From NCBI GenBank assembly GCA_965205485.1, contig OZ242180.1, forward strand, positions 2,528,001 to 2,592,000: 64,000 bases of DNA, read 5' to 3'. Source of the stretch: Candidatus Latescibacterota bacterium. Lineage in GTDB: Bacteria > Latescibacterota > UBA2968 > GCA-2709665. The notes under the pieces were generated by a model. That model did not search any database, was not told where the DNA came from, and worked only from the letters and a program-made list of their open reading frames with translations. Positions 1 through 64,000 of this stretch are shown here, one piece after another; position 1 is the first letter of the stretch, and each line of letters starts with the position of its first letter. A program made the position numbers and the translations under genes.

Positions 1-3000
1 ATAACGTCAGGATTGTCGAAACCAGCAATCCGAAAAGGATGACGTTCGCCAGAGGCGACCAGAGGGCCGACTTCCCTCCGATGCCGATCGCCATGGGCAG
101 CAGGCCCGATATTGTCGTGACCGACGTCAGGATGATCGGTCGCAGCCTCAGTCGTCCCGCGTTGACGATGCTCCGCCAGATGTTCGTCACGGAGCCGTCC
201 TTTCTGCGCCGCCTGTTGATGAATGCGACCATGACAATGGCGTCGTTTACAACAATACCCGCCAGCCCGACAAACCCGAACATCGCGGTCAGACTGAACG
301 GATTCCCCGAAATCAGCAGGCCGAGCAGCGCGCCGATGATCGCGAACGGCACGGCAGTCAGGATGACCAGTGGCTGCGCGTACGAGTTGAACTGCGACCC
401 GAGAATCACAAACATCAGGATCACGCTGATGACGAAAAGAGCCGCGATATCTTCGAACGCTTCCATGAAATCCGTGAACTCGCCTCCGATCACGAAGCTC
501 ACGTCGGAATAGTGCGCCTCGATCGACGGAAAGATCTCCAGCATTCTGGCGTTGATCCGCTCCAGTGACGTCTCGGATTCATCGACTTCCCCGGTGACGA
601 AAATGGTCCGCTTCTGGTCGAAGCGCTGAATCTGCGTCCGGCCCGGACCGATCGAGAACGAGACCATGTCCCGCAGCGCCACCGTCCCGCCGCTCGAGTT
701 CGTTACCTGCACGTTCAGCACGTCTTCTACGGCCGACCGTTCCTTCCGGTCGTACTGCACGATGACGCCCACCTCTTCGTCTCCGTCCCTGAATTTCGTC
801 GCCTCGACGCCGTCGAACGCGTATCGGACGTTCAAAGCGACCTCCCGCGCCGAGAACCCGTACAGGGCCGCGCGCACTTCGTCCACTTCGATCCGGATCG
901 CGTCCTTGCCCGGCGGGAAATCGTCGGTCACCTCGAGCGTGCCCGGGATCCGGCGCAGCGAGTCCTGAAGCGCAAGCGCCGCTTCCTTCATCCGATCGAG
1001 ATAGCGGCCCTGGACCTTCACCGAGATGGGTTTGCCCTCAGGGGGGCCGCCGGTGAATTTTTCGAAGACGACGGACGCGGGCCCGGCGATGTGCTCCGTG
1101 CGCTCCCGGAGCACGGCGATCAGGTCGTCCGACACGCTTGCGCGCTCTTCCCTGGGCTTCAGCTGTACGATGACCTGGGATACGCTCTTTCGGGTCACCC
1201 ACTCGGTGTTGCTCTGCAGCAGGCCGACGTTGGTGACCACGCCCGCGACGTCCTCATCGGAAAGCCGGAGCGCCTCGGCCTCATAGGCGCGGGTGACGCG
1301 GTCCGACTCCTCCAGGCTGGTTCCCTCAGGGAATTTGATAAGCACCTTGAACGCGTCGAATTCCTCGCCGGAATAGAAATCCACCCCGAGAAGCGGGATG
1401 AGCATCAAAGCGCCGGCCAGCACGGCGACAAGGCATCCGATGACCCAGTAGCGCCGCCGCAGCATGCGGACGAGCAGGCGACCGTAGATCCGGCGGAGCC
1501 TCCTGAAGAACGGCTGTTCGCCCCGCTTGTGGGCATTGGACCGCCGGGTCCATTCCGCATAGTGGGAGGGCAGAAGGACGAACGCCTCGAAAACGGATGC
1601 GGCCAGCGCCAGCGCGAAGGTCAGCGGGATGACGCGCATGAACTTGCCCATCACGTCCGGCAGAAGGATCAACGGAAGGAAAGCGGCAACGTTGGTGCCC
1701 ACCGAGCTGAGGATCGGCTTTGTCACTTCGTCCGTACCGAGGACCGCGGACTCGCTGGCGCTGCGGCCCCGCAGCCGGTACCGGTGACAGTTCTCGATCA
1801 CGATGATGGCGTCGTCCACGATGATGCCGAGCACCATCACCATGGCGAACAGCGTACTCCCGTTGATGGTGTACCCGGAAAAGCTCAGTAGAATGAAGGT
1901 AATGAAGAATGAGACGGGGATGCCGAGTGTCGCGAGGAAGGCGTTCCAGGACCCCAGGAAGAGCCACAGAACGAGTGATATGAGGATCATCCCGGTGATT
2001 GCGTTGTTCCGGAGCGCATCGATCACCCGGTTGATGTACACGGAATTGTCGTCCGTAAAGCTGAAGCTGATTCCGTCCGGTACCCGTCCCTCATAGCGGC
2101 TGACCGTTTCCTTGACCGCCATGATGACGTCGTTCGTATTGGCGTCGGTCGTCTTCGACAAAGAGAAGGTGATTGAAGGTTCGCCGTTCAAACGGGAAAG
2201 GACCCTGGGCTCTTCGCGGCGGTCGGTGACTCTCGCGACGTCACGGATTCTCACAGTCTCCCCGCCCGGCGCCGCCCGGATGATGGTCTCGCGAATCTCC
2301 TCCACGCTCCGGTATTCGGCCACGGACCGGATCGCGTATTCCTTCGCACGGTAGGTGAGGGTACCCCCGGGCACGTTCAGGTTCCTCGCCTGCAGCGCCC
2401 GGACCACGTTCAGGACCGACAGACCGCGGGCTGTCAGCCGGGTGGGGTCCACCTCGATCCAGATTTCTCGCTCGGGGAGTCCGGAAACCTGGCTCCTGGC
2501 GACACCCGATATATTCTTCAGGTCCTCTTCGAGATCCTCAGCGACAATCTGCGCGTTCTCTTCCGGAATCGTGTATGCCATGTTGACCGTGAGAATGGGC
2601 AGGAAATCGCCGCTGTCGAAGTCATCCACGTCCGGGTCCTCGGCCTCTTCCGGAAGGTCCACCCGGTCGATGCGCGCCTTGAGGTCCGTGTAGATCTCCC
2701 TGAATTCAGACTCCGACATGTCTTCGAACTTGACCAGGAACAGGGCAAGCCCTTCGGCCGCAGAGGACTGCAATTCATCCAGCTTGTCCAGATCGTGGAT
2801 CTCCGCTTCGACGGGTTCTACAATCAGGCTCTCCACCTCTTCAGGACTCGCGCCCGGGTACGGAATCGAGACAATCACCCAGTTGAAGTCAATCTGAGGG
2901 TTCAATTCCTGCGGCATGCTGACGAGACTGACGGCGCCAAAACAGAACAGTCCGACCATGACCAGGTTCACAAAAACCGGATTTCGGACCGAAAATTTCG

Positions 3001-3010
3001 CTATCGACAT
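1..3010 (-). CDS. RND efflux transporter permease subunit (AcrB/AcrD/AcrF family), 3' end outside window
   Basis: Manual translation from ATG at 3010: MSIAKFSVRNPVFVNLVMVGLFCFGAVSLVSMPQELNPQIDFNWVIVSIPYPGASPEEVESLIVEPVEAEI..., later GIIVDDAIVIIEN and GIVVNDAIVMV motifs. Absent from the ORF track because no stop lies in the window. Follows the MFP and TolC genes. Confidence 0.93.
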   Translation of the reverse strand, partial: MSIAKFSVRNPVFVNLVMVGLFCFGAVSLVSMPQELNPQIDFNWVIVSIPYPGASPEEVESLIVEPVEAEIHDLDKLDELQSSAAEGLALFLVKFEDMSESEFREIYTDLKARIDRVDLPEEAEDPDVDDFDSGDFLPILTVNMAYTIPEENAQIVAEDLEEDLKNISGVARSQVSGLPEREIWIEVDPTRLTARGLSVLNVVRALQARNLNVPGGTLTYRAKEYAIRSVAEYRSVEEIRETIIRAAPGGETVRIRDVARVTDRREEPRVLSRLNGEPSITFSLSKTTDANTNDVIMAVKETVSRYEGRVPDGISFSFTDDNSVYINRVIDALRNNAITGMILISLVLWLFLGSWNAFLATLGIPVSFFITFILLSFSGYTINGSTLFAMVMVLGIIVDDAIIVIENCHRYRLRGRSASESAVLGTDEVTKPILSSVGTNVAAFLPLILLPDVMGKFMRVIPLTFALALAASVFEAFVLLPSHYAEWTRRSNAHKRGEQPFFRRLRRIYGRLLVRMLRRRYWVIGCLVAVLAGALMLIPLLGVDFYSGEEFDAFKVLIKFPEGTSLEESDRVTRAYEAEALRLSDEDVAGVVTNVGLLQSNTEWVTRKSVSQVIVQLKPREERASVSDDLIAVLRERTEHIAGPASVVFEKFTGGPPEGKPISVKVQGRYLDRMKEAALALQDSLRRIPGTLEVTDDFPPGKDAIRIEVDEVRAALYGFSAREVALNVRYAFDGVEATKFRDGDEEVGVIVQYDRKERSAVEDVLNVQVTNSSGGTVALRDMVSFSIGPGRTQIQRFDQKRTIFVTGEVDESETSLERINARMLEIFPSIEAHYSDVSFVIGGEFTDFMEAFEDIAALFVISVILMFVILGSQFNSYAQPLVILTAVPFAIIGALLGLLISGNPFSLTAMFGFVGLAGIVVNDAIVMVAFINRRRRKDGSVTNIWRSIVNAGRLRLRPIILTSVTTISGLLPMAIGIGGKSALWSPLANVILFGLLVSTILTL

Positions 3011-3055
3011 ATCAGGAATGCCTCACGTATCAACACCTTCCGACGGCACTTATAC

Positions 3056-4165
3056 TCACCTCGCGGCGCGAACGGTCACATGCGTTGCGACGCCCAGGCG
3101 GTTCATGCCCTCCACGACGATTGAATCCCCCTCCTCGAGGCCCGCTTCCACGGCGACGTGGGCGCCGAAGGTTTCCCGCGTTTCCACCTCGGTGAGCCGC
3201 GCGATGCCGTCCCCTATCCGGTAGACGTACTCCTTGCCGTCCCTGGCGACCACCGCGTTGCCGGGTACGACGAACTGAAGACCTGAACCCCCCAGAATCA
3301 CCCGGCAACGGGCCGCCATTCCCGCGCGAATCGTCATGCCGGGCGTATTCGGCAGGTGGACTTCCACGGGAAACGCGCCTGTATCTTCCTCGGCCTGAGG
3401 GGAAACGTAACGGACGTGCCCATCGAAGGTCCGGCCTCCCAGCGCGTCGACGGTGATGCGTACTGACCCGCCCGGCGTTACGCGGCCGATGGCGGCCTGA
3501 GGGATGCCGAGGCTGATCTTCATCGTTGTCAGATCGACCACCCGGTACGCGGCTCTACCGACCGACATCATCGCGCCCAGTTCGACGTGCTTCCTGGATA
3601 CCCATCCGTCGATCGGGCTGGTCAGCCGCGTGTCTTCGAATTCTTTACGGGCGCGACTCAGCTCCGCCTGGTTCGATTTCAGTTCGGCTTCCGCGGATTT
3701 GACGGCAAACCGGGACGTCTCGAACGCCAGCCTGGAAATGTCCCCCGAGTCGAGGAGTTGACGGTCGCTCTCGAAATTCAGCCGCGCGATCTTCAGTTTG
3801 TTCCGGGCGGAGAGGACCTGCGCCTTCGCGTGTTCCAGCCGGCTTGCGGCCACGCGGTCGTCGATGAACGCGAGGGTATCGCCCGCCGCCACGCGATGAC
3901 CGACGCCAACCGGTACGCGGGTCAACCGGCCGCCGGCCTCCGCCACCACGTCCACCGCCCGGTGCGGCGCGATCACGCCGGTGACCTCAACGGCCTCTTC
4001 AACGTGTTCCTGCTGTACAACCCTGGCCCTGACCGGGACCGCCCGCACCGTATCCACACCGGGGTCGGCCGTTACGCCGGAATCGGCGTCCTCCTGCGGC
4101 GCGCACGAAATCACGCAGAAGCAAAGCGCGAGTCCTGCGCAGATGACTGCATCCCTGTATTTCAT
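3056..4165 (-). CDS. RND efflux periplasmic adaptor (membrane fusion protein)
   Basis: 369 aa with lipoprotein-like N-terminus, lipoyl motifs (VGVGHRVAAGDTLA; LTSPIDGWV) and a coiled coil; lies between TolC and AcrB. Confidence 0.92.
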   Translation of the reverse strand: MKYRDAVICAGLALCFCVISCAPQEDADSGVTADPGVDTVRAVPVRARVVQQEHVEEAVEVTGVIAPHRAVDVVAEAGGRLTRVPVGVGHRVAAGDTLAFIDDRVAASRLEHAKAQVLSARNKLKIARLNFESDRQLLDSGDISRLAFETSRFAVKSAEAELKSNQAELSRARKEFEDTRLTSPIDGWVSRKHVELGAMMSVGRAAYRVVDLTTMKISLGIPQAAIGRVTPGGSVRITVDALGGRTFDGHVRYVSPQAEEDTGAFPVEVHLPNTPGMTIRAGMAARCRVILGGSGLQFVVPGNAVVARDGKEYVYRIGDGIARLTEVETRETFGAHVAVEAGLEEGDSIVVEGMNRLGVATHVTVRAAR

Positions 4166-5574
4166 TCTGACTCCACGATTTCCTCGACCAGATCGTCGAG
4201 GCCGCCCATCAGGTAGCTCAGCTCGATCACCGCCGAGGTGAGGTCGAATTGTGTCGTAATCTCCAGCAATCTGGCGTTCTGCAGGTTCAGCTTCGCGTCG
4301 ATCACGTCCAGGTTCGATACCCGTCCCATTTCCTTTTCTCGGGAGACGATCCGGTAGTTGTTCTCGTTGAAGTCCAGGCTGGTCCTGATCAGCTCACGCT
4401 GGGTCTTCAGATTGACGATCCGGTTGACCGTCTCGCCGAGCGTCTGCCGCGTTTCGTCGACCAGGTCGGAGAAGCGTGTGTCCTGGGCGCGGTAGCTGTA
4501 TTGCGCGGACTTCAGCCGCGACAGATTGCGGAACCCTGTGAACAGCGGCACCGACAGATTGAGCATGACCGTCGAGGGTCTGTATTCGTCCAGCGCCGGC
4601 GTATCGTTTCTCCGCCAGGCCGTGGAATAGCTGAGAGATACGTCGGGAAGATAGCTCGAATACTGCCCGCGGTACACAAGGCGGCTGCGTTCGCGGTCCT
4701 GTTCGGCGGCCGCAAGCATGGCGTTTCCGTCCACCAGCGTGCGGCTGTCGACGCCCGCAAGCTTCCGGATTTCCGCTTCAGACAGGCCCGCCACCCGCGT
4801 TACCTCTGCCTCGAGCCGGTCCGGGACCCGGTCTGCCAGCGCATCGGCGTGCAGCGTTCGGAGGTTGAGCAGCCTGCGCAGGCGGACTGTTGCATCGCGC
4901 AACGCGGACTCGCCCGCGGCCACGCTGCTCTTCTGTCCCTGGTGTTCCACCTGCCACCGCAGCAGGTCCAATTTCGAATATCTGCCCGCGCGGTGCATCC
5001 TCTGGGCCTTCTCGACGTTCAGCCCGGTGAGGACGAGGAACTCACGCTGCAATTCTAGCATCGCGCCGCGTTTCAACACTTCCAGGTACCCGGAAGTGAC
5101 CTGGAGCAGGATCCGGTCCCGTATGGCTTCCCGGGTCCGCTCGGCCGCGGCCTGTCCGGTGGTTGCAACGGAAAGGCCGTTGATCAGCTCCGCGTCGAAG
5201 ATCGGAATATGCGCCTGGAACGACGAGTAGTAGGAGGTGCGGAACGCCACTCGCGGTACCGGGATTTCGGGAGGGAAATACCGGGAGAAGTCCCGCTCCG
5301 CCAGGGTCTGTTCGTCAATCCGCGTCACCTCCGTGTTGAAGCTGACCCGCGGCGCGAACTGCGACCATGCGTTCCGGCGGTCCCAGTTCGCCTTCTCCGC
5401 CGCGAACCCGGCGGCCTGCAGTTCGCGGTTGCTGGAGAGGGCCTGCCTCAGACACGCCTCCAGGGTCAACCGGGACCCGTCCGCGGCACTCGCTTCGCAG
5501 GGTACGGCAGAGAGACACAGTAAAGAGCCAATTAAGATTAGCGCTTGCCGACGGAGGTCTGATACATATCTCAT
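4162..5574 (-). CDS. TolC family outer membrane efflux protein
   Basis: 470 aa with signal peptide, LTLEACLRQALSSNRELQAA start and two OEP repeats (PRVSF/PDVSLS; NLSVPLFTGF); 4-bp overlap with the MFP gene. Confidence 0.92.
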   Translation of the reverse strand: MRYVSDLRRQALILIGSLLCLSAVPCEASAADGSRLTLEACLRQALSSNRELQAAGFAAEKANWDRRNAWSQFAPRVSFNTEVTRIDEQTLAERDFSRYFPPEIPVPRVAFRTSYYSSFQAHIPIFDAELINGLSVATTGQAAAERTREAIRDRILLQVTSGYLEVLKRGAMLELQREFLVLTGLNVEKAQRMHRAGRYSKLDLLRWQVEHQGQKSSVAAGESALRDATVRLRRLLNLRTLHADALADRVPDRLEAEVTRVAGLSEAEIRKLAGVDSRTLVDGNAMLAAAEQDRERSRLVYRGQYSSYLPDVSLSYSTAWRRNDTPALDEYRPSTVMLNLSVPLFTGFRNLSRLKSAQYSYRAQDTRFSDLVDETRQTLGETVNRIVNLKTQRELIRTSLDFNENNYRIVSREKEMGRVSNLDVIDAKLNLQNARLLEITTQFDLTSAVIELSYLMGGLDDLVEEIVESE

Positions 5575-5655
5575 GTAGAGGACTCCTATTGCGGTCTAGA
5601 GTTATTCATCCGCAATACGATCGGTGGAAATGAATGCGCAAGCCAGTATCTCGAT

Positions 5656-5752
5656 CCAATCACCCCCCCTTGAGGGGGAGTCGCAGAAGCCGAGCCGTTC
5701 CCTGAGCTTGTCGAAGGGCCCGGCGACAGCTGATGCGGTGGGGGGTGTCAAT
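5656..5752. repeat. Family A intergenic element (CCCCCCTTGAGGGGGAG...CCTGAGCTTGTCGAAGGG...GCTGATGCGGTGGGGGG)
   Basis: Near-identical copies at ~6109-6215, ~6380-6445 (partial) and ~9494-9610; the core CTGAGCTTGTCGAAG recurs at 31851 and 31907. Confidence 0.85.
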
Positions 5753-5782
5753 GCCTTACCGAATGCAGCCAGCGTACAGCCG

Positions 5783-5998
5783 TCAGCCCATCTTGTACGC
5801 GCGTACAGGCAACGCCTTCGTCTCAAGTGTCGAAAGATCGAGGCGCCGGGAAGCCGCGTCGATATCGAAGCCTACGACGTCCCCGTTGGCGTCGAGATCG
5901 ACGTTCAACCCGTTCGCGACTTCTCGCGTCTCCGTGCCCGGACCTGATTTAAACTCGACATACAGGCTATCGGTTTCGGGATAATAGTGGAGCTTCAT
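5783..5998 (-). CDS. DUF2283 domain protein (putative antitoxin)
   Basis: MKLHYYPETDSLYVEFKSGPGTETREVANGLNVDLDANGDVVGFDID matches the typical DUF2283 pattern. Confidence 0.85.
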   Translation of the reverse strand: MKLHYYPETDSLYVEFKSGPGTETREVANGLNVDLDANGDVVGFDIDAASRRLDLSTLETKALPVRAYKMG

Positions 5999-6108
5999 GG
6001 CGGTTTATTTCGAAAGGGGTCCTATACAACTTTTCACCATGGTGCGGTTTCGCTTAGTTCAAGCACGACCAAATAGATGAGAATAACGCTCGGGCCAGCA
6101 TTACAGTC

Positions 6109-6445
6109 CAATTACTCCCCCCTTGAGGAGGAGTCGCAGAAGCCAAGCCGGTCCCTGAGCCGTTGTCCTGAGCTTGTCGAAGGGTTGTCGAAGGGCCCGG
6201 CGAAGGGTCGAAGGGCATTTGGATAGCGGGCATTTCGACAAGCTCAATGACCACGCGTTATTTGGTTTTTTGGACGTTATAAAACCGGTGTTGGGAGACC
6301 CATTACCTGCCCAGCGCCGGTCCCTGAGCCTGCTTGCATTGAGCCTGTCGAAATGCCAAAGGTGCTGCCCTGAGCCTGCGGTCCCTGAGCTTGTCGAAGG
6401 GCCGTAGGGTCCCGGCGACGGCTGATGCGGTGGGGGGTGTCAATA
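6109..6445. repeat. Cluster of family A elements / CTGAGC(TTGTCGAAG) sub-repeats
   Basis: Multiple direct and inverted copies of CCTGAGC...TGTCGAA between the DUF2283 and AAA genes. Confidence 0.8.
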
Positions 6446-6541
6446 CCGTCTTCCAGTGTGCGTCCATATGTCGGTTTCATAGGCGTCCAATTGTCGATTA
6501 ACTGTGCGTCCATTTGTTGGCTTTATGTGCTTGGCCAGTCC

Positions 6542-7789
6542 CTACCGCTCCCACAATTCGCTCAATGGCACCGCGAGCATGCGCCTGTCGGCAAGCGGAA
6601 GACAATCGCGCCCGGCGTAGAGCAGCACGCCGGATACAAAATCCCCGCCGCAGCGGTCCGCGAGCCGAACAAGCCCCTTGCCGTCTCCGGGGGCGAGCGT
6701 ACGGGCGGCTTTGACTTCGATGCCCCATGTCTTCTGACCCCGGGTGATGACCAAATCGACTTCCACCCGATCCTTGTCTCTATAATGCCAGAAACGCAAA
6801 TCCGGTTCCGTCCATGTGGCCTGGGCAATGAGTTGCTGCACCACAAAGGACGCCAACAGATGTCCCATGCGGTCCCTCCTGCCGAGCCAGTCGTACGCGG
6901 TCAGGTCGGCGAGGGTTGCAGCCAGCCCGGTATCGACGAGATGGACCTTGGGCGATCTGATGAGCCGTTTGGCCGGGTTCCGATGCCACGAGGGCAGGCG
7001 TCGCACCAAAAAGAGCCGCTCAAGCACGGCAATGTAGTGATCCACCGTCGACCGGTGCAGCCCGAGGGTATCGGCCAGATTGCTGGCGTTCAATAGTCCG
7101 GCGCTGCGAAGGGCCAACAGCTCCAACAGGCGGCCCAGTTCGTGCGCATCTCTTACCCGCGCCACGTCCCGTACGTCCCGATCGATAATGCTGCGCAGAT
7201 ACTGCCTGTACCATTGCCGGGAGCGCACGGGCGTTCGCGTCAGCGGCTCGGGGTATCCGCCGGCGACCAGTCGGTCCGGCAGTGTCGGCCCTTCGGACGC
7301 CGACTCAGGCCGGATGCCCGGCTTGATCGCGCCGTTGAGCAGGTCGCTGAGGAAGTGGCCTGGCGCGTGCGCTTTTTCGGATTCCGTCAATGGATGCAGC
7401 TGAGCGATTTCCATCCGTCCGGCAAGGGATTCAGTTACGGTGGGCACCATCAACAGATTGGCCGAGCCGGTCAGCACGAAACGACCGGGACGGCGGTCCT
7501 GGTCCACGACGTTTTTGATGGCGGGGAGCAGCGCCGGCGCCCGTTGCACTTCGTCAAGCGTCACCGCATCCGGCAGGCTGGCGACGAAACCCGCCGGATC
7601 CGCCAGGGCGGTCTGATGGTAGTTGTGCTCGTCCAGGCTGACGTATGCGCGGTCGGGCGCGAGTTGTCGCACAAGCGTCGTTTTCCCGCTTTGCCGCGGT
7701 CCGAGTACGCAGACAACCGGCGTGTCGGCCAGCGCCTCCCGGACGACGGGTTCCAGCGAGCGGGGTAACAGGGAACGACTGGCGTCCAT
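6542..7789 (-). CDS. AAA+ ATPase with DUF4143 domain (COG1373 type)
   Basis: Walker A GPRQSGKT, Walker B LDEVQ, LTGSA and ESLAGR motifs, C-terminal EVDLVI...IEVK nuclease-like motif. Confidence 0.92.
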   Translation of the reverse strand: MDASRSLLPRSLEPVVREALADTPVVCVLGPRQSGKTTLVRQLAPDRAYVSLDEHNYHQTALADPAGFVASLPDAVTLDEVQRAPALLPAIKNVVDQDRRPGRFVLTGSANLLMVPTVTESLAGRMEIAQLHPLTESEKAHAPGHFLSDLLNGAIKPGIRPESASEGPTLPDRLVAGGYPEPLTRTPVRSRQWYRQYLRSIIDRDVRDVARVRDAHELGRLLELLALRSAGLLNASNLADTLGLHRSTVDHYIAVLERLFLVRRLPSWHRNPAKRLIRSPKVHLVDTGLAATLADLTAYDWLGRRDRMGHLLASFVVQQLIAQATWTEPDLRFWHYRDKDRVEVDLVITRGQKTWGIEVKAARTLAPGDGKGLVRLADRCGGDFVSGVLLYAGRDCLPLADRRMLAVPLSELWER

Positions 7790-7985
7790 TTGTCGGATTC
7801 GATAGCGTCCAATTGCCGGTTAAGAGAGCGTCCATTTGTCGAATAACTGCGAGGTGGAAATATACAGGAAAGGGACGCGAACGTCAAGAAAAGTGTCTGT
7901 CTACGTCGCAGCCGGCCGACCACGACGCGGCGTGCCGGCAAAACCTCGTTTACCGCAAGGGCGAAAGCAATCAGCGTTTTGCTAG

Positions 7986-9127
7986 TTACTGTTTCCCAGT
8001 CTCGCCCGCCAGTGTCGCGACCGCTTCAACCAGCGTATCCAGCTCCGAGTCGCTGGTGTAGAACGCCACCGAAATCCGCACACCGGAAGGTGCGTTGATG
8101 TTGGTCGCCCGTTGGGCGATTTGCCAGCGGTTCCGGAGCGCGTCAGAGACTTCGTTCCCATCCATGCCCTCGACAGAGAAAGCGACGATGCCGGTCCGGG
8201 TTTCGGCGCGGCGTGAGCCGTTGATCCGCACGCCGGGAATGGCGTCCAGGCGTTCGCGCAGCGATTCCGCCTTTCGTCCCGCCTCCGCGGCGATGGGCTG
8301 CGGCCCGCCGATGCCGGCCAAAAAATCGAGCCCCTCGCCGAGACCCAGGTAGAGCACGCTCGCCGGCGTTCCCATCTCGTACTGCCGGGCCGTACCATCG
8401 GGAGCGTGCGGTCGCCGCAGCGGCTTCAAAAATGGCTGCGCGCCTTTCCTCACATAGAGAAAGCCGGTACCCTTCGGCGAGAGCAACCACTTGTAGCCGT
8501 TGGTGGCGTAGAAGTCGCAGCCGATTTCATGCAGGTCCACCGGAAATTGCCCGAGGGCCTGGCAGCCATCCCAGAGCGTGAAAATGCCGCGGGCCCGCGC
8601 CAGCCCGCAGATCTCGCGGGCGGGCAACCGGGTCCCCCAATCCGTCGTGACATGGCTGAAACAGATCAGCCGGGTACGCGGGTGATCGTTTGCTCCACCC
8701 GGCGCAGAAAAAGGTCTTTATCCGGGTCGATTTCGACCACTTTGACGATCGCCCCTTCACGTTCCGCCAGACCCTGGGCGGCCTGAAGGGGTACCGGATG
8801 TTCCTCATTGGTTATGAGAACCTCGTCTCCCGGTTGCCACCGCAGCCCGCCGAGTACCATACCGTAACCTTCGCCGGTGCTCATCGTCAACGCGATTTCC
8901 CCTGCATCGGCTCCGAAGAAGGCGGCGATTTTGGCCGGCAATTCGTCCTCGGCCTCTCTCATTGCGGCGTACCAGTCGCTCGTACTGACGCTGCCGCTGC
9001 GCAACTGCTGATAGCCCTCGGCGACCGCCTTGTTCACACTGACCGGCGACAGACCGATTCCAGCGGTGTTAAGGTAAACGCCGTGCTTCAGGCCCGGTAT
9101 CTGGCCGCGAATCCACGCGATATCCAT
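7986..9127 (-). CDS. Aminotransferase class V-fold PLP enzyme (cysteine desulfurase/isopenicillin epimerase-like), frameshift near 8675
   Basis: VYLNTAGIG, EEHP, DGCQALG and NGYKWLLSPKGTG motifs split across two ORFs. Adding one C to a CCC run restores TITPRTRLICFSHVTT. Confidence 0.85.
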
Positions 9128-9222
9128 GGGCTGTCCTTTCTTCCTGACTACCGTATCAAGCTCGCCGCCATCTCCGATCGAAGGCAATCTGTCCTTGATC
9201 GCGACGTGATCCACCACGATCC

Positions 9223-9371
9223 GGAGCGAGGGCATCCTGCCCTCGAACTTCGCCTCACCCATCAATGTCCGCACCAGGGGATCGTTGCTTCCTTTGCATT
9301 CGAAATCATATCAGAAATGAATGCGCCAGGGCCTCGCGAATCAGCCGTCGAGGGCAGGATGCCCTCGCTCC
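9223..9371. repeat. Family B REP-like inverted doublet (GAGCGAGGGCATCCTGCCCTCG ... CGAGGGCAGGATGCCCTCGCTC)
   Basis: Palindromic arms in inverted orientation ~130 bp apart. Homologous copies at 44098-44242 and 53054-53204; single arm at 27690. Confidence 0.88.
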
Positions 9372-9493
9372 CGGGAACGCCGATTGGCACAACTGCTCAA
9401 TTGTCAGTCTTCGAGGGAACTCCCTGGCGTGGCTTCGCTATATTCAACCGCAACCAAATAGATGGAAGTCAACGTGCGAGTCCGTTTAACGGT

Positions 9494-9610
9494 CCAATCA
9501 CTCCCCCCTTGAGGGGGAGTCGCAGGAGCCAAGCCGGTCCCTGAGCACGTGCCCTGAGCTTGTCGAAGGGTGTCGAAGGGCCCGGCGACGGCTGATGCGG
9601 TGGGGGGAAT
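9494..9610. repeat. Family A element copy
   Basis: CCAATCACTCCCCCCTTGAGGGGGAGTCGC...GCTGATGCGGTGGGGGG, as at 5656. Confidence 0.85.
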
Positions 9611-9659
9611 ACGTCATCATACCGTATGCATGTCGTAGTCAGGCCGAATGCCGGAACCT

Positions 9660-9898
9660 TCAGGCGACGGATTCATACTCGTAAACCAGGGTCTCAATCA
9701 TGCGAACGGGTCGGCATCGCTCCCACACCGCTCGCTGCAAACGCTCAACGGTCTCCGGTGAGAAGTGCTTCTCGTCCGTCTCCACGTTGACTCGCGCCGG
9801 GACGTTTTCAATCAGGAAGAGCTTGCCCATCCAACTCAATGTGGTAGGTCACCCTTTTCTTCGACCAGCATCTCGTTCCATGCGCTGTCTTCAGGCAT
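9660..9898 (-). pseudogene. YgiT-type/MqsA-like small antitoxin with two +1 frameshifts
   Basis: Corrected reading: MPEDSAWNEMLVEEKVTYHIELDGKLFLIENVPARVNVETDEKHFSPETVERLQRAVWERCRPVRMIETLVYEYESVA*. Both extra bases are G in G runs, so the gene may really be intact. Confidence 0.75.
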
Positions 9899-10400
9899 CG
9901 TCCTCTCCCAACTCCGTCAGAAGCTGCCGTCCCCTGTCCGTCAGCCGGTATTTCTGCTTGCTGCTGGTCGGTTTGTCCGGTATGGTCATTTCCAGCCACC
10001 CGGAATCCATTAGCGGCTTGAGGTAGTTTGCCCGGAAAGTCTTCCGGTGCTTCAGTCCGAGGAACTCCATAATCTCATTTGCAAAGCGGGATCGCCTGCA
10101 ATGCCAGACAACCTGAGCGGTGACTCGTGCGGTGACTTGTGCGGTCAGGTCCTCCAGGGCGTCCGAAAGTATATGTAACATATTGTCCGGAAGGGTGTTA
10201 GAGTCTCCTTGCAGATTCCTGACAACTTGTGCGGTGACCTGGCGCCGACTTGGTGCCGATCTGGTGCCTTGACTCTTGCCCCACTCTTGCCTGACTCTTG
10301 CTTTGGCCCGGTGCGGGTTTCCAATTCTGAGGTTGGTCTGTGGATAATTGTTGTCACCAACGAGTCTGACACTTCGATCCGTGGCGCCGCCACTCTGCCC
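9891..10400 (-). pseudogene. C-terminal fragment with Fic-like C-terminal winged-HTH domain
   Basis: VTAQV repeats, then EIMEFLGLKHRKTFRANYLKPLMDSGWLEMTIPDKPTSSKQKYRLT; no N-terminal catalytic domain present. Confidence 0.7.
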
Positions 10401-10588
10401 TCGTGTCACGGGTCGCGAGATGTATCTGACGCCGATGCTGGAATTGAACGAGACCCCGAAAAGATCGCGTTTCGGAGTCTCAAATTAAGCAGTAGAAACC
10501 ATGTATGCGCGAAAGTTTGTTGAATGCCGAGTGGGAGACGCCAATACCGCGACTGGTATTAGATCAACCGTTGGCGACGGCCAGTGCA

Positions 10589-10991
10589 TTACCATGAAGG
10601 CGTCGAATTACGACGTTTCTCGCAGTAGACATCGACTATCACGTTCAGAGCGTGATTGATTTCTCCATGTTCGAAACGGCCGTGATGATTCTCGTAGAGG
10701 TACCTATAGTGCGTGTGCGAATCACGATGAGAACAAAAGACGTCACGCATGGGATACCGCTTTGCAGAAAACATCTCTTGTAGGTCTGGATTCAGGTTTT
10801 GCATGCCTGGCTGGTCTGCGCGTATCGAGTTGGGGCTCACCTTTCGCATTCTTGCTTCCAGTAATTCTCGTGTGTTCTCCCCAAGGGACTGGTACAAATT
10901 CAGTAAGTCATGGGATTGGACAGGGGTTTCGTTTTTTTCCCAGCACAGCAGCGCCTTCAGTGCGATTTCGGCCGCCAACGACAAAAGGATG
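10589..10991 (-). pseudogene. HEPN-like domain protein, 5' end cut by IS3
   Basis: SLAAEIALKALL...SHDLLNLYQSL resembles the HEPN E-x3-K / HDL pattern; the reading frame abuts the IS inverted repeat. Confidence 0.55.
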
Positions 10992-11032
10992 TGGAGTTGC
11001 TCCGGTTCAGTGGACGGTTTAGGGCTTTCGTA

Positions 11033-11881
11033 TCAAGCCCATGATTTGCGGTTGTTTTCGTAGGTTACGGGCAAGTGGTATCCCAGCGCAGAATGCCTGC
11101 GGTGTGGATTATACCACCCTTCGATGTATTCGAAAAGGGATCGTTTCGCGTCGTGGATCGTGCGGAAGCAGTGGCGGTCCAGCAGCTCGCATTCGACGGT
11201 TGCGAAGAAACTCTCACACAGGGCGTTGTCAAAGCAGTCGCCGACGGATCCCATGGAGGGACGGACACCGGCCTTCTTGCAGCGCAGGCCAAAGGCCAGA
11301 GACGTATACTGCGATTCCTGGTCGGAATGATGGATCACGTTGCTGGGATGACGCTGCCACAAGGCCATATCCAGCGCGTCCAGGACCAGTTGGGTGTGCA
11401 ACCGCGTGTCCATCGCCCACCCGACAATGCGTCTGGAATAGGCATCCAGGACCACGGAAAGGCAGAGGAAGCCTGACCACGTCGGCACGTAGGTGATGTC
11501 GGCCACCCAGAGCTGATCGGGTGCAAAGACCGTAAAGTCCCGATTGACCAGATCGGCAGCGGCACTTTGGTGCTGGCTTTGCGTTGTTGTGCGCACGCCC
11601 TTGCGTCGGCTCACGCCCATCAGGCCCATCTCCCGCAGGAGCCGGGCTACGCGCTTGCGGCCCACCCGGGTGCCCTCAAACGCCAGTTCGGCGTGTATCC
11701 GCGGTGCGCCATAGGTCCCGAACGATCGCGTGTGAATCGCTGCAATACGCTCCTTGAGCACTACATCGGCTGCTGCACGCTTCGAGATGGGTCGCTTCAG
11801 CCACGCATAGCAGCCACTGGTGGAGACGCCCAGCACACGGCACTGCGTGGCCACAGGATAAAATGCCCGGTGCGCCTTCAC
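11033..11881 (-). CDS. IS3 transposase OrfB (DDE integrase core)
   Basis: YGAPRI, WVADITY, HHSDQESQY, DNALCESFF and YNPHRRHSALG motifs. Confidence 0.93.
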   Translation of the reverse strand: MKAHRAFYPVATQCRVLGVSTSGCYAWLKRPISKRAAADVVLKERIAAIHTRSFGTYGAPRIHAELAFEGTRVGRKRVARLLREMGLMGVSRRKGVRTTTQSQHQSAAADLVNRDFTVFAPDQLWVADITYVPTWSGFLCLSVVLDAYSRRIVGWAMDTRLHTQLVLDALDMALWQRHPSNVIHHSDQESQYTSLAFGLRCKKAGVRPSMGSVGDCFDNALCESFFATVECELLDRHCFRTIHDAKRSLFEYIEGWYNPHRRHSALGYHLPVTYENNRKSWA

Positions 11882-12192
11882 GAACGCGAATCCTTCTGTG
11901 GTATCGTGTCGGTCTCCCGTGCGAACCAGGCCGCGGCTTTTGACAAAATCTCACGCTCGATGCGCAACTGCTTGTTCTCACGGCGTAACCGCGCCAGCTC
12001 CTTTCGCTCCTGCGTGGTCAGGCCGTCGGCGCGGCGACCTTCATCTCGGTCGGCCTGCGCCACCCAGCTCCGGATCGTCGGCTCCGAGGGCTCGAACTCC
12101 TTCGCCAGTTCTCGCGGCGTGCGTCCAGCTCGTACCAGCTCCACCATCTGTTGTCGAAACTCGGGCGCATACGCAGGACGGGTCTTCGGCAT
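11878..12192 (-). CDS. IS3 transposase OrfA (HTH + leucine zipper)
   Basis: YAPEFRQQMVELV...ELARLRRENKQLRIEREILSKAAAWFA; GTGA overlap with orfB. Confidence 0.92.
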   Translation of the reverse strand: MPKTRPAYAPEFRQQMVELVRAGRTPRELAKEFEPSEPTIRSWVAQADRDEGRRADGLTTQERKELARLRRENKQLRIEREILSKAAAWFARETDTIPQKDSRS

Positions 12193-12330
12193 GGTGTACC
12201 CCCTTTCTTCTCATCAAAATAACAAGAAGATCGGTGTCCACCAAATCGGGTCAAGTCCAATTACTAATCAATGCATCTGATGGCCAATAGTAGTGGTGAG
12301 TGTGTTGATGGCTTGGTAATTACATACAGC

Positions 12331-13851
12331 TCATTTTTCCTCTGTACTTTGTAGGACCTCGAATGCGACCCGTAAGTAGTTATCCTTAAGCTTCTTTACA
12401 GTGTCCGATTCCAATCTGTCTCGGCGTGCCGCCCGATGTTCGGCGACTCCATCGTAAACACAGTGGCGGAGGTAGTTCTCTATCGAGTTACCTTCGAGCA
12501 TCAGCCAATGTGGATGTTGTCTGTTCACTACAATGACCAAGTTCTGCTCGTCGATATCTTGGTTTACAAAGTACGGATCATTAGGTGAGCCGATCGCATC
12601 GATGTAAACCTTTATTGTCATATCGCTGAGACTTACAACAAAATCAGGATCTTTGTTTGAGGCGTTTTCGACTACATTTCGATTCCCTGCTTCAATCTGA
12701 GATACCGAAGGTAAAACTTCTTCCATCTCAAGTGCCTCAAGGAATTTCGGCGTTTTTAACTCCTCCTCAAGAGCTTTTATCGCTGCATCAACCTGAACGT
12801 CACTAGGACCGTGTTCCGCGGGGCGTCCCCTCCTGGCTTTACGAGCAGTCTCCATAAACGGTTTACAGTATTTGAGCAATCCTTTTTCTACAAGCTCTTC
12901 CTCTTCTCCATCCCAGTTGATTTCATCTTTGGTATGTGAGACTTCAAAATCTTCAAGATTGATTTCTCCTACTACTCGTTGATTGATTAGATCGTTTCTA
13001 CCACCTTGTCCATAAACGGTCTCGGGTCGCCAACTATCTGGCCAACCCTTTATTAGTCGCTGTCGATGTAGTATGGAAAAACCAGCCTTAGATCTGGAGC
13101 CCTTTCGTAATACACCGACCCATCCTTCAGCGACTTTTTTGGGTTCAGTGTCAATCTCGAATATGTATTCGCCTTTGTAAACAGTACCATCATTGCGCTT
13201 CAAGAAATCGTCATCTGAAAACCCTCGCCACTCTAACTCTTGGTCGTTATAGTAAAGCATCATCTGACCGGAAGAGATGTCTTTACGATAGATACTTTCA
13301 AGATACTCCTTAACTTTTGAAATAGTTCGCCCCTTAAGTGGTCGATGATGTGATGTAATCTCGATCAATGTATAGTGTTCACTTTCTGCTACATCCCTTT
13401 TACTAACAGGTGGTGACACATTCCCATCTACTACATCATTAACGTCCACCAATACTGTATACTCATTAGAATCGCGTAGCTTTGTCGTGATAATTTTCCA
13501 GTTGTCACCAATCCAACATGCCGCAGTCTTCATTCCCAGGCCGTATTGTGATCTCCCCTCGGTGTTTTGGGGCGGTACACCAACCCTCATGGCTCGCCCT
13601 AGGTCGTCATAATCCATACCCATAGCATTGTCCCGTATACGAACGAGATCTTGGTCAGTGGATATCATTACCGTAAACTGGTCTCCCTCGTTATTGAACA
13701 CTGGATCAAGAGACGAGGTATTGTCGTAGTATGATTGTGTGGAGTTATCAACGAATTCCGCTAACGCGAACCACCATTTATATGCTAAGCGACGGTAGTT
13801 AGCAAAGTTCTCGTGTCCAAATCTGATCTCTAGCGGCACAACGACCTCCAT
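12331..13851 (-). CDS. MORC/GHKL-type ATPase (HATPase_c_3 family)
   Basis: Bergerat-fold motifs ALAEFVDNS, IRDNAMGM and SQYGLGMKTA; downstream RVVGEINL...VSHTKDEINW resembles the MORC S5-like domain. Confidence 0.85.
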   Translation of the reverse strand: MEVVVPLEIRFGHENFANYRRLAYKWWFALAEFVDNSTQSYYDNTSSLDPVFNNEGDQFTVMISTDQDLVRIRDNAMGMDYDDLGRAMRVGVPPQNTEGRSQYGLGMKTAACWIGDNWKIITTKLRDSNEYTVLVDVNDVVDGNVSPPVSKRDVAESEHYTLIEITSHHRPLKGRTISKVKEYLESIYRKDISSGQMMLYYNDQELEWRGFSDDDFLKRNDGTVYKGEYIFEIDTEPKKVAEGWVGVLRKGSRSKAGFSILHRQRLIKGWPDSWRPETVYGQGGRNDLINQRVVGEINLEDFEVSHTKDEINWDGEEEELVEKGLLKYCKPFMETARKARRGRPAEHGPSDVQVDAAIKALEEELKTPKFLEALEMEEVLPSVSQIEAGNRNVVENASNKDPDFVVSLSDMTIKVYIDAIGSPNDPYFVNQDIDEQNLVIVVNRQHPHWLMLEGNSIENYLRHCVYDGVAEHRAARRDRLESDTVKKLKDNYLRVAFEVLQSTEEK

Positions 13852-13866
13852 TTCGATTTATTAAAC

Positions 13867-14649
13867 TTATAGTTCACGTAGTTGAAACCTATTCTCACCG
13901 ATACGACGCACCTCGTAGTTCCGGTCTGAAGAAACATTGAATCCGCCGGGGGCAAAAAACACTACACTGTCCATAGCACGTAAAACCTTCCAAGTATACG
14001 GCCTTTGGTCAACATACAACTGTACTTCATTCTGAATACTTGCCGGAACGGTTTCCGGTTGAACGCAGATTAGGGAATTCATCATATTCAATTTCTTAAG
14101 TCTAAAGACCCTATCCGACACCGGCGCAGGTAGATATCCTGAGATAGAAACAATTACGTCGTCGTGCTCGGATCGAAATGACTCAAGATAAGTAAGATGG
14201 GCTGAATGTTCATTTTCGATTGCTGACCACCCACTCTTCAATACAGTCCGGGAGTTTACCACTACAACCACCTTGGGCGGGATATAGTGTATTAGGTTCT
14301 TTAATGCACATAAGTCTAAAGTCGAGTCCTTCTGATGTAGTAAATCCGCATGCGTGGAATCGTATCGCCCAGTAACAAAGGTCTGAACCTGCGGTAGTAC
14401 GTGGTGTTCAAGTGAGTGATTCTCAAGCTCGATTTCAACAACAACCCACATTTTGTAGTTACGATGTACAAACGCCAAATCAGGTCTACGACGAGATCCA
14501 TGATCACCAAGAATATGCGGTGAGAAGTCAAGTATAGAGAAGTCAGGAAGTACCTTTCTCAGTTCGATTTTTACGATACTGGTATAATGTCGTTCATCTT
14601 CGTAAAAGACCTGTTCGTAGATTCGATTTCTGCGTATAAGTCGAGTCAA
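13867..14649 (-). CDS. Hypothetical protein with putative PD-(D/E)xK-like nuclease motif
   Basis: RRPDLAFV...WVVVEIELENH...Q, preceded by an E-containing helix; TTGA overlap with the helicase stop. Confidence 0.6.
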   Translation of the reverse strand: MTRLIRRNRIYEQVFYEDERHYTSIVKIELRKVLPDFSILDFSPHILGDHGSRRRPDLAFVHRNYKMWVVVEIELENHSLEHHVLPQVQTFVTGRYDSTHADLLHQKDSTLDLCALKNLIHYIPPKVVVVVNSRTVLKSGWSAIENEHSAHLTYLESFRSEHDDVIVSISGYLPAPVSDRVFRLKKLNMMNSLICVQPETVPASIQNEVQLYVDQRPYTWKVLRAMDSVVFFAPGGFNVSSDRNYEVRRIGENRFQLREL

Positions 14650-15884
14650 TGAATAGTTCCTCGGCTCCAGGAGACGTCCGCTACACCCTCTAGATTGGTC
14701 GCTTCTCTTGACAACCGGATACGTTGATCGTCTCCGACGTATAGTGTATAAACCAATGCACGCCGTTTGCTATGTGCAGGACGAAGCACGCGTCCCAGTC
14801 GCTGGATTCTTTGACGGGTGCTAGAAGTGGAGTGCGCAACGATTGCTATGTTTGCTTCTGGTACATTCGCGCCTTCGTCGAGAGCACGACAGGTAACAAG
14901 CATGTTGACAATTCCTCGTCGAAAAAGGCGGAGGTTGTCCCTTCGGTGTGAATCTGAAAGGCTGGAGTGGTACGTCACTGAGTTCTGACCGAGACTGGCA
15001 AGTAATTCCGCAATTGACTCGACATCAGCAACACGCTCGTGGAAAACTATGACACGTTCACGTTTATGACTTAATGCCAATTTTACCGCCCATGGTACTC
15101 TCAAAGCACGTTCAGCCGATCTAGTGATTTTGGTCGACTTCGATCTGCTACTTGCGGCTAAGACAACAGAAGCACTTCCTGAAGTATCCTTTGAGTTTTT
15201 CATGCGACTTTGGAGTCGGCTTAAGTCACCCGCGCTGAATCCTATTTCGATATTCATTAAATCGAAATCTACGATCACACCGTCAGTTTTTGCTGTGCGG
15301 TAGTCGTAGTCATAAATCACAGGTCCGAGAGCAGGGGTGATTCTTGTCACGAAACCGTCGTCTGCCTCTCGCTCAGGAGTAGCAGATAACCCGAGAGTGG
15401 CTGGGACAGACGGGTCATGGTTTCCCATGAGCGCTCGACTGTTCTCAACGGCCCCGGCTCGATGGCACTCGTCGACGATAAGGAACGTTGTTCCCGAATT
15501 TGACAATTCCTGTGAGACTAATCGAGCTGTGTTTAAAACGAGGATATTAACCCGTTTGGGATGTTCCGGTTTTGAACTTCCGGAATAGCAGGCGATTTCG
15601 GTTTCATCGATATCTGTAGCATCACTAATGTCCACAAACCATTGATCTAGTAATGCTATCGTAGGCACCACAATAATGGCCTTTCCATCGGGGTATTCCG
15701 TGAAGAACCGTTTCAAGCAAAGAAACGAAAAGACTGTCTTACCACCGCCAGTAACCACACGTGCAATGCCAGTGAATTCTCTATCCCAAGCCTTAAACGC
15801 TTCAATCTGCCATCGTCTAGGGATTATCGATTGATCGAGCTGCAAGTTGTGCCCTTTCAAAAACTGTATGGTGTCTCCCGCCAC
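14646..15884 (-). CDS. Superfamily 2 DEAD/DEAH-box helicase (ResIII/XPB-like)
   Basis: PRRWQ (Q motif), TGGGKT, LIVDECH, LGLSATP, LDEGANVP and QRLGRVLR motifs. Confidence 0.92.
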   Translation of the reverse strand: MAGDTIQFLKGHNLQLDQSIIPRRWQIEAFKAWDREFTGIARVVTGGGKTVFSFLCLKRFFTEYPDGKAIIVVPTIALLDQWFVDISDATDIDETEIACYSGSSKPEHPKRVNILVLNTARLVSQELSNSGTTFLIVDECHRAGAVENSRALMGNHDPSVPATLGLSATPEREADDGFVTRITPALGPVIYDYDYRTAKTDGVIVDFDLMNIEIGFSAGDLSRLQSRMKNSKDTSGSASVVLAASSRSKSTKITRSAERALRVPWAVKLALSHKRERVIVFHERVADVESIAELLASLGQNSVTYHSSLSDSHRRDNLRLFRRGIVNMLVTCRALDEGANVPEANIAIVAHSTSSTRQRIQRLGRVLRPAHSKRRALVYTLYVGDDQRIRLSREATNLEGVADVSWSRGTIH

Positions 15885-15938
15885 AACGCGGGCATTTCAC
15901 TGCAATTTGGACTTCAAATCGTTGTAAATCAAAAACAA

Positions 15939-16922
15939 TTACTGCTTTCGGAGGTTTTTCTTACTTTTAGTGAATCGCCCAAGCGATCCATCCAGAAATT
16001 CCCGATCAGGTTCAACTGCTACCCATCTGCGCCCTAAGTCTTCTGCTGCTTTTCCTGTCGTATTACTACCAGCGAACGGATCCAGTACCAATGCATCTGA
16101 TTTGGTAAGGAATTTGATGAAGAACTCGGCGAGTCCAATCGGCATTCGGGCTGGATGCGGTCGAAGCTGATGGGTACGGCAGTAATTCAAGTAGTTTGAA
16201 CTTGCCTGCGTATTCGCTAGGGAGATCAGGTTTGACGGAATGGCTCCAGCATTATCTGTTAAGAATGAGTTTTTCCCAATATGGTGTTCAGAAGGTCGCT
16301 CCCCAGAGTTGTAACTTTTACGTACTAAGAGATCCTCCATTGCTTTACTGTATTTTGTTAATACCTGGCGGTTGTCAGCATATGGCCTGTCTGTAGGTGC
16401 CATCCACCAGAGATGTGTATATGCGTCCTTAACTCGGATGCGCTCGACATTCACCCACTGAGCTGGTCCGGGGAGTTTTGCAGGGTTGTGCCACACGAAC
16501 TGTTGGCACAGTACGAATTCGCCATGCTCCAAGAAAGCTAGTAGTGCCTGCAACGCTAACGTAGACATTACTGGCCGTCCCGGTTCCCATGCATTTCCAA
16601 GTTCTAAGACTACTGAACCTGCGGGTTTCAAAGCATTCTTGAAAAGAGGTGCAAATCCTTTGAGCCATTCCACGTATGCCTCGCCTTGTTCGTTTCCGTA
16701 GCGCTTTTTTCTATTGAGAGGAAACGGGGGTGAGGTAAAGATGAGATCGACTTGCCCTTCGAGCTCACTCGAGTAAGTACGTGACCTTAATACATCCTCA
16801 GCTAGCCCGAGTATGGATCGACCCAGTGTCGTTCTGTAGATGGTTTTAGGTCTACGTTTGCGACTATGTTTGTCCTTCGTGGAACTCTTTTCTACAACCT
16901 CATCTTCATTAGATCTATTCAC
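15939..16922 (-). CDS. Site-specific DNA methyltransferase, N4-cytosine/N6-adenine beta class
   Basis: Catalytic TSPPF precedes HPARMP and the SAM-binding VLDPFAGS motif (beta order); SPP suggests N4-cytosine specificity. Confidence 0.92.
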   Translation of the reverse strand: MNRSNEDEVVEKSSTKDKHSRKRRPKTIYRTTLGRSILGLAEDVLRSRTYSSELEGQVDLIFTSPPFPLNRKKRYGNEQGEAYVEWLKGFAPLFKNALKPAGSVVLELGNAWEPGRPVMSTLALQALLAFLEHGEFVLCQQFVWHNPAKLPGPAQWVNVERIRVKDAYTHLWWMAPTDRPYADNRQVLTKYSKAMEDLLVRKSYNSGERPSEHHIGKNSFLTDNAGAIPSNLISLANTQASSNYLNYCRTHQLRPHPARMPIGLAEFFIKFLTKSDALVLDPFAGSNTTGKAAEDLGRRWVAVEPDREFLDGSLGRFTKSKKNLRKQ

Positions 16923-17036
16923 CGGATTTTCCCCGACTGATGTTACCCCATATTAGTGGCCGGATTACCGTTTGGGATGCAGACTGCTTTTTTAAGCTCC
17001 TTTCATTTTTTAAAAGCCGCCAACGCCTAATTAAAC

Positions 17037-19187
17037 TCATCTGCACACCAAGGTACCAGCATGCTTTCCTAGTGCCGATCGCCGTTGAACACGTTCGGCC
17101 GCGTCATGAACCAACTGCTCCTGGGCTTTTTCGCATAGGTCTGGTGGCGGTTCGGCGCCTTCGTCCACGGGTTCGAATTCACGCGCCTTCTCCTGAATGC
17201 GATCAGTATCGATGGCGGCCAGTAGATCGCCAACGATTTGAGTGAGTTCGGTGCCGCCGGCCTGCTCCTTGATTCGTTCTTTCTCGGTGGAATCGAGTTG
17301 TTGATCAAGCCGCGCGAGGCGCCCGGCGAGAGAACTCACCGTGTCTTCATCGTGGGCGCCCATCATCACGCCCATCGCGAGGTCCTTTAGGGGCACTGTC
17401 GGCTGGGTGATGAGCGGTTGGCTGGCGGTCTTGAGCGACGTCGTGACACCGACCGCGTCCACGATGACATAGTGGGTCTTGCTGGTAGTAGCTGAAGGAG
17501 AGACTTTTTTGAGGTCGTCGTAATCAAGAGTACGGGTCCCGCGACCCTTCATCTGCTCGAAATAGTTGCGGCTACGCACATCACGCATAAATAGCAAGCA
17601 TTCGAGTGGTCTGACATCGGTGCCAGTTGCAATCATATCCACCGTGACAGCGATACGCGGGTAATAGTCGTTTCGATACTGGGCGAGGACAGTTTTCGGT
17701 TCTTCTTTGGATCTGTATGTGACCTTCTTGCAGAACTCATTGCCTTCGCCGAACTCCTCACGCACAGTCTGAATGATGTCGTCTGCATGGCTGTCCGTCT
17801 TGGCGAAAATCAGCGTCTTCGGAACTTCGCCACGGCCAGGGAAAATCTCAGGCAAATTGCCGCGGAATGTGCCGATGACGGTACGGATCTGATCCGGATT
17901 GACGACGGCGCGGTCCAGTTCTCGTCCTGAATAGACAAGCGCTTCGTCCTGAATCTCCCAGCGTTTGCGCCGCGTGAGCCGCTCTCTACGTTGGACTGCT
18001 TGGCGTGCCCTGATCTGGCCCCCGCGCTCTGTCCTTTCCGTCTCAATCACATAGACTTCGTTGCCGACGTTGACGCCGTCTGCGACGGCTTGATCATGCG
18101 TATATTCGCTGACGATGTTTTTCTTAAAGAACCCGTATGTGCGGTTGTCCGGTGTGGCGGTGAGGCCAATGAGGAATGCGTCGAAGTATTCGAGGACCTG
18201 GCGCCAGAGGTTATAGATCGACCGGTGGCATTCGTCAATGACGATGAAATCAAAAAACTCGGGCGGAATCTTGTCGTTGTAGACAACCGGCACCGGTTGA
18301 CTGGGTTGCGTCAATTCCGCCGGGTTGATCTCTTCCGCTGCTTCGTCTATCCCCTCGCCCTTAAGGAGGGAATACATGCGCTGGATGGTGCTGATACAAA
18401 CCTGGCTATCGTTGGCAACATAGGACGATTTGAGACGCTGCACGTTGTAGAGTTCAGTGAATTTGCGATTGTCGTCGTTCGGCACGTACGCCATGAATTC
18501 CTGCTCGGCCTGTTCACCCAAATGCCTGGTGTCTACGAGAAAGAGGACCCTCTTGGCGTCCGCGTGTTTGAGCAGCCGGTAAATCGACGTGATGGCGGTG
18601 TAGGTCTTGCCAGAGCCGGTGGCCATCTGAATGAGTGCGCGCGGACGGATGTCTTTAAACGATGCTTCGAGATTCTCGATGGCGCGTATCTGGCACGCCC
18701 TGAATCCGGCAGGGTTGACCTCAGGGAGTGTCTGAAGCCTGGCGCGAAGCGAGTCGTCATTTGCGTTCCATTCCGCCAGGGTCTCCGGTCGCGGGAAGTT
18801 GAATATCTCCCGCGAACGAGGTTTCGGATCGCGTCCATCGGTAAACCGCGTAAGCACACCCGTAGATTCGTATACGAACGGCAGGGGTTCTCTGTTTTTG
18901 ACCCATTTGAGTTCGGCAGCAGCATAAGTGCCCGATTGCGATTCGACGGTCGTGATATTGTGACCCCATTCTTCCGGCTTGGCCTCGACAACACCGACGG
19001 CCTGCTTGTCAACAAAGAGAACGTAGTCGGCTGGGCCAACGTCCGTCTGATATTCGCGGACAGCGATACCGCGCCCCGCGCTGAAGTCAAGCTTGTTTTT
19101 CGACTGTACGTTCCAGCCGGCCTGAACCAACATCGCGTCGATTTTGTCGCGTGCCTTTTGTTCCGGAGTGCGGTAAATGTCTGTCAC
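17037..19187 (-). pseudogene. hsdR: Type I restriction enzyme R subunit (EcoEI/EcoAI-like), C-terminally truncated
   Basis: Nuclease ADYVLF...VEAK, helicase MATGSGKT, DECHRS, GLTATP, TGTD and QMKGRGTR motifs. Family-like sequence appears to stop near 17078 (AANVFNGD in a shifted frame); no hsdM/hsdS nearby. Confidence 0.82.
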
Positions 19188-19343
19188 TGCGAAGGTCCTA
19201 TTTCATAAATTCGCCCGATTCAACCGATCTATATAGGGTACCTTATAGCTCGCGCAATATACGAAAATCTTCATTGTTGGTCAATGCGACCAGAGCAAAA
19301 AGTGACGCATTTTGCGACGCGATAGGCGCGTTTTGCGACACAG

Positions 19344-19375
19344 AAAAAACCCCGATGAAATCGTTCATCGGGGTC
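19344..19375 (-). terminator. Putative rho-independent terminator
   Basis: Minus strand GACCCCGATGAA-CGAT-TTCATCGGGG followed by TTTTTT. Confidence 0.6.
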
Positions 19376-19949
19376 ATCTGTCATACATCAGGTGTAGCAC
19401 GCGGCCGTCAGTCTAAAACCGATAGCGCTATTTCAAGGCGAAGTCAAACGGCGATATGCGCACCAGGACGAGGTGAACCACGAAAAACAAAAGGAAAAAG
19501 GAAGAAGGAAAAAGGAAGAAATAACGGCAGGATAGTCTCGTAGACCGTCGCCGGCATTCAAGATGTATGCGAGTGCCGGCGTGGTAGATCGACTGGAATT
19601 GACCCGATTAAAGGCGAATGATCCGGCCTGATTAGGCCGATCTTCAACTGGCCTGGTTAGGCCGATCCTGCATTGGCCGCATCTGGGCGATCATTGACAG
19701 AGTGCGCAAGGAAGAAATAAAGGTCGGACAATCGCGTGGCCCGTCGTCAGCATCCACGACGTCTGCGATTGCCTGCCCGTTACTTGAGACCCGTTCCGCT
19801 CGGGAACACCAGAATAAGGGCGAATAAATGGAGAAGGAAAAAGGCGACATCCGGAAGGAGAAAGGAAGAAGAGATGGGGGTTATGCAACAACGACGATAC
19901 CGTCAGGAAATCAATTGCTGTTCAACCGCGTTTCGTTTTTTGCGATACG

Positions 19950-20186
19950 CTACCCAAAGTTATCAAGCCTTTCGTCTATGCGTTCAATCGCTCGCAACAA
20001 TCGAAATTCAACCTGTTTGATTGTCTCTTTATTCTCTTTAATTTCTGCCATTAAACGAGATTCCGAAGCGCTCACCATCCATTGCACAACGGCGAGGTTG
20101 ACACCGACTAACAAAACAAGAACACTGCCAAAGGAAACAGCTACTTTTATCGCATTCCCCCATTTGGACCATAGGCTGTTACTCAT
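19950..20186 (-). CDS. Small membrane protein (one TM helix + coiled coil)
   Basis: 78 aa, RBS AAGGGG upstream, hydrophobic VAVSFGSVLVLLVGVNLAVV segment. Confidence 0.6.
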   Translation of the reverse strand: MSNSLWSKWGNAIKVAVSFGSVLVLLVGVNLAVVQWMVSASESRLMAEIKENKETIKQVEFRLLRAIERIDERLDNFG

Positions 20187-20518
20187 GATTTCCCCTTATT
20201 TTCTTGATACAAGAGTGCGTCGTGCGCATTTTCGCTGAACCATGTCATTAGTGTGTTCCGCAAGTTGTCTTTTGCGAAAAAGTAAGGTAACTCGGTTCGA
20301 CAAAGTACGGTGGCCAACGCGGGTTTTTTGTAAACCCACTATTTTGAAAAAAGTACCCAATCGGATTTATCCTGTCAAGTGCATATGATGAAATTTGGGG
20401 GAATTGCAGCGAGCATGAAGAGAGGTACGCTGAGGAAGAATGATGAGCGCAAGCAGAGGCAGGATGTGAAGGGGTATTGGAAGCGGATACCAACCGAGCA
20501 AGAAGATGGTAGAGCTCA

Positions 20519-20632
20519 TCAATCACGCATTCTTCGTTCTGCCTTTTTCCTTCTTCCTTGCCTTGCGTCAGCCTGTGTTTCGTCGTCTCTCAATAGATAC
20601 CGCAGCAGGACATTGGTGTCGATTGCGATCAA
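20519..20632 (-). pseudogene. VapC/PIN toxin N-terminal remnant
   Basis: MIAIDTNVLLRYLLRDDETQA then runs into a purine heptamer tract and stops; TTGA overlap with the AbrB gene. Confidence 0.8.
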
Positions 20633-20870
20633 GGCGTTCGGTCCCGCTTTCTCTCTATGGCGTCCTGGCGCGACTCCTCGTCTGAAACCGTCGGATCTCC
20701 TTCAAGATGCGCCAGGCATCCCCAGGCGCTACCGGGCTCTAGGCGGACGATGGTGATGCGGCCATCGGCCACGAAACTCAGGCACTCGTCGCCTGGCTCG
20801 ATGCCTGCTAAACGGCACTGATCGGCCGGGAGCGTGATCTGTCGCTTGGCGCTGAGTTTGGGCGAGATTT
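20629..20870 (-). CDS. AbrB/MazE/SpoVT-family antitoxin (start codon unclear)
   Basis: PKLSAKRQITLPADQCRLAGIEPGD...FVADGRITI; GGAG RBS is followed by TCG where a start codon is expected. Confidence 0.72.
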
Positions 20871-21213
20871 CTCCAATCCAGTAAAGGAAAAAGGAAGAAG
20901 GAAAAAGGAAGAAATACAAGCAGGAAAATCGCGTGGACTGCCGCCGGGATTCACGATGTGTGTGGAGTTGCCCGTTACTTGAGACCCGTTCCGCTCGGGA
21001 AGACGCGAATAAAGGAAAAAGGAAGAAATCTGGCCCAAATCACCTGCTGACCTGTCGCCCGCATTCTCTGTTTCTCTCTACCTATTGCCCTTCCGTGGCC
21101 AGTCCCTCATCACGTGTAGCATTCTGCGACGGTTTCGGTGCGCTGTTTGGCACATTCAACCCGATCACGCAATTCTCCCTTCCTCCTTACTTTGTAGACG
21201 ATCGGCGCGTTTT

Positions 21214-21631
21214 TCATTTCGCGTCGTTCTTTCTCTTGATCTGTTCCACGAATGCCTCGCCTCTAGGAGTACGGCGGTAGCGCTGGTGGCGGCTCGTGGG
21301 CTTGTCCGGGAGGGTCATTTCAATCAATCCGGCCTCCAGGGCAGGATTCAGGTATGATTCGATGAAATGGGGCCGGCCTTTGAGTTCCAATCCTGCCTGG
21401 ATACTGGCGCGGCTCATCTCTCCCGTGAGGACAGCCACCAGTTGCTGGATTTGGTCCGTGACCTGGTCTGTATCTTGTGGGGTATCTTGTTGGGCGTCTT
21501 GTGGGGTATCTTGTTGGGTGTCGTGACCTTTCCCAATAATTTTCAATGACTTATCTTGTCCTGTATCTGTATCTTGTTCCGTATCTTGTTCCGTCGCGGG
21601 GAGTAAAGCCCGCTCATTCACTGGCGTGAGC
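21214..21631 (-). pseudogene. Second Fic-like C-terminal winged-HTH fragment with 12-bp (QDTx) repeats
   Basis: DTQQDTPQDAQQDTPQDTDQVTDQ...YLNPALEAGLIEMTLPDKPTSRHQRYR; the 5' side abuts the repeat unit at 21632. Confidence 0.7.
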
Positions 21632-21926
21632 AAAGGAAAAAGGAAGAAGGAAAAAGGAAGGAATAAAGGCAGGATGATCGCTTGGACTGCCGCCAGCATT
21701 CACGATGTATGCGATTGCCTGCGACTTACTTGAGCCCCGTTGCGCTCTGGAACACCGGAATATTGGCGAATAAATGTAGAAGGAGAAAGGAAGAAGGAAA
21801 AAGGAAGAAATATCGGCAGGATAATCGCGTGGTCCGTCGCCGTGAATGACTATGTCTGCGATAACCTGTCAATTCCAGAAATCGCATTTTCTCCTTCTAC
21901 CTTCTTCCTTCTTCGTTCTTCCTTTT

Positions 21927-22298
21927 TTATGTGCCGCGTTCATTGTTGCTCTTCGCCTTGCGTATTGAAGCGACGAAAATCGCGGTCAATTCGCCGCATT
22001 CATCTGTCAGGCCTGCAAGTCGCTCATCGGAGACGATTCCTGAGTCGCCGAGCAGTTCAAGCCAATACCCGGTTTCTTCAATCTCCTTCAAACATTCGCC
22101 AACCTTTGAGATGAATTCCGCTTTGCTCCGCGCGCGATATGCTTCCCGGTAGTTTGCCCCCACAGACGTTCCGGAACGAATCATCTGCCTGCCTATGACT
22201 TGAGCCTCGGTCTGCTTTGAAAGGCCCGAATACAGGCGAATGATCCGGAGTGCAAACTCCTTCGTCCGGGTCCGAAGATCAACCACTTCTTCCTTCAT
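21927..22298 (-). CDS. Four helix bundle protein (23S rRNA IVS protein / Avd-like family)
   Basis: DLRTRTKEFALRII...QMIRSGTSVGANYREA.RARSKAEFISK...EIEETGYWLELL; flanked by purine heptamer tracts. Confidence 0.92.
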   Translation of the reverse strand: MKEEVVDLRTRTKEFALRIIRLYSGLSKQTEAQVIGRQMIRSGTSVGANYREAYRARSKAEFISKVGECLKEIEETGYWLELLGDSGIVSDERLAGLTDECGELTAIFVASIRKAKSNNERGT

Positions 22299-22343
22299 TC
22301 TTGCAACACCTCGCTCAGCTCATCAATCCCACACTTCTTCCTT

Positions 22344-22568
22344 CTACCTTTTTACTTCTACTTTACCGTCCAGCCTCCACGCGGCATAGGCCAGGGAATG
22401 GTCGATGTCCTTCTCGTTCAAGGTATGGATATGCTTGAGGATTTCGTCACGCGTGCGTCCGGCCGCCAGCAGTCCTACGACGGCACCCACCGTGACGCGC
22501 AGACCGCGAATGCACGCCTTGCCGCCCATCACCGCTGGATCGATGGTGATCCTCTCGAATGAATCCAT
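22344..22568 (-). CDS. DUF433 domain protein (putative antitoxin)
   Basis: RITIDPAVMGGKACIRGLRVTV...DIDHSLAYAAWR. Confidence 0.88.
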   Translation of the reverse strand: MDSFERITIDPAVMGGKACIRGLRVTVGAVVGLLAAGRTRDEILKHIHTLNEKDIDHSLAYAAWRLDGKVEVKR

Positions 22569-22652
22569 GATACTTCTCTTCTTGTGTTCAGACGTACCGA
22601 ACCGCGCTTTCATGCCAACCCCACGCGGTTGCGTGAGCTTGGACGATTCGTA

Positions 22653-23204
22653 TCAACTGGATGGATGACCGACTGCCTTATCCACCAGCGGTGCCAGTTC
22701 GCTCCACGCTGCGAGAATGGTCTTCACCAGGTAGTCGCGGTACTCCTTGAGGTTGTCACCCTCCCAGTACCTGTCTCTTGGTGGATCCACGTTTCGATAG
22801 GCTGGCCACCAAGCGGTCGACTCTGGATAATCAGGACGTGCATCCTTCGCGAAATGCACTCTGTAGTGTTTCACGTTCGTCCTGACTCCGCAGATCAACC
22901 CTCCATCTTCAGAGAACAGCGCGGGCTTGCTATACCATCCCAGTCTCACATCCGGCTCTTCGTCACCCTCGGGCCAATCCTTGCGCCGCAGGCCCAACCC
23001 AGAAAAGTTCTCGTCAGTTAGAAACGCCTCGACACCGTTATAGGTGATATTATCGTTCCTCAGGGCCCACTCGAGATCGCCCTCGAGACTGCGGTAGAAG
23101 TGATTCACGAACTCCGACACTTCGTCTACCAACTCAGCCCATTCCATGATCTGCTTCTCGTGCTCGAAATAGAACTTGATCCGTTCGTCTTCGATCCGAT
23201 TCAT
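22653..23204 (-). CDS. Hypothetical protein, translationally coupled to the PD-(D/E)xK gene
   Basis: ATG at 23204 overlaps the upstream stop (ATGA); acidic, Trp-rich, ~183 aa. Confidence 0.65.
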   Translation of the reverse strand: MNRIEDERIKFYFEHEKQIMEWAELVDEVSEFVNHFYRSLEGDLEWALRNDNITYNGVEAFLTDENFSGLGLRRKDWPEGDEEPDVRLGWYSKPALFSEDGGLICGVRTNVKHYRVHFAKDARPDYPESTAWWPAYRNVDPPRDRYWEGDNLKEYRDYLVKTILAAWSELAPLVDKAVGHPSS

Positions 23205-24001
23205 CCGAACTGCTCCTTGAGTGTCCGTGAATAGTTCCTGACGACTTCTACGGCCGGTGCAACGCCGGTCTTGTTTCGTGATTCGTTTAATGCCGTGTCC
23301 AACATCGCCCGGACCTTGGGCCAGGAGAGGGTCTTGAAAGCGCGTTGGGCGCATGGCGTGGTTGCCGTATGCGGCTTGCGGCCATCGGGGGTCAGGAACA
23401 GGAACAGTGGCTCATTTTCGTTCTTGAAGTTCTCGTACAAGTCGTCGCACTGGCTCGGCTGTTCTGACGCGTCGACCTTGTTCTCGATGACGAGCGTGAA
23501 GTTCTCGCCCCACACGACGAGGTCGGCCTCTCTGTCGTTCCGCCACTCAGAGAACGCCACCTTCCGAACTGCAAGTTGCGCCGGCACAGTCTCTCCAGTG
23601 CAATGTTCCACGAAGCGCCTGACCAGCCCCGAACCCAACCCGTGCCGTGCCGTCGGCGTCAAGAGCCACAGAAGCACGCGAGAATGGGTGTTCTCGTGGC
23701 GGGCCAGGCCCACGATATCGAGGAAGTCTGATGGCCCGGTCAGCCATAGCCCGTCCGAAACGAGGCGGTCTTGCTGGCAGCGCATCTCCGCCATGGTCTC
23801 ATGCCACTAGGCAAGGAGGGTTTTCGTCCGACGCGCGGCGATCTCGCCCCAACTGTACTCCATTGTCCGAACAGCGCTACGCCAGTCGGCCAGGAGCGCT
23901 TTTGTCTGGCGCAAGGCGATCTCGTCCCATTCGCGCTCCATCGCACGAATGTTCACTTTCCACGAGGGGACTTGATTGTCTTGTGAGGCCATTAAGGGCA
24001 T
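23201..24001 (-). CDS. PD-(D/E)xK nuclease family protein (PDDEXK_4-like); in-frame TAG at 23807-23809
   Basis: HENTHSRVLLWLL.P...HGLG and ADLVV...LVIENKV...EQ..Q motifs; the upstream 64-aa ORF is in the same frame. Confidence 0.8.
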
Positions 24002-24236
24002 AGATGAGAAAATTACACCTGGGCTGCGACGATCGATTGCAGATAGATTGTCGCAGGGGCAGAGTGCGGGCGGCGGGCGTTTCTAGCGAGCAAAGTCACC
24101 AGCACCAGAAACAGGTTGTGGATTTCAACGGGCGTTTAAATTCGTTGCTTCTTCGTCTGCGGAATCCTCGTTGGTCGTAGCCAATGGGTTTCGCGGTGCC
24201 GCCCACCGTTTGGGAGTATCTGCTTCAGAGTACACG

Positions 24237-24527
24237 TCAAACATTGATTTTTTCCCGTTCGATATATGGACGCAATTCCGCCCGCAACGCTTTGTCCGTT
24301 ACCAAGTCAACCGGACGCTCCAACAGGTCTTCGATGTAGAACTGCACGCCAAAATACCGTTCTGACGTTGCTGGCGAGTCGAACTTCACCAGAATGTCCA
24401 CGTCGCTGTTGCCTGTGGCTCGATTGCGGACGATAGATCCGAATAACGCGAGGTCCACGACACCGAAGCGTTGCACGAGTGTTGCCTTGTGAGCCCGCAA
24501 CAGCTTGAGGACTACATCTCTGTTCAT
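24237..24527 (-). CDS. Minimal nucleotidyltransferase (MNT antitoxin family)
   Basis: LALFGSIVRN...SDVDILV...LLERPVDLVT motif. Confidence 0.9.
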   Translation of the reverse strand: MNRDVVLKLLRAHKATLVQRFGVVDLALFGSIVRNRATGNSDVDILVKFDSPATSERYFGVQFYIEDLLERPVDLVTDKALRAELRPYIEREKINV

Positions 24528-24849
24528 GTATCGGGTCCTTCCTGATCACTTCGGAGCGAATAACGCCGAAAAGCGTCGAATCGAGATTAAAGTTAAACGT
24601 TGGTCCACCCACCGTCAATCCCTTATGTGTCGATAAACGCCAAGCAAGGCCGGAAAGCCGATAGAGTCGGCCCAAAACCCCGCTTCCACAAACGGCAGTC
24701 GACGGCTATTTCCCCTTGCTTAAGTTTAGAATTAGGGATATTTTAGCTTTCCCCATCATGGGTCAGTGAGATTGCCGCCTTTCGTGGCGAAATGAAGGCT
24801 TGAATTGGTGGTATCGAAGTCCCGAAATAGACAGGGTTGGAGTAACAGG

Positions 24850-25254
24850 ATGACGCAGCGATGGAGAGATTGGCTCGACCAGGCGGAGCACGATTTGGAG
24901 CACGCTGCAGCCTCAAAGTGTGACGGCCGTCACGCCTGGGCCTGCTTTGCTTCGCACCAGGCGGCCGAGAAGGCCGTCAAGGCGCTCCATGTTGCCGGCG
25001 GAAAGAGGCAGACAAGCAACGTTATAGCCCGCCTCCTTACCGAACTCCCGGAGACGCCGCCGGAAGATCTCGTCGATAGAGGTCGGGTACTCGACAACTA
25101 CTATATACCGACGCGCAGTCCCAGGTCGCATGCTGACGGGGCGGCCTATGAACACTACGGGGCACTTCAGAGCGAGCAGGGACTGCGTTTTGCCGGTGAT
25201 ATCGTTCAATTTGTCCGTCAGGCACTGGCCCGCGATTCAATTTCAAATCAATAG
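24850..25254 (+). CDS. HEPN domain protein (degenerate motifs)
   Basis: WLDQAEHDLEHA...WACFASHQAAEKAVKAL...LDNYYIPTRSP; RBS GGAG upstream. Confidence 0.85.
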   Translation: MTQRWRDWLDQAEHDLEHAAASKCDGRHAWACFASHQAAEKAVKALHVAGGKRQTSNVIARLLTELPETPPEDLVDRGRVLDNYYIPTRSPRSHADGAAYEHYGALQSEQGLRFAGDIVQFVRQALARDSISNQ

Positions 25255-25410
25255 TTTTCGTTACCGATAGTTCCATGAGAAGAGTTCGGATATTCGTATG
25301 CCCTATCCTGCGCGGATGTATCCGTTAGGTATCCCAAAGTCTCGAATAAAGACATAAACGATCAGCGTTACCCGTAGTTTGGCAGATTATGCACCGAAAT
25401 AGAGAGGTTC

Positions 25411-26397
25411 TTGATGCCAGCGGTCACAGTTAGTATCATCAATTTGAAAGGCGGTGTCGGCAAAAGTACGTTGACAATGCTTCTCGGCGAATTCCTTCCG
25501 TTCCGGCATTCCAAGAATGTCCTCTTAATTGACATGGATGCACAGGCGAATCTTAGTTATTGCATGGTCCCGGACTATCACATTCAGAACCAGAATAGAG
25601 AGAGACGAACGGCGTTTCATCTTCTTCGTAGCGGTTTGCACATGGGTCCTCTTGATATCGAAAATTATATCACCCAGCCACCGTTGGTAGTTTCCAACAT
25701 CTCCCGAAGCGGGTCGTACGGAACCAACCTCCACATGGTCGTCTCGACGCCAAGCGTTGCCCAGCTTGATGAGGAGCTTCTTGAATTATGGGATGCCGGC
25801 AGGCCAATGCCTCGACGAGTCAGGGAAACTCTCCTTCTCGCGATAAATCCAGCTCGGGAAAGGTATGACTATATCTTGATCGATTGTCCGCCTGGTCTAT
25901 CGCTGTTTTCCTCGGCAGCGCTGATCGCCAGCGACTATTACATCTCGCCGATCATTCCCGAGCCACTCTCGCTACAGGGAGTTGACCTTGTACACGACAG
26001 ACAAGAGCAACTCATGCAGAGGTATGGCGCCAAGGTAGAATTCAAGGGAGTGGTTCTCAACGTCGTTAAGCACTACAGGAACACACACAGCAGGGTAGCC
26101 GGAGCAGTCTACTCCAGAGATAGCATCCGATATGAACCCTTTGATTGCTGGCTCCCGGACAACGAAAGGTTACGGACCATTGGGGAATATGATCCGGAAG
26201 TAGAGGGCAAGTGGGCCATGGGAAGCGAGCACAAGTTCTCCGATCTTCACCACAAATATGGGCTCTCCTATCGGTTGACCAACCCTCAGGAAGGCAGCCT
26301 GAACAGAGAGGAAAATGAGGGAAGGAAATATAGACTCGAAGACCGGATACACAGCTTGGTCGTAGAGTTCATGGAAAGATGCCAGCCGCTATCATAA
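25411..26397 (+). CDS. ParA/Soj-family ATPase (orphan)
   Basis: Deviant Walker A KGGVGKST, LLIDMDAQAN, YDYILIDCPP. Confidence 0.9.
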   Translation: MMPAVTVSIINLKGGVGKSTLTMLLGEFLPFRHSKNVLLIDMDAQANLSYCMVPDYHIQNQNRERRTAFHLLRSGLHMGPLDIENYITQPPLVVSNISRSGSYGTNLHMVVSTPSVAQLDEELLELWDAGRPMPRRVRETLLLAINPARERYDYILIDCPPGLSLFSSAALIASDYYISPIIPEPLSLQGVDLVHDRQEQLMQRYGAKVEFKGVVLNVVKHYRNTHSRVAGAVYSRDSIRYEPFDCWLPDNERLRTIGEYDPEVEGKWAMGSEHKFSDLHHKYGLSYRLTNPQEGSLNREENEGRKYRLEDRIHSLVVEFMERCQPLS

Positions 26398-26412
26398 CAA
26401 GGTGGGTACCCA

Positions 26413-27018
26413 ATGACCATACAGGAAAGACACTTAGTCGAACTACTCCATGCCAAGTACAAGGAAGACCCGAAGGGTTTTCGCAAATACCTGCCCGGGG
26501 TGGTAGATCTTCTTCCGGAACAGCCACCTGAGATCGGTAGACGAAGGTCGTTATTCGGACTAACGGAACAGGAGACCGCTTTCCACCGTGCAGGTTTGGC
26601 CAAAGTGTTCAGCGACTTGGACAAGGGTCCGGTCACTACTGAGGAAGCAGCCAAGGGCCTTCAACATTGTGCCGCTCTGATCATGGACGATAGCTTGCCT
26701 GAGGAAGCTGGTTATGAGAAGATGAAGAGCTTAGTCAGGGCGGCTCTTGGCAAGTCGCCTGGGTCCTACAAATCGAAGGCGACCGTAAAGATCGGTGAGG
26801 GAAACGGCGACGTCCACGAACGAGTTTCGGCAATCCGGGGAGTGTATCTCGACCTTGACGTGCGCAGGCGCCTCGTATCCATTAGCATAAATCCCCGAAA
26901 AGTCAGAGAGAGACGCGAACTGATGCGGTTCGTCGGAGCAAGTAAAGATCCCGATCCCCATGTCTCCACCAGGCACGATGACTACCTGGCTTCGGAGGAT
27001 CCCCATGGCACTCGCTGA
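26413..27018 (+). CDS. Hypothetical protein with antitoxin-like C-terminus
   Basis: 201 aa between ParA and VapC; ends FVGASKDPDPHVSTRHDDYLA, resembling tails of VapB/CopG antitoxins; overlaps the vapC start. Confidence 0.7.
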   Translation: MTIQERHLVELLHAKYKEDPKGFRKYLPGVVDLLPEQPPEIGRRRSLFGLTEQETAFHRAGLAKVFSDLDKGPVTTEEAAKGLQHCAALIMDDSLPEEAGYEKMKSLVRAALGKSPGSYKSKATVKIGEGNGDVHERVSAIRGVYLDLDVRRRLVSISINPRKVRERRELMRFVGASKDPDPHVSTRHDDYLASEDPHGTR

Positions 27019-27421
27019 TCGGGTGTTGATAGACACGTCGGCATTCTTCGCCCTCCGTTCTTCAACCGATCTGTTTCATGCCAGGGCCAATGGTACGTAC
27101 GAGCAATTGATCGACAGAGAGCAGGAGTTGTGGACAACCTCCTATACTGTGGTTGAAACAGTCGCCCTTCTGCATCGCCGTCTGGGCTTTGAGGTCGTAT
27201 TGGACTTCTCCGAATGGCGCCGCCAGGCGAATTTACAGGTGATCTGGATAGACAGGCGAATGCACGAGGAAGCCTGGGATCGCTATATAGGTGAAGAGGG
27301 GCGAGGATTGAGCTTTGTGGATTGGACAACCGCTGTTGCATCTCGCGAGATGCAAGATGCACCGGTGTTTACGTTTGACGCGGGTTTCGCTAACGTGGGG
27401 CGCCCCGTAGTTCCTCGTTGA
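27005..27421 (+). CDS. vapC: PIN-domain toxin (VapC family)
   Basis: VLIDTSAFFAL, TVVET, LSFVD and FTFDAGF: all four acidic PIN positions present. Confidence 0.9.
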   Translation: MALADRVLIDTSAFFALRSSTDLFHARANGTYEQLIDREQELWTTSYTVVETVALLHRRLGFEVVLDFSEWRRQANLQVIWIDRRMHEEAWDRYIGEEGRGLSFVDWTTAVASREMQDAPVFTFDAGFANVGRPVVPR

Positions 27422-27736
27422 TACATTGCCCGGCAGGGGCCCATTACAGCAGTCTTGCCAATGGAGACCGCATATTGTGTTAATGTTATGGCAGCCTGAC
27501 ACTCGGCTGCCGTTTCTGTTTCGGTTTCACCGGGCGCTGCTGACATCAGCTTCGAATTCCGGAACCGGCGCGTCCTGCTATCAGAAAAGCACCGAAGGAA
27601 GCTGTCAGCCATCAGCTCTCAGCAGTCAGCTTGAATCAAAACCGACCCATTGAGGTCAGCGCCGTTAAACGAGAGCGTAAGGGGCGTTTCGAGGGCAGGA
27701 TGCCCTCGCTCCGGGGGTTTTTCAGCCGGTCGCGCA

Positions 27737-27920
27737 GACCTCTCCCCCCGACCCCCTCTCCTAAAGGAAAGGGGGTGCAAAGCACTAAGTCGCCTTGCCG
27801 GTCATCTGTAGACACTTTGATCGAGGGGAGAACGTCATCTCCGTTTTTTCTCTTGGACAAGACGCCGAGGAGCCCCGGTTCCCCCTTCCTTCAGGAAGGG
27901 GGCTAGGGGGTAGGTCCGAC
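27737..27920. repeat. Inverted pair of CCCCTCTCC/GGAAGGGG palindromic elements
   Basis: ACCTCTCCCCCGACCCCCTCTCCTAAAGGAAAGGGGG and CCCCCTTCCTTCAGGAAGGGGGCTAGGGGGTAGGT are roughly reverse complements. Confidence 0.65.
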
Positions 27921-27955
27921 CCCTCGTCATGCGTTCAGTGATAAAGGATCATCTC

Positions 27956-29250
27956 ATGCCCAGACAGAAGCAGGTAAAGATCGGGATCGCGGGGCTGGGG
28001 CCGCGCGGCAGGCTATCGTGGATGAAGAACCTGCTGCGGATCAAGACCTGCCGCGTGACGGCCCTTTGCGACAGGGTGGAGGCGCTTGTCGGGCAGGCGT
28101 ACCGGGAGGCCGGCGATCCGGATATCGCGTGCTTTACCGACTATGGCGAGATGCTGGCGAAGGCGGACATCGACGCGGTGGCCATTGTAACGGCGCCGCA
28201 CGATCAGCCGGACCTGATCTGCCGCGCGATGGAGGCGGGGAAACACGCGTCCTGCGAAGTGTCGCTGACGTACGATATGGATGACTTATGGCGGGTGGTG
28301 GTGGCCGTGGAGCGCAGCGGGCTGAAGTTTCAGATGGCCGAGCAGGTGATGTACCACCCGTTTGTAAAAGCCTGGCGCAAGCTGGTCGAGGAGGGCGAAC
28401 TCGGCCACGTCATCTTCGCCCAGGGGCAGTATCTTCACTGGATGACGCCGGACCGGTTCTGGGTCGACTCCGGGACGGGCGAACGCATCCACCTGGACGA
28501 TGTCTCGAATCATCCGAGGGCCGCGAAGAGCAGAATGTGGAACTGGTTTCCCCATCCGATTCTCTACATGGCCACCGACCTGGGCCCCATCCTGACGGTG
28601 CTTCAGGACCGGGTGACGAGGGTGACCTGCATGACGACGCGTCCGGAGAGTTATTATTACGAAGGCATCCCGGCGTCGGATATCCAGGTGGCGCTGATGC
28701 AAACGGAAAAGGATACGATCATCCGGATGGCGGCCGGGTTTACGTATGCGACGCCCAGGGACCATCACTGGTGGCACCTGGAAGGGACCCGGGGAAAGGT
28801 GGAGACCGCCCGCTCCGCGGAGATATACGGCAGCGCCGGCGGCGTGGACACGCCGAAGATCTGGCTGGAGAGCTCCGGAGAGGAATCGATGCGGGAGGCG
28901 GAATGGAGATATTCTCCGGAAGACCTTCCGGAGGAAGCCCGGGGCAGCGGGCACGGAAATATGGACTACTTCGCGCTTTCCTCGTTTCTGGACGCCATCC
29001 TGGACGATTCGGACCCGCCGCTGAACGTGTACCGGTCGGCGGATCTGACGGCGCCGGCCATTGTGGCCGTGCAGTCCGTGGAGCAGGGGAACGCGTGTCT
29101 GGAGTCCCGGATTTCCGGTCCGAGAAGAGAAAAGCCGGCGAATATCCAACCGGATTTCAGGCCGATTCCGTTCCGCACTGCAGGCGGACGTGCTGCCTCT
29201 CAGGTATCGACACGTCCAAATCGCAACGGGACGATTCGATGCTGCAGTAG
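27956..29250 (+). CDS. Gfo/Idh/MocA family oxidoreductase (probable frameshift ~29105)
   Basis: KIGIAGLGPRG, AGKHASCEV and GHGNMD motifs; adding one G gives the usual ...CLEVPDFR C-terminus. Confidence 0.88.
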
Positions 29251-29640
29251 ATCCTTCGTCGGCCGGGCCTCTTCTGGATGAACGGGAAGCCATATGCATG
29301 ACAATCAACATGTCATTCTGAGCGCGCTGGCCTCCTCAGGATGACATGTTCTGCAAAGGTGTGAGCTCAGCTCGCCAATCGTTATCGCAAGATTTGTCAA
29401 TCACAGCGCAGCGAAGAATCTCCCGTATTCTCGATAGTACGTGTAGTACATGCCCTGTAGAGAACCTTGTGCGCGGACACATCAGTTGCCGGAGTCCACC
29501 CCAACATGACAGTCTTCTCGAAGGCACGACCGACAATAATTGTGGACGATTTTTCCAGCCATCTATTTCGGATTATCGGCTAATCAAATCCGTTTTTGGA
29601 CAGTTTTGATTAAGGCCAAAAACCGGCAGGAGGTATATCA

Positions 29641-30576
29641 ATGCCATCAGATTTTCTGGACCGCCTTAAGGACGGACCGGTACTCTGCGACGGAGGCTAC
29701 TTTCTGGAGCTTGAACGGCGGTGCCTGGGGAGTTTCGCCAAAGGCGTACCCTGGGCCGTATTGGACCACCCTGAGGGCCTGCTCCAATTGCACAGGGAGT
29801 TCGCGCTCGCGGGCGCCGAGGTGCTGCAGGCCATGACCTGGGGCGTGGGCAGGATGGAACGGGATGAAGAGGTGCACCGCACCGCGGTCGAGCTTGCACG
29901 GGAGGCCGCCGGCCCGGACCGGTTCGTGGCGGGTACGCTCAGCCCCTCCGGAATCGGATCGTACCGGAGGCGGTCACCCCTTTCCGCGCGGGAAAAGAGC
30001 GAGGCGCAGGCGTTCTTCGAGCGGCGGGTGGGACAGCAGACGGCGGCGGGCGTGGACCTGTTCATCGTGGAGACCTTCTACTCGGTGGAAGAGGCATTGT
30101 TGGGCTTACCCCCCATTAAAGCCGCAGGCGTGCCAGCCGTGGTGGCGTTCACCTATAAGTCGGGGGAGTATACCGCCGACCGGCTTCTGCCGGATGAAGT
30201 CGCGAAGCGGCTCGTGGACGCGGGCGCCGACGTCGTGGGCGTGAATTGCGGGCGGCCGTGGCACATGTACCGGGATATCATGCGGAAGATGATGGACGCC
30301 GTGTCCGTACCCGTCTGCGCCCAACCCCTGGCGTACGTGCTGGAGAACGGCGCGGAGTATACCCGGGAGATCGCCTCGGGATCCAGCGTTCATTTCGAGC
30401 TCCGCCACCAGCCCCGGCGTGAGATGGCCGACTACGCGAGGGATGCCTGGGATATGGGCGTCGGTCTCATCGGCGCATGCTGCGGGGCCCTGCCGTATCA
30501 TATCCGGGCGATGGCGGAGGCGATCGGAAAACCGACGTCGATGCCGGATCAGCCGGGTCCGTATCAGCTGTTGTAA
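29641..30576 (+). CDS. Homocysteine S-methyltransferase family protein (paralogue 1)
   Basis: LCDGG..LELE, LHREFALAGA, IVETF, GVNC and GACCG zinc ligands, HIRAMA. Confidence 0.92.
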   Translation: MPSDFLDRLKDGPVLCDGGYFLELERRCLGSFAKGVPWAVLDHPEGLLQLHREFALAGAEVLQAMTWGVGRMERDEEVHRTAVELAREAAGPDRFVAGTLSPSGIGSYRRRSPLSAREKSEAQAFFERRVGQQTAAGVDLFIVETFYSVEEALLGLPPIKAAGVPAVVAFTYKSGEYTADRLLPDEVAKRLVDAGADVVGVNCGRPWHMYRDIMRKMMDAVSVPVCAQPLAYVLENGAEYTREIASGSSVHFELRHQPRREMADYARDAWDMGVGLIGACCGALPYHIRAMAEAIGKPTSMPDQPGPYQLL

Positions 30577-30676
30577 AGGCAGACTGAGACTGTAGAGAGG
30601 AGAATGCATTGATCATCAGCGGTCAGCCAAACCCGGGCCTGGCGAGATAAATTCACTGTTACCGGCGCCATTATCT

Positions 30677-30781
30677 GGGCGCCCACAAGGGACGCCCCTA
30701 CAGATGCAACATCGGCGCGAAACCCCAAAACGTTCGATTCGTGGACATTTGGCTTTGTAGGGGCGTCCCTTGTGGGCGCCC
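30677..30781. repeat. GTAG-type REP inverted doublet
   Basis: GGGCGCCCACAAGGGACGCCCCTAC ... GTAGGGGCGTCCCTTGTGGGCGCCC, exact reverse complements. Confidence 0.88.
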
Positions 30782-30845
30782 GGCTACCAGGTGAGAGGGT
30801 CCCCACAAAAAAGGGGTATGAGGGTGGCCAATTCAACTAGGAGAA

Positions 30846-31757
30846 TTGATATATGCCCGATGGACATGGAGAGGGATCGTTCTGGGTGACGGCGGGATGT
30901 TCCTGGAGGCGAACTGGAGAGGTTACGATGTACCCGGCATCATCGGCTCCCACCCGGATGCGCTTCAGCAGATCCATCGGGACTTTTACAATTCGGGTTC
31001 GGAGGTGCTCCAGGCGCTGACATGGTTTACCTCGGGGGCACAACTGGAGGAGAAATACGGTTGGGGAGGCCGTGTGGACGAAATCAACAGGACCGGGATT
31101 CGCGCGGCGAAAGAGGCGTCCGGCTGGGAGGCGCCGGTCGGCGGCTGTCTCGTCACCACGATGAAGGGCTCCCGGTTGGGAGACAAGGGTTACAATCCGG
31201 AGGATCCTTCGTCGCGCGCCCGCGCGCAGGCCGAATGGGAAGAGCAGATCGCGATTCTGGTGGACGCGGGCGCCGACTTTCTGATTCCGGAGACGTTTTC
31301 CCGTCTGGACGAGATGCGGCTGTGCGTGGAAAGCTGCAAGAAGACCGGCCTGCCGACGATGGCGCTTATGGGCATCGGAAGCAAAAAGCAGACACGGGAC
31401 GGCGCCAATGCGGCGGAATGCGCCCGCACTCTCGTGGACGACGGCGCGGATATCGTGGGGACCGTCTGCATCGGGGACCCGGACCAGATGCTGCCGACGG
31501 CGCTCGAGATGCGGGAAGCGGTGGACGTGCCGATCGCCTGCCAGCCCAAGGGATTCAGGCAAGTGGCGGATACCGGAGGCGTCAGCTATGCCGTCCGCCG
31601 TCACCGCAACGGCGTCACGCCTGACGAGATGGCGGCGTTCGCGCTGAAGGCGATGGCGGAAGGGATCAACTTCGTGGGGTGCTGCTGCGGCGCGGGACCA
31701 TCCCACATCCGTGCGATGGCCGAGGCGCTGGGGAAGCCGACGTCGATACCGGAATAG
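30846..31757 (+). CDS. Homocysteine S-methyltransferase family protein (paralogue 2; 5' end damaged)
   Basis: Nearly identical to paralogue 3 over its body; GTVC and GCCCG motifs; the first codons show deletions relative to paralogue 3. Confidence 0.85.
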   Translation: MIYARWTWRGIVLGDGGMFLEANWRGYDVPGIIGSHPDALQQIHRDFYNSGSEVLQALTWFTSGAQLEEKYGWGGRVDEINRTGIRAAKEASGWEAPVGGCLVTTMKGSRLGDKGYNPEDPSSRARAQAEWEEQIAILVDAGADFLIPETFSRLDEMRLCVESCKKTGLPTMALMGIGSKKQTRDGANAAECARTLVDDGADIVGTVCIGDPDQMLPTALEMREAVDVPIACQPKGFRQVADTGGVSYAVRRHRNGVTPDEMAAFALKAMAEGINFVGCCCGAGPSHIRAMAEALGKPTSIPE

Positions 31758-32113
31758 CCGGGACCGTATCAGCTACTGTAGAGAGCACCTTTCGTCTGTC
31801 AGGCCTCGTGACGCGTTTGTACGTTGCATAGTAGCCTACCTGAGCCGCTCCCTGAGCTTGTCGAAGGGTCGGCGAAGGTCTATCAAAGGTTCCGAAACGC
31901 GGGCACTTCGACAAGCTCAGTGTCCACGTTTCGGAAGGCGAGAGTTGACAGGCTTGACACAGGCACCGAAGGCGCTTTGACAGTCTCAGTGCGAGTATTC
32001 ATGGAGCGTTTCCGGGTCCAAGTCCAACGCAGGCAACGGTAGGATACGCTTTGAAGTGGCGTTCGAAACGTAACTAATTTCTCTGATCGGTCACTACAGA
32101 GGAGAATCTTGAT

Positions 32114-33028
32114 ATGCCCGGGAATCTTATGGAAATGCTCAAGGAAGGGATCGTTCTGGGTGACGGCGGGATGTACCTGGAGGCGAACTGGAGAGGTTAC
32201 GATGTACCCGGCATCATCGGCTCCCACCCGGATGCGCTTCAGCAGATCCATCGGGACTTTTACAATTCGGGTTCGGAGGTGCTCCAGGCGCTGACGTGGT
32301 TTACCTCGGGCGCTCAGCTGGAGGAGAAATACGGATGGGGAGGCCGCGTGGACGAAATCAACCGGACCGGGATTCGCGCGGCGAAAGAGGCGTCCGGTTG
32401 GGAGGCGCCGGTGGGCGGCTGTCTCGTCTCCACGATGACCGGCTCCCGGCTGGGAGACCGGGTTTACAATCCGGAGGATCCTTCGTCGCACGCCCGCGCG
32501 CAGGCCGAATGGGAAGAGCAGATCGCGATTCTCGTCGACGCCGGCGCCGACTTCCTGATCCCGGAGACGTTCTTCCGTCTGGACGAGATGCGGCTGTGCG
32601 TGGAAAGCTGCAAGAAGACCGGCCTGCCGACGATGGCGCTTGTGGGCATCGGAAGCGACAAACAGACACAGGACGGCGCCAATGCGGCGGAATGCGCCCG
32701 CGCTCTCGTGGACGACGGCGCGGATATCGTGGGGACCGTCTGTATCGGGGACCCGGACCAGATGCTGCCGACGGCGCTCGAGATGCGGGAAGCGGTGGAC
32801 GTGCCGATCGCCTGCCAGCCGAAGGGATTCAGGCAAATGACGGATACCGAAGACGTCGGCTACGCCGTCCACCGTCACCGCAATGGCGTCACGCCCGACG
32901 ATATGGGGGCGTTCGCGCTGAAGGCGAGGGCGGAAGGGATCAACTTCGTGGGGTGCTGCTGCGGCGCGGGTCCATCCCACATCCGTGCGATGGCCGAGGC
33001 GCTCGGAAAGCCGGTGCGAGCCGGGTAG
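32114..33028 (+). CDS. Homocysteine S-methyltransferase family protein (paralogue 3)
   Basis: VLGDGG, IPETF, GTVC, GCCCG and HIRAMA motifs; AGGAG RBS. Confidence 0.92.
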   Translation: MPGNLMEMLKEGIVLGDGGMYLEANWRGYDVPGIIGSHPDALQQIHRDFYNSGSEVLQALTWFTSGAQLEEKYGWGGRVDEINRTGIRAAKEASGWEAPVGGCLVSTMTGSRLGDRVYNPEDPSSHARAQAEWEEQIAILVDAGADFLIPETFFRLDEMRLCVESCKKTGLPTMALVGIGSDKQTQDGANAAECARALVDDGADIVGTVCIGDPDQMLPTALEMREAVDVPIACQPKGFRQMTDTEDVGYAVHRHRNGVTPDDMGAFALKARAEGINFVGCCCGAGPSHIRAMAEALGKPVRAG

Positions 33029-33044
33029 TTCTCGGGAGGATCCC

Positions 33045-34173
33045 ATGAGCCGGATGTGTCCTGGTGAATTCCGAGTCGTCTCCTATGACGTCCCGGACTT
33101 CCAGGGGGATTTTACCTGCCACGATTACGGGGACCCGCATGCGCCGAGAATTGCGCGCCTCAGGGAAGAAGTACGGGCTTGAAGGCGTCGTGGCGGGCTG
33201 CGGGACGGAATTCGAGGGGTTTCTGGCCCTGAAGCGATGGGTCCGAAAACAGTGGGACCACGGGCTCTGGTACAACCGCCCGGAAATCGACGACGGCCTG
33301 GGGATTCTGGAGGCCGTGAGCAGGGGGGAACGTTTCTTCTGCGGCTCCTACGCGCGGCTCTTCGTGGATGCGGCAACCGCGCTCGGCTGGCCGGCGCGGC
33401 GGGTGGCGGTCTCCATCGAAGATTGCGAGGCGCCCCGGGACTACGCGATGTGGAACGTCGGACACGCGGTTGCGGAGGTCTGGTCCAACGAATACCGGAA
33501 GTGGGTGATGATGGATCCCGACATCAACGTCCACTACGAGCGGGACGGTACGCCGTTGAACGCGCTGGAGATCCGGGAGGCGTGGCTGGACGGCGTTGCG
33601 GATGAGGTTGAAATGGTGCAGGACCAGCCGGAATTCGTCATTCCCGATGCCAGGCACGTCCGTCTCGCGCTCCGGGACCCCACCTGCCGGAAAGACTATG
33701 ACGAGGAGGTCAACCGCCATTTGTTCGCGAGGTTCCTGCGAAACAGGGTGATGGACTACTACGCCCGGGTCCGGGTTCTGACGGACCGCCTCACCCTGGA
33801 ATGGGTGGACCGAAGGTGCCTGCCCACGTTCGTGAGCAACTTCAGACCGCTCGGCCCCGTTCGATTGACCTCCAGTCTCCCCGATGTGTACTGGTCGGTG
33901 AATCTGGTGCGCATTTCCACGCATCCGTCCTGGGACGAGGAGGGCGCCAGCATCGCGGTGACGCTCTCGCACTGCATGCCGTTCTTCGATCACTACGAAA
34001 TTCGCTTCGACGACGGGGCCTGGCAGCGGTGCGGCGAGCGTTTCGACTGGCCGATGCGGGAGGGGGTGCAGTCGCTGTCATGCAGGGGCGTGAATTCGAT
34101 GAAACGAACAGGCGTTCCCAGCCGGATCGCGGTGGCGTACGCCCGGCCGCCCGAGGGAACCGGGTATTACTGA
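33045..34173 (+). CDS. Transglutaminase-like domain protein (frameshift ~33165)
   Basis: Triad-like FFCGSYA, GHAVAEVWS and MMDPD; GGAGG RBS before ATG 33045; removing one G from AGGG joins the frames. Confidence 0.8.
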
Positions 34174-34230
34174 TACCATCCAGTCGACGGCGTATGCGCG
34201 TCGTCCACGTGCCTACGGGGGAGAGTTGGG

Positions 34231-35361
34231 ATGATTTCAATCGCGGCTGATTTCGAATGCGGAAACGCGAAGCATATCCGGCAGATCGCAATCGACCGGT
34301 TCCGGCTCGAAGTTGTCGGGGACAAGCCCACGTACAGTTACTACTTCTGTTTCGACGTCCGGAACGATGGGCCCGCAACGGCTGTGACCGTTGAAGTGTG
34401 GCCGGACTCGCGATTCGGCCCGGAGGGATTCGTGGTCAGCCTGCCGACCACGGTGTGGGTCGCATCCCGGAGCGACGGTCGATTCAGGCCGCTCGACCGC
34501 GAACGGGTCCGGAATACGGAGGAACCGCTGTTGATTCGCCTGAATCTGAAGGCAAACGAGACGATTCGGGTAACGAACGCATGGCCCGCGCGCTACAGCG
34601 ATACGCAAGACGCGCTCCGAAGGCTGGCGGATGAACGCGGGGACCGCTGCGAGGCATTTACCATTGGCAAATCGGTGCAGGGGCGGGACATCACCGGAAT
34701 CCGGACCGGCGCGCCCGGCAAGCCCCGGATTCTGTGCGTGGCCGGACAGCACGCGGTCGAGTTCTCGGGCACGTGGGGGATGCTGGGCATTGCGGATTTC
34801 ATCACGTCTCTCGTTCCCGACGCCGTCGCCCTCCGGGAGCGGATACAGGTGGAGGTCCTGCCGGCGGTCAATCCCGATGGGAACGTTGCAGGCAGGAACG
34901 CGTTCAACGCCGAGGGGTTCGACATGTACCGGTCATTCGGCGAAGACCCGGAGGCGGAGGCGCCCGAAGCCCACGAGAGCCGCTTGCTATGGGACATGCT
35001 TGTAAAGGACCGGCCGGCGATGTGGATGAATATCCATGCGTACGTGGGCTGGCGGGAAAACGGAGAATACCCTTACGACGGATGGTACGAGGTGGTCGAT
35101 CCCGTCTTCGAGAATACCGATCGCGCCCGGCTGTACCAGGCCCTATGCGACACGATGCGCCTGGAGACCGACGGCATGTCCACGCACGGCAGGGCGAACG
35201 TGCATCGTGAGAATACGATGTGCTATCAGATGGCCCGCAGGCTCGGCATCCCCAGCGTATTCTATGAGCTCAACGTCGCCACGGCGGGTCCGCACGGCGC
35301 CGCCAAACGCGCGATCCACGTGTTCAAACGGGCGGTACATACGCTGCTCAACAGCGAATAA
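34231..35361 (+). CDS. M14 family zinc carboxypeptidase
   Basis: ISIAADFECGN N-terminal domain, IGKSVQGRDI, QHAVE (HxxE), VNPDG and NIHA motifs. Confidence 0.88.
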   Translation: MISIAADFECGNAKHIRQIAIDRFRLEVVGDKPTYSYYFCFDVRNDGPATAVTVEVWPDSRFGPEGFVVSLPTTVWVASRSDGRFRPLDRERVRNTEEPLLIRLNLKANETIRVTNAWPARYSDTQDALRRLADERGDRCEAFTIGKSVQGRDITGIRTGAPGKPRILCVAGQHAVEFSGTWGMLGIADFITSLVPDAVALRERIQVEVLPAVNPDGNVAGRNAFNAEGFDMYRSFGEDPEAEAPEAHESRLLWDMLVKDRPAMWMNIHAYVGWRENGEYPYDGWYEVVDPVFENTDRARLYQALCDTMRLETDGMSTHGRANVHRENTMCYQMARRLGIPSVFYELNVATAGPHGAAKRAIHVFKRAVHTLLNSE

Positions 35362-35399
35362 AAGGAAGAAGGAAAAAGGAAAAAGGAAGAAGGAAAAGC

Positions 35400-36095
35400 A
35401 GCGATCAGCTATCAGCCGTCAGCTGTCAGCCAAAAACGAAGAGCAAAACCAGAAACCAGTCTTCCCCAATTTCCCTGCCTACGGCGTGTTCCTTTTGAAG
35501 CGACCAAAAGGAACCAAAAGTCGCCGCTGGGCGCGGTGCCTGCCATATGCACAGCGCGAATTGGCTCACTGAATGCACATGGTCCTCCGGCCTACCGGCC
35601 ACGCAAGAACACCGAAAGCCGGCGCTGAACGGAACCACGCGCTCTGCTCTGGTCGTGCTCGCGAGAGAACTCGCGCTCGAAAGCCGAATGCCTATCTGAA
35701 AGCGAGCAATATGGCTTGGCGAAGTCTATCGGCGATGTCCGCGTCACTACATGGGCAACCACAAGGGTTGCCCCTACAAATTCAAATAGAGCGTGTCCGG
35801 TGGTTGCGTGGGGGGTTTTTCCGTGTTAATCCGTACACCTCTGTTGATCGGAAGTTCCGCGAAGGATCGAAGGCCACCCAAATACCGTTTTGGCCACTGA
35901 GGAGATTCACGGAAAAACCGGCCCCCTGCCGAAGGGCGCGCTTCTTTTTGGTCCTTTTTCGCGCATAAGAAAAAGGACGTAAATAATAGAAAAACAAAGG
36001 ATTTATGAGAAGAATATCCAGCATTCAAATGACATACATATTGTTTGCATTTCAATACGAAATCATGCCTTCGGCGTGTTCCATAAAACCGCGTA
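35400..36095. repeat. Large structured non-coding repeat element, copy 1
   Basis: Colinear with 37648-38445; contains terminal hairpins and a GTAG-type REP (35752-35776). Confidence 0.85.
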
Positions 36096-36311
36096 GAGAT
36101 TAGACGTTAGACTCGAAAGATTACCTGCCTTGTGAGGTTTCTTCTCCTGCCGGAGGCAAGAGGTTTAGAATATGGGGCAAGGATCTCGTCTACCGTCTAC
36201 GCTCTTACGTCTCACCGCCTTTTGGCTACAGGCCGGTCGCCCTACAAACCCGACAGGTGTATCCTGTGATACGTGTAGTGTGGAACTGAATTCGTTTGAC
36301 CACAGGAGTCC

Positions 36312-37583
36312 ATGATGGACCCGAAAAGACGCGACGTTCTTGAAAGGTACCTGTCTCGAGACTGGTATTCGGAAAAGGCGAGACAGGCCAGGATGGAGCG
36401 ATACCTGGAATGGATGGCGCGCCAGGAAAGGCCGCCCATGCGGGTTGCCGGTCCCGACCGGGGCGCCCGTGTCTTGAACGTGGGGGTGGTCGGCCTGGGA
36501 CGGGGCCGGTTCATGGCGAGATTGTGCAACCTCCTGGACCGGAGTCGGACCGTGGCGGTATGCGACGAGGTCCCGGACCTGGCGGAATACGTCGCCGACG
36601 AGCTGGACGTCCCCAGGTTCGTACCGGCGGTACGAAGACATGCTGAAGGACGACGAGGTCCGCGTGGTCGTGGTGGAGACGGGCACGGACCGGCACGGGG
36701 AGCATGCGATCCAGGCGTTGCAGGCGGGCAAGCACGTCTTTGTGGAAATGCCCCTTGCCGTCACCCTGGAGGAATGCAGGGCCATCGTCGATCTGAGCGA
36801 GGCAACCGGCCTCAAGGTGCAGATGGGAAACCAGTTGCGGTGGTATAACCGGTACGAAGCCCTTAAGAAGCTGTGCGTGGAGGGGGAGTTCGGCAAGGTG
36901 CAGTACGTGGAGGCGGAGTACAACTGCGACTACCGGCGGAGGAAGCGGTACTGGGTCGACCGTGAGCGCGAGGTGGGGATGCCGGCCGACCGGGGCTGTG
37001 AAGGTGGCATCGAGCCGCCGCTGAACGCGGCCGTGCATACCACGTTCGACACGTCGCGCTGGCTGCTGGGTGACGAGCAGATCGTCGAAGTGGAAGCATT
37101 CGGGATGCGCGGCACGAGCTTCGTCGAAGGCAGCCCGGAGGAGGGCTTCGGCGCGAATACCGGGGACGGATTCGATAGCGCGGTGGCGCTGATGAAGAGC
37201 GAGAGCGGCGTGATCGTCAAAGCGCTGCAGAGCTACGGATTCCGCCGCCCTCACCTGAACTATCTCGCGCTTTACGGAACGCTGGGATGCTACGAAGGCG
37301 AGCGGCGCAACGAGGTCGGTTCCGGATACGTCCACCTTCCCCACCGGTTTCTGAATACCGTGGAATCGGGCGATGGATGGATGGAACTGCCCCTGATAAC
37401 GGGTTCCGGGCCCGGACACCAGGGGGCGGAATTCGATATGATGCTGGACTTCTTCGATGCCATCGTCCGCGACCGCCGCCCGCTCATCGACGCGGTCCAG
37501 GCCGCGCGTTCGTGCGCTCCCGCGATCTGCGGTGAACTCGCGGCCGCGCGAGGCGAACGGGTAAGGTTCCGCAGTTCCCGTAG
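36312..37583 (+). CDS. Gfo/Idh/MocA family oxidoreductase 2 (frameshifts ~36618 and ~37563)
   Basis: NVGVVGLGRG, AGKHVFVEMP and GHQGAE motifs; single-base corrections give PRSYRRYEDML and a VKVPQFP* end. Confidence 0.85.
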
Positions 37584-37647
37584 GGATCCCCGACGTTCTG
37601 TCCCGTAACGATATTGGGGGTATCTTCCGATCGGAATCACCTAAGAG

Positions 37648-38445
37648 AGCTATCAGCTATCAGCCGTCAGCTGTCAGCCAAAAGCGAAAATCAAAGTCAA
37701 AATCCACATCTCCCCCCGGCCCGTCACACAAAGCCGTCGGCAATCAGCCAAAAACGAAGAGAAGGGCGCGCTTCTTTTTGGTCCTTTTTCTTCAAAAGCA
37801 TAACCAGAAACCCCTCTTCTCCAAATTCCCTGCCTACGGCGTGTTCCTTTTGAAGCGACCAAAAGGAACCAAAAGTCGCCGCTGGGCGCGGGGCCTGCAA
37901 TATGCACGGCGCGAATTGCCTCACGGGATGCACTTGATCCACTGGCCTGCCAACCTCGTAAACAGTCCGATCTTCAGTTCTGGACGGAATAGCGCGCTGT
38001 GCTCTGGGAGTACTCTCGACAGACCTCGCGTTCGAAAGCCGAATGCCTATCTGAAAGCGGCAATATGGCTTGGCGAAGTCTATCGGCGATGTCCGCGTCG
38101 CTACGGGCAACCACAAGGGTTGCCTCTACAAATTCAAATAGAGCGTGTCCGGTGGTTGGGTGGGGGGTTTTTCCGTGTTGATCCGTTCCGCGCCGATGTT
38201 TTGGCACACGTCAGGGAGTCGCAGGCCACCGAGTTGCATTCGTGCCACTGAGGAGATTCACGGAAAAACCGGCCCCCTGCCGAAGGGCGCCTTTTTGGTC
38301 CTTTTTCTTACGCGCATAAGAAAAAGGACGTAAATAAATAATAGAAAATAAAGGCTTTATAGAAAAGAACTGGTATACAAATAGCCAAATCAGTCGCTTG
38401 CCTCTTTATCCAAATCATGCCTGCTTCGTGTTCCTTGAAACCGGA
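37648..38445. repeat. Large structured non-coding repeat element, copy 2
   Basis: Long identical blocks shared with copy 1, alternating with diverged segments. Confidence 0.85.
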
Positions 38446-38555
38446 GAGTGGGAGACGGGGGTAGTCAGAGGATCTCACCACACCCGGGTTCGCGCCCTCA
38501 TTCGTGATCCAATTCTTTCTAACTGTTAGCGAGAGTCCGGCTTCGAGGGTCTCAT

Positions 38556-40276
38556 ATGGGAAAGTTGTCCACCCTTCTTCCTTTTTCCTTCTTCCTTCTG
38601 ATTCTTGGCGGCGGGGCGGCGTACGCGGAGACGCCCCGTTTCGTCGACGTGACGGCGTCATCGGGCATTGACTTCCGGCACGTCCACGGCGGGACGGGGG
38701 AGAAGTACTTCGTGGAGACGATGGGGGCGGGTGTCGCATTCCTGGACTACAACAACGACGGCCGGCTGGACGTTTTCGCCGTCAACGGAGGGACGCTGCC
38801 CGGCTATGCCGGACCTCCCCCGAGAAACCGGCTCTACCGGAACGCCGGCGGGGGTCGCTTCTCGGACGTGACGCGGTTCGCGGGCGTGGGCGAAACGGCC
38901 TACGGCATGGGCGTCTGCGCGGGAGACTTCGACAACGACGGGCACGACGACCTCTACGTGACCTGTTACGGTCCGAACAGCCTGTTCCGGAACAACGGCG
39001 ACGGGACGTTCAGAAACGTGGCAGCCGAGGCCGGCGTGGCCGGCGATGCAGCGTGGAGCGTGGGGTGCGCCTTCCTGGACTACGACGCGGATGGATTCCT
39101 GGACCTCTACGTGGCCAACTACGTCGAATACTCGACCGCCTCCACGGAGACAGGGCTGAGGCCCTACGTTTCCCGGTCCGCACGTCTCTCGGAGGAAGGC
39201 AGGTTCTATCCGCATCCCGACAACTTCAAGGGGGCGGCGGACCGCTGTATCGCAACAACGGCGACGGGACGTTTTCGGACGTGACGGAACCGGCGGGCGT
39301 CTACAATCCCGGCGGCAAGGGAATGGGAATGGCGTGCGCCGACGTCGACGGAAATGGATTCGTGGACGTCTTCGTGGCCAACGACATGACGCCCAATTTT
39401 CTCTTTCTGAACCAGGGCGACGGGCGTTTTGTGGAGAAGGGACTTCTGTCGGGCGTGGCATACAGCGGGTCGGGCGAGCTCCAGTCCAGCATGGGCGCGG
39501 ACTTCGGCGACTTCAACCGGGACGGCCGCCTGGACCTGGCAGTCACCAATTTCAGACTGGAGGGCGCCGGGCTCTTCCGCAACGAGGGCGGGGCGCTGTT
39601 TACGGATATTTCGTCGATTTCAGGGATCAGGACCCCCACGTTTCCCCACGTGGGATGGGGAACCGGATTTCTGGACTACGACAACGATGGCTGGGCCGAT
39701 CTTCTGATGGTGCACGGCCACGTGCTGGACAACGCCGACCGGGTGGGGAGTGTCTACCACCAGCCCGGCATCCTGATGCGAAACAGGGGCGACGGCCGCT
39801 TCATCGACGTCACGCGCGAAGTGAAGGACGATCTGTCCGCGCCGGTTCCCGGCCGGGGCGCCGCCTTCGGAGACTACGACAACGACGGCGACGTGGACGT
39901 GTTCATCCTGGCGGTGAACGGTACGGCGCGGCTCCTGAGAAACGAGGTGGGCAACCGGAACCGCTGGCTGAGGATAAAGCTGGTGGGAGCAGCTCGCGGG
40001 GATCGGCAGCATCCAGGCGCCGCCGGACGCGTGTCCAACCGCAACGGCATTGGCGCCCGCGTGACGGTCTGGGCCGGCGGCAGCCGGCAGAGCCGCGAGG
40101 TCCGCAGCGGATCGAGCTATCTGTCGCAGAACGACTTCCGTCTGCATTTCGGACTCGGCAAGCACCCAGCCGCCGATTCGGTCACGGTCCGGTGGCCGGG
40201 CGGCACGGTGGACCGGTTGGGGAGCATTTCGGCCGATCGGGAGCTTGTCGTAGAGGAAGGGGAAGCGGGTCCATGA
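38556..40276 (+). CDS. CRTAC1 family protein (FG-GAP/VCBS repeats + ASPIC/UnbV), frameshift ~39243
   Basis: DYNNDGRLD, GDFDNDGHDDLYV and GDYDNDGDVD repeats; C-terminal NRNGIGARV...SYLSQNDFRLHFGLG...VRWPGG. Confidence 0.9.
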
Positions 40277-42261
40277 TTTTCCGGAGCACGGATTGGCGAA
40301 CGGGCGTCATTTTCGCAGTGCTTGCGGTGGCGCTTTCCTGTGTACCGGCGCATGCCGGCCGGCCCCGGGAGATCCGGTACATCGGGCCGCCGGTGAGCAC
40401 GTTGAACAGCTATCTGTATACGGGTGGGATGTACGCGCAGATTACGCTCGGCACGAAGGAGGGCCTGGTTCAACTCGGGCCGGAAGGTGGGCTCATTCCG
40501 GGGCAGGCCGAACGATGGGAAATCTCCGAAGACAGGCTGACGTATACGTTCTTTCTGCGGCGGGACAACCGCTGGTACGACGGCACGACGGTAACCGCGC
40601 GGGACTACAGCGCCGCCTTCATCTATCAGATGGAACCCGGGCGCGAAAGCAAGTGGCTCTGGGATACGCCGCTGCAGTACGTGGTCAAGGCGATGGATTT
40701 CAGAAACGGCGCGGCGCGGGAGGACGAGGTGGGTGTGGACGTGCTGGACGACTTCACGCTGCGCTTCCGTCTCGCGAGGCCGTATCCCGCTTTCATGAAC
40801 GCGATGGTGACGGGAAGCATGTTTCCGATCCACCGCGCCTCCCTGGAGAAGCATGGAGACGCGTGGCACAAGCTGCCCAACTACCAGGGGAACGGACCGT
40901 ACCGGATCGTGGAGTGGGAACTCAATTCCCATATTATCCTGGAGAAGAATCCGAAGTACAATCTGCCCCGGGGCAATCTGGAGCGGATACACAGCCGCTT
41001 CGCGGGCAGACCCCTGGAGGGTTACCAGAGCGGAGAGATCGACTTCGCGCTGCTGCCGACGATCGCCGATATCTACTACGCCAGACACCATCCCGAACTG
41101 AGCGATGAACTGGTCCTGACGCCCACCAGCGGACTCTCGTTCGTAAAGTTCCTTTTCTCGAAGCACCCGGTCTACTGGGACGCCCGCGTTCGTAGGGCGA
41201 TTGCCCTGGGTTTCGACAAGCGGCGGATTGTGGACGCGATCTTTCTCGGGCGGGAGACGCCGATGCATATGCTCTCCACGCCCGCGATGCCGGACTGGGA
41301 CCCCGGATTCGGGATGAGATTCGACCTCGAAGAAGCCCGGCGCCTGCTGTCCGAAGCGGGATATCCGGGTGGAAGGGGAATTCCAGAGTCCGTGATTCTG
41401 GTCCCGTCGTACCTGGCGCCCGAGATGGTGTCGCAGTTCGTGGTGATCGCCGACATGCTGGAAGAAAACCTGGGCATCCGGTTCAGGATCGACAATCAGG
41501 AACTGGGGGTGTACGCCGACAAGCGGGTTTCCCTGAATCCATCGGATTATGCGGGGTTCTGCTTTGCGGCCTCGGGAGCGCCGTGGCCGAATCCCATCTA
41601 CGGCACCCAGTGGATCGAGAACGTCCAGTGGACGGACGATCCCGGGGTCTACGCGGTCTGGTGGGAGGGGCAGCGGCGAATCCTGCAGATCCGGTCGGGC
41701 ATGATCAAGCTTGAAGGCGAGGAGAATCTCTCCAATTTCGAGCCGATCCGCCGGCGAATCCGGGCGTACGCGGATTCGGTGACGTCGCTCTTTGCGAACG
41801 GAAGGCACGGTCCCCACCTGCGCCGGCAGGCGAAGGAGGCGATGAGCGGCTGGCGGCAAACCGCGGACGAGATCATGCGGACGGCGGGCGGGCCGGATGC
41901 GGACCTGGAATGGTGCTGGAAGGCGCTCAATGTCACGCTTCTCCAGGCCCGCCAATACTATTTCCAGTGGTCGAACACCGGCGACCTTCGCTGGCGCCTG
42001 GAGGAAATGCGTCAGGAAGCGCATCACGCGCGGGACCCGTCCCGCCAGGCTGAGATCAACCGCGAAGTGCACCGCCTGGTGCAGGCGTTCAGCTGGGATT
42101 TCCCGCTCCACGTCGCGAATGCCACCGCTCTGGTCAAACCCTACGTGAAGGGATTGAAATTCTGCGCCTACTGGTGGGCCAACCCCATGTATCTGAAATG
42201 GATCGATATCGACGATAGCGGGGCGACAGCAGCGCGGCGTCCGGACGTTCACCAGCCTTAA
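40273..42261 (+). CDS. Peptide/nickel ABC transporter substrate-binding protein (family 5, OppA-like)
   Basis: Signal peptide, PGQAERWEISEDRLTYTFFLR...WYDGTTVTARD, GNGPY and VRRAIALG motifs; ATG overlaps the CRTAC1 stop. Confidence 0.88.
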   Translation: MIFRSTDWRTGVIFAVLAVALSCVPAHAGRPREIRYIGPPVSTLNSYLYTGGMYAQITLGTKEGLVQLGPEGGLIPGQAERWEISEDRLTYTFFLRRDNRWYDGTTVTARDYSAAFIYQMEPGRESKWLWDTPLQYVVKAMDFRNGAAREDEVGVDVLDDFTLRFRLARPYPAFMNAMVTGSMFPIHRASLEKHGDAWHKLPNYQGNGPYRIVEWELNSHIILEKNPKYNLPRGNLERIHSRFAGRPLEGYQSGEIDFALLPTIADIYYARHHPELSDELVLTPTSGLSFVKFLFSKHPVYWDARVRRAIALGFDKRRIVDAIFLGRETPMHMLSTPAMPDWDPGFGMRFDLEEARRLLSEAGYPGGRGIPESVILVPSYLAPEMVSQFVVIADMLEENLGIRFRIDNQELGVYADKRVSLNPSDYAGFCFAASGAPWPNPIYGTQWIENVQWTDDPGVYAVWWEGQRRILQIRSGMIKLEGEENLSNFEPIRRRIRAYADSVTSLFANGRHGPHLRRQAKEAMSGWRQTADEIMRTAGGPDADLEWCWKALNVTLLQARQYYFQWSNTGDLRWRLEEMRQEAHHARDPSRQAEINREVHRLVQAFSWDFPLHVANATALVKPYVKGLKFCAYWWANPMYLKWIDIDDSGATAARRPDVHQP

Positions 42262-42672
42262 CCTCAATCAGAAAAAAGGCAACGGCGAAATTTACCACAA
42301 AAAGCACAAAAGGCACAGAAGGACCCAAAGCCAATCAGTGTGATGATACGCCAACGGATGGAATCCGGGCGCTGTTTGTTACCCCCACTCAGTCAATCAC
42401 AGAATAAAACTTCTCCCACTTTGTGTTTTTGTGCCTTTTGTGGCTATTGCTCTTGGTGGATCAATGGCTAAAAGAAGCACAAGAGGCACAGAAGGACCCA
42501 AAGCCAATCAGTGTGATGAAACGCCAACCGTCTGGATGGAATCGGGGCGTTGTTCGTTACCGCCACTCAGTCGGTCACAGAATAAGACCTCTCCCATTTT
42601 GTGTTTTTGTGCCTTTTGTGGCTATTGCTCTTGGTGGTTCAATGGCTAAAAGAAGCACAAAAGGCGCAAAAG
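42258..42672. repeat. Tandem ~180-bp units with CACAAAAGGCAC / GTGCCTTTTGTG inverted motifs
   Basis: GGCACAGAAGGACCCAAAGCCAATCAGTGTGATGA occurs at ~42312 and ~42485; TTTTTGTGCCTTTTGTGGCTATTGCTCTTGGTGG occurs twice. Confidence 0.85.
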
Positions 42673-42729
42673 GTATCGGTTCGAAACGGCGTGTGTCGTA
42701 ACGCCGCGATCCCGATACGGAGAAACGAT

Positions 42730-43707
42730 ATGGTGATGTTCTTCTTTCGCCGGGTCGGTCAGATCTTCGTGAGCCTCATCGCGATTCTGATCATCACGTT
42801 CTACCTGATGCACGCCGCGCCGGGCGACTTCTTCAATATCGAACGGCTGATGAACCAGCAGATAACGGGCAGCCGGCTGAGCCAGTTCGAGGAGAAGAGC
42901 CAGACGCTCATGCTTTGGGAGGAGCGCTACGGCGAAAATACGCCCGTCTGGGAGCAGATCCTGATCTATCTGCGGCACGCGGCCGTTCTGGACTTCGGAC
43001 CCTCGTTCCGCTACCCGGATACGACCATCCAGGAAATGATGACGAAGGCCTTCCCGCGGACGTTCGTCCTGGCCTTCTCGCCGATGCTCCTTGCCCTCCT
43101 GATCGGCATACCCATGGGCATCGGGGCGGCGCTGTACCGGAACACGTGGATCGACCGTGTGACCATGTTCGTTTCCATGCTGGGCATCTGCATCCCGTCC
43201 TACGTCATCGCCCTGCTGGTGATCGTCTTCTTCGCCGTGTCGCTTCAGCTGTTTCCCACGTCCGGATGGGGGACCTGGGAGTACGCGGTGCTTCCGGTGA
43301 TGGCGATGGTCTTCCAGCCCGTTGCGGGCATCGCCAGGTACGTCCGGGTGAGCCTGATCAAGGAACTGGGCGAGGACTACGTGCGAACGGTCTTCTCGAA
43401 AGGGGGAAACCGGAACAAGGCCGTCTTCCGCCATGCGTTGCGGAATTCGCTGATCCCCCTGCTGACCATCACCGGACCGCAGTTCGCCAATCTGATGGTG
43501 AGCACGGCGTTTATCGAGGAAATCTTCAATATCCCCGGCCTGGGCAAGCTGTTCGTGGCCGCCGCCGGGACCCGCGATTATCCGATGATCATCACGTCCA
43601 CCCTGTTCTTCGGATTCCTGATCATGCTGATGAACCTGCTGGTGGATATCGGGTACGCGCTGATCGATCCGCGCATCCGGGCAAGCTACCGGCAGAACAG
43701 GGGATGA
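42730..43707 (+). CDS. ABC transporter permease (OppB/DppB family)
   Basis: APGD, DFGPSF, EDYVRTVFSKG...HALRNSLIP, IPGLG and RDYP motifs. Confidence 0.93.
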   Translation: MVMFFFRRVGQIFVSLIAILIITFYLMHAAPGDFFNIERLMNQQITGSRLSQFEEKSQTLMLWEERYGENTPVWEQILIYLRHAAVLDFGPSFRYPDTTIQEMMTKAFPRTFVLAFSPMLLALLIGIPMGIGAALYRNTWIDRVTMFVSMLGICIPSYVIALLVIVFFAVSLQLFPTSGWGTWEYAVLPVMAMVFQPVAGIARYVRVSLIKELGEDYVRTVFSKGGNRNKAVFRHALRNSLIPLLTITGPQFANLMVSTAFIEEIFNIPGLGKLFVAAAGTRDYPMIITSTLFFGFLIMLMNLLVDIGYALIDPRIRASYRQNRG

Positions 43708-43740
43708 CAATTTGACCTATCTTGTTAAAAAACAAACTTA

Positions 43741-44020
43741 CATGGATAGACAGGATAGACAGGATAAGAATCAACAAAACCGATCAGGATTAAAGGGATT
43801 GACAGGATTAAGCAGGATTAGAAGCCAAGAACAAGGTCAAAACCGACCAGGATTAGGCAGGATTAGAAACAGGAGCAGGGACAAAACCGATCAGGATTGA
43901 ACAGGATTAGAACACAGGAGCAGGGTCAAAACCGATAAGCAGGATCAGGACCAAAACCGATGCAGGATAGAAAGAATTGGAACCAAACCAATCACGATTA
44001 ACAGGATTAAAAGCCAGGAG
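43741..44020. repeat. Degenerate tandem repeat (~40-45 bp units rich in CAGGATT and CAAAACCGA)
   Basis: About 5-6 imperfect copies of CAAAACCGATCAGGATT..ACAGGATTAGAA..CAGGAGCAGGG; no unique spacers. Confidence 0.8.
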
Positions 44021-44097
44021 TGGCGACTACGCCTGGCACGAGCGTCGTGCGACCGACGGAAATCTGCCCTCTTTCACGAAGTGATCCAAAAATATCC

Positions 44098-44242
44098 GGA
44101 GCGAGGGCATCCTGCCCTCGAACTTCGAGTAACCGACGGATTTCCACATCAAGGGCCAATTGCTTCCCATCCGAAACCACATCTGGAATGACGGCGCAAA
44201 GTCCATTCCCATTCGCCGTCGAGGGCAGGATGCCCTCGCTCC
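44098..44242. repeat. Family B REP-like doublet copy
   Basis: Arms and interior homologous to 9223-9371 and 53054-53204. Confidence 0.88.
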
Positions 44243-44373
44243 GGTTACAGGTGTAACTTTAGTGATGCGGGACAGGATGGGCTCGGCGTTAACGCGAATT
44301 AATCGAAATACAACCGGCTATTCAACACAACCACCGGTCTTCGTGGATGATTTACCTTTGAAGGAGATAGCGC

Positions 44374-45273
44374 ATGTCTGCGTTGAATCCGTCCGACCGC
44401 CTGCTGTCGGATGCAGATGAGTCGTCGCCTCCGCCGCGGATTTCGTACTGGGGCGCCGTCTGGCGGCGATTCGCCTCGAACCGGCTGGCCGTTCTGAGCC
44501 TGGGGTTCGTGATCGCGATGGTTCTGGCAGCGGCCCTGGCGGACACCATCGCGCCGTACGGGTATAACCAGATCGACCTGGACAACGCGTACCAGCCGCC
44601 GTCCTGGAGTCACATCGCCGGGACCGACGAGGTGGGGCGTGACATCTTCAGCCGTCTGATCTTCAGCCTTCAGACGGCCCTGGCCGTCGCATTCGGCGCC
44701 ACCGTGATTTCGGTGGCGATCGGCGGGCTTATCGGCGCGGTCGCGGGCTACGCGGGCGGTGTCGTGGACAACGTGCTGATGCGGTTTACGGACGTGATGT
44801 ACGCGTTTCCGGGGTTCCTGTTCAGCATTATCCTGGTGTCTGTCCTGGGCCGCGGTATCGTGACGATCTTCATCGCCATCGCCGCCACAAGCTGGGTGGG
44901 GTTCGCCCGGCTGATGCGCGCCCAGGTCCTGTCCATCAAGAACCTCGAATACGTGGAGTCGGCGCGGGCGCTCGGGGCAACACACCGATACGCGATCCGG
45001 CGTTACGTGCTCCCAAACTCATTCGGCCCGCTGATCGTCGCGATCGCCTTCATGGTCCCCGGCCTGATGATGACGGAGTCGGCGCTGAGCCTGCTCGGTC
45101 TGGGGGTGATGCCTCCCCGGCCGAGTTGGGGCGTCCTGATCCAGGTGGGGAGCCTGAATTTCAGGGCCTTTCCCTATCAGCTCACGTGGCCGGCCGCCAC
45201 GTTCGCGCTCGCGCTGCTTTCATTTACGTATCTGGGCGACGGGCTGAACGACGCGTTCAATCCCAAAGAGTAA
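44374..45273 (+). CDS. ABC transporter permease (OppC/DppC family)
   Basis: PPSWSHIAGTDEVGRDIFSRL, EYVESARALGA and PSWG motifs. Confidence 0.93.
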   Translation: MSALNPSDRLLSDADESSPPPRISYWGAVWRRFASNRLAVLSLGFVIAMVLAAALADTIAPYGYNQIDLDNAYQPPSWSHIAGTDEVGRDIFSRLIFSLQTALAVAFGATVISVAIGGLIGAVAGYAGGVVDNVLMRFTDVMYAFPGFLFSIILVSVLGRGIVTIFIAIAATSWVGFARLMRAQVLSIKNLEYVESARALGATHRYAIRRYVLPNSFGPLIVAIAFMVPGLMMTESALSLLGLGVMPPRPSWGVLIQVGSLNFRAFPYQLTWPAATFALALLSFTYLGDGLNDAFNPKE

Positions 45274-45300
45274 GTCCTTCCCTCTGTGCGAGGCAGGTTC

Positions 45301-46257
45301 GTGTCCACTCTGCTTGAGATCCGTAATCTGAAGACGTACTTCTACCGCCGCGACGGCGTGGTGAGAGCGGTGGACGGGATTTCGTACGAGGTTGGGGAAA
45401 GGGAGAGCGTGGGGATCGTCGGGGAAAGCGGCAGCGGCAAGAGCGTGAGCATGTTGTCCGTTGTGAGACTGATTGGCGGAAGCGGAAAGATCGAAGCCGG
45501 CGAGGTGGTCTTCGGGGGACGAAATCTGCTCGAACTGGATGAAAGGGCGCTTCAGGAAATTCGCGGCAGCGACGTCGGGTTCATCTTTCAGAACCCCCAG
45601 ACTTCCCTGAACCCGACGATGCGCAGCGGCCCGCAGATCGCGGAACCCCTGTTGTGGCACGGTCGCGCCGACCGGAAGCGATCCTTCGAGCGCGCGGTGT
45701 CGCTGCTGGAAGAGGTGGGCATTCCCGCGCCGGCGTCGCGGTACCGGAACTACCCGTTCGAACTGTCGGGAGGGATGAAGCAGCGCGTGATGATCGCGAT
45801 GGCGTTGAGCTGCGAGCCGAAGCTGATGATCGCCGACGAACCCACCACGGCGCTGGACGTCACCACGCAGGCGCAGATCATGGATCTGTTGAACAGGATG
45901 AAGGCGTCGTACGGCATGTCCACCGTGCTGATTACGCACGATTTCGGCCTGGCCGTGGAGTTCAGCGACAGGATCGTCGTCATGTACGCGGGCAGGGTTG
46001 CCGAAATCGCGCCCGTCCGCGAATTTCTGAATTCCCCCAGGCACCCGTATTCCATCGGGCTGCTGGAAAACGCGAAGATGGTCCGGGGGCGTCTGGATAC
46101 CATCCCCGGGCAACCGCCTGACATGACCCGGCCGCCTTCCGGTTGCCGCTTCCATCCGCGCTGCCCCCGCGCGACGGACCGGTGCCGGGAAGAGCACCCC
46201 GGTATGACCCGGATGTCGGACGACCATTCCGTCTTCTGCTGGCACCACGAAGGGTGA
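45301..46257 (+). CDS. ABC transporter ATP-binding protein (OppD/DppD family)
   Basis: GESGSGKS, LSGGMKQR, IADEPTTALD and C-terminal GCRFHPRC motifs. Confidence 0.93.
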   Translation: MSTLLEIRNLKTYFYRRDGVVRAVDGISYEVGERESVGIVGESGSGKSVSMLSVVRLIGGSGKIEAGEVVFGGRNLLELDERALQEIRGSDVGFIFQNPQTSLNPTMRSGPQIAEPLLWHGRADRKRSFERAVSLLEEVGIPAPASRYRNYPFELSGGMKQRVMIAMALSCEPKLMIADEPTTALDVTTQAQIMDLLNRMKASYGMSTVLITHDFGLAVEFSDRIVVMYAGRVAEIAPVREFLNSPRHPYSIGLLENAKMVRGRLDTIPGQPPDMTRPPSGCRFHPRCPRATDRCREEHPGMTRMSDDHSVFCWHHEG

Positions 46258-46493
46258 GTTGGCATCTCGCGTAGTTAGCCTTGACCGCAATTATTCGGGG
46301 ACCTGAATGTCGGATATTTTCAGAAGAACAGAGGCGAATTGGCGTCAATGGTCCCGGATACTTGAGCTCACTGGACGTGAAGGGAGATTTCATCCATTTG
46401 AACGACCTCAATACCCCGTTTTCCCACCCTCAACTTCTGTGCCTATTGTGCTTTTTGTGGTAAATTAACGGTTGTCTTTTTTTCGAATCAAGG

Positions 46494-48821
46494 TTAAAAG
46501 TCCTTCAGCAGGCCCGCCCTGTCCGCGTAGTCGAAAAACCGAAGCAGATCGCGCCAGATGACGCTGATGGAGTCGCCCGTCGCGCGGACGACCTCGCAGC
46601 CGAATCTCGTCTTTTCCAAATGCCCGACGGACGGGAAGGTCGAAATCATATTCATCTCGATGTCCCGCAGACCGGCGTGCACGTACTTCTCGTCACCGGT
46701 GATTTCCCACCCGTAACCGATACTTTCCCGGAGGGCGGAAAAACCGATGTAGCTCATCGGCGTCTCGTTTCCGGGCATGGACAGATAGAGCCCCTCCGGC
46801 GTTCGAACGTCCTCGCTTGCCAGAAAGTCGCACAACCTCAGGAACGAGTCCCTGCTGACGGGGTTTCCGAAGGTCTGGTAGTGGTATGCCAGCCCGGTAG
46901 CGGCGATGCTGCCCATCACCGCCTGCTGGTAGGGGATGGGGCCCCAGCCGCCGCTGCAGCCGCCGTTGGGTTCCAGCGGGTCCGGTCCCTCTGTAAAAGA
47001 AGCCGCAATCGTCTCCGCGGCCTCCGCGTACCGCTCTTCCCCCGTTGCCCGGTACACGCTGCACAGCGCGATCAACGGCCACCCCCGGTCCCTCGCGCCG
47101 CGCCGCCCCCCGCCCCCCGCCACCTTCCTGCAGATCAGATCCGCCACGCCGCGCGCGGATTCCAGCGCCGGCGTATACCCGCAATAGTAGTAGTACGATA
47201 GAAATCCCTCCGCCCACATGTGCGAGAGGTGGCAGTTGGGCTTCCCGTCCGCCCCGACGTGGTAGGCGCCATGGGAGGTCCATCCGCCCTGCTCGTCGAA
47301 GTGATCGTCGAAGTGGATGATGTCCAGGTCCATCACGTGCCGGATCGCGGATTCGAAGGCGTCGAGATAGAGGTAATTGCCGGTGCGTACAAGCTGGAGG
47401 TACACGGTCTGGCCGAAGTCGTGCTCACAATTGGCCATGAAATCCAGGCGTCCCCACGATGCGCTCATCAGCTGCTCGTAGTCGCCGTAGTCCATCATGC
47501 CCAGGCGCCGGTCGTATCCCAGGAATTGCTCGAATTCCAGGCGGAACTTCTGTTCGATGCCCTTGTATTTCCCGGGCTGATAGCGGAACACGGGCCCGAC
47601 CGCGCCGGAGTCGATAAACCAGTCCGGAGAAGAGAAGACCACGGGAAACTGATACGCGAAGTGCCAGTCCGCCAGCCGCGCCTCGGGCGGCGTCCCCGTG
47701 TACGCCCGCAGCTTGACCTGATGCGACTTGGCCTGTCCCTGGAAGATCGCGAGCGGCCCCGCGGCTTCGGGCCAGAGATCCAGGACGATTCTGCCGGCGT
47801 CCGCGGAAAACCCCTTGGGCCACTGCTGGACGAACTTCCGGACCGAGGCCGCGACCCCGCCTTCGCCGTCTCCCGCGGAAACCCACCCGTGCGACCGGCC
47901 GATCTGCGATTCGCCGTCGTCCACGTCGGCGTCGATCATGGCGTCGTACATGGCCGTACGCGGGGCGTCGGTCAACAGCCCCCGAATCGGCCGGGCCGAC
48001 GTGATCAGGCCCTGGTTCCCGACCGTGGCGATGGGACAGGTTGCGAATTCGTCGGCGCCGCCGACGGCGTGTTCCACGACAAGCCGCACCGCCCGCAGCT
48101 GCCGCAGACGCGGACTTTCCAGGTCCACGCTCGGGGTACCGATCCCCTGGGCCAGTTTCCGCCGTTCCGGAACGTCCCGGTAGGGCTCATCGTGGATGAA
48201 CTGGTACTCCACCTCCAGGTCCTCGGCGCCCGCGAATACCGTCACCCGGAAAACGAGTGAAAACAGCTTTTGACCGGCCTCGTCACGGTGCGTGCCCTTC
48301 CTGCTCACGACCAGCATCTTGCCGGTGGATCTCTCAATGCGGGGTTCTCCCTCGAGCCGGCTCGAGTATACGACGCCGGACTCGTCTTCGATCTGTGCGC
48401 TGACCGTCCGGATACACGCCCGGTCTCTCCTGTTGCAGTCAACCAGAAACGCCTTTCCGGAAGCGGGAAGCACAAATCGCAAAACGCCGTTGTCGACCTC
48501 GATTCCCGCCTCTGTTTCCGAAACCGTTATCCCGGGTCCCGTATCGGGTTCCGGCGAGTCGTCCGTCCACGTCAGCCCATAGTGCTTCCGTCCATTGCGG
48601 TCAAAGTGTACCGGAAACTGAAGCAGCACCCACTTCTGGGACCCGTCGGGCCATCGTGCCAACACTTCCGAAGCGAAAGGCAGGTCCCTGCCGGTCTCGT
48701 CCTTCAGGGCCAGCCTCGCGGAATCCGTCAGAGATCCCTCCGGGAACGGGAGTCCCCTGCACAGCCACTCTCCACGGCGCGGCACCCGGATTTCGTTCGC
48801 CAGCGTGATATCTACGGCCAT
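46494..48821 (-). CDS. PcRGLX/YetA-like (exo-rhamnogalacturonan lyase-like) protein
   Basis: N-terminal GLPFPEG...LARWPDGSQKW barrel motif, GMMDYGD, and an (alpha/alpha)-toroid-like C-terminus (HMWAEG, RDRGWPL). Confidence 0.65.
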   Translation of the reverse strand: MAVDITLANEIRVPRRGEWLCRGLPFPEGSLTDSARLALKDETGRDLPFASEVLARWPDGSQKWVLLQFPVHFDRNGRKHYGLTWTDDSPEPDTGPGITVSETEAGIEVDNGVLRFVLPASGKAFLVDCNRRDRACIRTVSAQIEDESGVVYSSRLEGEPRIERSTGKMLVVSRKGTHRDEAGQKLFSLVFRVTVFAGAEDLEVEYQFIHDEPYRDVPERRKLAQGIGTPSVDLESPRLRQLRAVRLVVEHAVGGADEFATCPIATVGNQGLITSARPIRGLLTDAPRTAMYDAMIDADVDDGESQIGRSHGWVSAGDGEGGVAASVRKFVQQWPKGFSADAGRIVLDLWPEAAGPLAIFQGQAKSHQVKLRAYTGTPPEARLADWHFAYQFPVVFSSPDWFIDSGAVGPVFRYQPGKYKGIEQKFRLEFEQFLGYDRRLGMMDYGDYEQLMSASWGRLDFMANCEHDFGQTVYLQLVRTGNYLYLDAFESAIRHVMDLDIIHFDDHFDEQGGWTSHGAYHVGADGKPNCHLSHMWAEGFLSYYYYCGYTPALESARGVADLICRKVAGGGGRRGARDRGWPLIALCSVYRATGEERYAEAAETIAASFTEGPDPLEPNGGCSGGWGPIPYQQAVMGSIAATGLAYHYQTFGNPVSRDSFLRLCDFLASEDVRTPEGLYLSMPGNETPMSYIGFSALRESIGYGWEITGDEKYVHAGLRDIEMNMISTFPSVGHLEKTRFGCEVVRATGDSISVIWRDLLRFFDYADRAGLLKDF

Positions 48822-49065
48822 GAGACGATCCTTTCAGTATCGGTTCGCTGTGTGAACGCAGTTACGTCGTTCCCGGGGTGTCCTCGGCCCTGAATGTGCT
48901 TGCATCCGGTGTTACCCGGACCTACTTTTCGGCGTCGTGCCGGGGATGCCGGGAACAAGTCGAAACGCCTGAAGTTGCCGATCCAATATAAGTCGCGTTT
49001 ATTCGGGTTTCAAATCCTATTCCCGGTCTCCACACCGGAAGGACGATACATTCACGGGCGGTGCC

Positions 49066-50025
49066 ATGTCTGAACCGTTGTTGCGGGTTGTGGACCTGAA
49101 GATGCATTTCCACCAGGGCCGGGACGTGGTGAGGGCCGTGGACGGGGTGACGTTTCAGATCCACGGCAACCAGACCTTCGGCCTGGTCGGAGAGAGCGGC
49201 AGCGGCAAGTCGACCCTCGCCCGCGCGGTCCTGCGACTGTACGAGCCCACCGCGGGAAGGGTGTATTTCGAGGGGCGCGACGTGAGCGCGCTTTCCGGCC
49301 GGGAACTGCGCGCGCTTCGGAGGGAAATGCAGATTGTGTTTCAGGACCCACTGGCGTCGCTGAATCCGATGATGTGCGTGGGCGACATCGTTGGCGACGC
49401 CCTGAAGATCCACAGGGTGGGCACAAAGCGGGAACGGGAGGAATCGGTCGGACGGTTGCTGGACCTCGTCGGCGTGGGGCGGCGGTTCGCGGACGCGTTT
49501 CCACACGAGTTCTCCGGCGGTCAGCAGCAGCGCGTCGCCATCGCCCGCGCGCTGGCACTGCAACCCCGGTTCGTGATCTGCGACGAGCCCGTCTCCTCGC
49601 TGGATCTTTCCATCCAGGCGCAGATTCTGAACCTTCTGGAATCCCTGCAGGAACGCTTCGGTCTGGCGTACCTGTTCATTTCTCACGATCTGAAAGTCGT
49701 CGAGCATCTTTCGGACGTCGTGGGCGTCATGTACCTCGGGAAGCTCGTGGAGGTCGGGCCGACGGAAGCGCTGTACGGGCGTCCCCGCCATCCTTATACG
49801 CGGATTCTGCTGTCGTCGGCGCCGCGTCTGGACCCGGATGCACAGTCGGAGCGGATCATCCTGGAGGGGGAGGTGCCGAGCCCGATCGATCCCCCGACGG
49901 GCTGTGCTTTTCATCCGAGGTGCCCTTATCGTATGGACCGGTGCAGCCGGGAGACGCCGCAGCTGACGCAGGTCGGGCCGGGACATCAGGCCGCGTGCTT
50001 TCTCACGGAAGGAGGAGACGAATGA
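49066..50025 (+). CDS. ABC transporter ATP-binding protein (OppF/DppF family)
   Basis: GESGSGKST, FPHEFSGGQQQR, CDEPVSSLD and GCAFHPRC motifs. Confidence 0.93.
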   Translation: MSEPLLRVVDLKMHFHQGRDVVRAVDGVTFQIHGNQTFGLVGESGSGKSTLARAVLRLYEPTAGRVYFEGRDVSALSGRELRALRREMQIVFQDPLASLNPMMCVGDIVGDALKIHRVGTKREREESVGRLLDLVGVGRRFADAFPHEFSGGQQQRVAIARALALQPRFVICDEPVSSLDLSIQAQILNLLESLQERFGLAYLFISHDLKVVEHLSDVVGVMYLGKLVEVGPTEALYGRPRHPYTRILLSSAPRLDPDAQSERIILEGEVPSPIDPPTGCAFHPRCPYRMDRCSRETPQLTQVGPGHQAACFLTEGGDE

Positions 50026-51287
50026 AACCGGAACGGGTCCACGTGACGTATGCGCAGCCCGCGTCGCCGCGTTTCGAAGTGGAGATGATTACGGATACGG
50101 CGGGGCACCTGCAGACCGGAGGCAGCGGCGCGAGCTGCTGGGGGTACAACCAGTCCAACATCGTCCGCGCGGGCGAGGAAGTCTATGCGCTGAGCTGGCG
50201 GGACGATATGACGCTTGTGGTGTTCCGGCGCGTCGACGACGGGCGGTGGGAAGCAAGCGACCCCCTGCCTCCTGTGCCGCAGAACGGCAACCTGCTTGTT
50301 GACGGCGCCGGTCGGCTGCACGTGATCGCGGGCGAGAACGCCAGCTACCACGCCATCTTCGACCCACCCGGACAGGTCGAGAGGTTCACGATTCAGGAAT
50401 ACGCCACCGCGGACAGCCGCTTCGGCGCGTCGATCGACGCCGACCGGATCTTCGTCGCCGGCGGGCTGCCAACCATGGCCTGGTACGTGCTGGACCCGAA
50501 TACAGGCTATCGTCCGGCGGCGTCGGGCAGCGTGACACACGAGCAGAACCGCGGGTACAACTTCGTGATCCTCAGCGGCTCCGAGGCGCATTCGATCTCC
50601 AGCGACGACTATTTCCTGGCGGGCGAGCAGTTTCCCAACCAGACGATAAAGCTGAGGGACCGGGAAACCGGCGAGATCAGCATGGTCGAGACGCCCCGCG
50701 GCATCTACCCTGTCCTGAAGGCGTATTATTACTACTGCCCGGACGTGTTCGAATCCCCGGAAGACTGGCGGATGACGGTTATCAGCGACGTGTCCGATAC
50801 ATTCGACGGCCGCGCCAGGGGCACGACCGATCATCAGGACCTGATGATGGACATGCAGGGGCGGGTGCACTTCACGTACTACGAAAACCGGCAGCCGGCC
50901 ACCACCGTGTGGGCGGGCCGCGGGCAGGACCCCGGGAACAGCCGGCTCTACCACGCGGTCGGGGAACCCGGCGGGCCGTTCGAACACTTCTGTATGGGCA
51001 ACTTCAACGGAGGGCGGGTCTACCAGGCGCCGGACGGCCGGTTCCACTACTTCCTGACGCGGGGGGGCAGAGGCAACGCGGAGGGGGTCTGGTACGCCGA
51101 AGGCGAAGACGGTCGGTGGGACCGGATCAGCGAACCGGTTCAGCTGGAAATGCCATCCCGGCTGTGGCACTTTTTTACCAACACAACGCGTGCCGGCGGA
51201 ACCCATGCGCCCTTTATGGATTGCTACTGGACGGGGCCTTCCGAGCAGAACAGCAACGAGGTGTTCTACGGACGATTGACACCGTGA
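50022..51287 (+). CDS. Hypothetical protein, possible beta-propeller
   Basis: ATG 50022 with GGAGG RBS overlapping the oppF-like stop; repeated D..GR(L/V/F)H strand motifs. Confidence 0.7.
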   Translation: MKPERVHVTYAQPASPRFEVEMITDTAGHLQTGGSGASCWGYNQSNIVRAGEEVYALSWRDDMTLVVFRRVDDGRWEASDPLPPVPQNGNLLVDGAGRLHVIAGENASYHAIFDPPGQVERFTIQEYATADSRFGASIDADRIFVAGGLPTMAWYVLDPNTGYRPAASGSVTHEQNRGYNFVILSGSEAHSISSDDYFLAGEQFPNQTIKLRDRETGEISMVETPRGIYPVLKAYYYYCPDVFESPEDWRMTVISDVSDTFDGRARGTTDHQDLMMDMQGRVHFTYYENRQPATTVWAGRGQDPGNSRLYHAVGEPGGPFEHFCMGNFNGGRVYQAPDGRFHYFLTRGGRGNAEGVWYAEGEDGRWDRISEPVQLEMPSRLWHFFTNTTRAGGTHAPFMDCYWTGPSEQNSNEVFYGRLTP

Positions 51288-51336
51288 ACGCGGGATGATT
51301 GAAGCAATTTCCGGAAACGTGCTCCGGACGCGTCAA

Positions 51337-52821
51337 TCAGTTGTCTCCAAGCCGGGACAACTCCGCGCGGGCGACTTCGTCCGACGGGTCCAGCGCCAGG
51401 ACGCGCTTCAGCGCCCGCCGTGCCGCATCCAGTCGTTCCGCCCGTTCGTATAGCGCGGCGGCCCGGACGAACGCGGCGGCCGCATCCCTGGTCCGCCCCA
51501 TGGAAGCGTAGATCCGACCGAGTCGATCGTGCAGTTCGGGGTTTTCGGGTTGGCGCAGCGCCGCACGCTCCAGAACGTCCAGCGTGTGCGCTTCCCCGGA
51601 CAGCCGCTCGAATTCCGCCAGTTCACGTCTCCCTTCCTCGTGCCGTCCCTGAAGCATAAAGGCGCGCCCAAGGCCGTAGCGGGCCCGTGCGTGATCCGGG
51701 TCCAGCGCGATCGCCCGCCGGAATGCCGCCTCCGCTTCGGTCAGGCTGCCCATCCTCAGCAGAACGTCGCCCATCCCGAACCAGGCGCCCGCGTGTGACG
51801 GCGCGTACCGGACGGCCTCACGGTAAGCCTCGACCGCTTTCCGGTCCTCCCCGAGCGCGGCGTATGCCTCCGCAAGGGCCGACCGCGCGTCCGCGAAGTC
51901 GGGCGCCAGCCGGATTGCCCGCCGGAAGGCCGGAACGGCGTCCCCGGTCCGACCCAGAAGCACCAGCGTCCGGCCGAGCATGAAGGGCGCGTCGGGGTTC
52001 GACGGGTCCGCTTTTTCCGCCCTCCCGAAGGCGTCGGCGGCACCGGAAGCGTTGTCTTTCGCGGCTTCGACGTCCCCCACCCCGAGCCACGCGGCCGGGG
52101 AGGCGGGCTCCAGCGCGGCGGCGCGGCGATATGCATCCAACGCCGGGTCAAGGTCGCGCTGGCGTTTATAGTAAGCCGCCAGTTCCAGCCAGGCCGGCAG
52201 CAGGTCGGGTTTCAGGCCGACGGCCCGCTTCAGGGCCGCTTCGCCATCCCTGCCGTTGCCGAGCTTTAATTGGACCGCGCCCAGCCGGTATTGAAGCTCC
52301 GCGCTGCGGGGCGCCAGTGTCACAGCGCGCCTGAATGCGGCGGCCGCCGCAGCGAGGTCGTTTCGCGCAACCGCGAGAATCCCGAGGGCCCGGTGCGCGT
52401 CCGGCAGGTTCGGCGCAAGGTCCGCCGCGCGCCGATATGCGCGTCCGGCATCCTGCAGCCTTCCCATACGCTGATAGACGGCGCCAAGCACGAGATGGGT
52501 GTGCCGGTAGCCCGGCTCCAAACGTGCCGCGCGTTCCAGCATCTGTGAGGCGTCTTCCAGACGGCCCATCTGCGCGCGAAGGATGCCGAAATTGTGCCAG
52601 ACCTCAGCCGATCGGGGCGCCAGTTCAGCGGCCCGAGCCATTTTGCGCGAAGCGTCTTCCAGCCTGCCCGCACCGGCGAGTTCCAGCCCGGCCTCCAGCG
52701 CCCGCCGCGCGGCCGACGGCATTCCTGTTGCCGCTGCGGTGACGTTCAGGTACAGCGTTGCGGCGAAGACGATCGCAAGAAATAAAGGCGCCATAAGTAC
52801 GCGCCAGCCGGCCCGCTCCAT
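51337..52821 (-). CDS. Tetratricopeptide repeat protein
   Basis: N-terminal signal/TM segment followed by many 34-aa A...LG...G...A...RA..L.P repeats; start codon uncertain. Confidence 0.9.
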   Translation of the reverse strand: MERAGWRVLMAPLFLAIVFAATLYLNVTAAATGMPSAARRALEAGLELAGAGRLEDASRKMARAAELAPRSAEVWHNFGILRAQMGRLEDASQMLERAARLEPGYRHTHLVLGAVYQRMGRLQDAGRAYRRAADLAPNLPDAHRALGILAVARNDLAAAAAAFRRAVTLAPRSAELQYRLGAVQLKLGNGRDGEAALKRAVGLKPDLLPAWLELAAYYKRQRDLDPALDAYRRAAALEPASPAAWLGVGDVEAAKDNASGAADAFGRAEKADPSNPDAPFMLGRTLVLLGRTGDAVPAFRRAIRLAPDFADARSALAEAYAALGEDRKAVEAYREAVRYAPSHAGAWFGMGDVLLRMGSLTEAEAAFRRAIALDPDHARARYGLGRAFMLQGRHEEGRRELAEFERLSGEAHTLDVLERAALRQPENPELHDRLGRIYASMGRTRDAAAAFVRAAALYERAERLDAARRALKRVLALDPSDEVARAELSRLGDN

Positions 52822-53053
52822 AGAGATTTGTCCTCTTCCACTATTGACCACTTGGGACCTGCTTCGTGTTCTGACGACGTAAAAGATACATCAGGACCTT
52901 GAGCTGGCACAGACAAAAACCATTCCCGCATCGAGGGCCTTTTGCTTTCCATGCATCCGAAAGCGGTTCGCCGGAGTCGACACCATATCTGATTTGGCAT
53001 CCCTGGAACCAACGCGATCCTGCCCTGCATCAGTCCCTGATCTGACAGTATCC

Positions 53054-53204
53054 GGAGCGAGGGCATCCCTGCCCTCGAACTTCGAGCAACCGACGAATCT
53101 CCATATCAAGGGCCTATTGCTTCCCTTTCATCCGCAACGACGTCTGGGATGACGGCGCAAAGGCCTCGCGAGTTCGCCGTCGAGGGCAGGGATGCCCTCG
53201 CTCC
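53054..53204. repeat. Family B REP-like doublet copy (variant arms)
   Basis: Arms GAGGGCATCCCTGCCCTCG and CGAGGGCAGGGATGCCCTC. Confidence 0.88.
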
Positions 53205-53509
53205 CGGGAAAGGCAATCGCGACTTCCTGACGACCTCCCGCCGGTGTGTGGTTTCTCGTTCCACCGCTCAACTTGACCTGGGCAGCAGCGGATGCAGATC
53301 TTCGTTTAATTGATTTAATTCGACCTATTAAAAGCAGTCGATTTTCTCTTTGTTTTATGTTAATCCCGGCTTATATTCAGTATTGGTGAGATGCTTCAGG
53401 GATGGCCCGCGACGGAATCCTGAGGCGCCTTATCGAATCACGGAATCCATCCTTACAAGCAAGTATACAGGTCAACATACGGCCGTAGTTCGAAAGGAGG
53501 TCCGAAGTT

Positions 53510-54247
53510 ATGAAGGCAACGGGCATTCTCAGATTGGCGCTCGTCCCGGTCCTGGGTGCGTTTATTCTGTTCGGACTCGGCATCACGTCCGCTCCGCATG
53601 CGCAGGACATGCGTTACGCGCTCGGCGTCCATGCGTCCGCGTTGCGGCCTGCCGGGCCGCTCAAGGGTTGGTACAATATTTCGCCGGCGTTTGTCGGGCA
53701 GTTGACGTACCAGGTGTCCGACAGAACGATGACGGAAGTGGAATTGACATACTCGCCGCTGACGGACGCCGGTCTGTCCGACCGGCAGTTCACCTGGCAC
53801 AACGGTCTCGGGGCTGCGAACGGCACCAGGATCAAGAGTCCCGGCGCCGAGGCGAATATGTGGATCGGCGGCATCGTGGTCAACGGATTGCGCAGTCTCA
53901 AGCCCGACCAGGTCGGGCAGAGCGTTCCGTACATTGCTGCCGGCATCGGGTTTTTAAGGTATACCCACGAGGTATCGGGTCTGATCTGGCCGGGGCAGGT
54001 GGGCGAACAGATCAGAACGGATGCGCAGGGCATGGTTGAAACCACGGTGGACGAGGACGTGGCGCTGTCGATCAACACCGGACTGGGCTTCTACCGGCGC
54101 ACGTCCGACCAGTTTCTGGTGGATTTCAGGGTCCGCTGGAACGTATCCATGGGCGAATTGAGGCCCTACGAAGACTGGGAACTGAAGAAGACGTTTCCGA
54201 TTTTCAGTTTCAACCTGATGGTCGGCGTCAAGTACTTCATGCGATAA
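53510..54247 (+). CDS. Outer membrane beta-barrel protein
   Basis: AAGGAGG RBS, signal peptide, PYIAAGIG, alternating strands, C-terminal VGVKYF. Confidence 0.8.
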   Translation: MKATGILRLALVPVLGAFILFGLGITSAPHAQDMRYALGVHASALRPAGPLKGWYNISPAFVGQLTYQVSDRTMTEVELTYSPLTDAGLSDRQFTWHNGLGAANGTRIKSPGAEANMWIGGIVVNGLRSLKPDQVGQSVPYIAAGIGFLRYTHEVSGLIWPGQVGEQIRTDAQGMVETTVDEDVALSINTGLGFYRRTSDQFLVDFRVRWNVSMGELRPYEDWELKKTFPIFSFNLMVGVKYFMR

Positions 54248-54913
54248 ATGAGCGCCCGGACCGCAGCGTTTGTGCTCATACTCGTATTCCTGGTCCGCCC
54301 GGAAACCGAGGCCCGGCCCAAACGGGTGTTTCAGGTCCCCAACGCCAACGCGGCCCGTTGTCGCACCTGCCACGTCGACCGGGGCAGAACAACCACAAGG
54401 CTCGATATTCCGCTTTCGGAGTCGACGCATGAAGCCATAGACGAAGGCGACGAGATCTGCGCCAGTTGCCACACGTACACGGGCGGCGGGGGTCCTCTGA
54501 ACGCCTTCGGAGTGACGATAAAGAGCGGGTTTCTGTCCCAGGCCGGGTATACCGGAAACGTGGTGTGGGGGCCAAGCCTGGCACTGCTCGACTCCGACCG
54601 GGACGGATTTACGAACGGCATGGAACTCGGCGATCCGGCAGGCGCATGGCGGGTCGGCGATCCGGCGCCGGGACGGATCCTGTCGTTGAGCAATCCCGGA
54701 GTATTCAGCAGCGTTCCCGTGACTTCGCGGCACCGGTCGGACTTCAACTCGGACGGCAAGGTCGACTTTGCGGACTTTTCAAGCTTCGCCGCGGCATTCG
54801 GAAGGAGCCGGGGCGACCCGGAATTCAATCCGGTTTTCGACCTGAACGGAGACGACACCATCAACTTCCAGGACTTTGTCAGCTTCGCGGGGGACTTCGG
54901 CGCGGGCGAATGA
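54248..54913 (+). CDS. Secreted protein with two CxxCH motifs and C-terminal dockerin/EF-hand pair
   Basis: CRTCH, CASCH, DSDRDGFTNGMELGDP, DFNSDGKVDFADF and DLNGDDTINFQDF motifs. Confidence 0.78.
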   Translation: MSARTAAFVLILVFLVRPETEARPKRVFQVPNANAARCRTCHVDRGRTTTRLDIPLSESTHEAIDEGDEICASCHTYTGGGGPLNAFGVTIKSGFLSQAGYTGNVVWGPSLALLDSDRDGFTNGMELGDPAGAWRVGDPAPGRILSLSNPGVFSSVPVTSRHRSDFNSDGKVDFADFSSFAAAFGRSRGDPEFNPVFDLNGDDTINFQDFVSFAGDFGAGE

Positions 54914-55049
54914 ATCCGTCTCCGGAGCTCCGCTTGAATCCACTTCAACCGGTTTGTCAACAGGGAGCACCGCCTATGGAGAGGATCGCAAATCAAGGAG
55001 AGTACGACGGTCGGATCTTACACGGATCTATCAGCTAAGGAGTTGGCGT

Positions 55050-58000
55050 ATGAGGCGTGGATTTTTGGTTTTGGGCATCATTACGGCGCTATGCCTGCTG
55101 GCGGAGCCGGCGCAGTCCCAGACCTTCTACGGCAAGATTACCGGACAGGTGACCGACGCGGACGGCGAGACCCTGCCCGGAGCCAACGTCGTGGTGGAAG
55201 GGACGCGCTTCGGTGCGACGTCCGACAGCGAAGGGTATTACGTCATTATCGGTGTCGAGCCCGGGCTATACACCCTGAAGGCATCGATTGTCGGTTACGA
55301 GGCGGTGATTCGGGAGCGGGTCAAGGTGGCCGCGGGCCTGACGACGGTGTCCGATTTCACGCTCCGGGAATCGGCGCTGGAGGCCGCGGAAATCGTGGTG
55401 AGGGCCGAGCGGCCCCTGGTGGAGGTGGACCGGACGTCCAGCGAGGCGAAGATATCCTCGCAGGAGATCGAACAGGTCCCCATCATCAGAGGCGTCAGGG
55501 AGCACCTTCAGTACGCCGTGGGTACGAACGTGAACGACAGTCCCGGCAACGGCGTGCGCATCCGGCATATGAGCTATTATTCGATGCGCGCGGCGCAGAC
55601 CTGGACCTTCGACGGCATCGAGTTGATGAACCTGGACACCTCGCAGCAGACGGGTGTCCGGCAATACACGAACCTGCCGGTAACCGCCGTCGGGGAGATG
55701 GGGCTGGTCAGGGGCGGGGCGGACGCCTCACAGGCCTCGTCGCCCGCTGGCGTGGTGAACATCATCAGCAGGGAGGGTACGCGGATTTACCGCGGCGGCC
55801 TCGACCTCCGGGTGGAATTGCCCGGCAAGCGGCACCGCGGCGCCAACATATACGACGCCACGCCGGGGCAGCGCGGTGGGGCGAACGGGTACTGGCGCGA
55901 CAGGCTGCAGTGGAACAACCCCGAATGGGTGAACGAGCAGGATCCGGAAACCGGACAGCAGATCCACGTCAAGCAGGACTACGAGAGTTCGGTCGGACAT
56001 TTCGTGGAGGGATGGGTCAGCGGTCCTCTGGGCGAGAACGCCACGTTCGTGGTGAGCGGTAAAACCAGCCGCGCCAAGATCAATCTGCCCGCGCCCACGC
56101 TGACGGGGCTGCGGCAGCACAGCATCTTCGGAAAAATCAGCTTCACCCCGTCGCCGAACCTCAAGGTCAAGGTGGGCTTCAATCAGTCCAACGAGCCCAC
56201 GTTCTTCGGCGACGCCAACCGTTCGGTGGGGGGCAACCTCTTCCTCATCAACGGCACGACCGGTTACCAGCAGAACCGGGTCAACCGGATCTTCTACGTA
56301 ACGGGCACCCAGAGCATCAACCCCCGGATGTTCCACGAATTCCAGGTGGGGTACTACGGTACGAAGACGGACCCGGGTGAAGACGTGGACGCCACGACAA
56401 CCTCATGGCGAAGGGACAAGCTGGGCCAATTCAATGTAGATCGGGAACGAAGGCGCATCGTCGTGGAAGACAACAACAGGTACAGCTTGCGGTACGACTT
56501 CACCGGTCAGCTCACCCGGCGGAATCTCTTCAAGGCCGGTTTCGTGTTTCAGAACATGAGCAATCTCAACTGGGACTACAACCGGTCCAGCGCGACCAAC
56601 GCCACGCTCAAGATCATGGCCGGCAACAGCGAGCCCGGCAAGCGGTATACGGTGAACCGGCTGGCCGCTTACGTGGACGAAAAGCTGGAGTTCCAGGGCC
56701 TCGTGCTGCACGCGGGCCTTCGCTTCGACAGCTTCTGGGGCGGGCCCGAGCGGACGCTGTCCGGCTTTATGAAGGCACTGCCGGGCTGGAGGACCTACAA
56801 GGCCTGGCGCACGGGGCGGGTGCCGCTGGCGAAAACGCGGCCGATGACGAGCCTGTCGCCGCGGATCGGTCTGTCCCATCCGATCACCGAACGATCCACC
56901 GTGCGGTACTCATACGGCGTGTACTACAAACCCCCGCAATTCTCCCTGCTCTGGCTGGAACCCTGGACCACGTCCGATGCCCAGAACCACCCCGAACTGG
57001 ACGACGTCTGGTTCGATCTGAACTGGATCGGGGGCGGGCAGTGGCGCCTCGACGGCGGCTATCAGAACCCGGGGGGGTTGCCGAGTACCGCCGAGTTCGA
57101 GGTGACCGGGGAGTGGAACTTCGTCAGCGACTTCGTGATGGAGCTTTCCACCTACTACCGCCGGACCGAACGGGTTGGTTCGGGCGGGGTGCATCGGTTC
57201 TCGGATCCGGTGCAGACCCTGACCTACGTGGGTCACCGCGGTCCCAACGCCCGCCTGGAAACCAAGGGCATCGAGATGGGTTTCACGAAGGCATTTTCCA
57301 ACAACTTCTCATTCCGGGTGGGTCTGGACGTGAGTTGGGTGCTCTTCAACTGGTCGGGCGGTTCACAGCTTCAGGTTACTACGTTTCCGGACTCCAACTT
57401 CATTGCCAGTGCGAAATACTTCACGGTCGATGCGAATGACGAAATTGTTCGTCTGACCGACGATGAAATCCGGACGATCGGCCACAGGGCGAACGAGGCG
57501 ATCCGCAAGAAACAGGCGGACGGGACGACTTTCGTCGGGGGGTGGGGCACGAACCGGCTCGATGCGATACGTCCCTGGAGCGAATATCCCGGCCTGAGCG
57601 AATCAGAGAAGCAGGAGATGCAGAACCTCTGGTTCGAGGACGTCTGGCGCCAGGTGGACGCGTTCCGGGGGCAGCCGCCCACCACGAATGCCTCCTTCCA
57701 GTTCCTCTGGTCCACGCCGATGGACTGGGGGCCGGGCGAAGAAATCGGCGGCGCCAAGATCCTGGGCGGCATCCAGGCCAACGTGGTCTGGAGGCTGGAC
57801 AACGGGCGGCAGTTCCAGATCACCCTGCCCGGGACGAGCGTGCAGACCGTCCGCAACCGTCCGATTTTCGTCCGGACCGACCTCAACTTCCAGAAGTCGT
57901 TCAGGATCGGGGAAACCACCCCCACGCTGTACGCGGAGGTGTTCAACCTGTTCAATACCTTCTACGACGGGTCCTCCGGCTCCAACTATGTGCGCTGGGG

Positions 58001-58112
58001 CCTGAAGAAGCCCACGCCGAACGACACCAATTACCTGAAGTACGGCGACTCGAATTTCAGGCGCGGCGGAACGCCGAGGTACGTGAATGCGGGCGTGCGG
58101 ATCGGTTTCTAG
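55050..58112 (+). CDS. TonB-dependent receptor with N-terminal carboxypeptidase-regulatory-like domain
   Basis: GKITGQVTDADGETLPGANVVVEGT, plug AGVVNIISREG, GLRFD, SPRIGLSHPI, NLFN; ends in F. Confidence 0.92.
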   Translation: MRRGFLVLGIITALCLLAEPAQSQTFYGKITGQVTDADGETLPGANVVVEGTRFGATSDSEGYYVIIGVEPGLYTLKASIVGYEAVIRERVKVAAGLTTVSDFTLRESALEAAEIVVRAERPLVEVDRTSSEAKISSQEIEQVPIIRGVREHLQYAVGTNVNDSPGNGVRIRHMSYYSMRAAQTWTFDGIELMNLDTSQQTGVRQYTNLPVTAVGEMGLVRGGADASQASSPAGVVNIISREGTRIYRGGLDLRVELPGKRHRGANIYDATPGQRGGANGYWRDRLQWNNPEWVNEQDPETGQQIHVKQDYESSVGHFVEGWVSGPLGENATFVVSGKTSRAKINLPAPTLTGLRQHSIFGKISFTPSPNLKVKVGFNQSNEPTFFGDANRSVGGNLFLINGTTGYQQNRVNRIFYVTGTQSINPRMFHEFQVGYYGTKTDPGEDVDATTTSWRRDKLGQFNVDRERRRIVVEDNNRYSLRYDFTGQLTRRNLFKAGFVFQNMSNLNWDYNRSSATNATLKIMAGNSEPGKRYTVNRLAAYVDEKLEFQGLVLHAGLRFDSFWGGPERTLSGFMKALPGWRTYKAWRTGRVPLAKTRPMTSLSPRIGLSHPITERSTVRYSYGVYYKPPQFSLLWLEPWTTSDAQNHPELDDVWFDLNWIGGGQWRLDGGYQNPGGLPSTAEFEVTGEWNFVSDFVMELSTYYRRTERVGSGGVHRFSDPVQTLTYVGHRGPNARLETKGIEMGFTKAFSNNFSFRVGLDVSWVLFNWSGGSQLQVTTFPDSNFIASAKYFTVDANDEIVRLTDDEIRTIGHRANEAIRKKQADGTTFVGGWGTNRLDAIRPWSEYPGLSESEKQEMQNLWFEDVWRQVDAFRGQPPTTNASFQFLWSTPMDWGPGEEIGGAKILGGIQANVVWRLDNGRQFQITLPGTSVQTVRNRPIFVRTDLNFQKSFRIGETTPTLYAEVFNLFNTFYDGSSGSNYVRWGLKKPTPNDTNYLKYGDSNFRRGGTPRYVNAGVRIGF

Positions 58113-58173
58113 GTATGTATCTGACGCCGGGGCGGCGCGGCTGCCCCGGCGCAAACAGGCGGGGAGAAAATCA

Positions 58174-60702
58174 ATGAGACGCATAACCATCATTACAGGC
58201 GCACTCCTGATCGCAGGCGCGTTCTGGCGTCCGGCCGAGGCCCAGCGGGCGACCATCTCCAACCTGGCCGGTGAATCGCTGACGCCCCGGCACCTCGCGC
58301 GCGGCACCCTCTGGCACAGCTTTCTCAGCACGGGCGCCGAAGGGGCTCGGCCGGTGGAAGGAAACTATGCCGGCCTCTATCTGGATCTGGCCTATCCGGG
58401 GTTCGCGCTGATCAGCTGGGGGGGCGGCGGAACGAACGACTTTTCCGCCTACTACGGGGAACAGCGCAGCGCCGGGAGCATGCACGTGGATCTGACGTCG
58501 CACAACGGCCGCGGCCACGGATGGTGGATCGCCACCAAAGTGAACGGCGAGGCCGCGGTGAGCTGGGCCAACCCCCTCATATCGGCGATGGAAGAAAGCG
58601 AAGACGTCGTGGCGATGGCGGTGGATCCCAGCGTGGACTTCAGGGGCAAGTACGCGGGGCTGGGCAGCGACGTGGTCAGCCCCAATTCGGGGCGATCGAT
58701 GGCCAACTGGTGGCCCGGCACCGGGGTGGAGCTGGATGCGCTGGAACCCAGGGAAATCCTGAATTACCGCATCGGCCAGTACAACGACGTTTCCACCGAC
58801 AATTTTCCTGAAGACATCGTCCTGAGCAAGTGGACCACCGGGCTGGGCATTACGGGTGAGAAGGCGGCCTTTGCGTGGAACCACCCGGACTACGACGATT
58901 TCGTGATCACCGAGTGGGTATTCGAGAACACCGGGGATACCGACGGCGATCGCTCAGCCGACCTCGCGGGCGGCGGGCACAATCTCTCGAACGTCTATTT
59001 TTCCTTCCATCACCGGTTCCTGCCGTCATCCGCGGGCGTCTCCCGGGTCAGTTACAGGGCGTATTATTCCGACTACGGCACGGGAGACGGGTGCAGCAGC
59101 AATTTCGGACCCCTGGACAATTCCCAGGACGACAAGATCAAGTATACGGAGGCGCCCAATTACGACGGTCCTGCATCCGCGCGCGGCCTCCGGCTGACGT
59201 ACCAGTACGACTGGGACAACTTCTGCCTGACAGGGCCGCTGGCGGACGATATCGGCGATCCGTACCGCTCCGAACACAGGTGCGCGCAGTGCACGTTCCC
59301 GAGTCTTATCGGCGTCGGGGACATCACGTCCCCGGCATGGATCGGCAAGGCCCCGATCGACGTGGATCCCACGGACGGGTTCGTGGGCGATCCGGAGAGC
59401 TACGAGGCGCCGAAGGTTCCTGAGCAGCCGTTCTCGTACAACTTCTTCCATTTTCTGTACCGGTATCCGTCCAGCGCGGCGGCCGCCGTCGGGTTACTCA
59501 CGGACGAACCGAACCCGAATGAGATGAACCACGAGACGCTCTACCAGATGCTGATCAGCACGCCGGAACCGTCCTATTTCAACGAGCCGCTTCTGGAACG
59601 CCCGAGCAGGGGTTCGGGAAATCCCAACCTGGGCGTGCCGCTGCTCCCGATTCCGGAGGTCCCGTTAGGCCCAATGCCGTATATGCCCATCCCCACCTGG
59701 GAGTGGGAGGGCAGGCACGGCATTGCCGCGGGCTACACCCCGTTGGAGACATACGGCCCCTATGACCTGGCGCCCGGCCAGAAGGTGAAGTTCGTGTTTG
59801 CCTACGTGGCGGCCGCACCGGTTACGGAGAACTTCCGGGCTTACCAGAAGTCGGGAGACACCAGCGAACTCAAGAAGGAAGAGAACGGCGCCGCGTTCAC
59901 CAATCTGCTCAACCACCTCAATAAGGCCAAGGAGGCCTATGCGCTGGGTTACGACCTGCCCAACCAGCCTCCCGACGTGGACGCGACGGTGTCCTCTTCC
60001 GAGAACGCCCGCAACCTGATTACCTGGAAGGGCGACCCGGAGAAGTCGATCAATCCGGATACCGGGCAATCCGACGTGGCGGGCTACCGCATCTACCAGT
60101 CCGAGACCCAGCCGGGCCTCTGGAAGATGATCCAGGACGTACCGGCGAACGGCTCCGCGGAATACGCGTACGAAGACACGGAGTCGCTCGCGGGATTCCA
60201 GTATTATTATGCCGTGCGCTCCTACCAGGGCAGCGCCAATTCCGGATTCGCCAGCCGGGTGACGGGCGCCACGGTGGAGGGCGGTGTCCGGGCCTACGAA
60301 TCCGGAATCGGAGACGTTTCCACGTACTATCTGCCCCCCTCGGGAGCGGCGCCCGACAGCCCCGTGCAGGTGCCCACGGCCAGCGCGGACCGGCTGGAAA
60401 AGGATATCCTCATTGTGCCGAATCCGTACATCCCCGAGTCGCCGCACACCTACGAGGGCTCAACCAAGATCCGCATCCTGAATGTCCCCAGGAAGGCCAA
60501 GATCAGGATCTTCTCGGTAGCCGGCGACCTGGTGGGCGAAGTCGACCACGATTCGCAGACAGAGGGCGAAGCGGCCTTCTTCCAGTTCAACAGAACGCAC
60601 ATCACGCAGTTGACCTTCGGCGTGTACTTCGTCACCGTCGAGTCCCTGGTGTCGGAATCCCAGGGACAGGTGAAGGGCGCCAAGCTGGTCATCATTCGCT
60701 AA
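58174..60702 (+). CDS. Large secreted protein with FN3-like and T9SS-CTD-like C-terminal domain
   Basis: Signal peptide; GYRIYQS...YYYAVRSY; C-terminal VPNPY...IRIFSVAGDLV...GVYF...KLVIIR. Confidence 0.8.
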   Translation: MRRITIITGALLIAGAFWRPAEAQRATISNLAGESLTPRHLARGTLWHSFLSTGAEGARPVEGNYAGLYLDLAYPGFALISWGGGGTNDFSAYYGEQRSAGSMHVDLTSHNGRGHGWWIATKVNGEAAVSWANPLISAMEESEDVVAMAVDPSVDFRGKYAGLGSDVVSPNSGRSMANWWPGTGVELDALEPREILNYRIGQYNDVSTDNFPEDIVLSKWTTGLGITGEKAAFAWNHPDYDDFVITEWVFENTGDTDGDRSADLAGGGHNLSNVYFSFHHRFLPSSAGVSRVSYRAYYSDYGTGDGCSSNFGPLDNSQDDKIKYTEAPNYDGPASARGLRLTYQYDWDNFCLTGPLADDIGDPYRSEHRCAQCTFPSLIGVGDITSPAWIGKAPIDVDPTDGFVGDPESYEAPKVPEQPFSYNFFHFLYRYPSSAAAAVGLLTDEPNPNEMNHETLYQMLISTPEPSYFNEPLLERPSRGSGNPNLGVPLLPIPEVPLGPMPYMPIPTWEWEGRHGIAAGYTPLETYGPYDLAPGQKVKFVFAYVAAAPVTENFRAYQKSGDTSELKKEENGAAFTNLLNHLNKAKEAYALGYDLPNQPPDVDATVSSSENARNLITWKGDPEKSINPDTGQSDVAGYRIYQSETQPGLWKMIQDVPANGSAEYAYEDTESLAGFQYYYAVRSYQGSANSGFASRVTGATVEGGVRAYESGIGDVSTYYLPPSGAAPDSPVQVPTASADRLEKDILIVPNPYIPESPHTYEGSTKIRILNVPRKAKIRIFSVAGDLVGEVDHDSQTEGEAAFFQFNRTHITQLTFGVYFVTVESLVSESQGQVKGAKLVIIR

Positions 60703-60712
60703 GGAGGTCGCC

Positions 60713-61687
60713 ATGAGGCGCATATATCGGATCGGCTTTGCGGCGCTTGTCGGCGTCCTCTTGCTGGGCGCCCCGGCGTTGGCCGACATCTCCAACCAGA
60801 CCCCGGTGGGCGAGACCTACGCGGCCTTCCTGGAAATTTCCCAGAGCGCGCGCGCCGCCGGGATGGGCGACGCGTACGTGGCCGTGGCGGACGACGTCAA
60901 TTCCGTGTTCTGGAATCCCGCCGGGCTCACGGCCATGACGCCCAATCGGCTGCAGTTCGCATTCACGAACACCAGGTGGCTCCTGGAGTCCCAATTGAAC
61001 TCCGCGGCGATCGGCGTCAATACGGACTACGGCGCCCTCGCCCTGAGTCTGGTGGCGTTCAATACGGGCGATATCGAAGAAACCACCATTTTCAATCCGG
61101 AGGGAACCGGCCGGATCCTGGACACCGGAAGCTGGGCGGTGGGCGGGGTCTATGCCAGGCAGTTTACCGAGCGCTTCTCGGTGGGATTCCAGGCGCGGGT
61201 GATCGAGGAAAAGCTCGACACGGGTTACGATTACCGCGTTTTCGACTTGGCGGTCGGCACGTTCTACCATACCGGATACCGGAGCCTGCGCATCGGCATG
61301 TCTCTGCGCAACTTCGGGAAGGACCTCGTACTCCTCACGGACGAAGCCATCAAGGGCAAGATGCCGGTTTTCTTCAGCATGGCAACCGCGGCTGAGGTCT
61401 ACGGGGAACGCGGGGAAGACGTCTCGCTGACCGGCGCGGTCGAGGCGCTCTACAGCGTGAGCGTCGAACGGCGGATGCACGTGGGCGCCGAACTCTGGCT
61501 GCGGAACATCGTCGCGCTTCGGGCCGGTTACAAGCTGGGCTACGACGTGCAGGACGTTACCGCCGGGGCGGGCGTCCGGATTCAGCGCGGGATTCATCAC
61601 GTGCAGGCGGATTTCGCCTACGTGAAGTTCGACCATTTTCCCGATAACGGCGCGACCCTGCGGTTTTCCGTAACCGGATCGTTCTGA
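60713..61687 (+). CDS. PorV/PorQ (UPF0164) family outer membrane protein
   Basis: FLEISQSARAAGMGDAYVAVADD..SVFWNPAGL, LRAGY; terminal F. Confidence 0.88.
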   Translation: MRRIYRIGFAALVGVLLLGAPALADISNQTPVGETYAAFLEISQSARAAGMGDAYVAVADDVNSVFWNPAGLTAMTPNRLQFAFTNTRWLLESQLNSAAIGVNTDYGALALSLVAFNTGDIEETTIFNPEGTGRILDTGSWAVGGVYARQFTERFSVGFQARVIEEKLDTGYDYRVFDLAVGTFYHTGYRSLRIGMSLRNFGKDLVLLTDEAIKGKMPVFFSMATAAEVYGERGEDVSLTGAVEALYSVSVERRMHVGAELWLRNIVALRAGYKLGYDVQDVTAGAGVRIQRGIHHVQADFAYVKFDHFPDNGATLRFSVTGSF

Positions 61688-61775
61688 CCGAACAGAAGCG
61701 CAATTCGAATGAACCGCCAGGCGGCTTTGTTTCGCGACAGGGCCGCCTGTCTGTTTACCGGGGAGATGTCGGTAC

Positions 61776-64000
61776 ATGAAAGATCGACAATGGCGGTGTG
61801 TTCGCCTGTTGTTGGTTTCTGCGCTGATCATCGCCTTGCAATTGCCGGTTAACGCGCCTGCCGCCGGAACGTCGTTGTCTGAACTGGATGCCGTGTACGC
61901 AAGGGGCCTGAAAGCCCGTGACGTGCCGGCGGTGGTGGCGGCGGCGAAGGCGTTGGAACGGGCTCTTGTCGACCATCCGGACCACGCGGGACTCATTCTG
62001 AACCGGGTTGGCATGCTGTACCTGCGGGTGGGCAGAGCTCGGGACGCGCGCTCGGCATTTGAACGGGCGGTGGGATTCGACCCGAAGCTGGCCACGGCGC
62101 ATTGCGGCCTCGGACGGGTGGCCCTGGAACTGGAAGGAGACCCCGAAGCGGCGTTGCCTCATCTGGAAGCAGCCCTGGTGGCCGATCCCACGTATACCTG
62201 GACGCACACGTATCTGGCGCGGGCCCTGGCTCAGGTCGGGCACCAGCTTCTTGTAGCCGGCGCCCCGGACAGTGCGCGCACGGCGTTTGAACGGGCGGTT
62301 GGATTCAATCCGAAACAGACCACCGCGCATAGCGGCCTGGGCAGGCTGGCGCTCGAACAGGCGTCCGACCCGGAGGCGGCGCTGCCGCATCTGGAAGCCG
62401 CACTGAGCGCCGATTCCACCAATGCCGAAGCGCACTACCTGCTTGCCAGGGCCTACCAGGAAACCGGGCGCCCGGGGGCGAGGCAGGCTGCGGACCGGGC
62501 GCTTCAGTACAACTCCAGGTATGCGCCCGCCCATCTGCTGCTGGCCGAATCACACCGTGAGGAGGGAGACCTTCATGGTGCGATGGTCTACTTCGAAAAG
62601 TACCTGGAGCTGAAGCCCGCGGACCAGGAAGGAGCGCTGGCATTTGCCGGAGAGTTGCTGGAAAACGGAAGATTCAAAGAGGTCGAAACCCTCACGTCAC
62701 TGATGTCCGACGACCTCGCGCTGCCGCTGCTGGCGCAGGCGCTGATGGCGCGGGGCGATTACGAAGGCGCCCTGCGGGGGTTCAAGGTTTACGTCGAAAG
62801 TCTGGAACCGGAAGAACAGGCGCTTTACCGGGACATCTCGCTGGTGGGTCTGCCGCATGAAATCGATGCGTATCGCAACACACCCCCCGAAAAGCGGGCC
62901 GCGTTTCTGCAGCGCTTCTGGCTCCGCCACGACCCGTTCAAGGCCTCACGGGGCGCAATGCGTCGCGCCGAGCACTATCGTCGGGTATGGTACGCGAGGA
63001 CAAATTTCGGAACGCTGAAGTGGCCCTGGGACCGCCGCGGCGAAGTGTACATCAGGTACGGGGAACCGGACTACCGCTCCTCCTCGATCCAGCCGAATCC
63101 AAAGATCCCGCCGGCGGTCGAACGTGTGCAGGACAATATGGCCTACCAGCTGTACGGCACTCAGGGCGTGGGCATCAGCTACGTAGGACCTGTCTTTCCC
63201 GTCCGAACCGATCTGGGATCCTTTCTGGAGCCCAGCGAGGACATCCGGCGCGACCTGCAGGCTGCTGTAATCGAGGAGCTCGATCTGGCCGTGTTTGCAC
63301 CCGATCAGGCCGAACCGGGCGCCGATGGCAATCCCGCCGCGTCACCGCAGCAACTGATAGATCTCGAAGACTCTCCCATTGAGGCCGGCATCGATCTGGA
63401 TCCCGAATTCGCGATCGGGCTGAGCGGATGGAAGCCGGTAACGACGGGGCACAACTGGGCGTCGGTGCCCTGGGAGGTCTGGGTATACGCGGGCGTGGGA
63501 AAGGGACTGGAAGTCGCCTTCACGGATGAACGGAACTCCGGCGTATACGACTATGCGCCAGTCCCCGGTGTAAGCAGCCAGGATCTCAAGAACCTCGATG
63601 AAGACCCCCATGTGGGGCAGATGGCCTATGTGCGGCTCATGCAGCGGCTGACGGAACTGGCGCCTGCAACCCGTGTTGCGTCCGTGTCGCGCGAGGAGCC
63701 GGAGTACTTCAGCGTATCGGGTTTCGAGGCGCTCGACTTCAGCTACGACGTGGTCACTTTCCGTGGCAAGAACGGCGGAACGGAAATCCAGGTCAACGTC
63801 GGCATTCCCATTGAGCATGTCGCGCTGCCCGGGGATACGGACGACGACGTGATGGTCAACCGGCGGGTCGCGCTGATGGACGTCCGGTACACGAAGGTGC
63901 TGGCGCTGCAGCAGGACCTGGAGGTGCCCGTCTCGGGGCGGCGGCGTGACCGTGCCCTTCTGGACCGGGTGGATCTCCTGGACGTGCTGCCGGGGGACTA
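61776..64000 (+). CDS. TPR + GWxTD domain protein, 3' end outside window
   Basis: Manual translation from ATG 61776: signal peptide, TPRs, then RFWLRHDP...EHYRRVWYARTNF...WDRRGEVYIRYGEPD. Confidence 0.85.
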   Translation, partial: MKDRQWRCVRLLLVSALIIALQLPVNAPAAGTSLSELDAVYARGLKARDVPAVVAAAKALERALVDHPDHAGLILNRVGMLYLRVGRARDARSAFERAVGFDPKLATAHCGLGRVALELEGDPEAALPHLEAALVADPTYTWTHTYLARALAQVGHQLLVAGAPDSARTAFERAVGFNPKQTTAHSGLGRLALEQASDPEAALPHLEAALSADSTNAEAHYLLARAYQETGRPGARQAADRALQYNSRYAPAHLLLAESHREEGDLHGAMVYFEKYLELKPADQEGALAFAGELLENGRFKEVETLTSLMSDDLALPLLAQALMARGDYEGALRGFKVYVESLEPEEQALYRDISLVGLPHEIDAYRNTPPEKRAAFLQRFWLRHDPFKASRGAMRRAEHYRRVWYARTNFGTLKWPWDRRGEVYIRYGEPDYRSSSIQPNPKIPPAVERVQDNMAYQLYGTQGVGISYVGPVFPVRTDLGSFLEPSEDIRRDLQAAVIEELDLAVFAPDQAEPGADGNPAASPQQLIDLEDSPIEAGIDLDPEFAIGLSGWKPVTTGHNWASVPWEVWVYAGVGKGLEVAFTDERNSGVYDYAPVPGVSSQDLKNLDEDPHVGQMAYVRLMQRLTELAPATRVASVSREEPEYFSVSGFEALDFSYDVVTFRGKNGGTEIQVNVGIPIEHVALPGDTDDDVMVNRRVALMDVRYTKVLALQQDLEVPVSGRRRDRALLDRVDLLDVLPGD

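Follow-up and report, generated by a model that had tools for sequence, protein, structure and literature searches.

A mobile bacterial cassette of a PvuII-like methylase, an XPB-like ATPase, a predicted nuclease-B3 protein and a MORC ATPase is a candidate restriction-modification system

Bacterial MORC proteins were predicted in 2008 to be components of restriction-modification (RM) systems and the source of the eukaryotic MORC silencers (Iyer, Abhiman and Aravind, PMC2292703). A 2021 paper described them as poorly understood, and in an October 2026 preprint their RM role is still 'proposed'. The 2008 class is a computational prediction made without experiments, and its first operon type combines a MORC, a Rad25-like helicase, an RE-fold nuclease and a methylase. 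Among tested designs, CglI and NgoAVII consist of a nuclease-B3 protein, an SF2 ATPase and a methylase (PMC4267653), and the phosphorothioate-linked PbeABCD stops viral replication without DNA cleavage (PMC6459918). In Mza (mzaABCDE), a defence of several genes whose action against phages has been validated, MzaB is the MORC-like ATPase (as cited in PMC9523054 and PMC13223576). We analyzed a four-gene cassette in a stretch of 64,000 nucleotides from a Candidatus Latescibacterota bacterium, hereafter the window, which a first-pass annotation had put forward as a candidate undescribed defence system (Table 1).

Table 1. Genes of the cassette and of its two flanks, with positions in the window.
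Feature	Position	Strand	Length and basis
Predicted beta-class N4-cytosine/N6-adenine methyltransferase, M.PvuII-like	15939..16922	-	327 aa; Pfam, PDB, PADLOC matches
Stand-alone XPB/Rad25-like SF2 ATPase	14646..15884	-	412 aa; ResIII + Helicase_C
Protein X, predicted PD-(D/E)xK nuclease + B3-like domain	13867..14649	-	260 aa; structure model
Prokaryotic MORC ATPase (GHKL + S5)	12331..13851	-	506 aa; Pfam, motif, Foldseek
Type I hsdR, truncated, flank outside system	17037..19187	-	homology to same-genus ORFs
IS3-type transposase orfA/orfB, flank outside system	11033..12192	-	Pfam rve, HTH_21, HTH_Tnp_1

The layout described by the first-pass annotation was borne out throughout: four intact, co-oriented and closely packed genes, lower in GC than the core genes and bounded by an IS3 element and a broken hsdR. 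From methylase to helicase, X and MORC, the genes are separated by 54 bp, a 4-bp overlap and 15 bp, and their translations contain the expected motifs (SPPF and FAGS in the methylase; GGGKT, DECH, LSATP and QRLGR in the helicase; PD57 and E72-I-E74 in X; EFVDNS, DNAMGM and GLGMKT in MORC). Cassette GC (0.459; genome 0.599) is lower than in every 4.6-kb genome segment sampled in 1-kb steps, and GC3 is 0.41-0.45 against 0.65 in hsdR. Searches for terminal repeats, a consensus promoter and a terminator found none at the cassette, and the neighbours of loci of the four-gene type include no fifth conserved gene. Residues 1-698 of hsdR share 82-89% identity with ORFs of 950-952 aa in three same-genus genomes; homology ends at about residue 698, and at the DNA level at 17079 in 2 of these 3 genomes and at 17172 in the remaining one. 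As judged from these alignments, hsdR is cut by the cassette at window position ~17079. In one same-genus genome (G006), after hsdR come hsdS, hsdM and an Mrr gene, and the cassette stands where such a genome has the hsdR end, hsdS and hsdM of a type I RM locus. The downstream element carries IS3-type Pfam domains and is single-copy, blastn matching it once in the genome. Runs X4 and X5 have the cassette as far as 12267 and different DNA from there on. Over 16798-17172 and 12231-13327 the window agrees without a single difference with contigs from run X1, possibly the source sample, so that the junctions are not assembly artefacts. The cassette was found in none of 60 relatives (0/60), and in a quick tree its nearest MORC relatives were spread over five phyla (SH-aLRT 99). 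Among phage records MORC had no match, and among plasmids a single one (28%). The four genes are a recently acquired, conserved mobile unit.

The methylase is of the beta-class SPP type, as annotated: it matches Pfam N6_N4_Mtase (E 3e-31), PADLOC MTase_II PDLC03323 (E 3e-83) and, over residues 28-319, M.PvuII (PDB 1boo, E 8e-70), and SPPF and PFxGS are kept in at least 95% of 83 homologues. The homology to M.PvuII includes loops usually taken to be target-recognising, and good conservation (modal 0.65) extends to the putative recognition region. From its sequence, the predicted product is m4C. Unlike in the PvuII type II RM system, no R.PvuII-like gene was seen, and the CAGCTG specificity of the methylase is only putative. 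In a palindrome-avoidance test covering 80 words, with synonymous-codon shuffles as baseline, CAGCTG was not avoided in cassette DNA (O/E 0.80 in cassettes vs 0.56 in flanks), a null result that we counted against an RM role; genome-wide its O/E is 0.70 (rank 6/64), a value from a single genome without a control genome. CTCGAG was considered as a target (0.57 in cassettes vs 0.89 in flanks) and set aside, because 80 words were tested and the loci are related.

The helicase had been described as a compact 412-aa XPB/ResIII-like protein without fused nuclease or Z1 domain. This description holds, and extends to the PLD domain: Pfam detects ResIII, Helicase_C and ERCC3_RAD25_C, that is, helicase domains only. 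Walker A, DECH, SAT and QRxGR are kept in at least 95% of 80 homologues. Its best solved relatives are XPB/RAD25 proteins, among them the archaeal XPBII (6p4f, E 8e-24). The match to TIGR04095 (127 bits) falls short of the cut-off of 600. The best defence match is PADLOC PbeA (E 2e-54), covering profile positions 248-635 of 672, which is the helicase part only; that PbeA comes from a non-cutting system (PMC6459918) was also counted against an RM role.

Protein X, annotated as a separate PD...ExE protein, does show a nuclease fold with invariant residues in its model, but an additional B3/EcoRII-N-like domain had been overlooked. The X family comprises 442 representatives at E<=1e-3, and the 141 members that we aligned share approximately 25-30% identity. 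Searching these 141 against Pfam, NCBIfam and PADLOC gave no family and only three weak single-member matches, the X sequence found nothing useful in the PDB, and Foldseek with the X model (pLDDT 91) gave no match at E<=0.001. We based the fold assignment on VIA-align, in which NucS 2vld ranked first (Z 9.1, rmsd 3.0, 108 aligned residues, 17% identity), a second NucS/EndoMS structure reached Z 8.8 and the Bax1 nuclease domain Z 8.2; XisH, BstEII and Bax1 lie within approximately 1 Z unit of NucS. Judged by their titles, most of the top 27 structure matches over X ~11-177 are PD-(D/E)xK-fold nucleases, and X also resembles the Mrr-like AF1548 and SduA folds. D57, E72, E74 and Q87 are present in 141/141 aligned rows, E19 is invariant too, and the third position of the acidic motif is E (ExE rather than ExK). 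The model thus predicts a PD-(D/E)xK nuclease domain in residues 1-177. None of the nearest folds (NucS/EndoMS, XisH, AF1548) belongs to a classical site-specific restriction enzyme. No longer or fused forms of X were found among 7570 candidates, which is weak evidence, and in the ESM Atlas the nearest clusters are unnamed, NucS_C appearing for only a minority of members (0.82-0.84), which we take as a lead only.

All structure matches over X 174-260, a region taken from the full-length model, are plant B3, LlaJI.R1-N or BfiI-C domains (Z 5.1-6.8, rmsd 2.8-3.7, 80-87 aligned), the best being RAV1 B3 1wid (Z 6.8, rmsd 2.8, 81 aligned), followed by LlaJI.R1-N (Z 6.0) and BfiI (Z 5.5). With moderate confidence, the model therefore places a B3/EcoRII-N-like DNA-binding domain, a seven-stranded pseudobarrel, in residues 178-260; according to the tool's own warning, the Z range of 5-7 may reflect a common arrangement. 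The domain is highly variable, and its best-conserved columns contain no conserved polar positions although the putative recognition region of the methylase is well conserved. B3 identity was no lower between methylase classes (0.195 vs 0.186 in the MORC identity bin 0.40-0.45); two loci in these data, L066 and L076, were mislabelled as helicase-less owing to truncation and de-duplication, which leaves the same/different-class comparison unaffected. We counted against an RM role the missing polar positions, this null comparison, the B3 Z scores of 5-7, the non-classical nearest nuclease folds and the ExE motif.

In MORC, the four ATP-binding GHKL motifs are intact and followed by an S5 domain (residues 1-340), Pfam detects HATPase_c_3 (E 3e-15) and weakly Morc6_S5, and E32, D35, N36, D74, G78, G104, G106, K108, T109 and T161 are present in at least 95% of 103 homologues. 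The GhXhhpXXRhl motif of S5, which is absent from paraMORCs (PMC2292703), was found at residues 257-267, in 80/104 rows in strict and 102/104 in relaxed form. Foldseek placed MORC3 (5ix2, E 1e-15) and MORC2 (9cdj) at the top, and residues 10-343 align with SMCHD1, MORC3 and MORC2 (Z 25.4, 24.6 and 23.7; rmsd 2.9-3.5). Having the GHKL motifs, S5 and GhXhhpXXRhl, the protein is a true prokaryotic MORC. To MzaB it scores 21 bits against a cut-off of 850, over the ATP-binding stretch only. The Mza system of Gao 2020 reportedly includes a PD-(D/E)xK protein. Residues 347-504 form a conserved C-terminal alpha/beta domain of uncertain role; it resembles Wss1/YbeY zincins (Z 5-7), and we do not propose a protease because HExxH is absent and pLDDT is low. 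The MORC model also matches MutL (Z 18.2), reflecting the common GHKL+S5 module, a parallel pointed out by Iyer et al. (PMC2292703). Together with the NucS/EndoMS folds at the top of the X matches, this would fit a methyl-directed repair module of the MutL/MutH/UvrD or Vsr kind, with a MutL-like ATPase, a NucS-like mismatch nuclease, a helicase and a methyl mark that picks the strand. We consider it highly improbable, given the sporadic, mobile, defence-island distribution, the replacement of a type I RM locus, the separate B3-like domain, the low identity to NucS and the nearly equal Z of XisH, BstEII and Bax1.

No system model of PADLOC 2.0 (2023), NCBIfam (June 2026) or Pfam fits the cassette, and to this extent it is undescribed, as annotated; its architecture class, however, was predicted in 2008. 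The annotation's further statement that prokaryotic MORC operons typically carry Z1 helicases does not agree with that paper, in which Z1 belongs only to the third type (PMC2292703). With the first type the cassette shares the MORC, the neighbouring Rad25-like SF2 helicase, the RE-fold nuclease and the linked methylase, and the exact operon may be drawn in a figure or supplement. In that type the helicase 'commonly' carries a fused RE-fold or HKD nuclease; because of this word, the stand-alone nuclease makes the cassette a variant and does not exclude it. Further differences are the PvuII-like amino-methylase and the B3-like domain on the nuclease, B3 being mentioned by Iyer et al. only for SWI2/SNF2 operons. 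Common to both are sporadic lateral spread and helicase-less forms with a second GHKL ATPase (MORC + paraMORC1 in the 2008 operons). CglI/NgoAVII, the best tested model for X, likewise has a separate methylase, a nuclease-B3 protein and an SF2 ATPase, but with a PLD nuclease, a DEAD-Z1 ATPase, a 5mC methylase and no MORC, where the cassette has PD-ExE, no Z1 and an amino-methylase. The PbeA helicase part is the nearest to our helicase among PADLOC models, but the cassette has neither a PLD domain, PbeB/C/D matches nor recurrent dnd neighbours; its other parts are a methylase, a MORC and a PD-ExE nuclease. It gave no match to MzaA, MzaC (Z1), MzaD or MzaE (AIPR), nor to any Z1 or AIPR model, in Pfam, PADLOC or NCBIfam. 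In archaeal XPB-Bax1 (6p4f, 6p4w) the closest solved helicase relative stands beside a nuclease that matches X, but this repair complex has no methylase, MORC or B3 domain. A search of the open literature found no paper testing the cassette and no named or tested match, though it may figure as a prediction in subscription papers, in supplements on bioRxiv or in the Iyer et al. gene lists; the terms MORC and GHKL were not found in PMC13092281, 10.1101/2025.01.08.631966 or PMC12707154.

Scanning 185,579 species genomes with the MORC alignment yielded at least 395 MORC relatives, and linkage was counted at the best 80. X lies beside MORC in 76/80, a PvuII-like methylase is present in 60/80 and the helicase in 50/80, and 49/80 hold the complete set; at X-anchored metagenome loci all four genes occur in 27/57 and at least one partner in 49/57, those without a partner being mostly on short contigs. 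This co-occurrence is far above chance and, because gene order varies among loci, the linkage outlasts rearrangement. The four-gene set proposed by the first-pass annotation thus recurs, but as a unit it is looser than proposed: the conserved core is X, MORC and some methylase, and the helicase, missing in 30/80, is an optional addition for which some loci have a second GHKL ATPase instead. Cultured carriers of all four genes include Qipengyuania thermophila (L114) and Roseicella frigidaeris (L132), and a helicase-free cassette occurs in Flavobacterium ponti (L118). The evolutionary distances of X, MORC and helicase covary (Spearman 0.76-0.86), those of the methylase with any of the three less so (0.28-0.41). 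A methylation-gated block without classical cutting, as in BREX, DISARM or Pbe, in which the ATPases would bind unmethylated phage DNA and stop replication and the nuclease would be secondary or abortive, could account for the PbeA-like helicase, for the compaction or trapping of DNA by eukaryotic MORCs and for locus L110, which has no nearby methylase. Nevertheless, the nuclease is the tightest partner and has invariant catalytic residues, the helicase is the dispensable part, and no other Pbe, Brx or Drm component was recurrent among the neighbours; we regard this alternative as unlikely.

The methylase is found in 72/75 genome loci with X (X detected by tblastn), nearly always adjacent and co-oriented: 59 are PvuII-like, 12 have a permuted alpha-type order and 1 is Dam-like D12. 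Among the three loci without it, the nuclease half is gone from X in one and another runs into a contig end. At L110, X and MORC look intact and the four queried methylase types are absent within 17.5 kb, which we counted against an RM role. An exchanged, weakly covarying methylase could be a loose companion of a MORC-gated sensor nuclease that spreads the logic of Shedu I-D or Tiamat over two genes, X and MORC sensing DNA ends, modified bases or a phage protein. The NucS-, AF1548- and SduA-like folds of X and its highly variable B3-like domain agree with this, and single-gene GHKL + PD-(D/E)xK defences have been validated (VcSduA, PMC12137116; Tiamat, in a preprint). We nonetheless consider it quite unlikely that the methylase, present in three unrelated classes, is a mere companion, because a dispensable one would vanish rather than be replaced repeatedly. 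A selfish addiction module, in which nuclease and methylase persist by post-segregational killing with little phage protection, would suit the patchy occurrence, the cross-phylum spread and the co-decay of parts at L094, L111 and L136, but leaves two conserved ATPases with intact catalytic motifs unexplained. As an explanation in its own right it is very improbable; it is also compatible with an RM system rather than exclusive of it.

Altogether, we conclude with a probability of roughly 0.65 that the four genes, which recur as a mobile unit, form an ATP-dependent, methylation-protected RM system, because of the X-MORC linkage, the methylase in 72/75 loci, the invariant nuclease residues, the CglI/NgoAVII precedent, the replaced type I RM locus, the absence from 60 relatives, the five-phylum spread and the covariation of X, MORC and helicase. 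Gene linkage, mobility, conserved catalytic residues and methylase exchange are its observed ground. In such a system the methylase would, as its sequence suggests, mark host DNA with m4C at a short site, and the B3-like domain, going by its predicted fold and by analogy to R.CglI, R.NgoAVII and BfiI, would read the unmethylated site. A MORC dimer would clamp or loop DNA in each ATP cycle and license the PD-ExE domain, in keeping with GHKL chemistry and the X-MORC linkage, so that X, aided by MORC, would cut unmarked incoming DNA. As an accessory motor, the XPB-like ATPase may translocate or open DNA once the first nick has been made, on the model of XPB-Bax1; it is absent from some lineages, and others have a second GHKL ATPase in its place. 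That the obligatory motor is the MORC clamp, around a core of PD-ExE nuclease-B3 protein and MORC with at least three methylase classes and an optional XPB-like or second GHKL ATPase, is a tentative proposal to which we give somewhat less than even odds. If the cassette restricts DNA, it represents an RM architecture that PADLOC 2.0 models no further than the methylase, and would show a GHKL clamp coupling a methyl mark to cleavage. If MORC is indeed the clamp, the three-gene form without the helicase would offer the smallest setting for MORC action on methylated versus unmethylated DNA, and this action would be the ancestral activity behind MORC/SMCHD1 silencing. With at least 395 MORC relatives, a 442-cluster X family without library model and cultured carriers, the cassette family is a compact test case that offers natural variants with and without the helicase. 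One of them, in L. blandensis (L099), a species named in the Fig. 1 legend of Iyer et al., is the helicase-less version with a second GHKL ATPase.

The cassette, four minus-strand genes encoding a methylase, a helicase, the 260-aa protein X and a GHKL ATPase (MORC), is real, intact, mobile and widespread, and belongs to the prokaryotic MORC family. Among 57 metagenome loci listed in the X-anchored set, all four genes occurred in 27, in five arrangements, the commonest being methylase-MORC-helicase-X (22 loci), and at least one partner was present in 49; of the 8 partnerless loci, 5 had X at most 200 bp from the contig start, 1 was a marginal match, and L029 and L031 carried X solo. The MORC-anchored set comprised the best 80 of 395 relatives in species genomes and is biased to the window's arrangement, the other 315 lying outside it; these 80 loci span 16 phylum-level groups and contained X in 76, a PvuII-like methylase in 60, the helicase in 50 and all four genes in 49, with the window's gene order in 41. 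In a quick tree, the five rows nearest to the window's MORC came from five phyla. The four-gene unit proposed in the first-pass annotation thus recurs intact in unrelated genomes, but the helicase is missing from 30 of the best 80 loci, and the core is X, MORC and any methylase. Both this core definition and the finding that the second ATPase (helicase or second GHKL) can be exchanged are new here.

X and MORC are nearly inseparable. By tblastn, a methylase was found in 72 of 75 loci with X, and it was PvuII-like in 59, permuted N4/N6 in 12 (alpha order inferred from the Pfam match) and Dam-like in 1. As to the methylase-less loci, L094 has lost the nuclease half of X and has an interrupted MORC, L112 meets a contig end, and L110 is a real exception within its 17.5 kb of sequence. 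In 12 loci, mostly of related Bacteroidota and hence not independent, the helicase's place is taken by a protein of 750 aa that has no Pfam match but shows GHKL motifs on visual inspection of the alignment; the two never occur together. In the 10 loci of the five-gene variant (see table), GATC was rarer in the X and MORC genes (O/E 0.42) than in the flanks (0.66). Across 61 four-gene loci, X, MORC and helicase covaried in pairwise identity (Spearman 0.76-0.86) and the methylase was loosely tied to the other three (0.28-0.41), within the limits set by locus kinship and saturation. A Shedu- or Tiamat-like gated nuclease with a loosely attached methylase, which this loose tie recalls, is in our view improbable.

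Features of the window and of cassette-related loci (L-numbers) from metagenomes or species genomes
Feature	Position	Description
X	window 13867-14649 (-)	
MORC	window 12331-13851 (-)	
MORC C-terminal domain	window 12331-12813	residues 347-504; conserved N443, H446, P447, D467, E471, K489
Truncated type I hsdR	window 17037-19187 (-)	
IS3-type orfA/orfB	window 11033-12192 (-)	
Defence/toxin-antitoxin hotspot	window 6542-26397	wider low-GC region; AAA_14-DUF4143, Fic-like C-terminal ORF, 23S rRNA IVP-family ORF, PDDEXK_4, ParA-like ATPase, MNT and HEPN genes; weak HEPN at 10589-10984
Degenerate repeat family	window 19488-21860	upstream of hsdR
Five-gene variant (Bacteroidota)	L085:3457-9518; also L095, L099, L103, L119, L120, L123, L124, L125, L133	76-90-aa conserved ORF, 750-aa second GHKL ATPase, alpha-order N4/N6 methylase, X, MORC
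ATPase-led locus	L110:5338-9518	AAA_21/OLD-like ATPase gene precedes X and MORC
Convergent locus	L116:8004-14456	MORC converges on PvuII-like methylase and 771-aa second GHKL ATPase; X not detected
MORC without X	L071:4800-9551	next to 5mC methylase and type II REase
MORC without X	L075:1-2193	HNH gene after; upstream side ends at contig edge
Tandem arrays	L028:4191-11566, L106:2137-9512	MORC-methylase-helicase-X, then a further, divergent pair of X and MORC; one methylase with two restriction modules beside it
Long ORF	L105:5243-7207	one 654-aa ORF spans methylase and helicase; real fusion or assembly error

The methylase is closely similar to M.PvuII (E 8e-70). The ATPase counts as a genuine MORC: its residues 257-267 carry the motif that Iyer et al. 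give for the family (conserved strictly in 80 of the 104 aligned rows and in a relaxed form in 102), and the structures nearest to its model are MORC3, MORC2 and SMCHD1. Its C-terminal domain, possibly for dimerisation or partner binding, gave a weak zincin-like fold match (Wss1, YbeY), with HExxH absent. X has no family model in Pfam, NCBIfam or PADLOC searches; clustered at 50%, its relatives number 442. Its predicted model (pLDDT 91) has two domains. Residues 1-177 resemble PD-(D/E)xK nucleases (NucS, Z 9.1; XisH, 8.7; BstEII, 8.3; Bax1, 8.2), and D57, E72, E74 and Q87 are invariant across all 141 rows, 139 of which also have E19; this bears out the earlier call of a PD-(D/E)xK-like protein. 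Residues 178-260 resemble B3 domains, LlaJI.R1-N and BfiI-C over 80-87 aligned residues, with modest Z values (5.1-6.8), yet every row spanning that domain in one alignment run was this single fold. The predicted nuclease-B3 anatomy is new here. The helicase is XPB/Rad25-like, with no additional domain in the domain search, and its similarity to PbeA is confined to PbeA's helicase part; beside the predicted nuclease of X, a block that does not cut, like Pbe or BREX, seems unlikely.

The cassette is a variant of the type-1 operon of Iyer et al., as far as the available part of that paper goes (PMC2292703), and the helicase-less loci with a second GHKL ATPase fit its MORC + paraMORC1 subset; L. 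blandensis, a carrier of this arrangement, appears in its Fig. 1 legend. The idea of an undescribed system therefore stands in part: the cassette is unnamed and no published test of it was found in the literature searched, but it was predicted in outline in 2008 in the same paper. PMC12707154 gave no term match for MORC or GHKL. Going by the available parts of their descriptions, the cassette falls outside Mza, Pbe and CglI/NgoAVII; by analogy, it likely works like CglI/NgoAVII.

Anatomy and linkage argue for an ATP-dependent restriction-modification system, the best-supported reading (probability about 0.65). Self DNA would be marked by the methylase, and sites lacking the mark would be recognised by the B3-like domain of X, in the manner of R.CglI and R.NgoAVII, two enzymes that require an SF2 ATPase partner to cleave (PMC4267653, in part). 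MORC would act as a DNA clamp or looping factor that licenses the nuclease, a kind of role put forward in 2008 (PMC2292703, in part), and the XPB-like ATPase may be an accessory motor. Counting against restriction-modification, no site avoidance was seen in cassette DNA, B3 identity was not lower across methylase swaps, the B3-like domain had no conserved polar residues in the alignment, and L110 lacks a methylase in its sequence. Both a pure addiction module and methyl-directed repair strike us as very improbable.

At its site, the ORFs, gaps and motifs first described match the translated sequence, and the low GC was confirmed (45.9% versus 59.9% genome-wide), none of the genome's 4.6-kb windows, sampled at 1-kb steps, being as GC-poor. 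The neighbouring element is indeed IS3-type, and the upstream hsdR is broken at about residue 698, compared with ORFs of 950-952 aa in three same-genus genomes. Because hsdS, hsdM and then an Mrr gene follow hsdR in the same-genus genome G006, and synteny with it restarts at about 10250, the cassette, the IS3-type element and a short ORF occupy the place of G006's remaining restriction-modification locus. A search of 60 related genomes, including 14 of the same genus, did not turn up X. Contigs of two runs from another study contain 12267-16862 at about 93-97% identity; the DNA past 12267 differs, a matching hsdR flank is absent, and the helicase indels (+3, -12, -1/+1) preserve the frame. Therefore, the four genes move as a unit. 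The repeat family upstream of hsdR showed up both as multiple cross-matches to relatives and as repeat D1.
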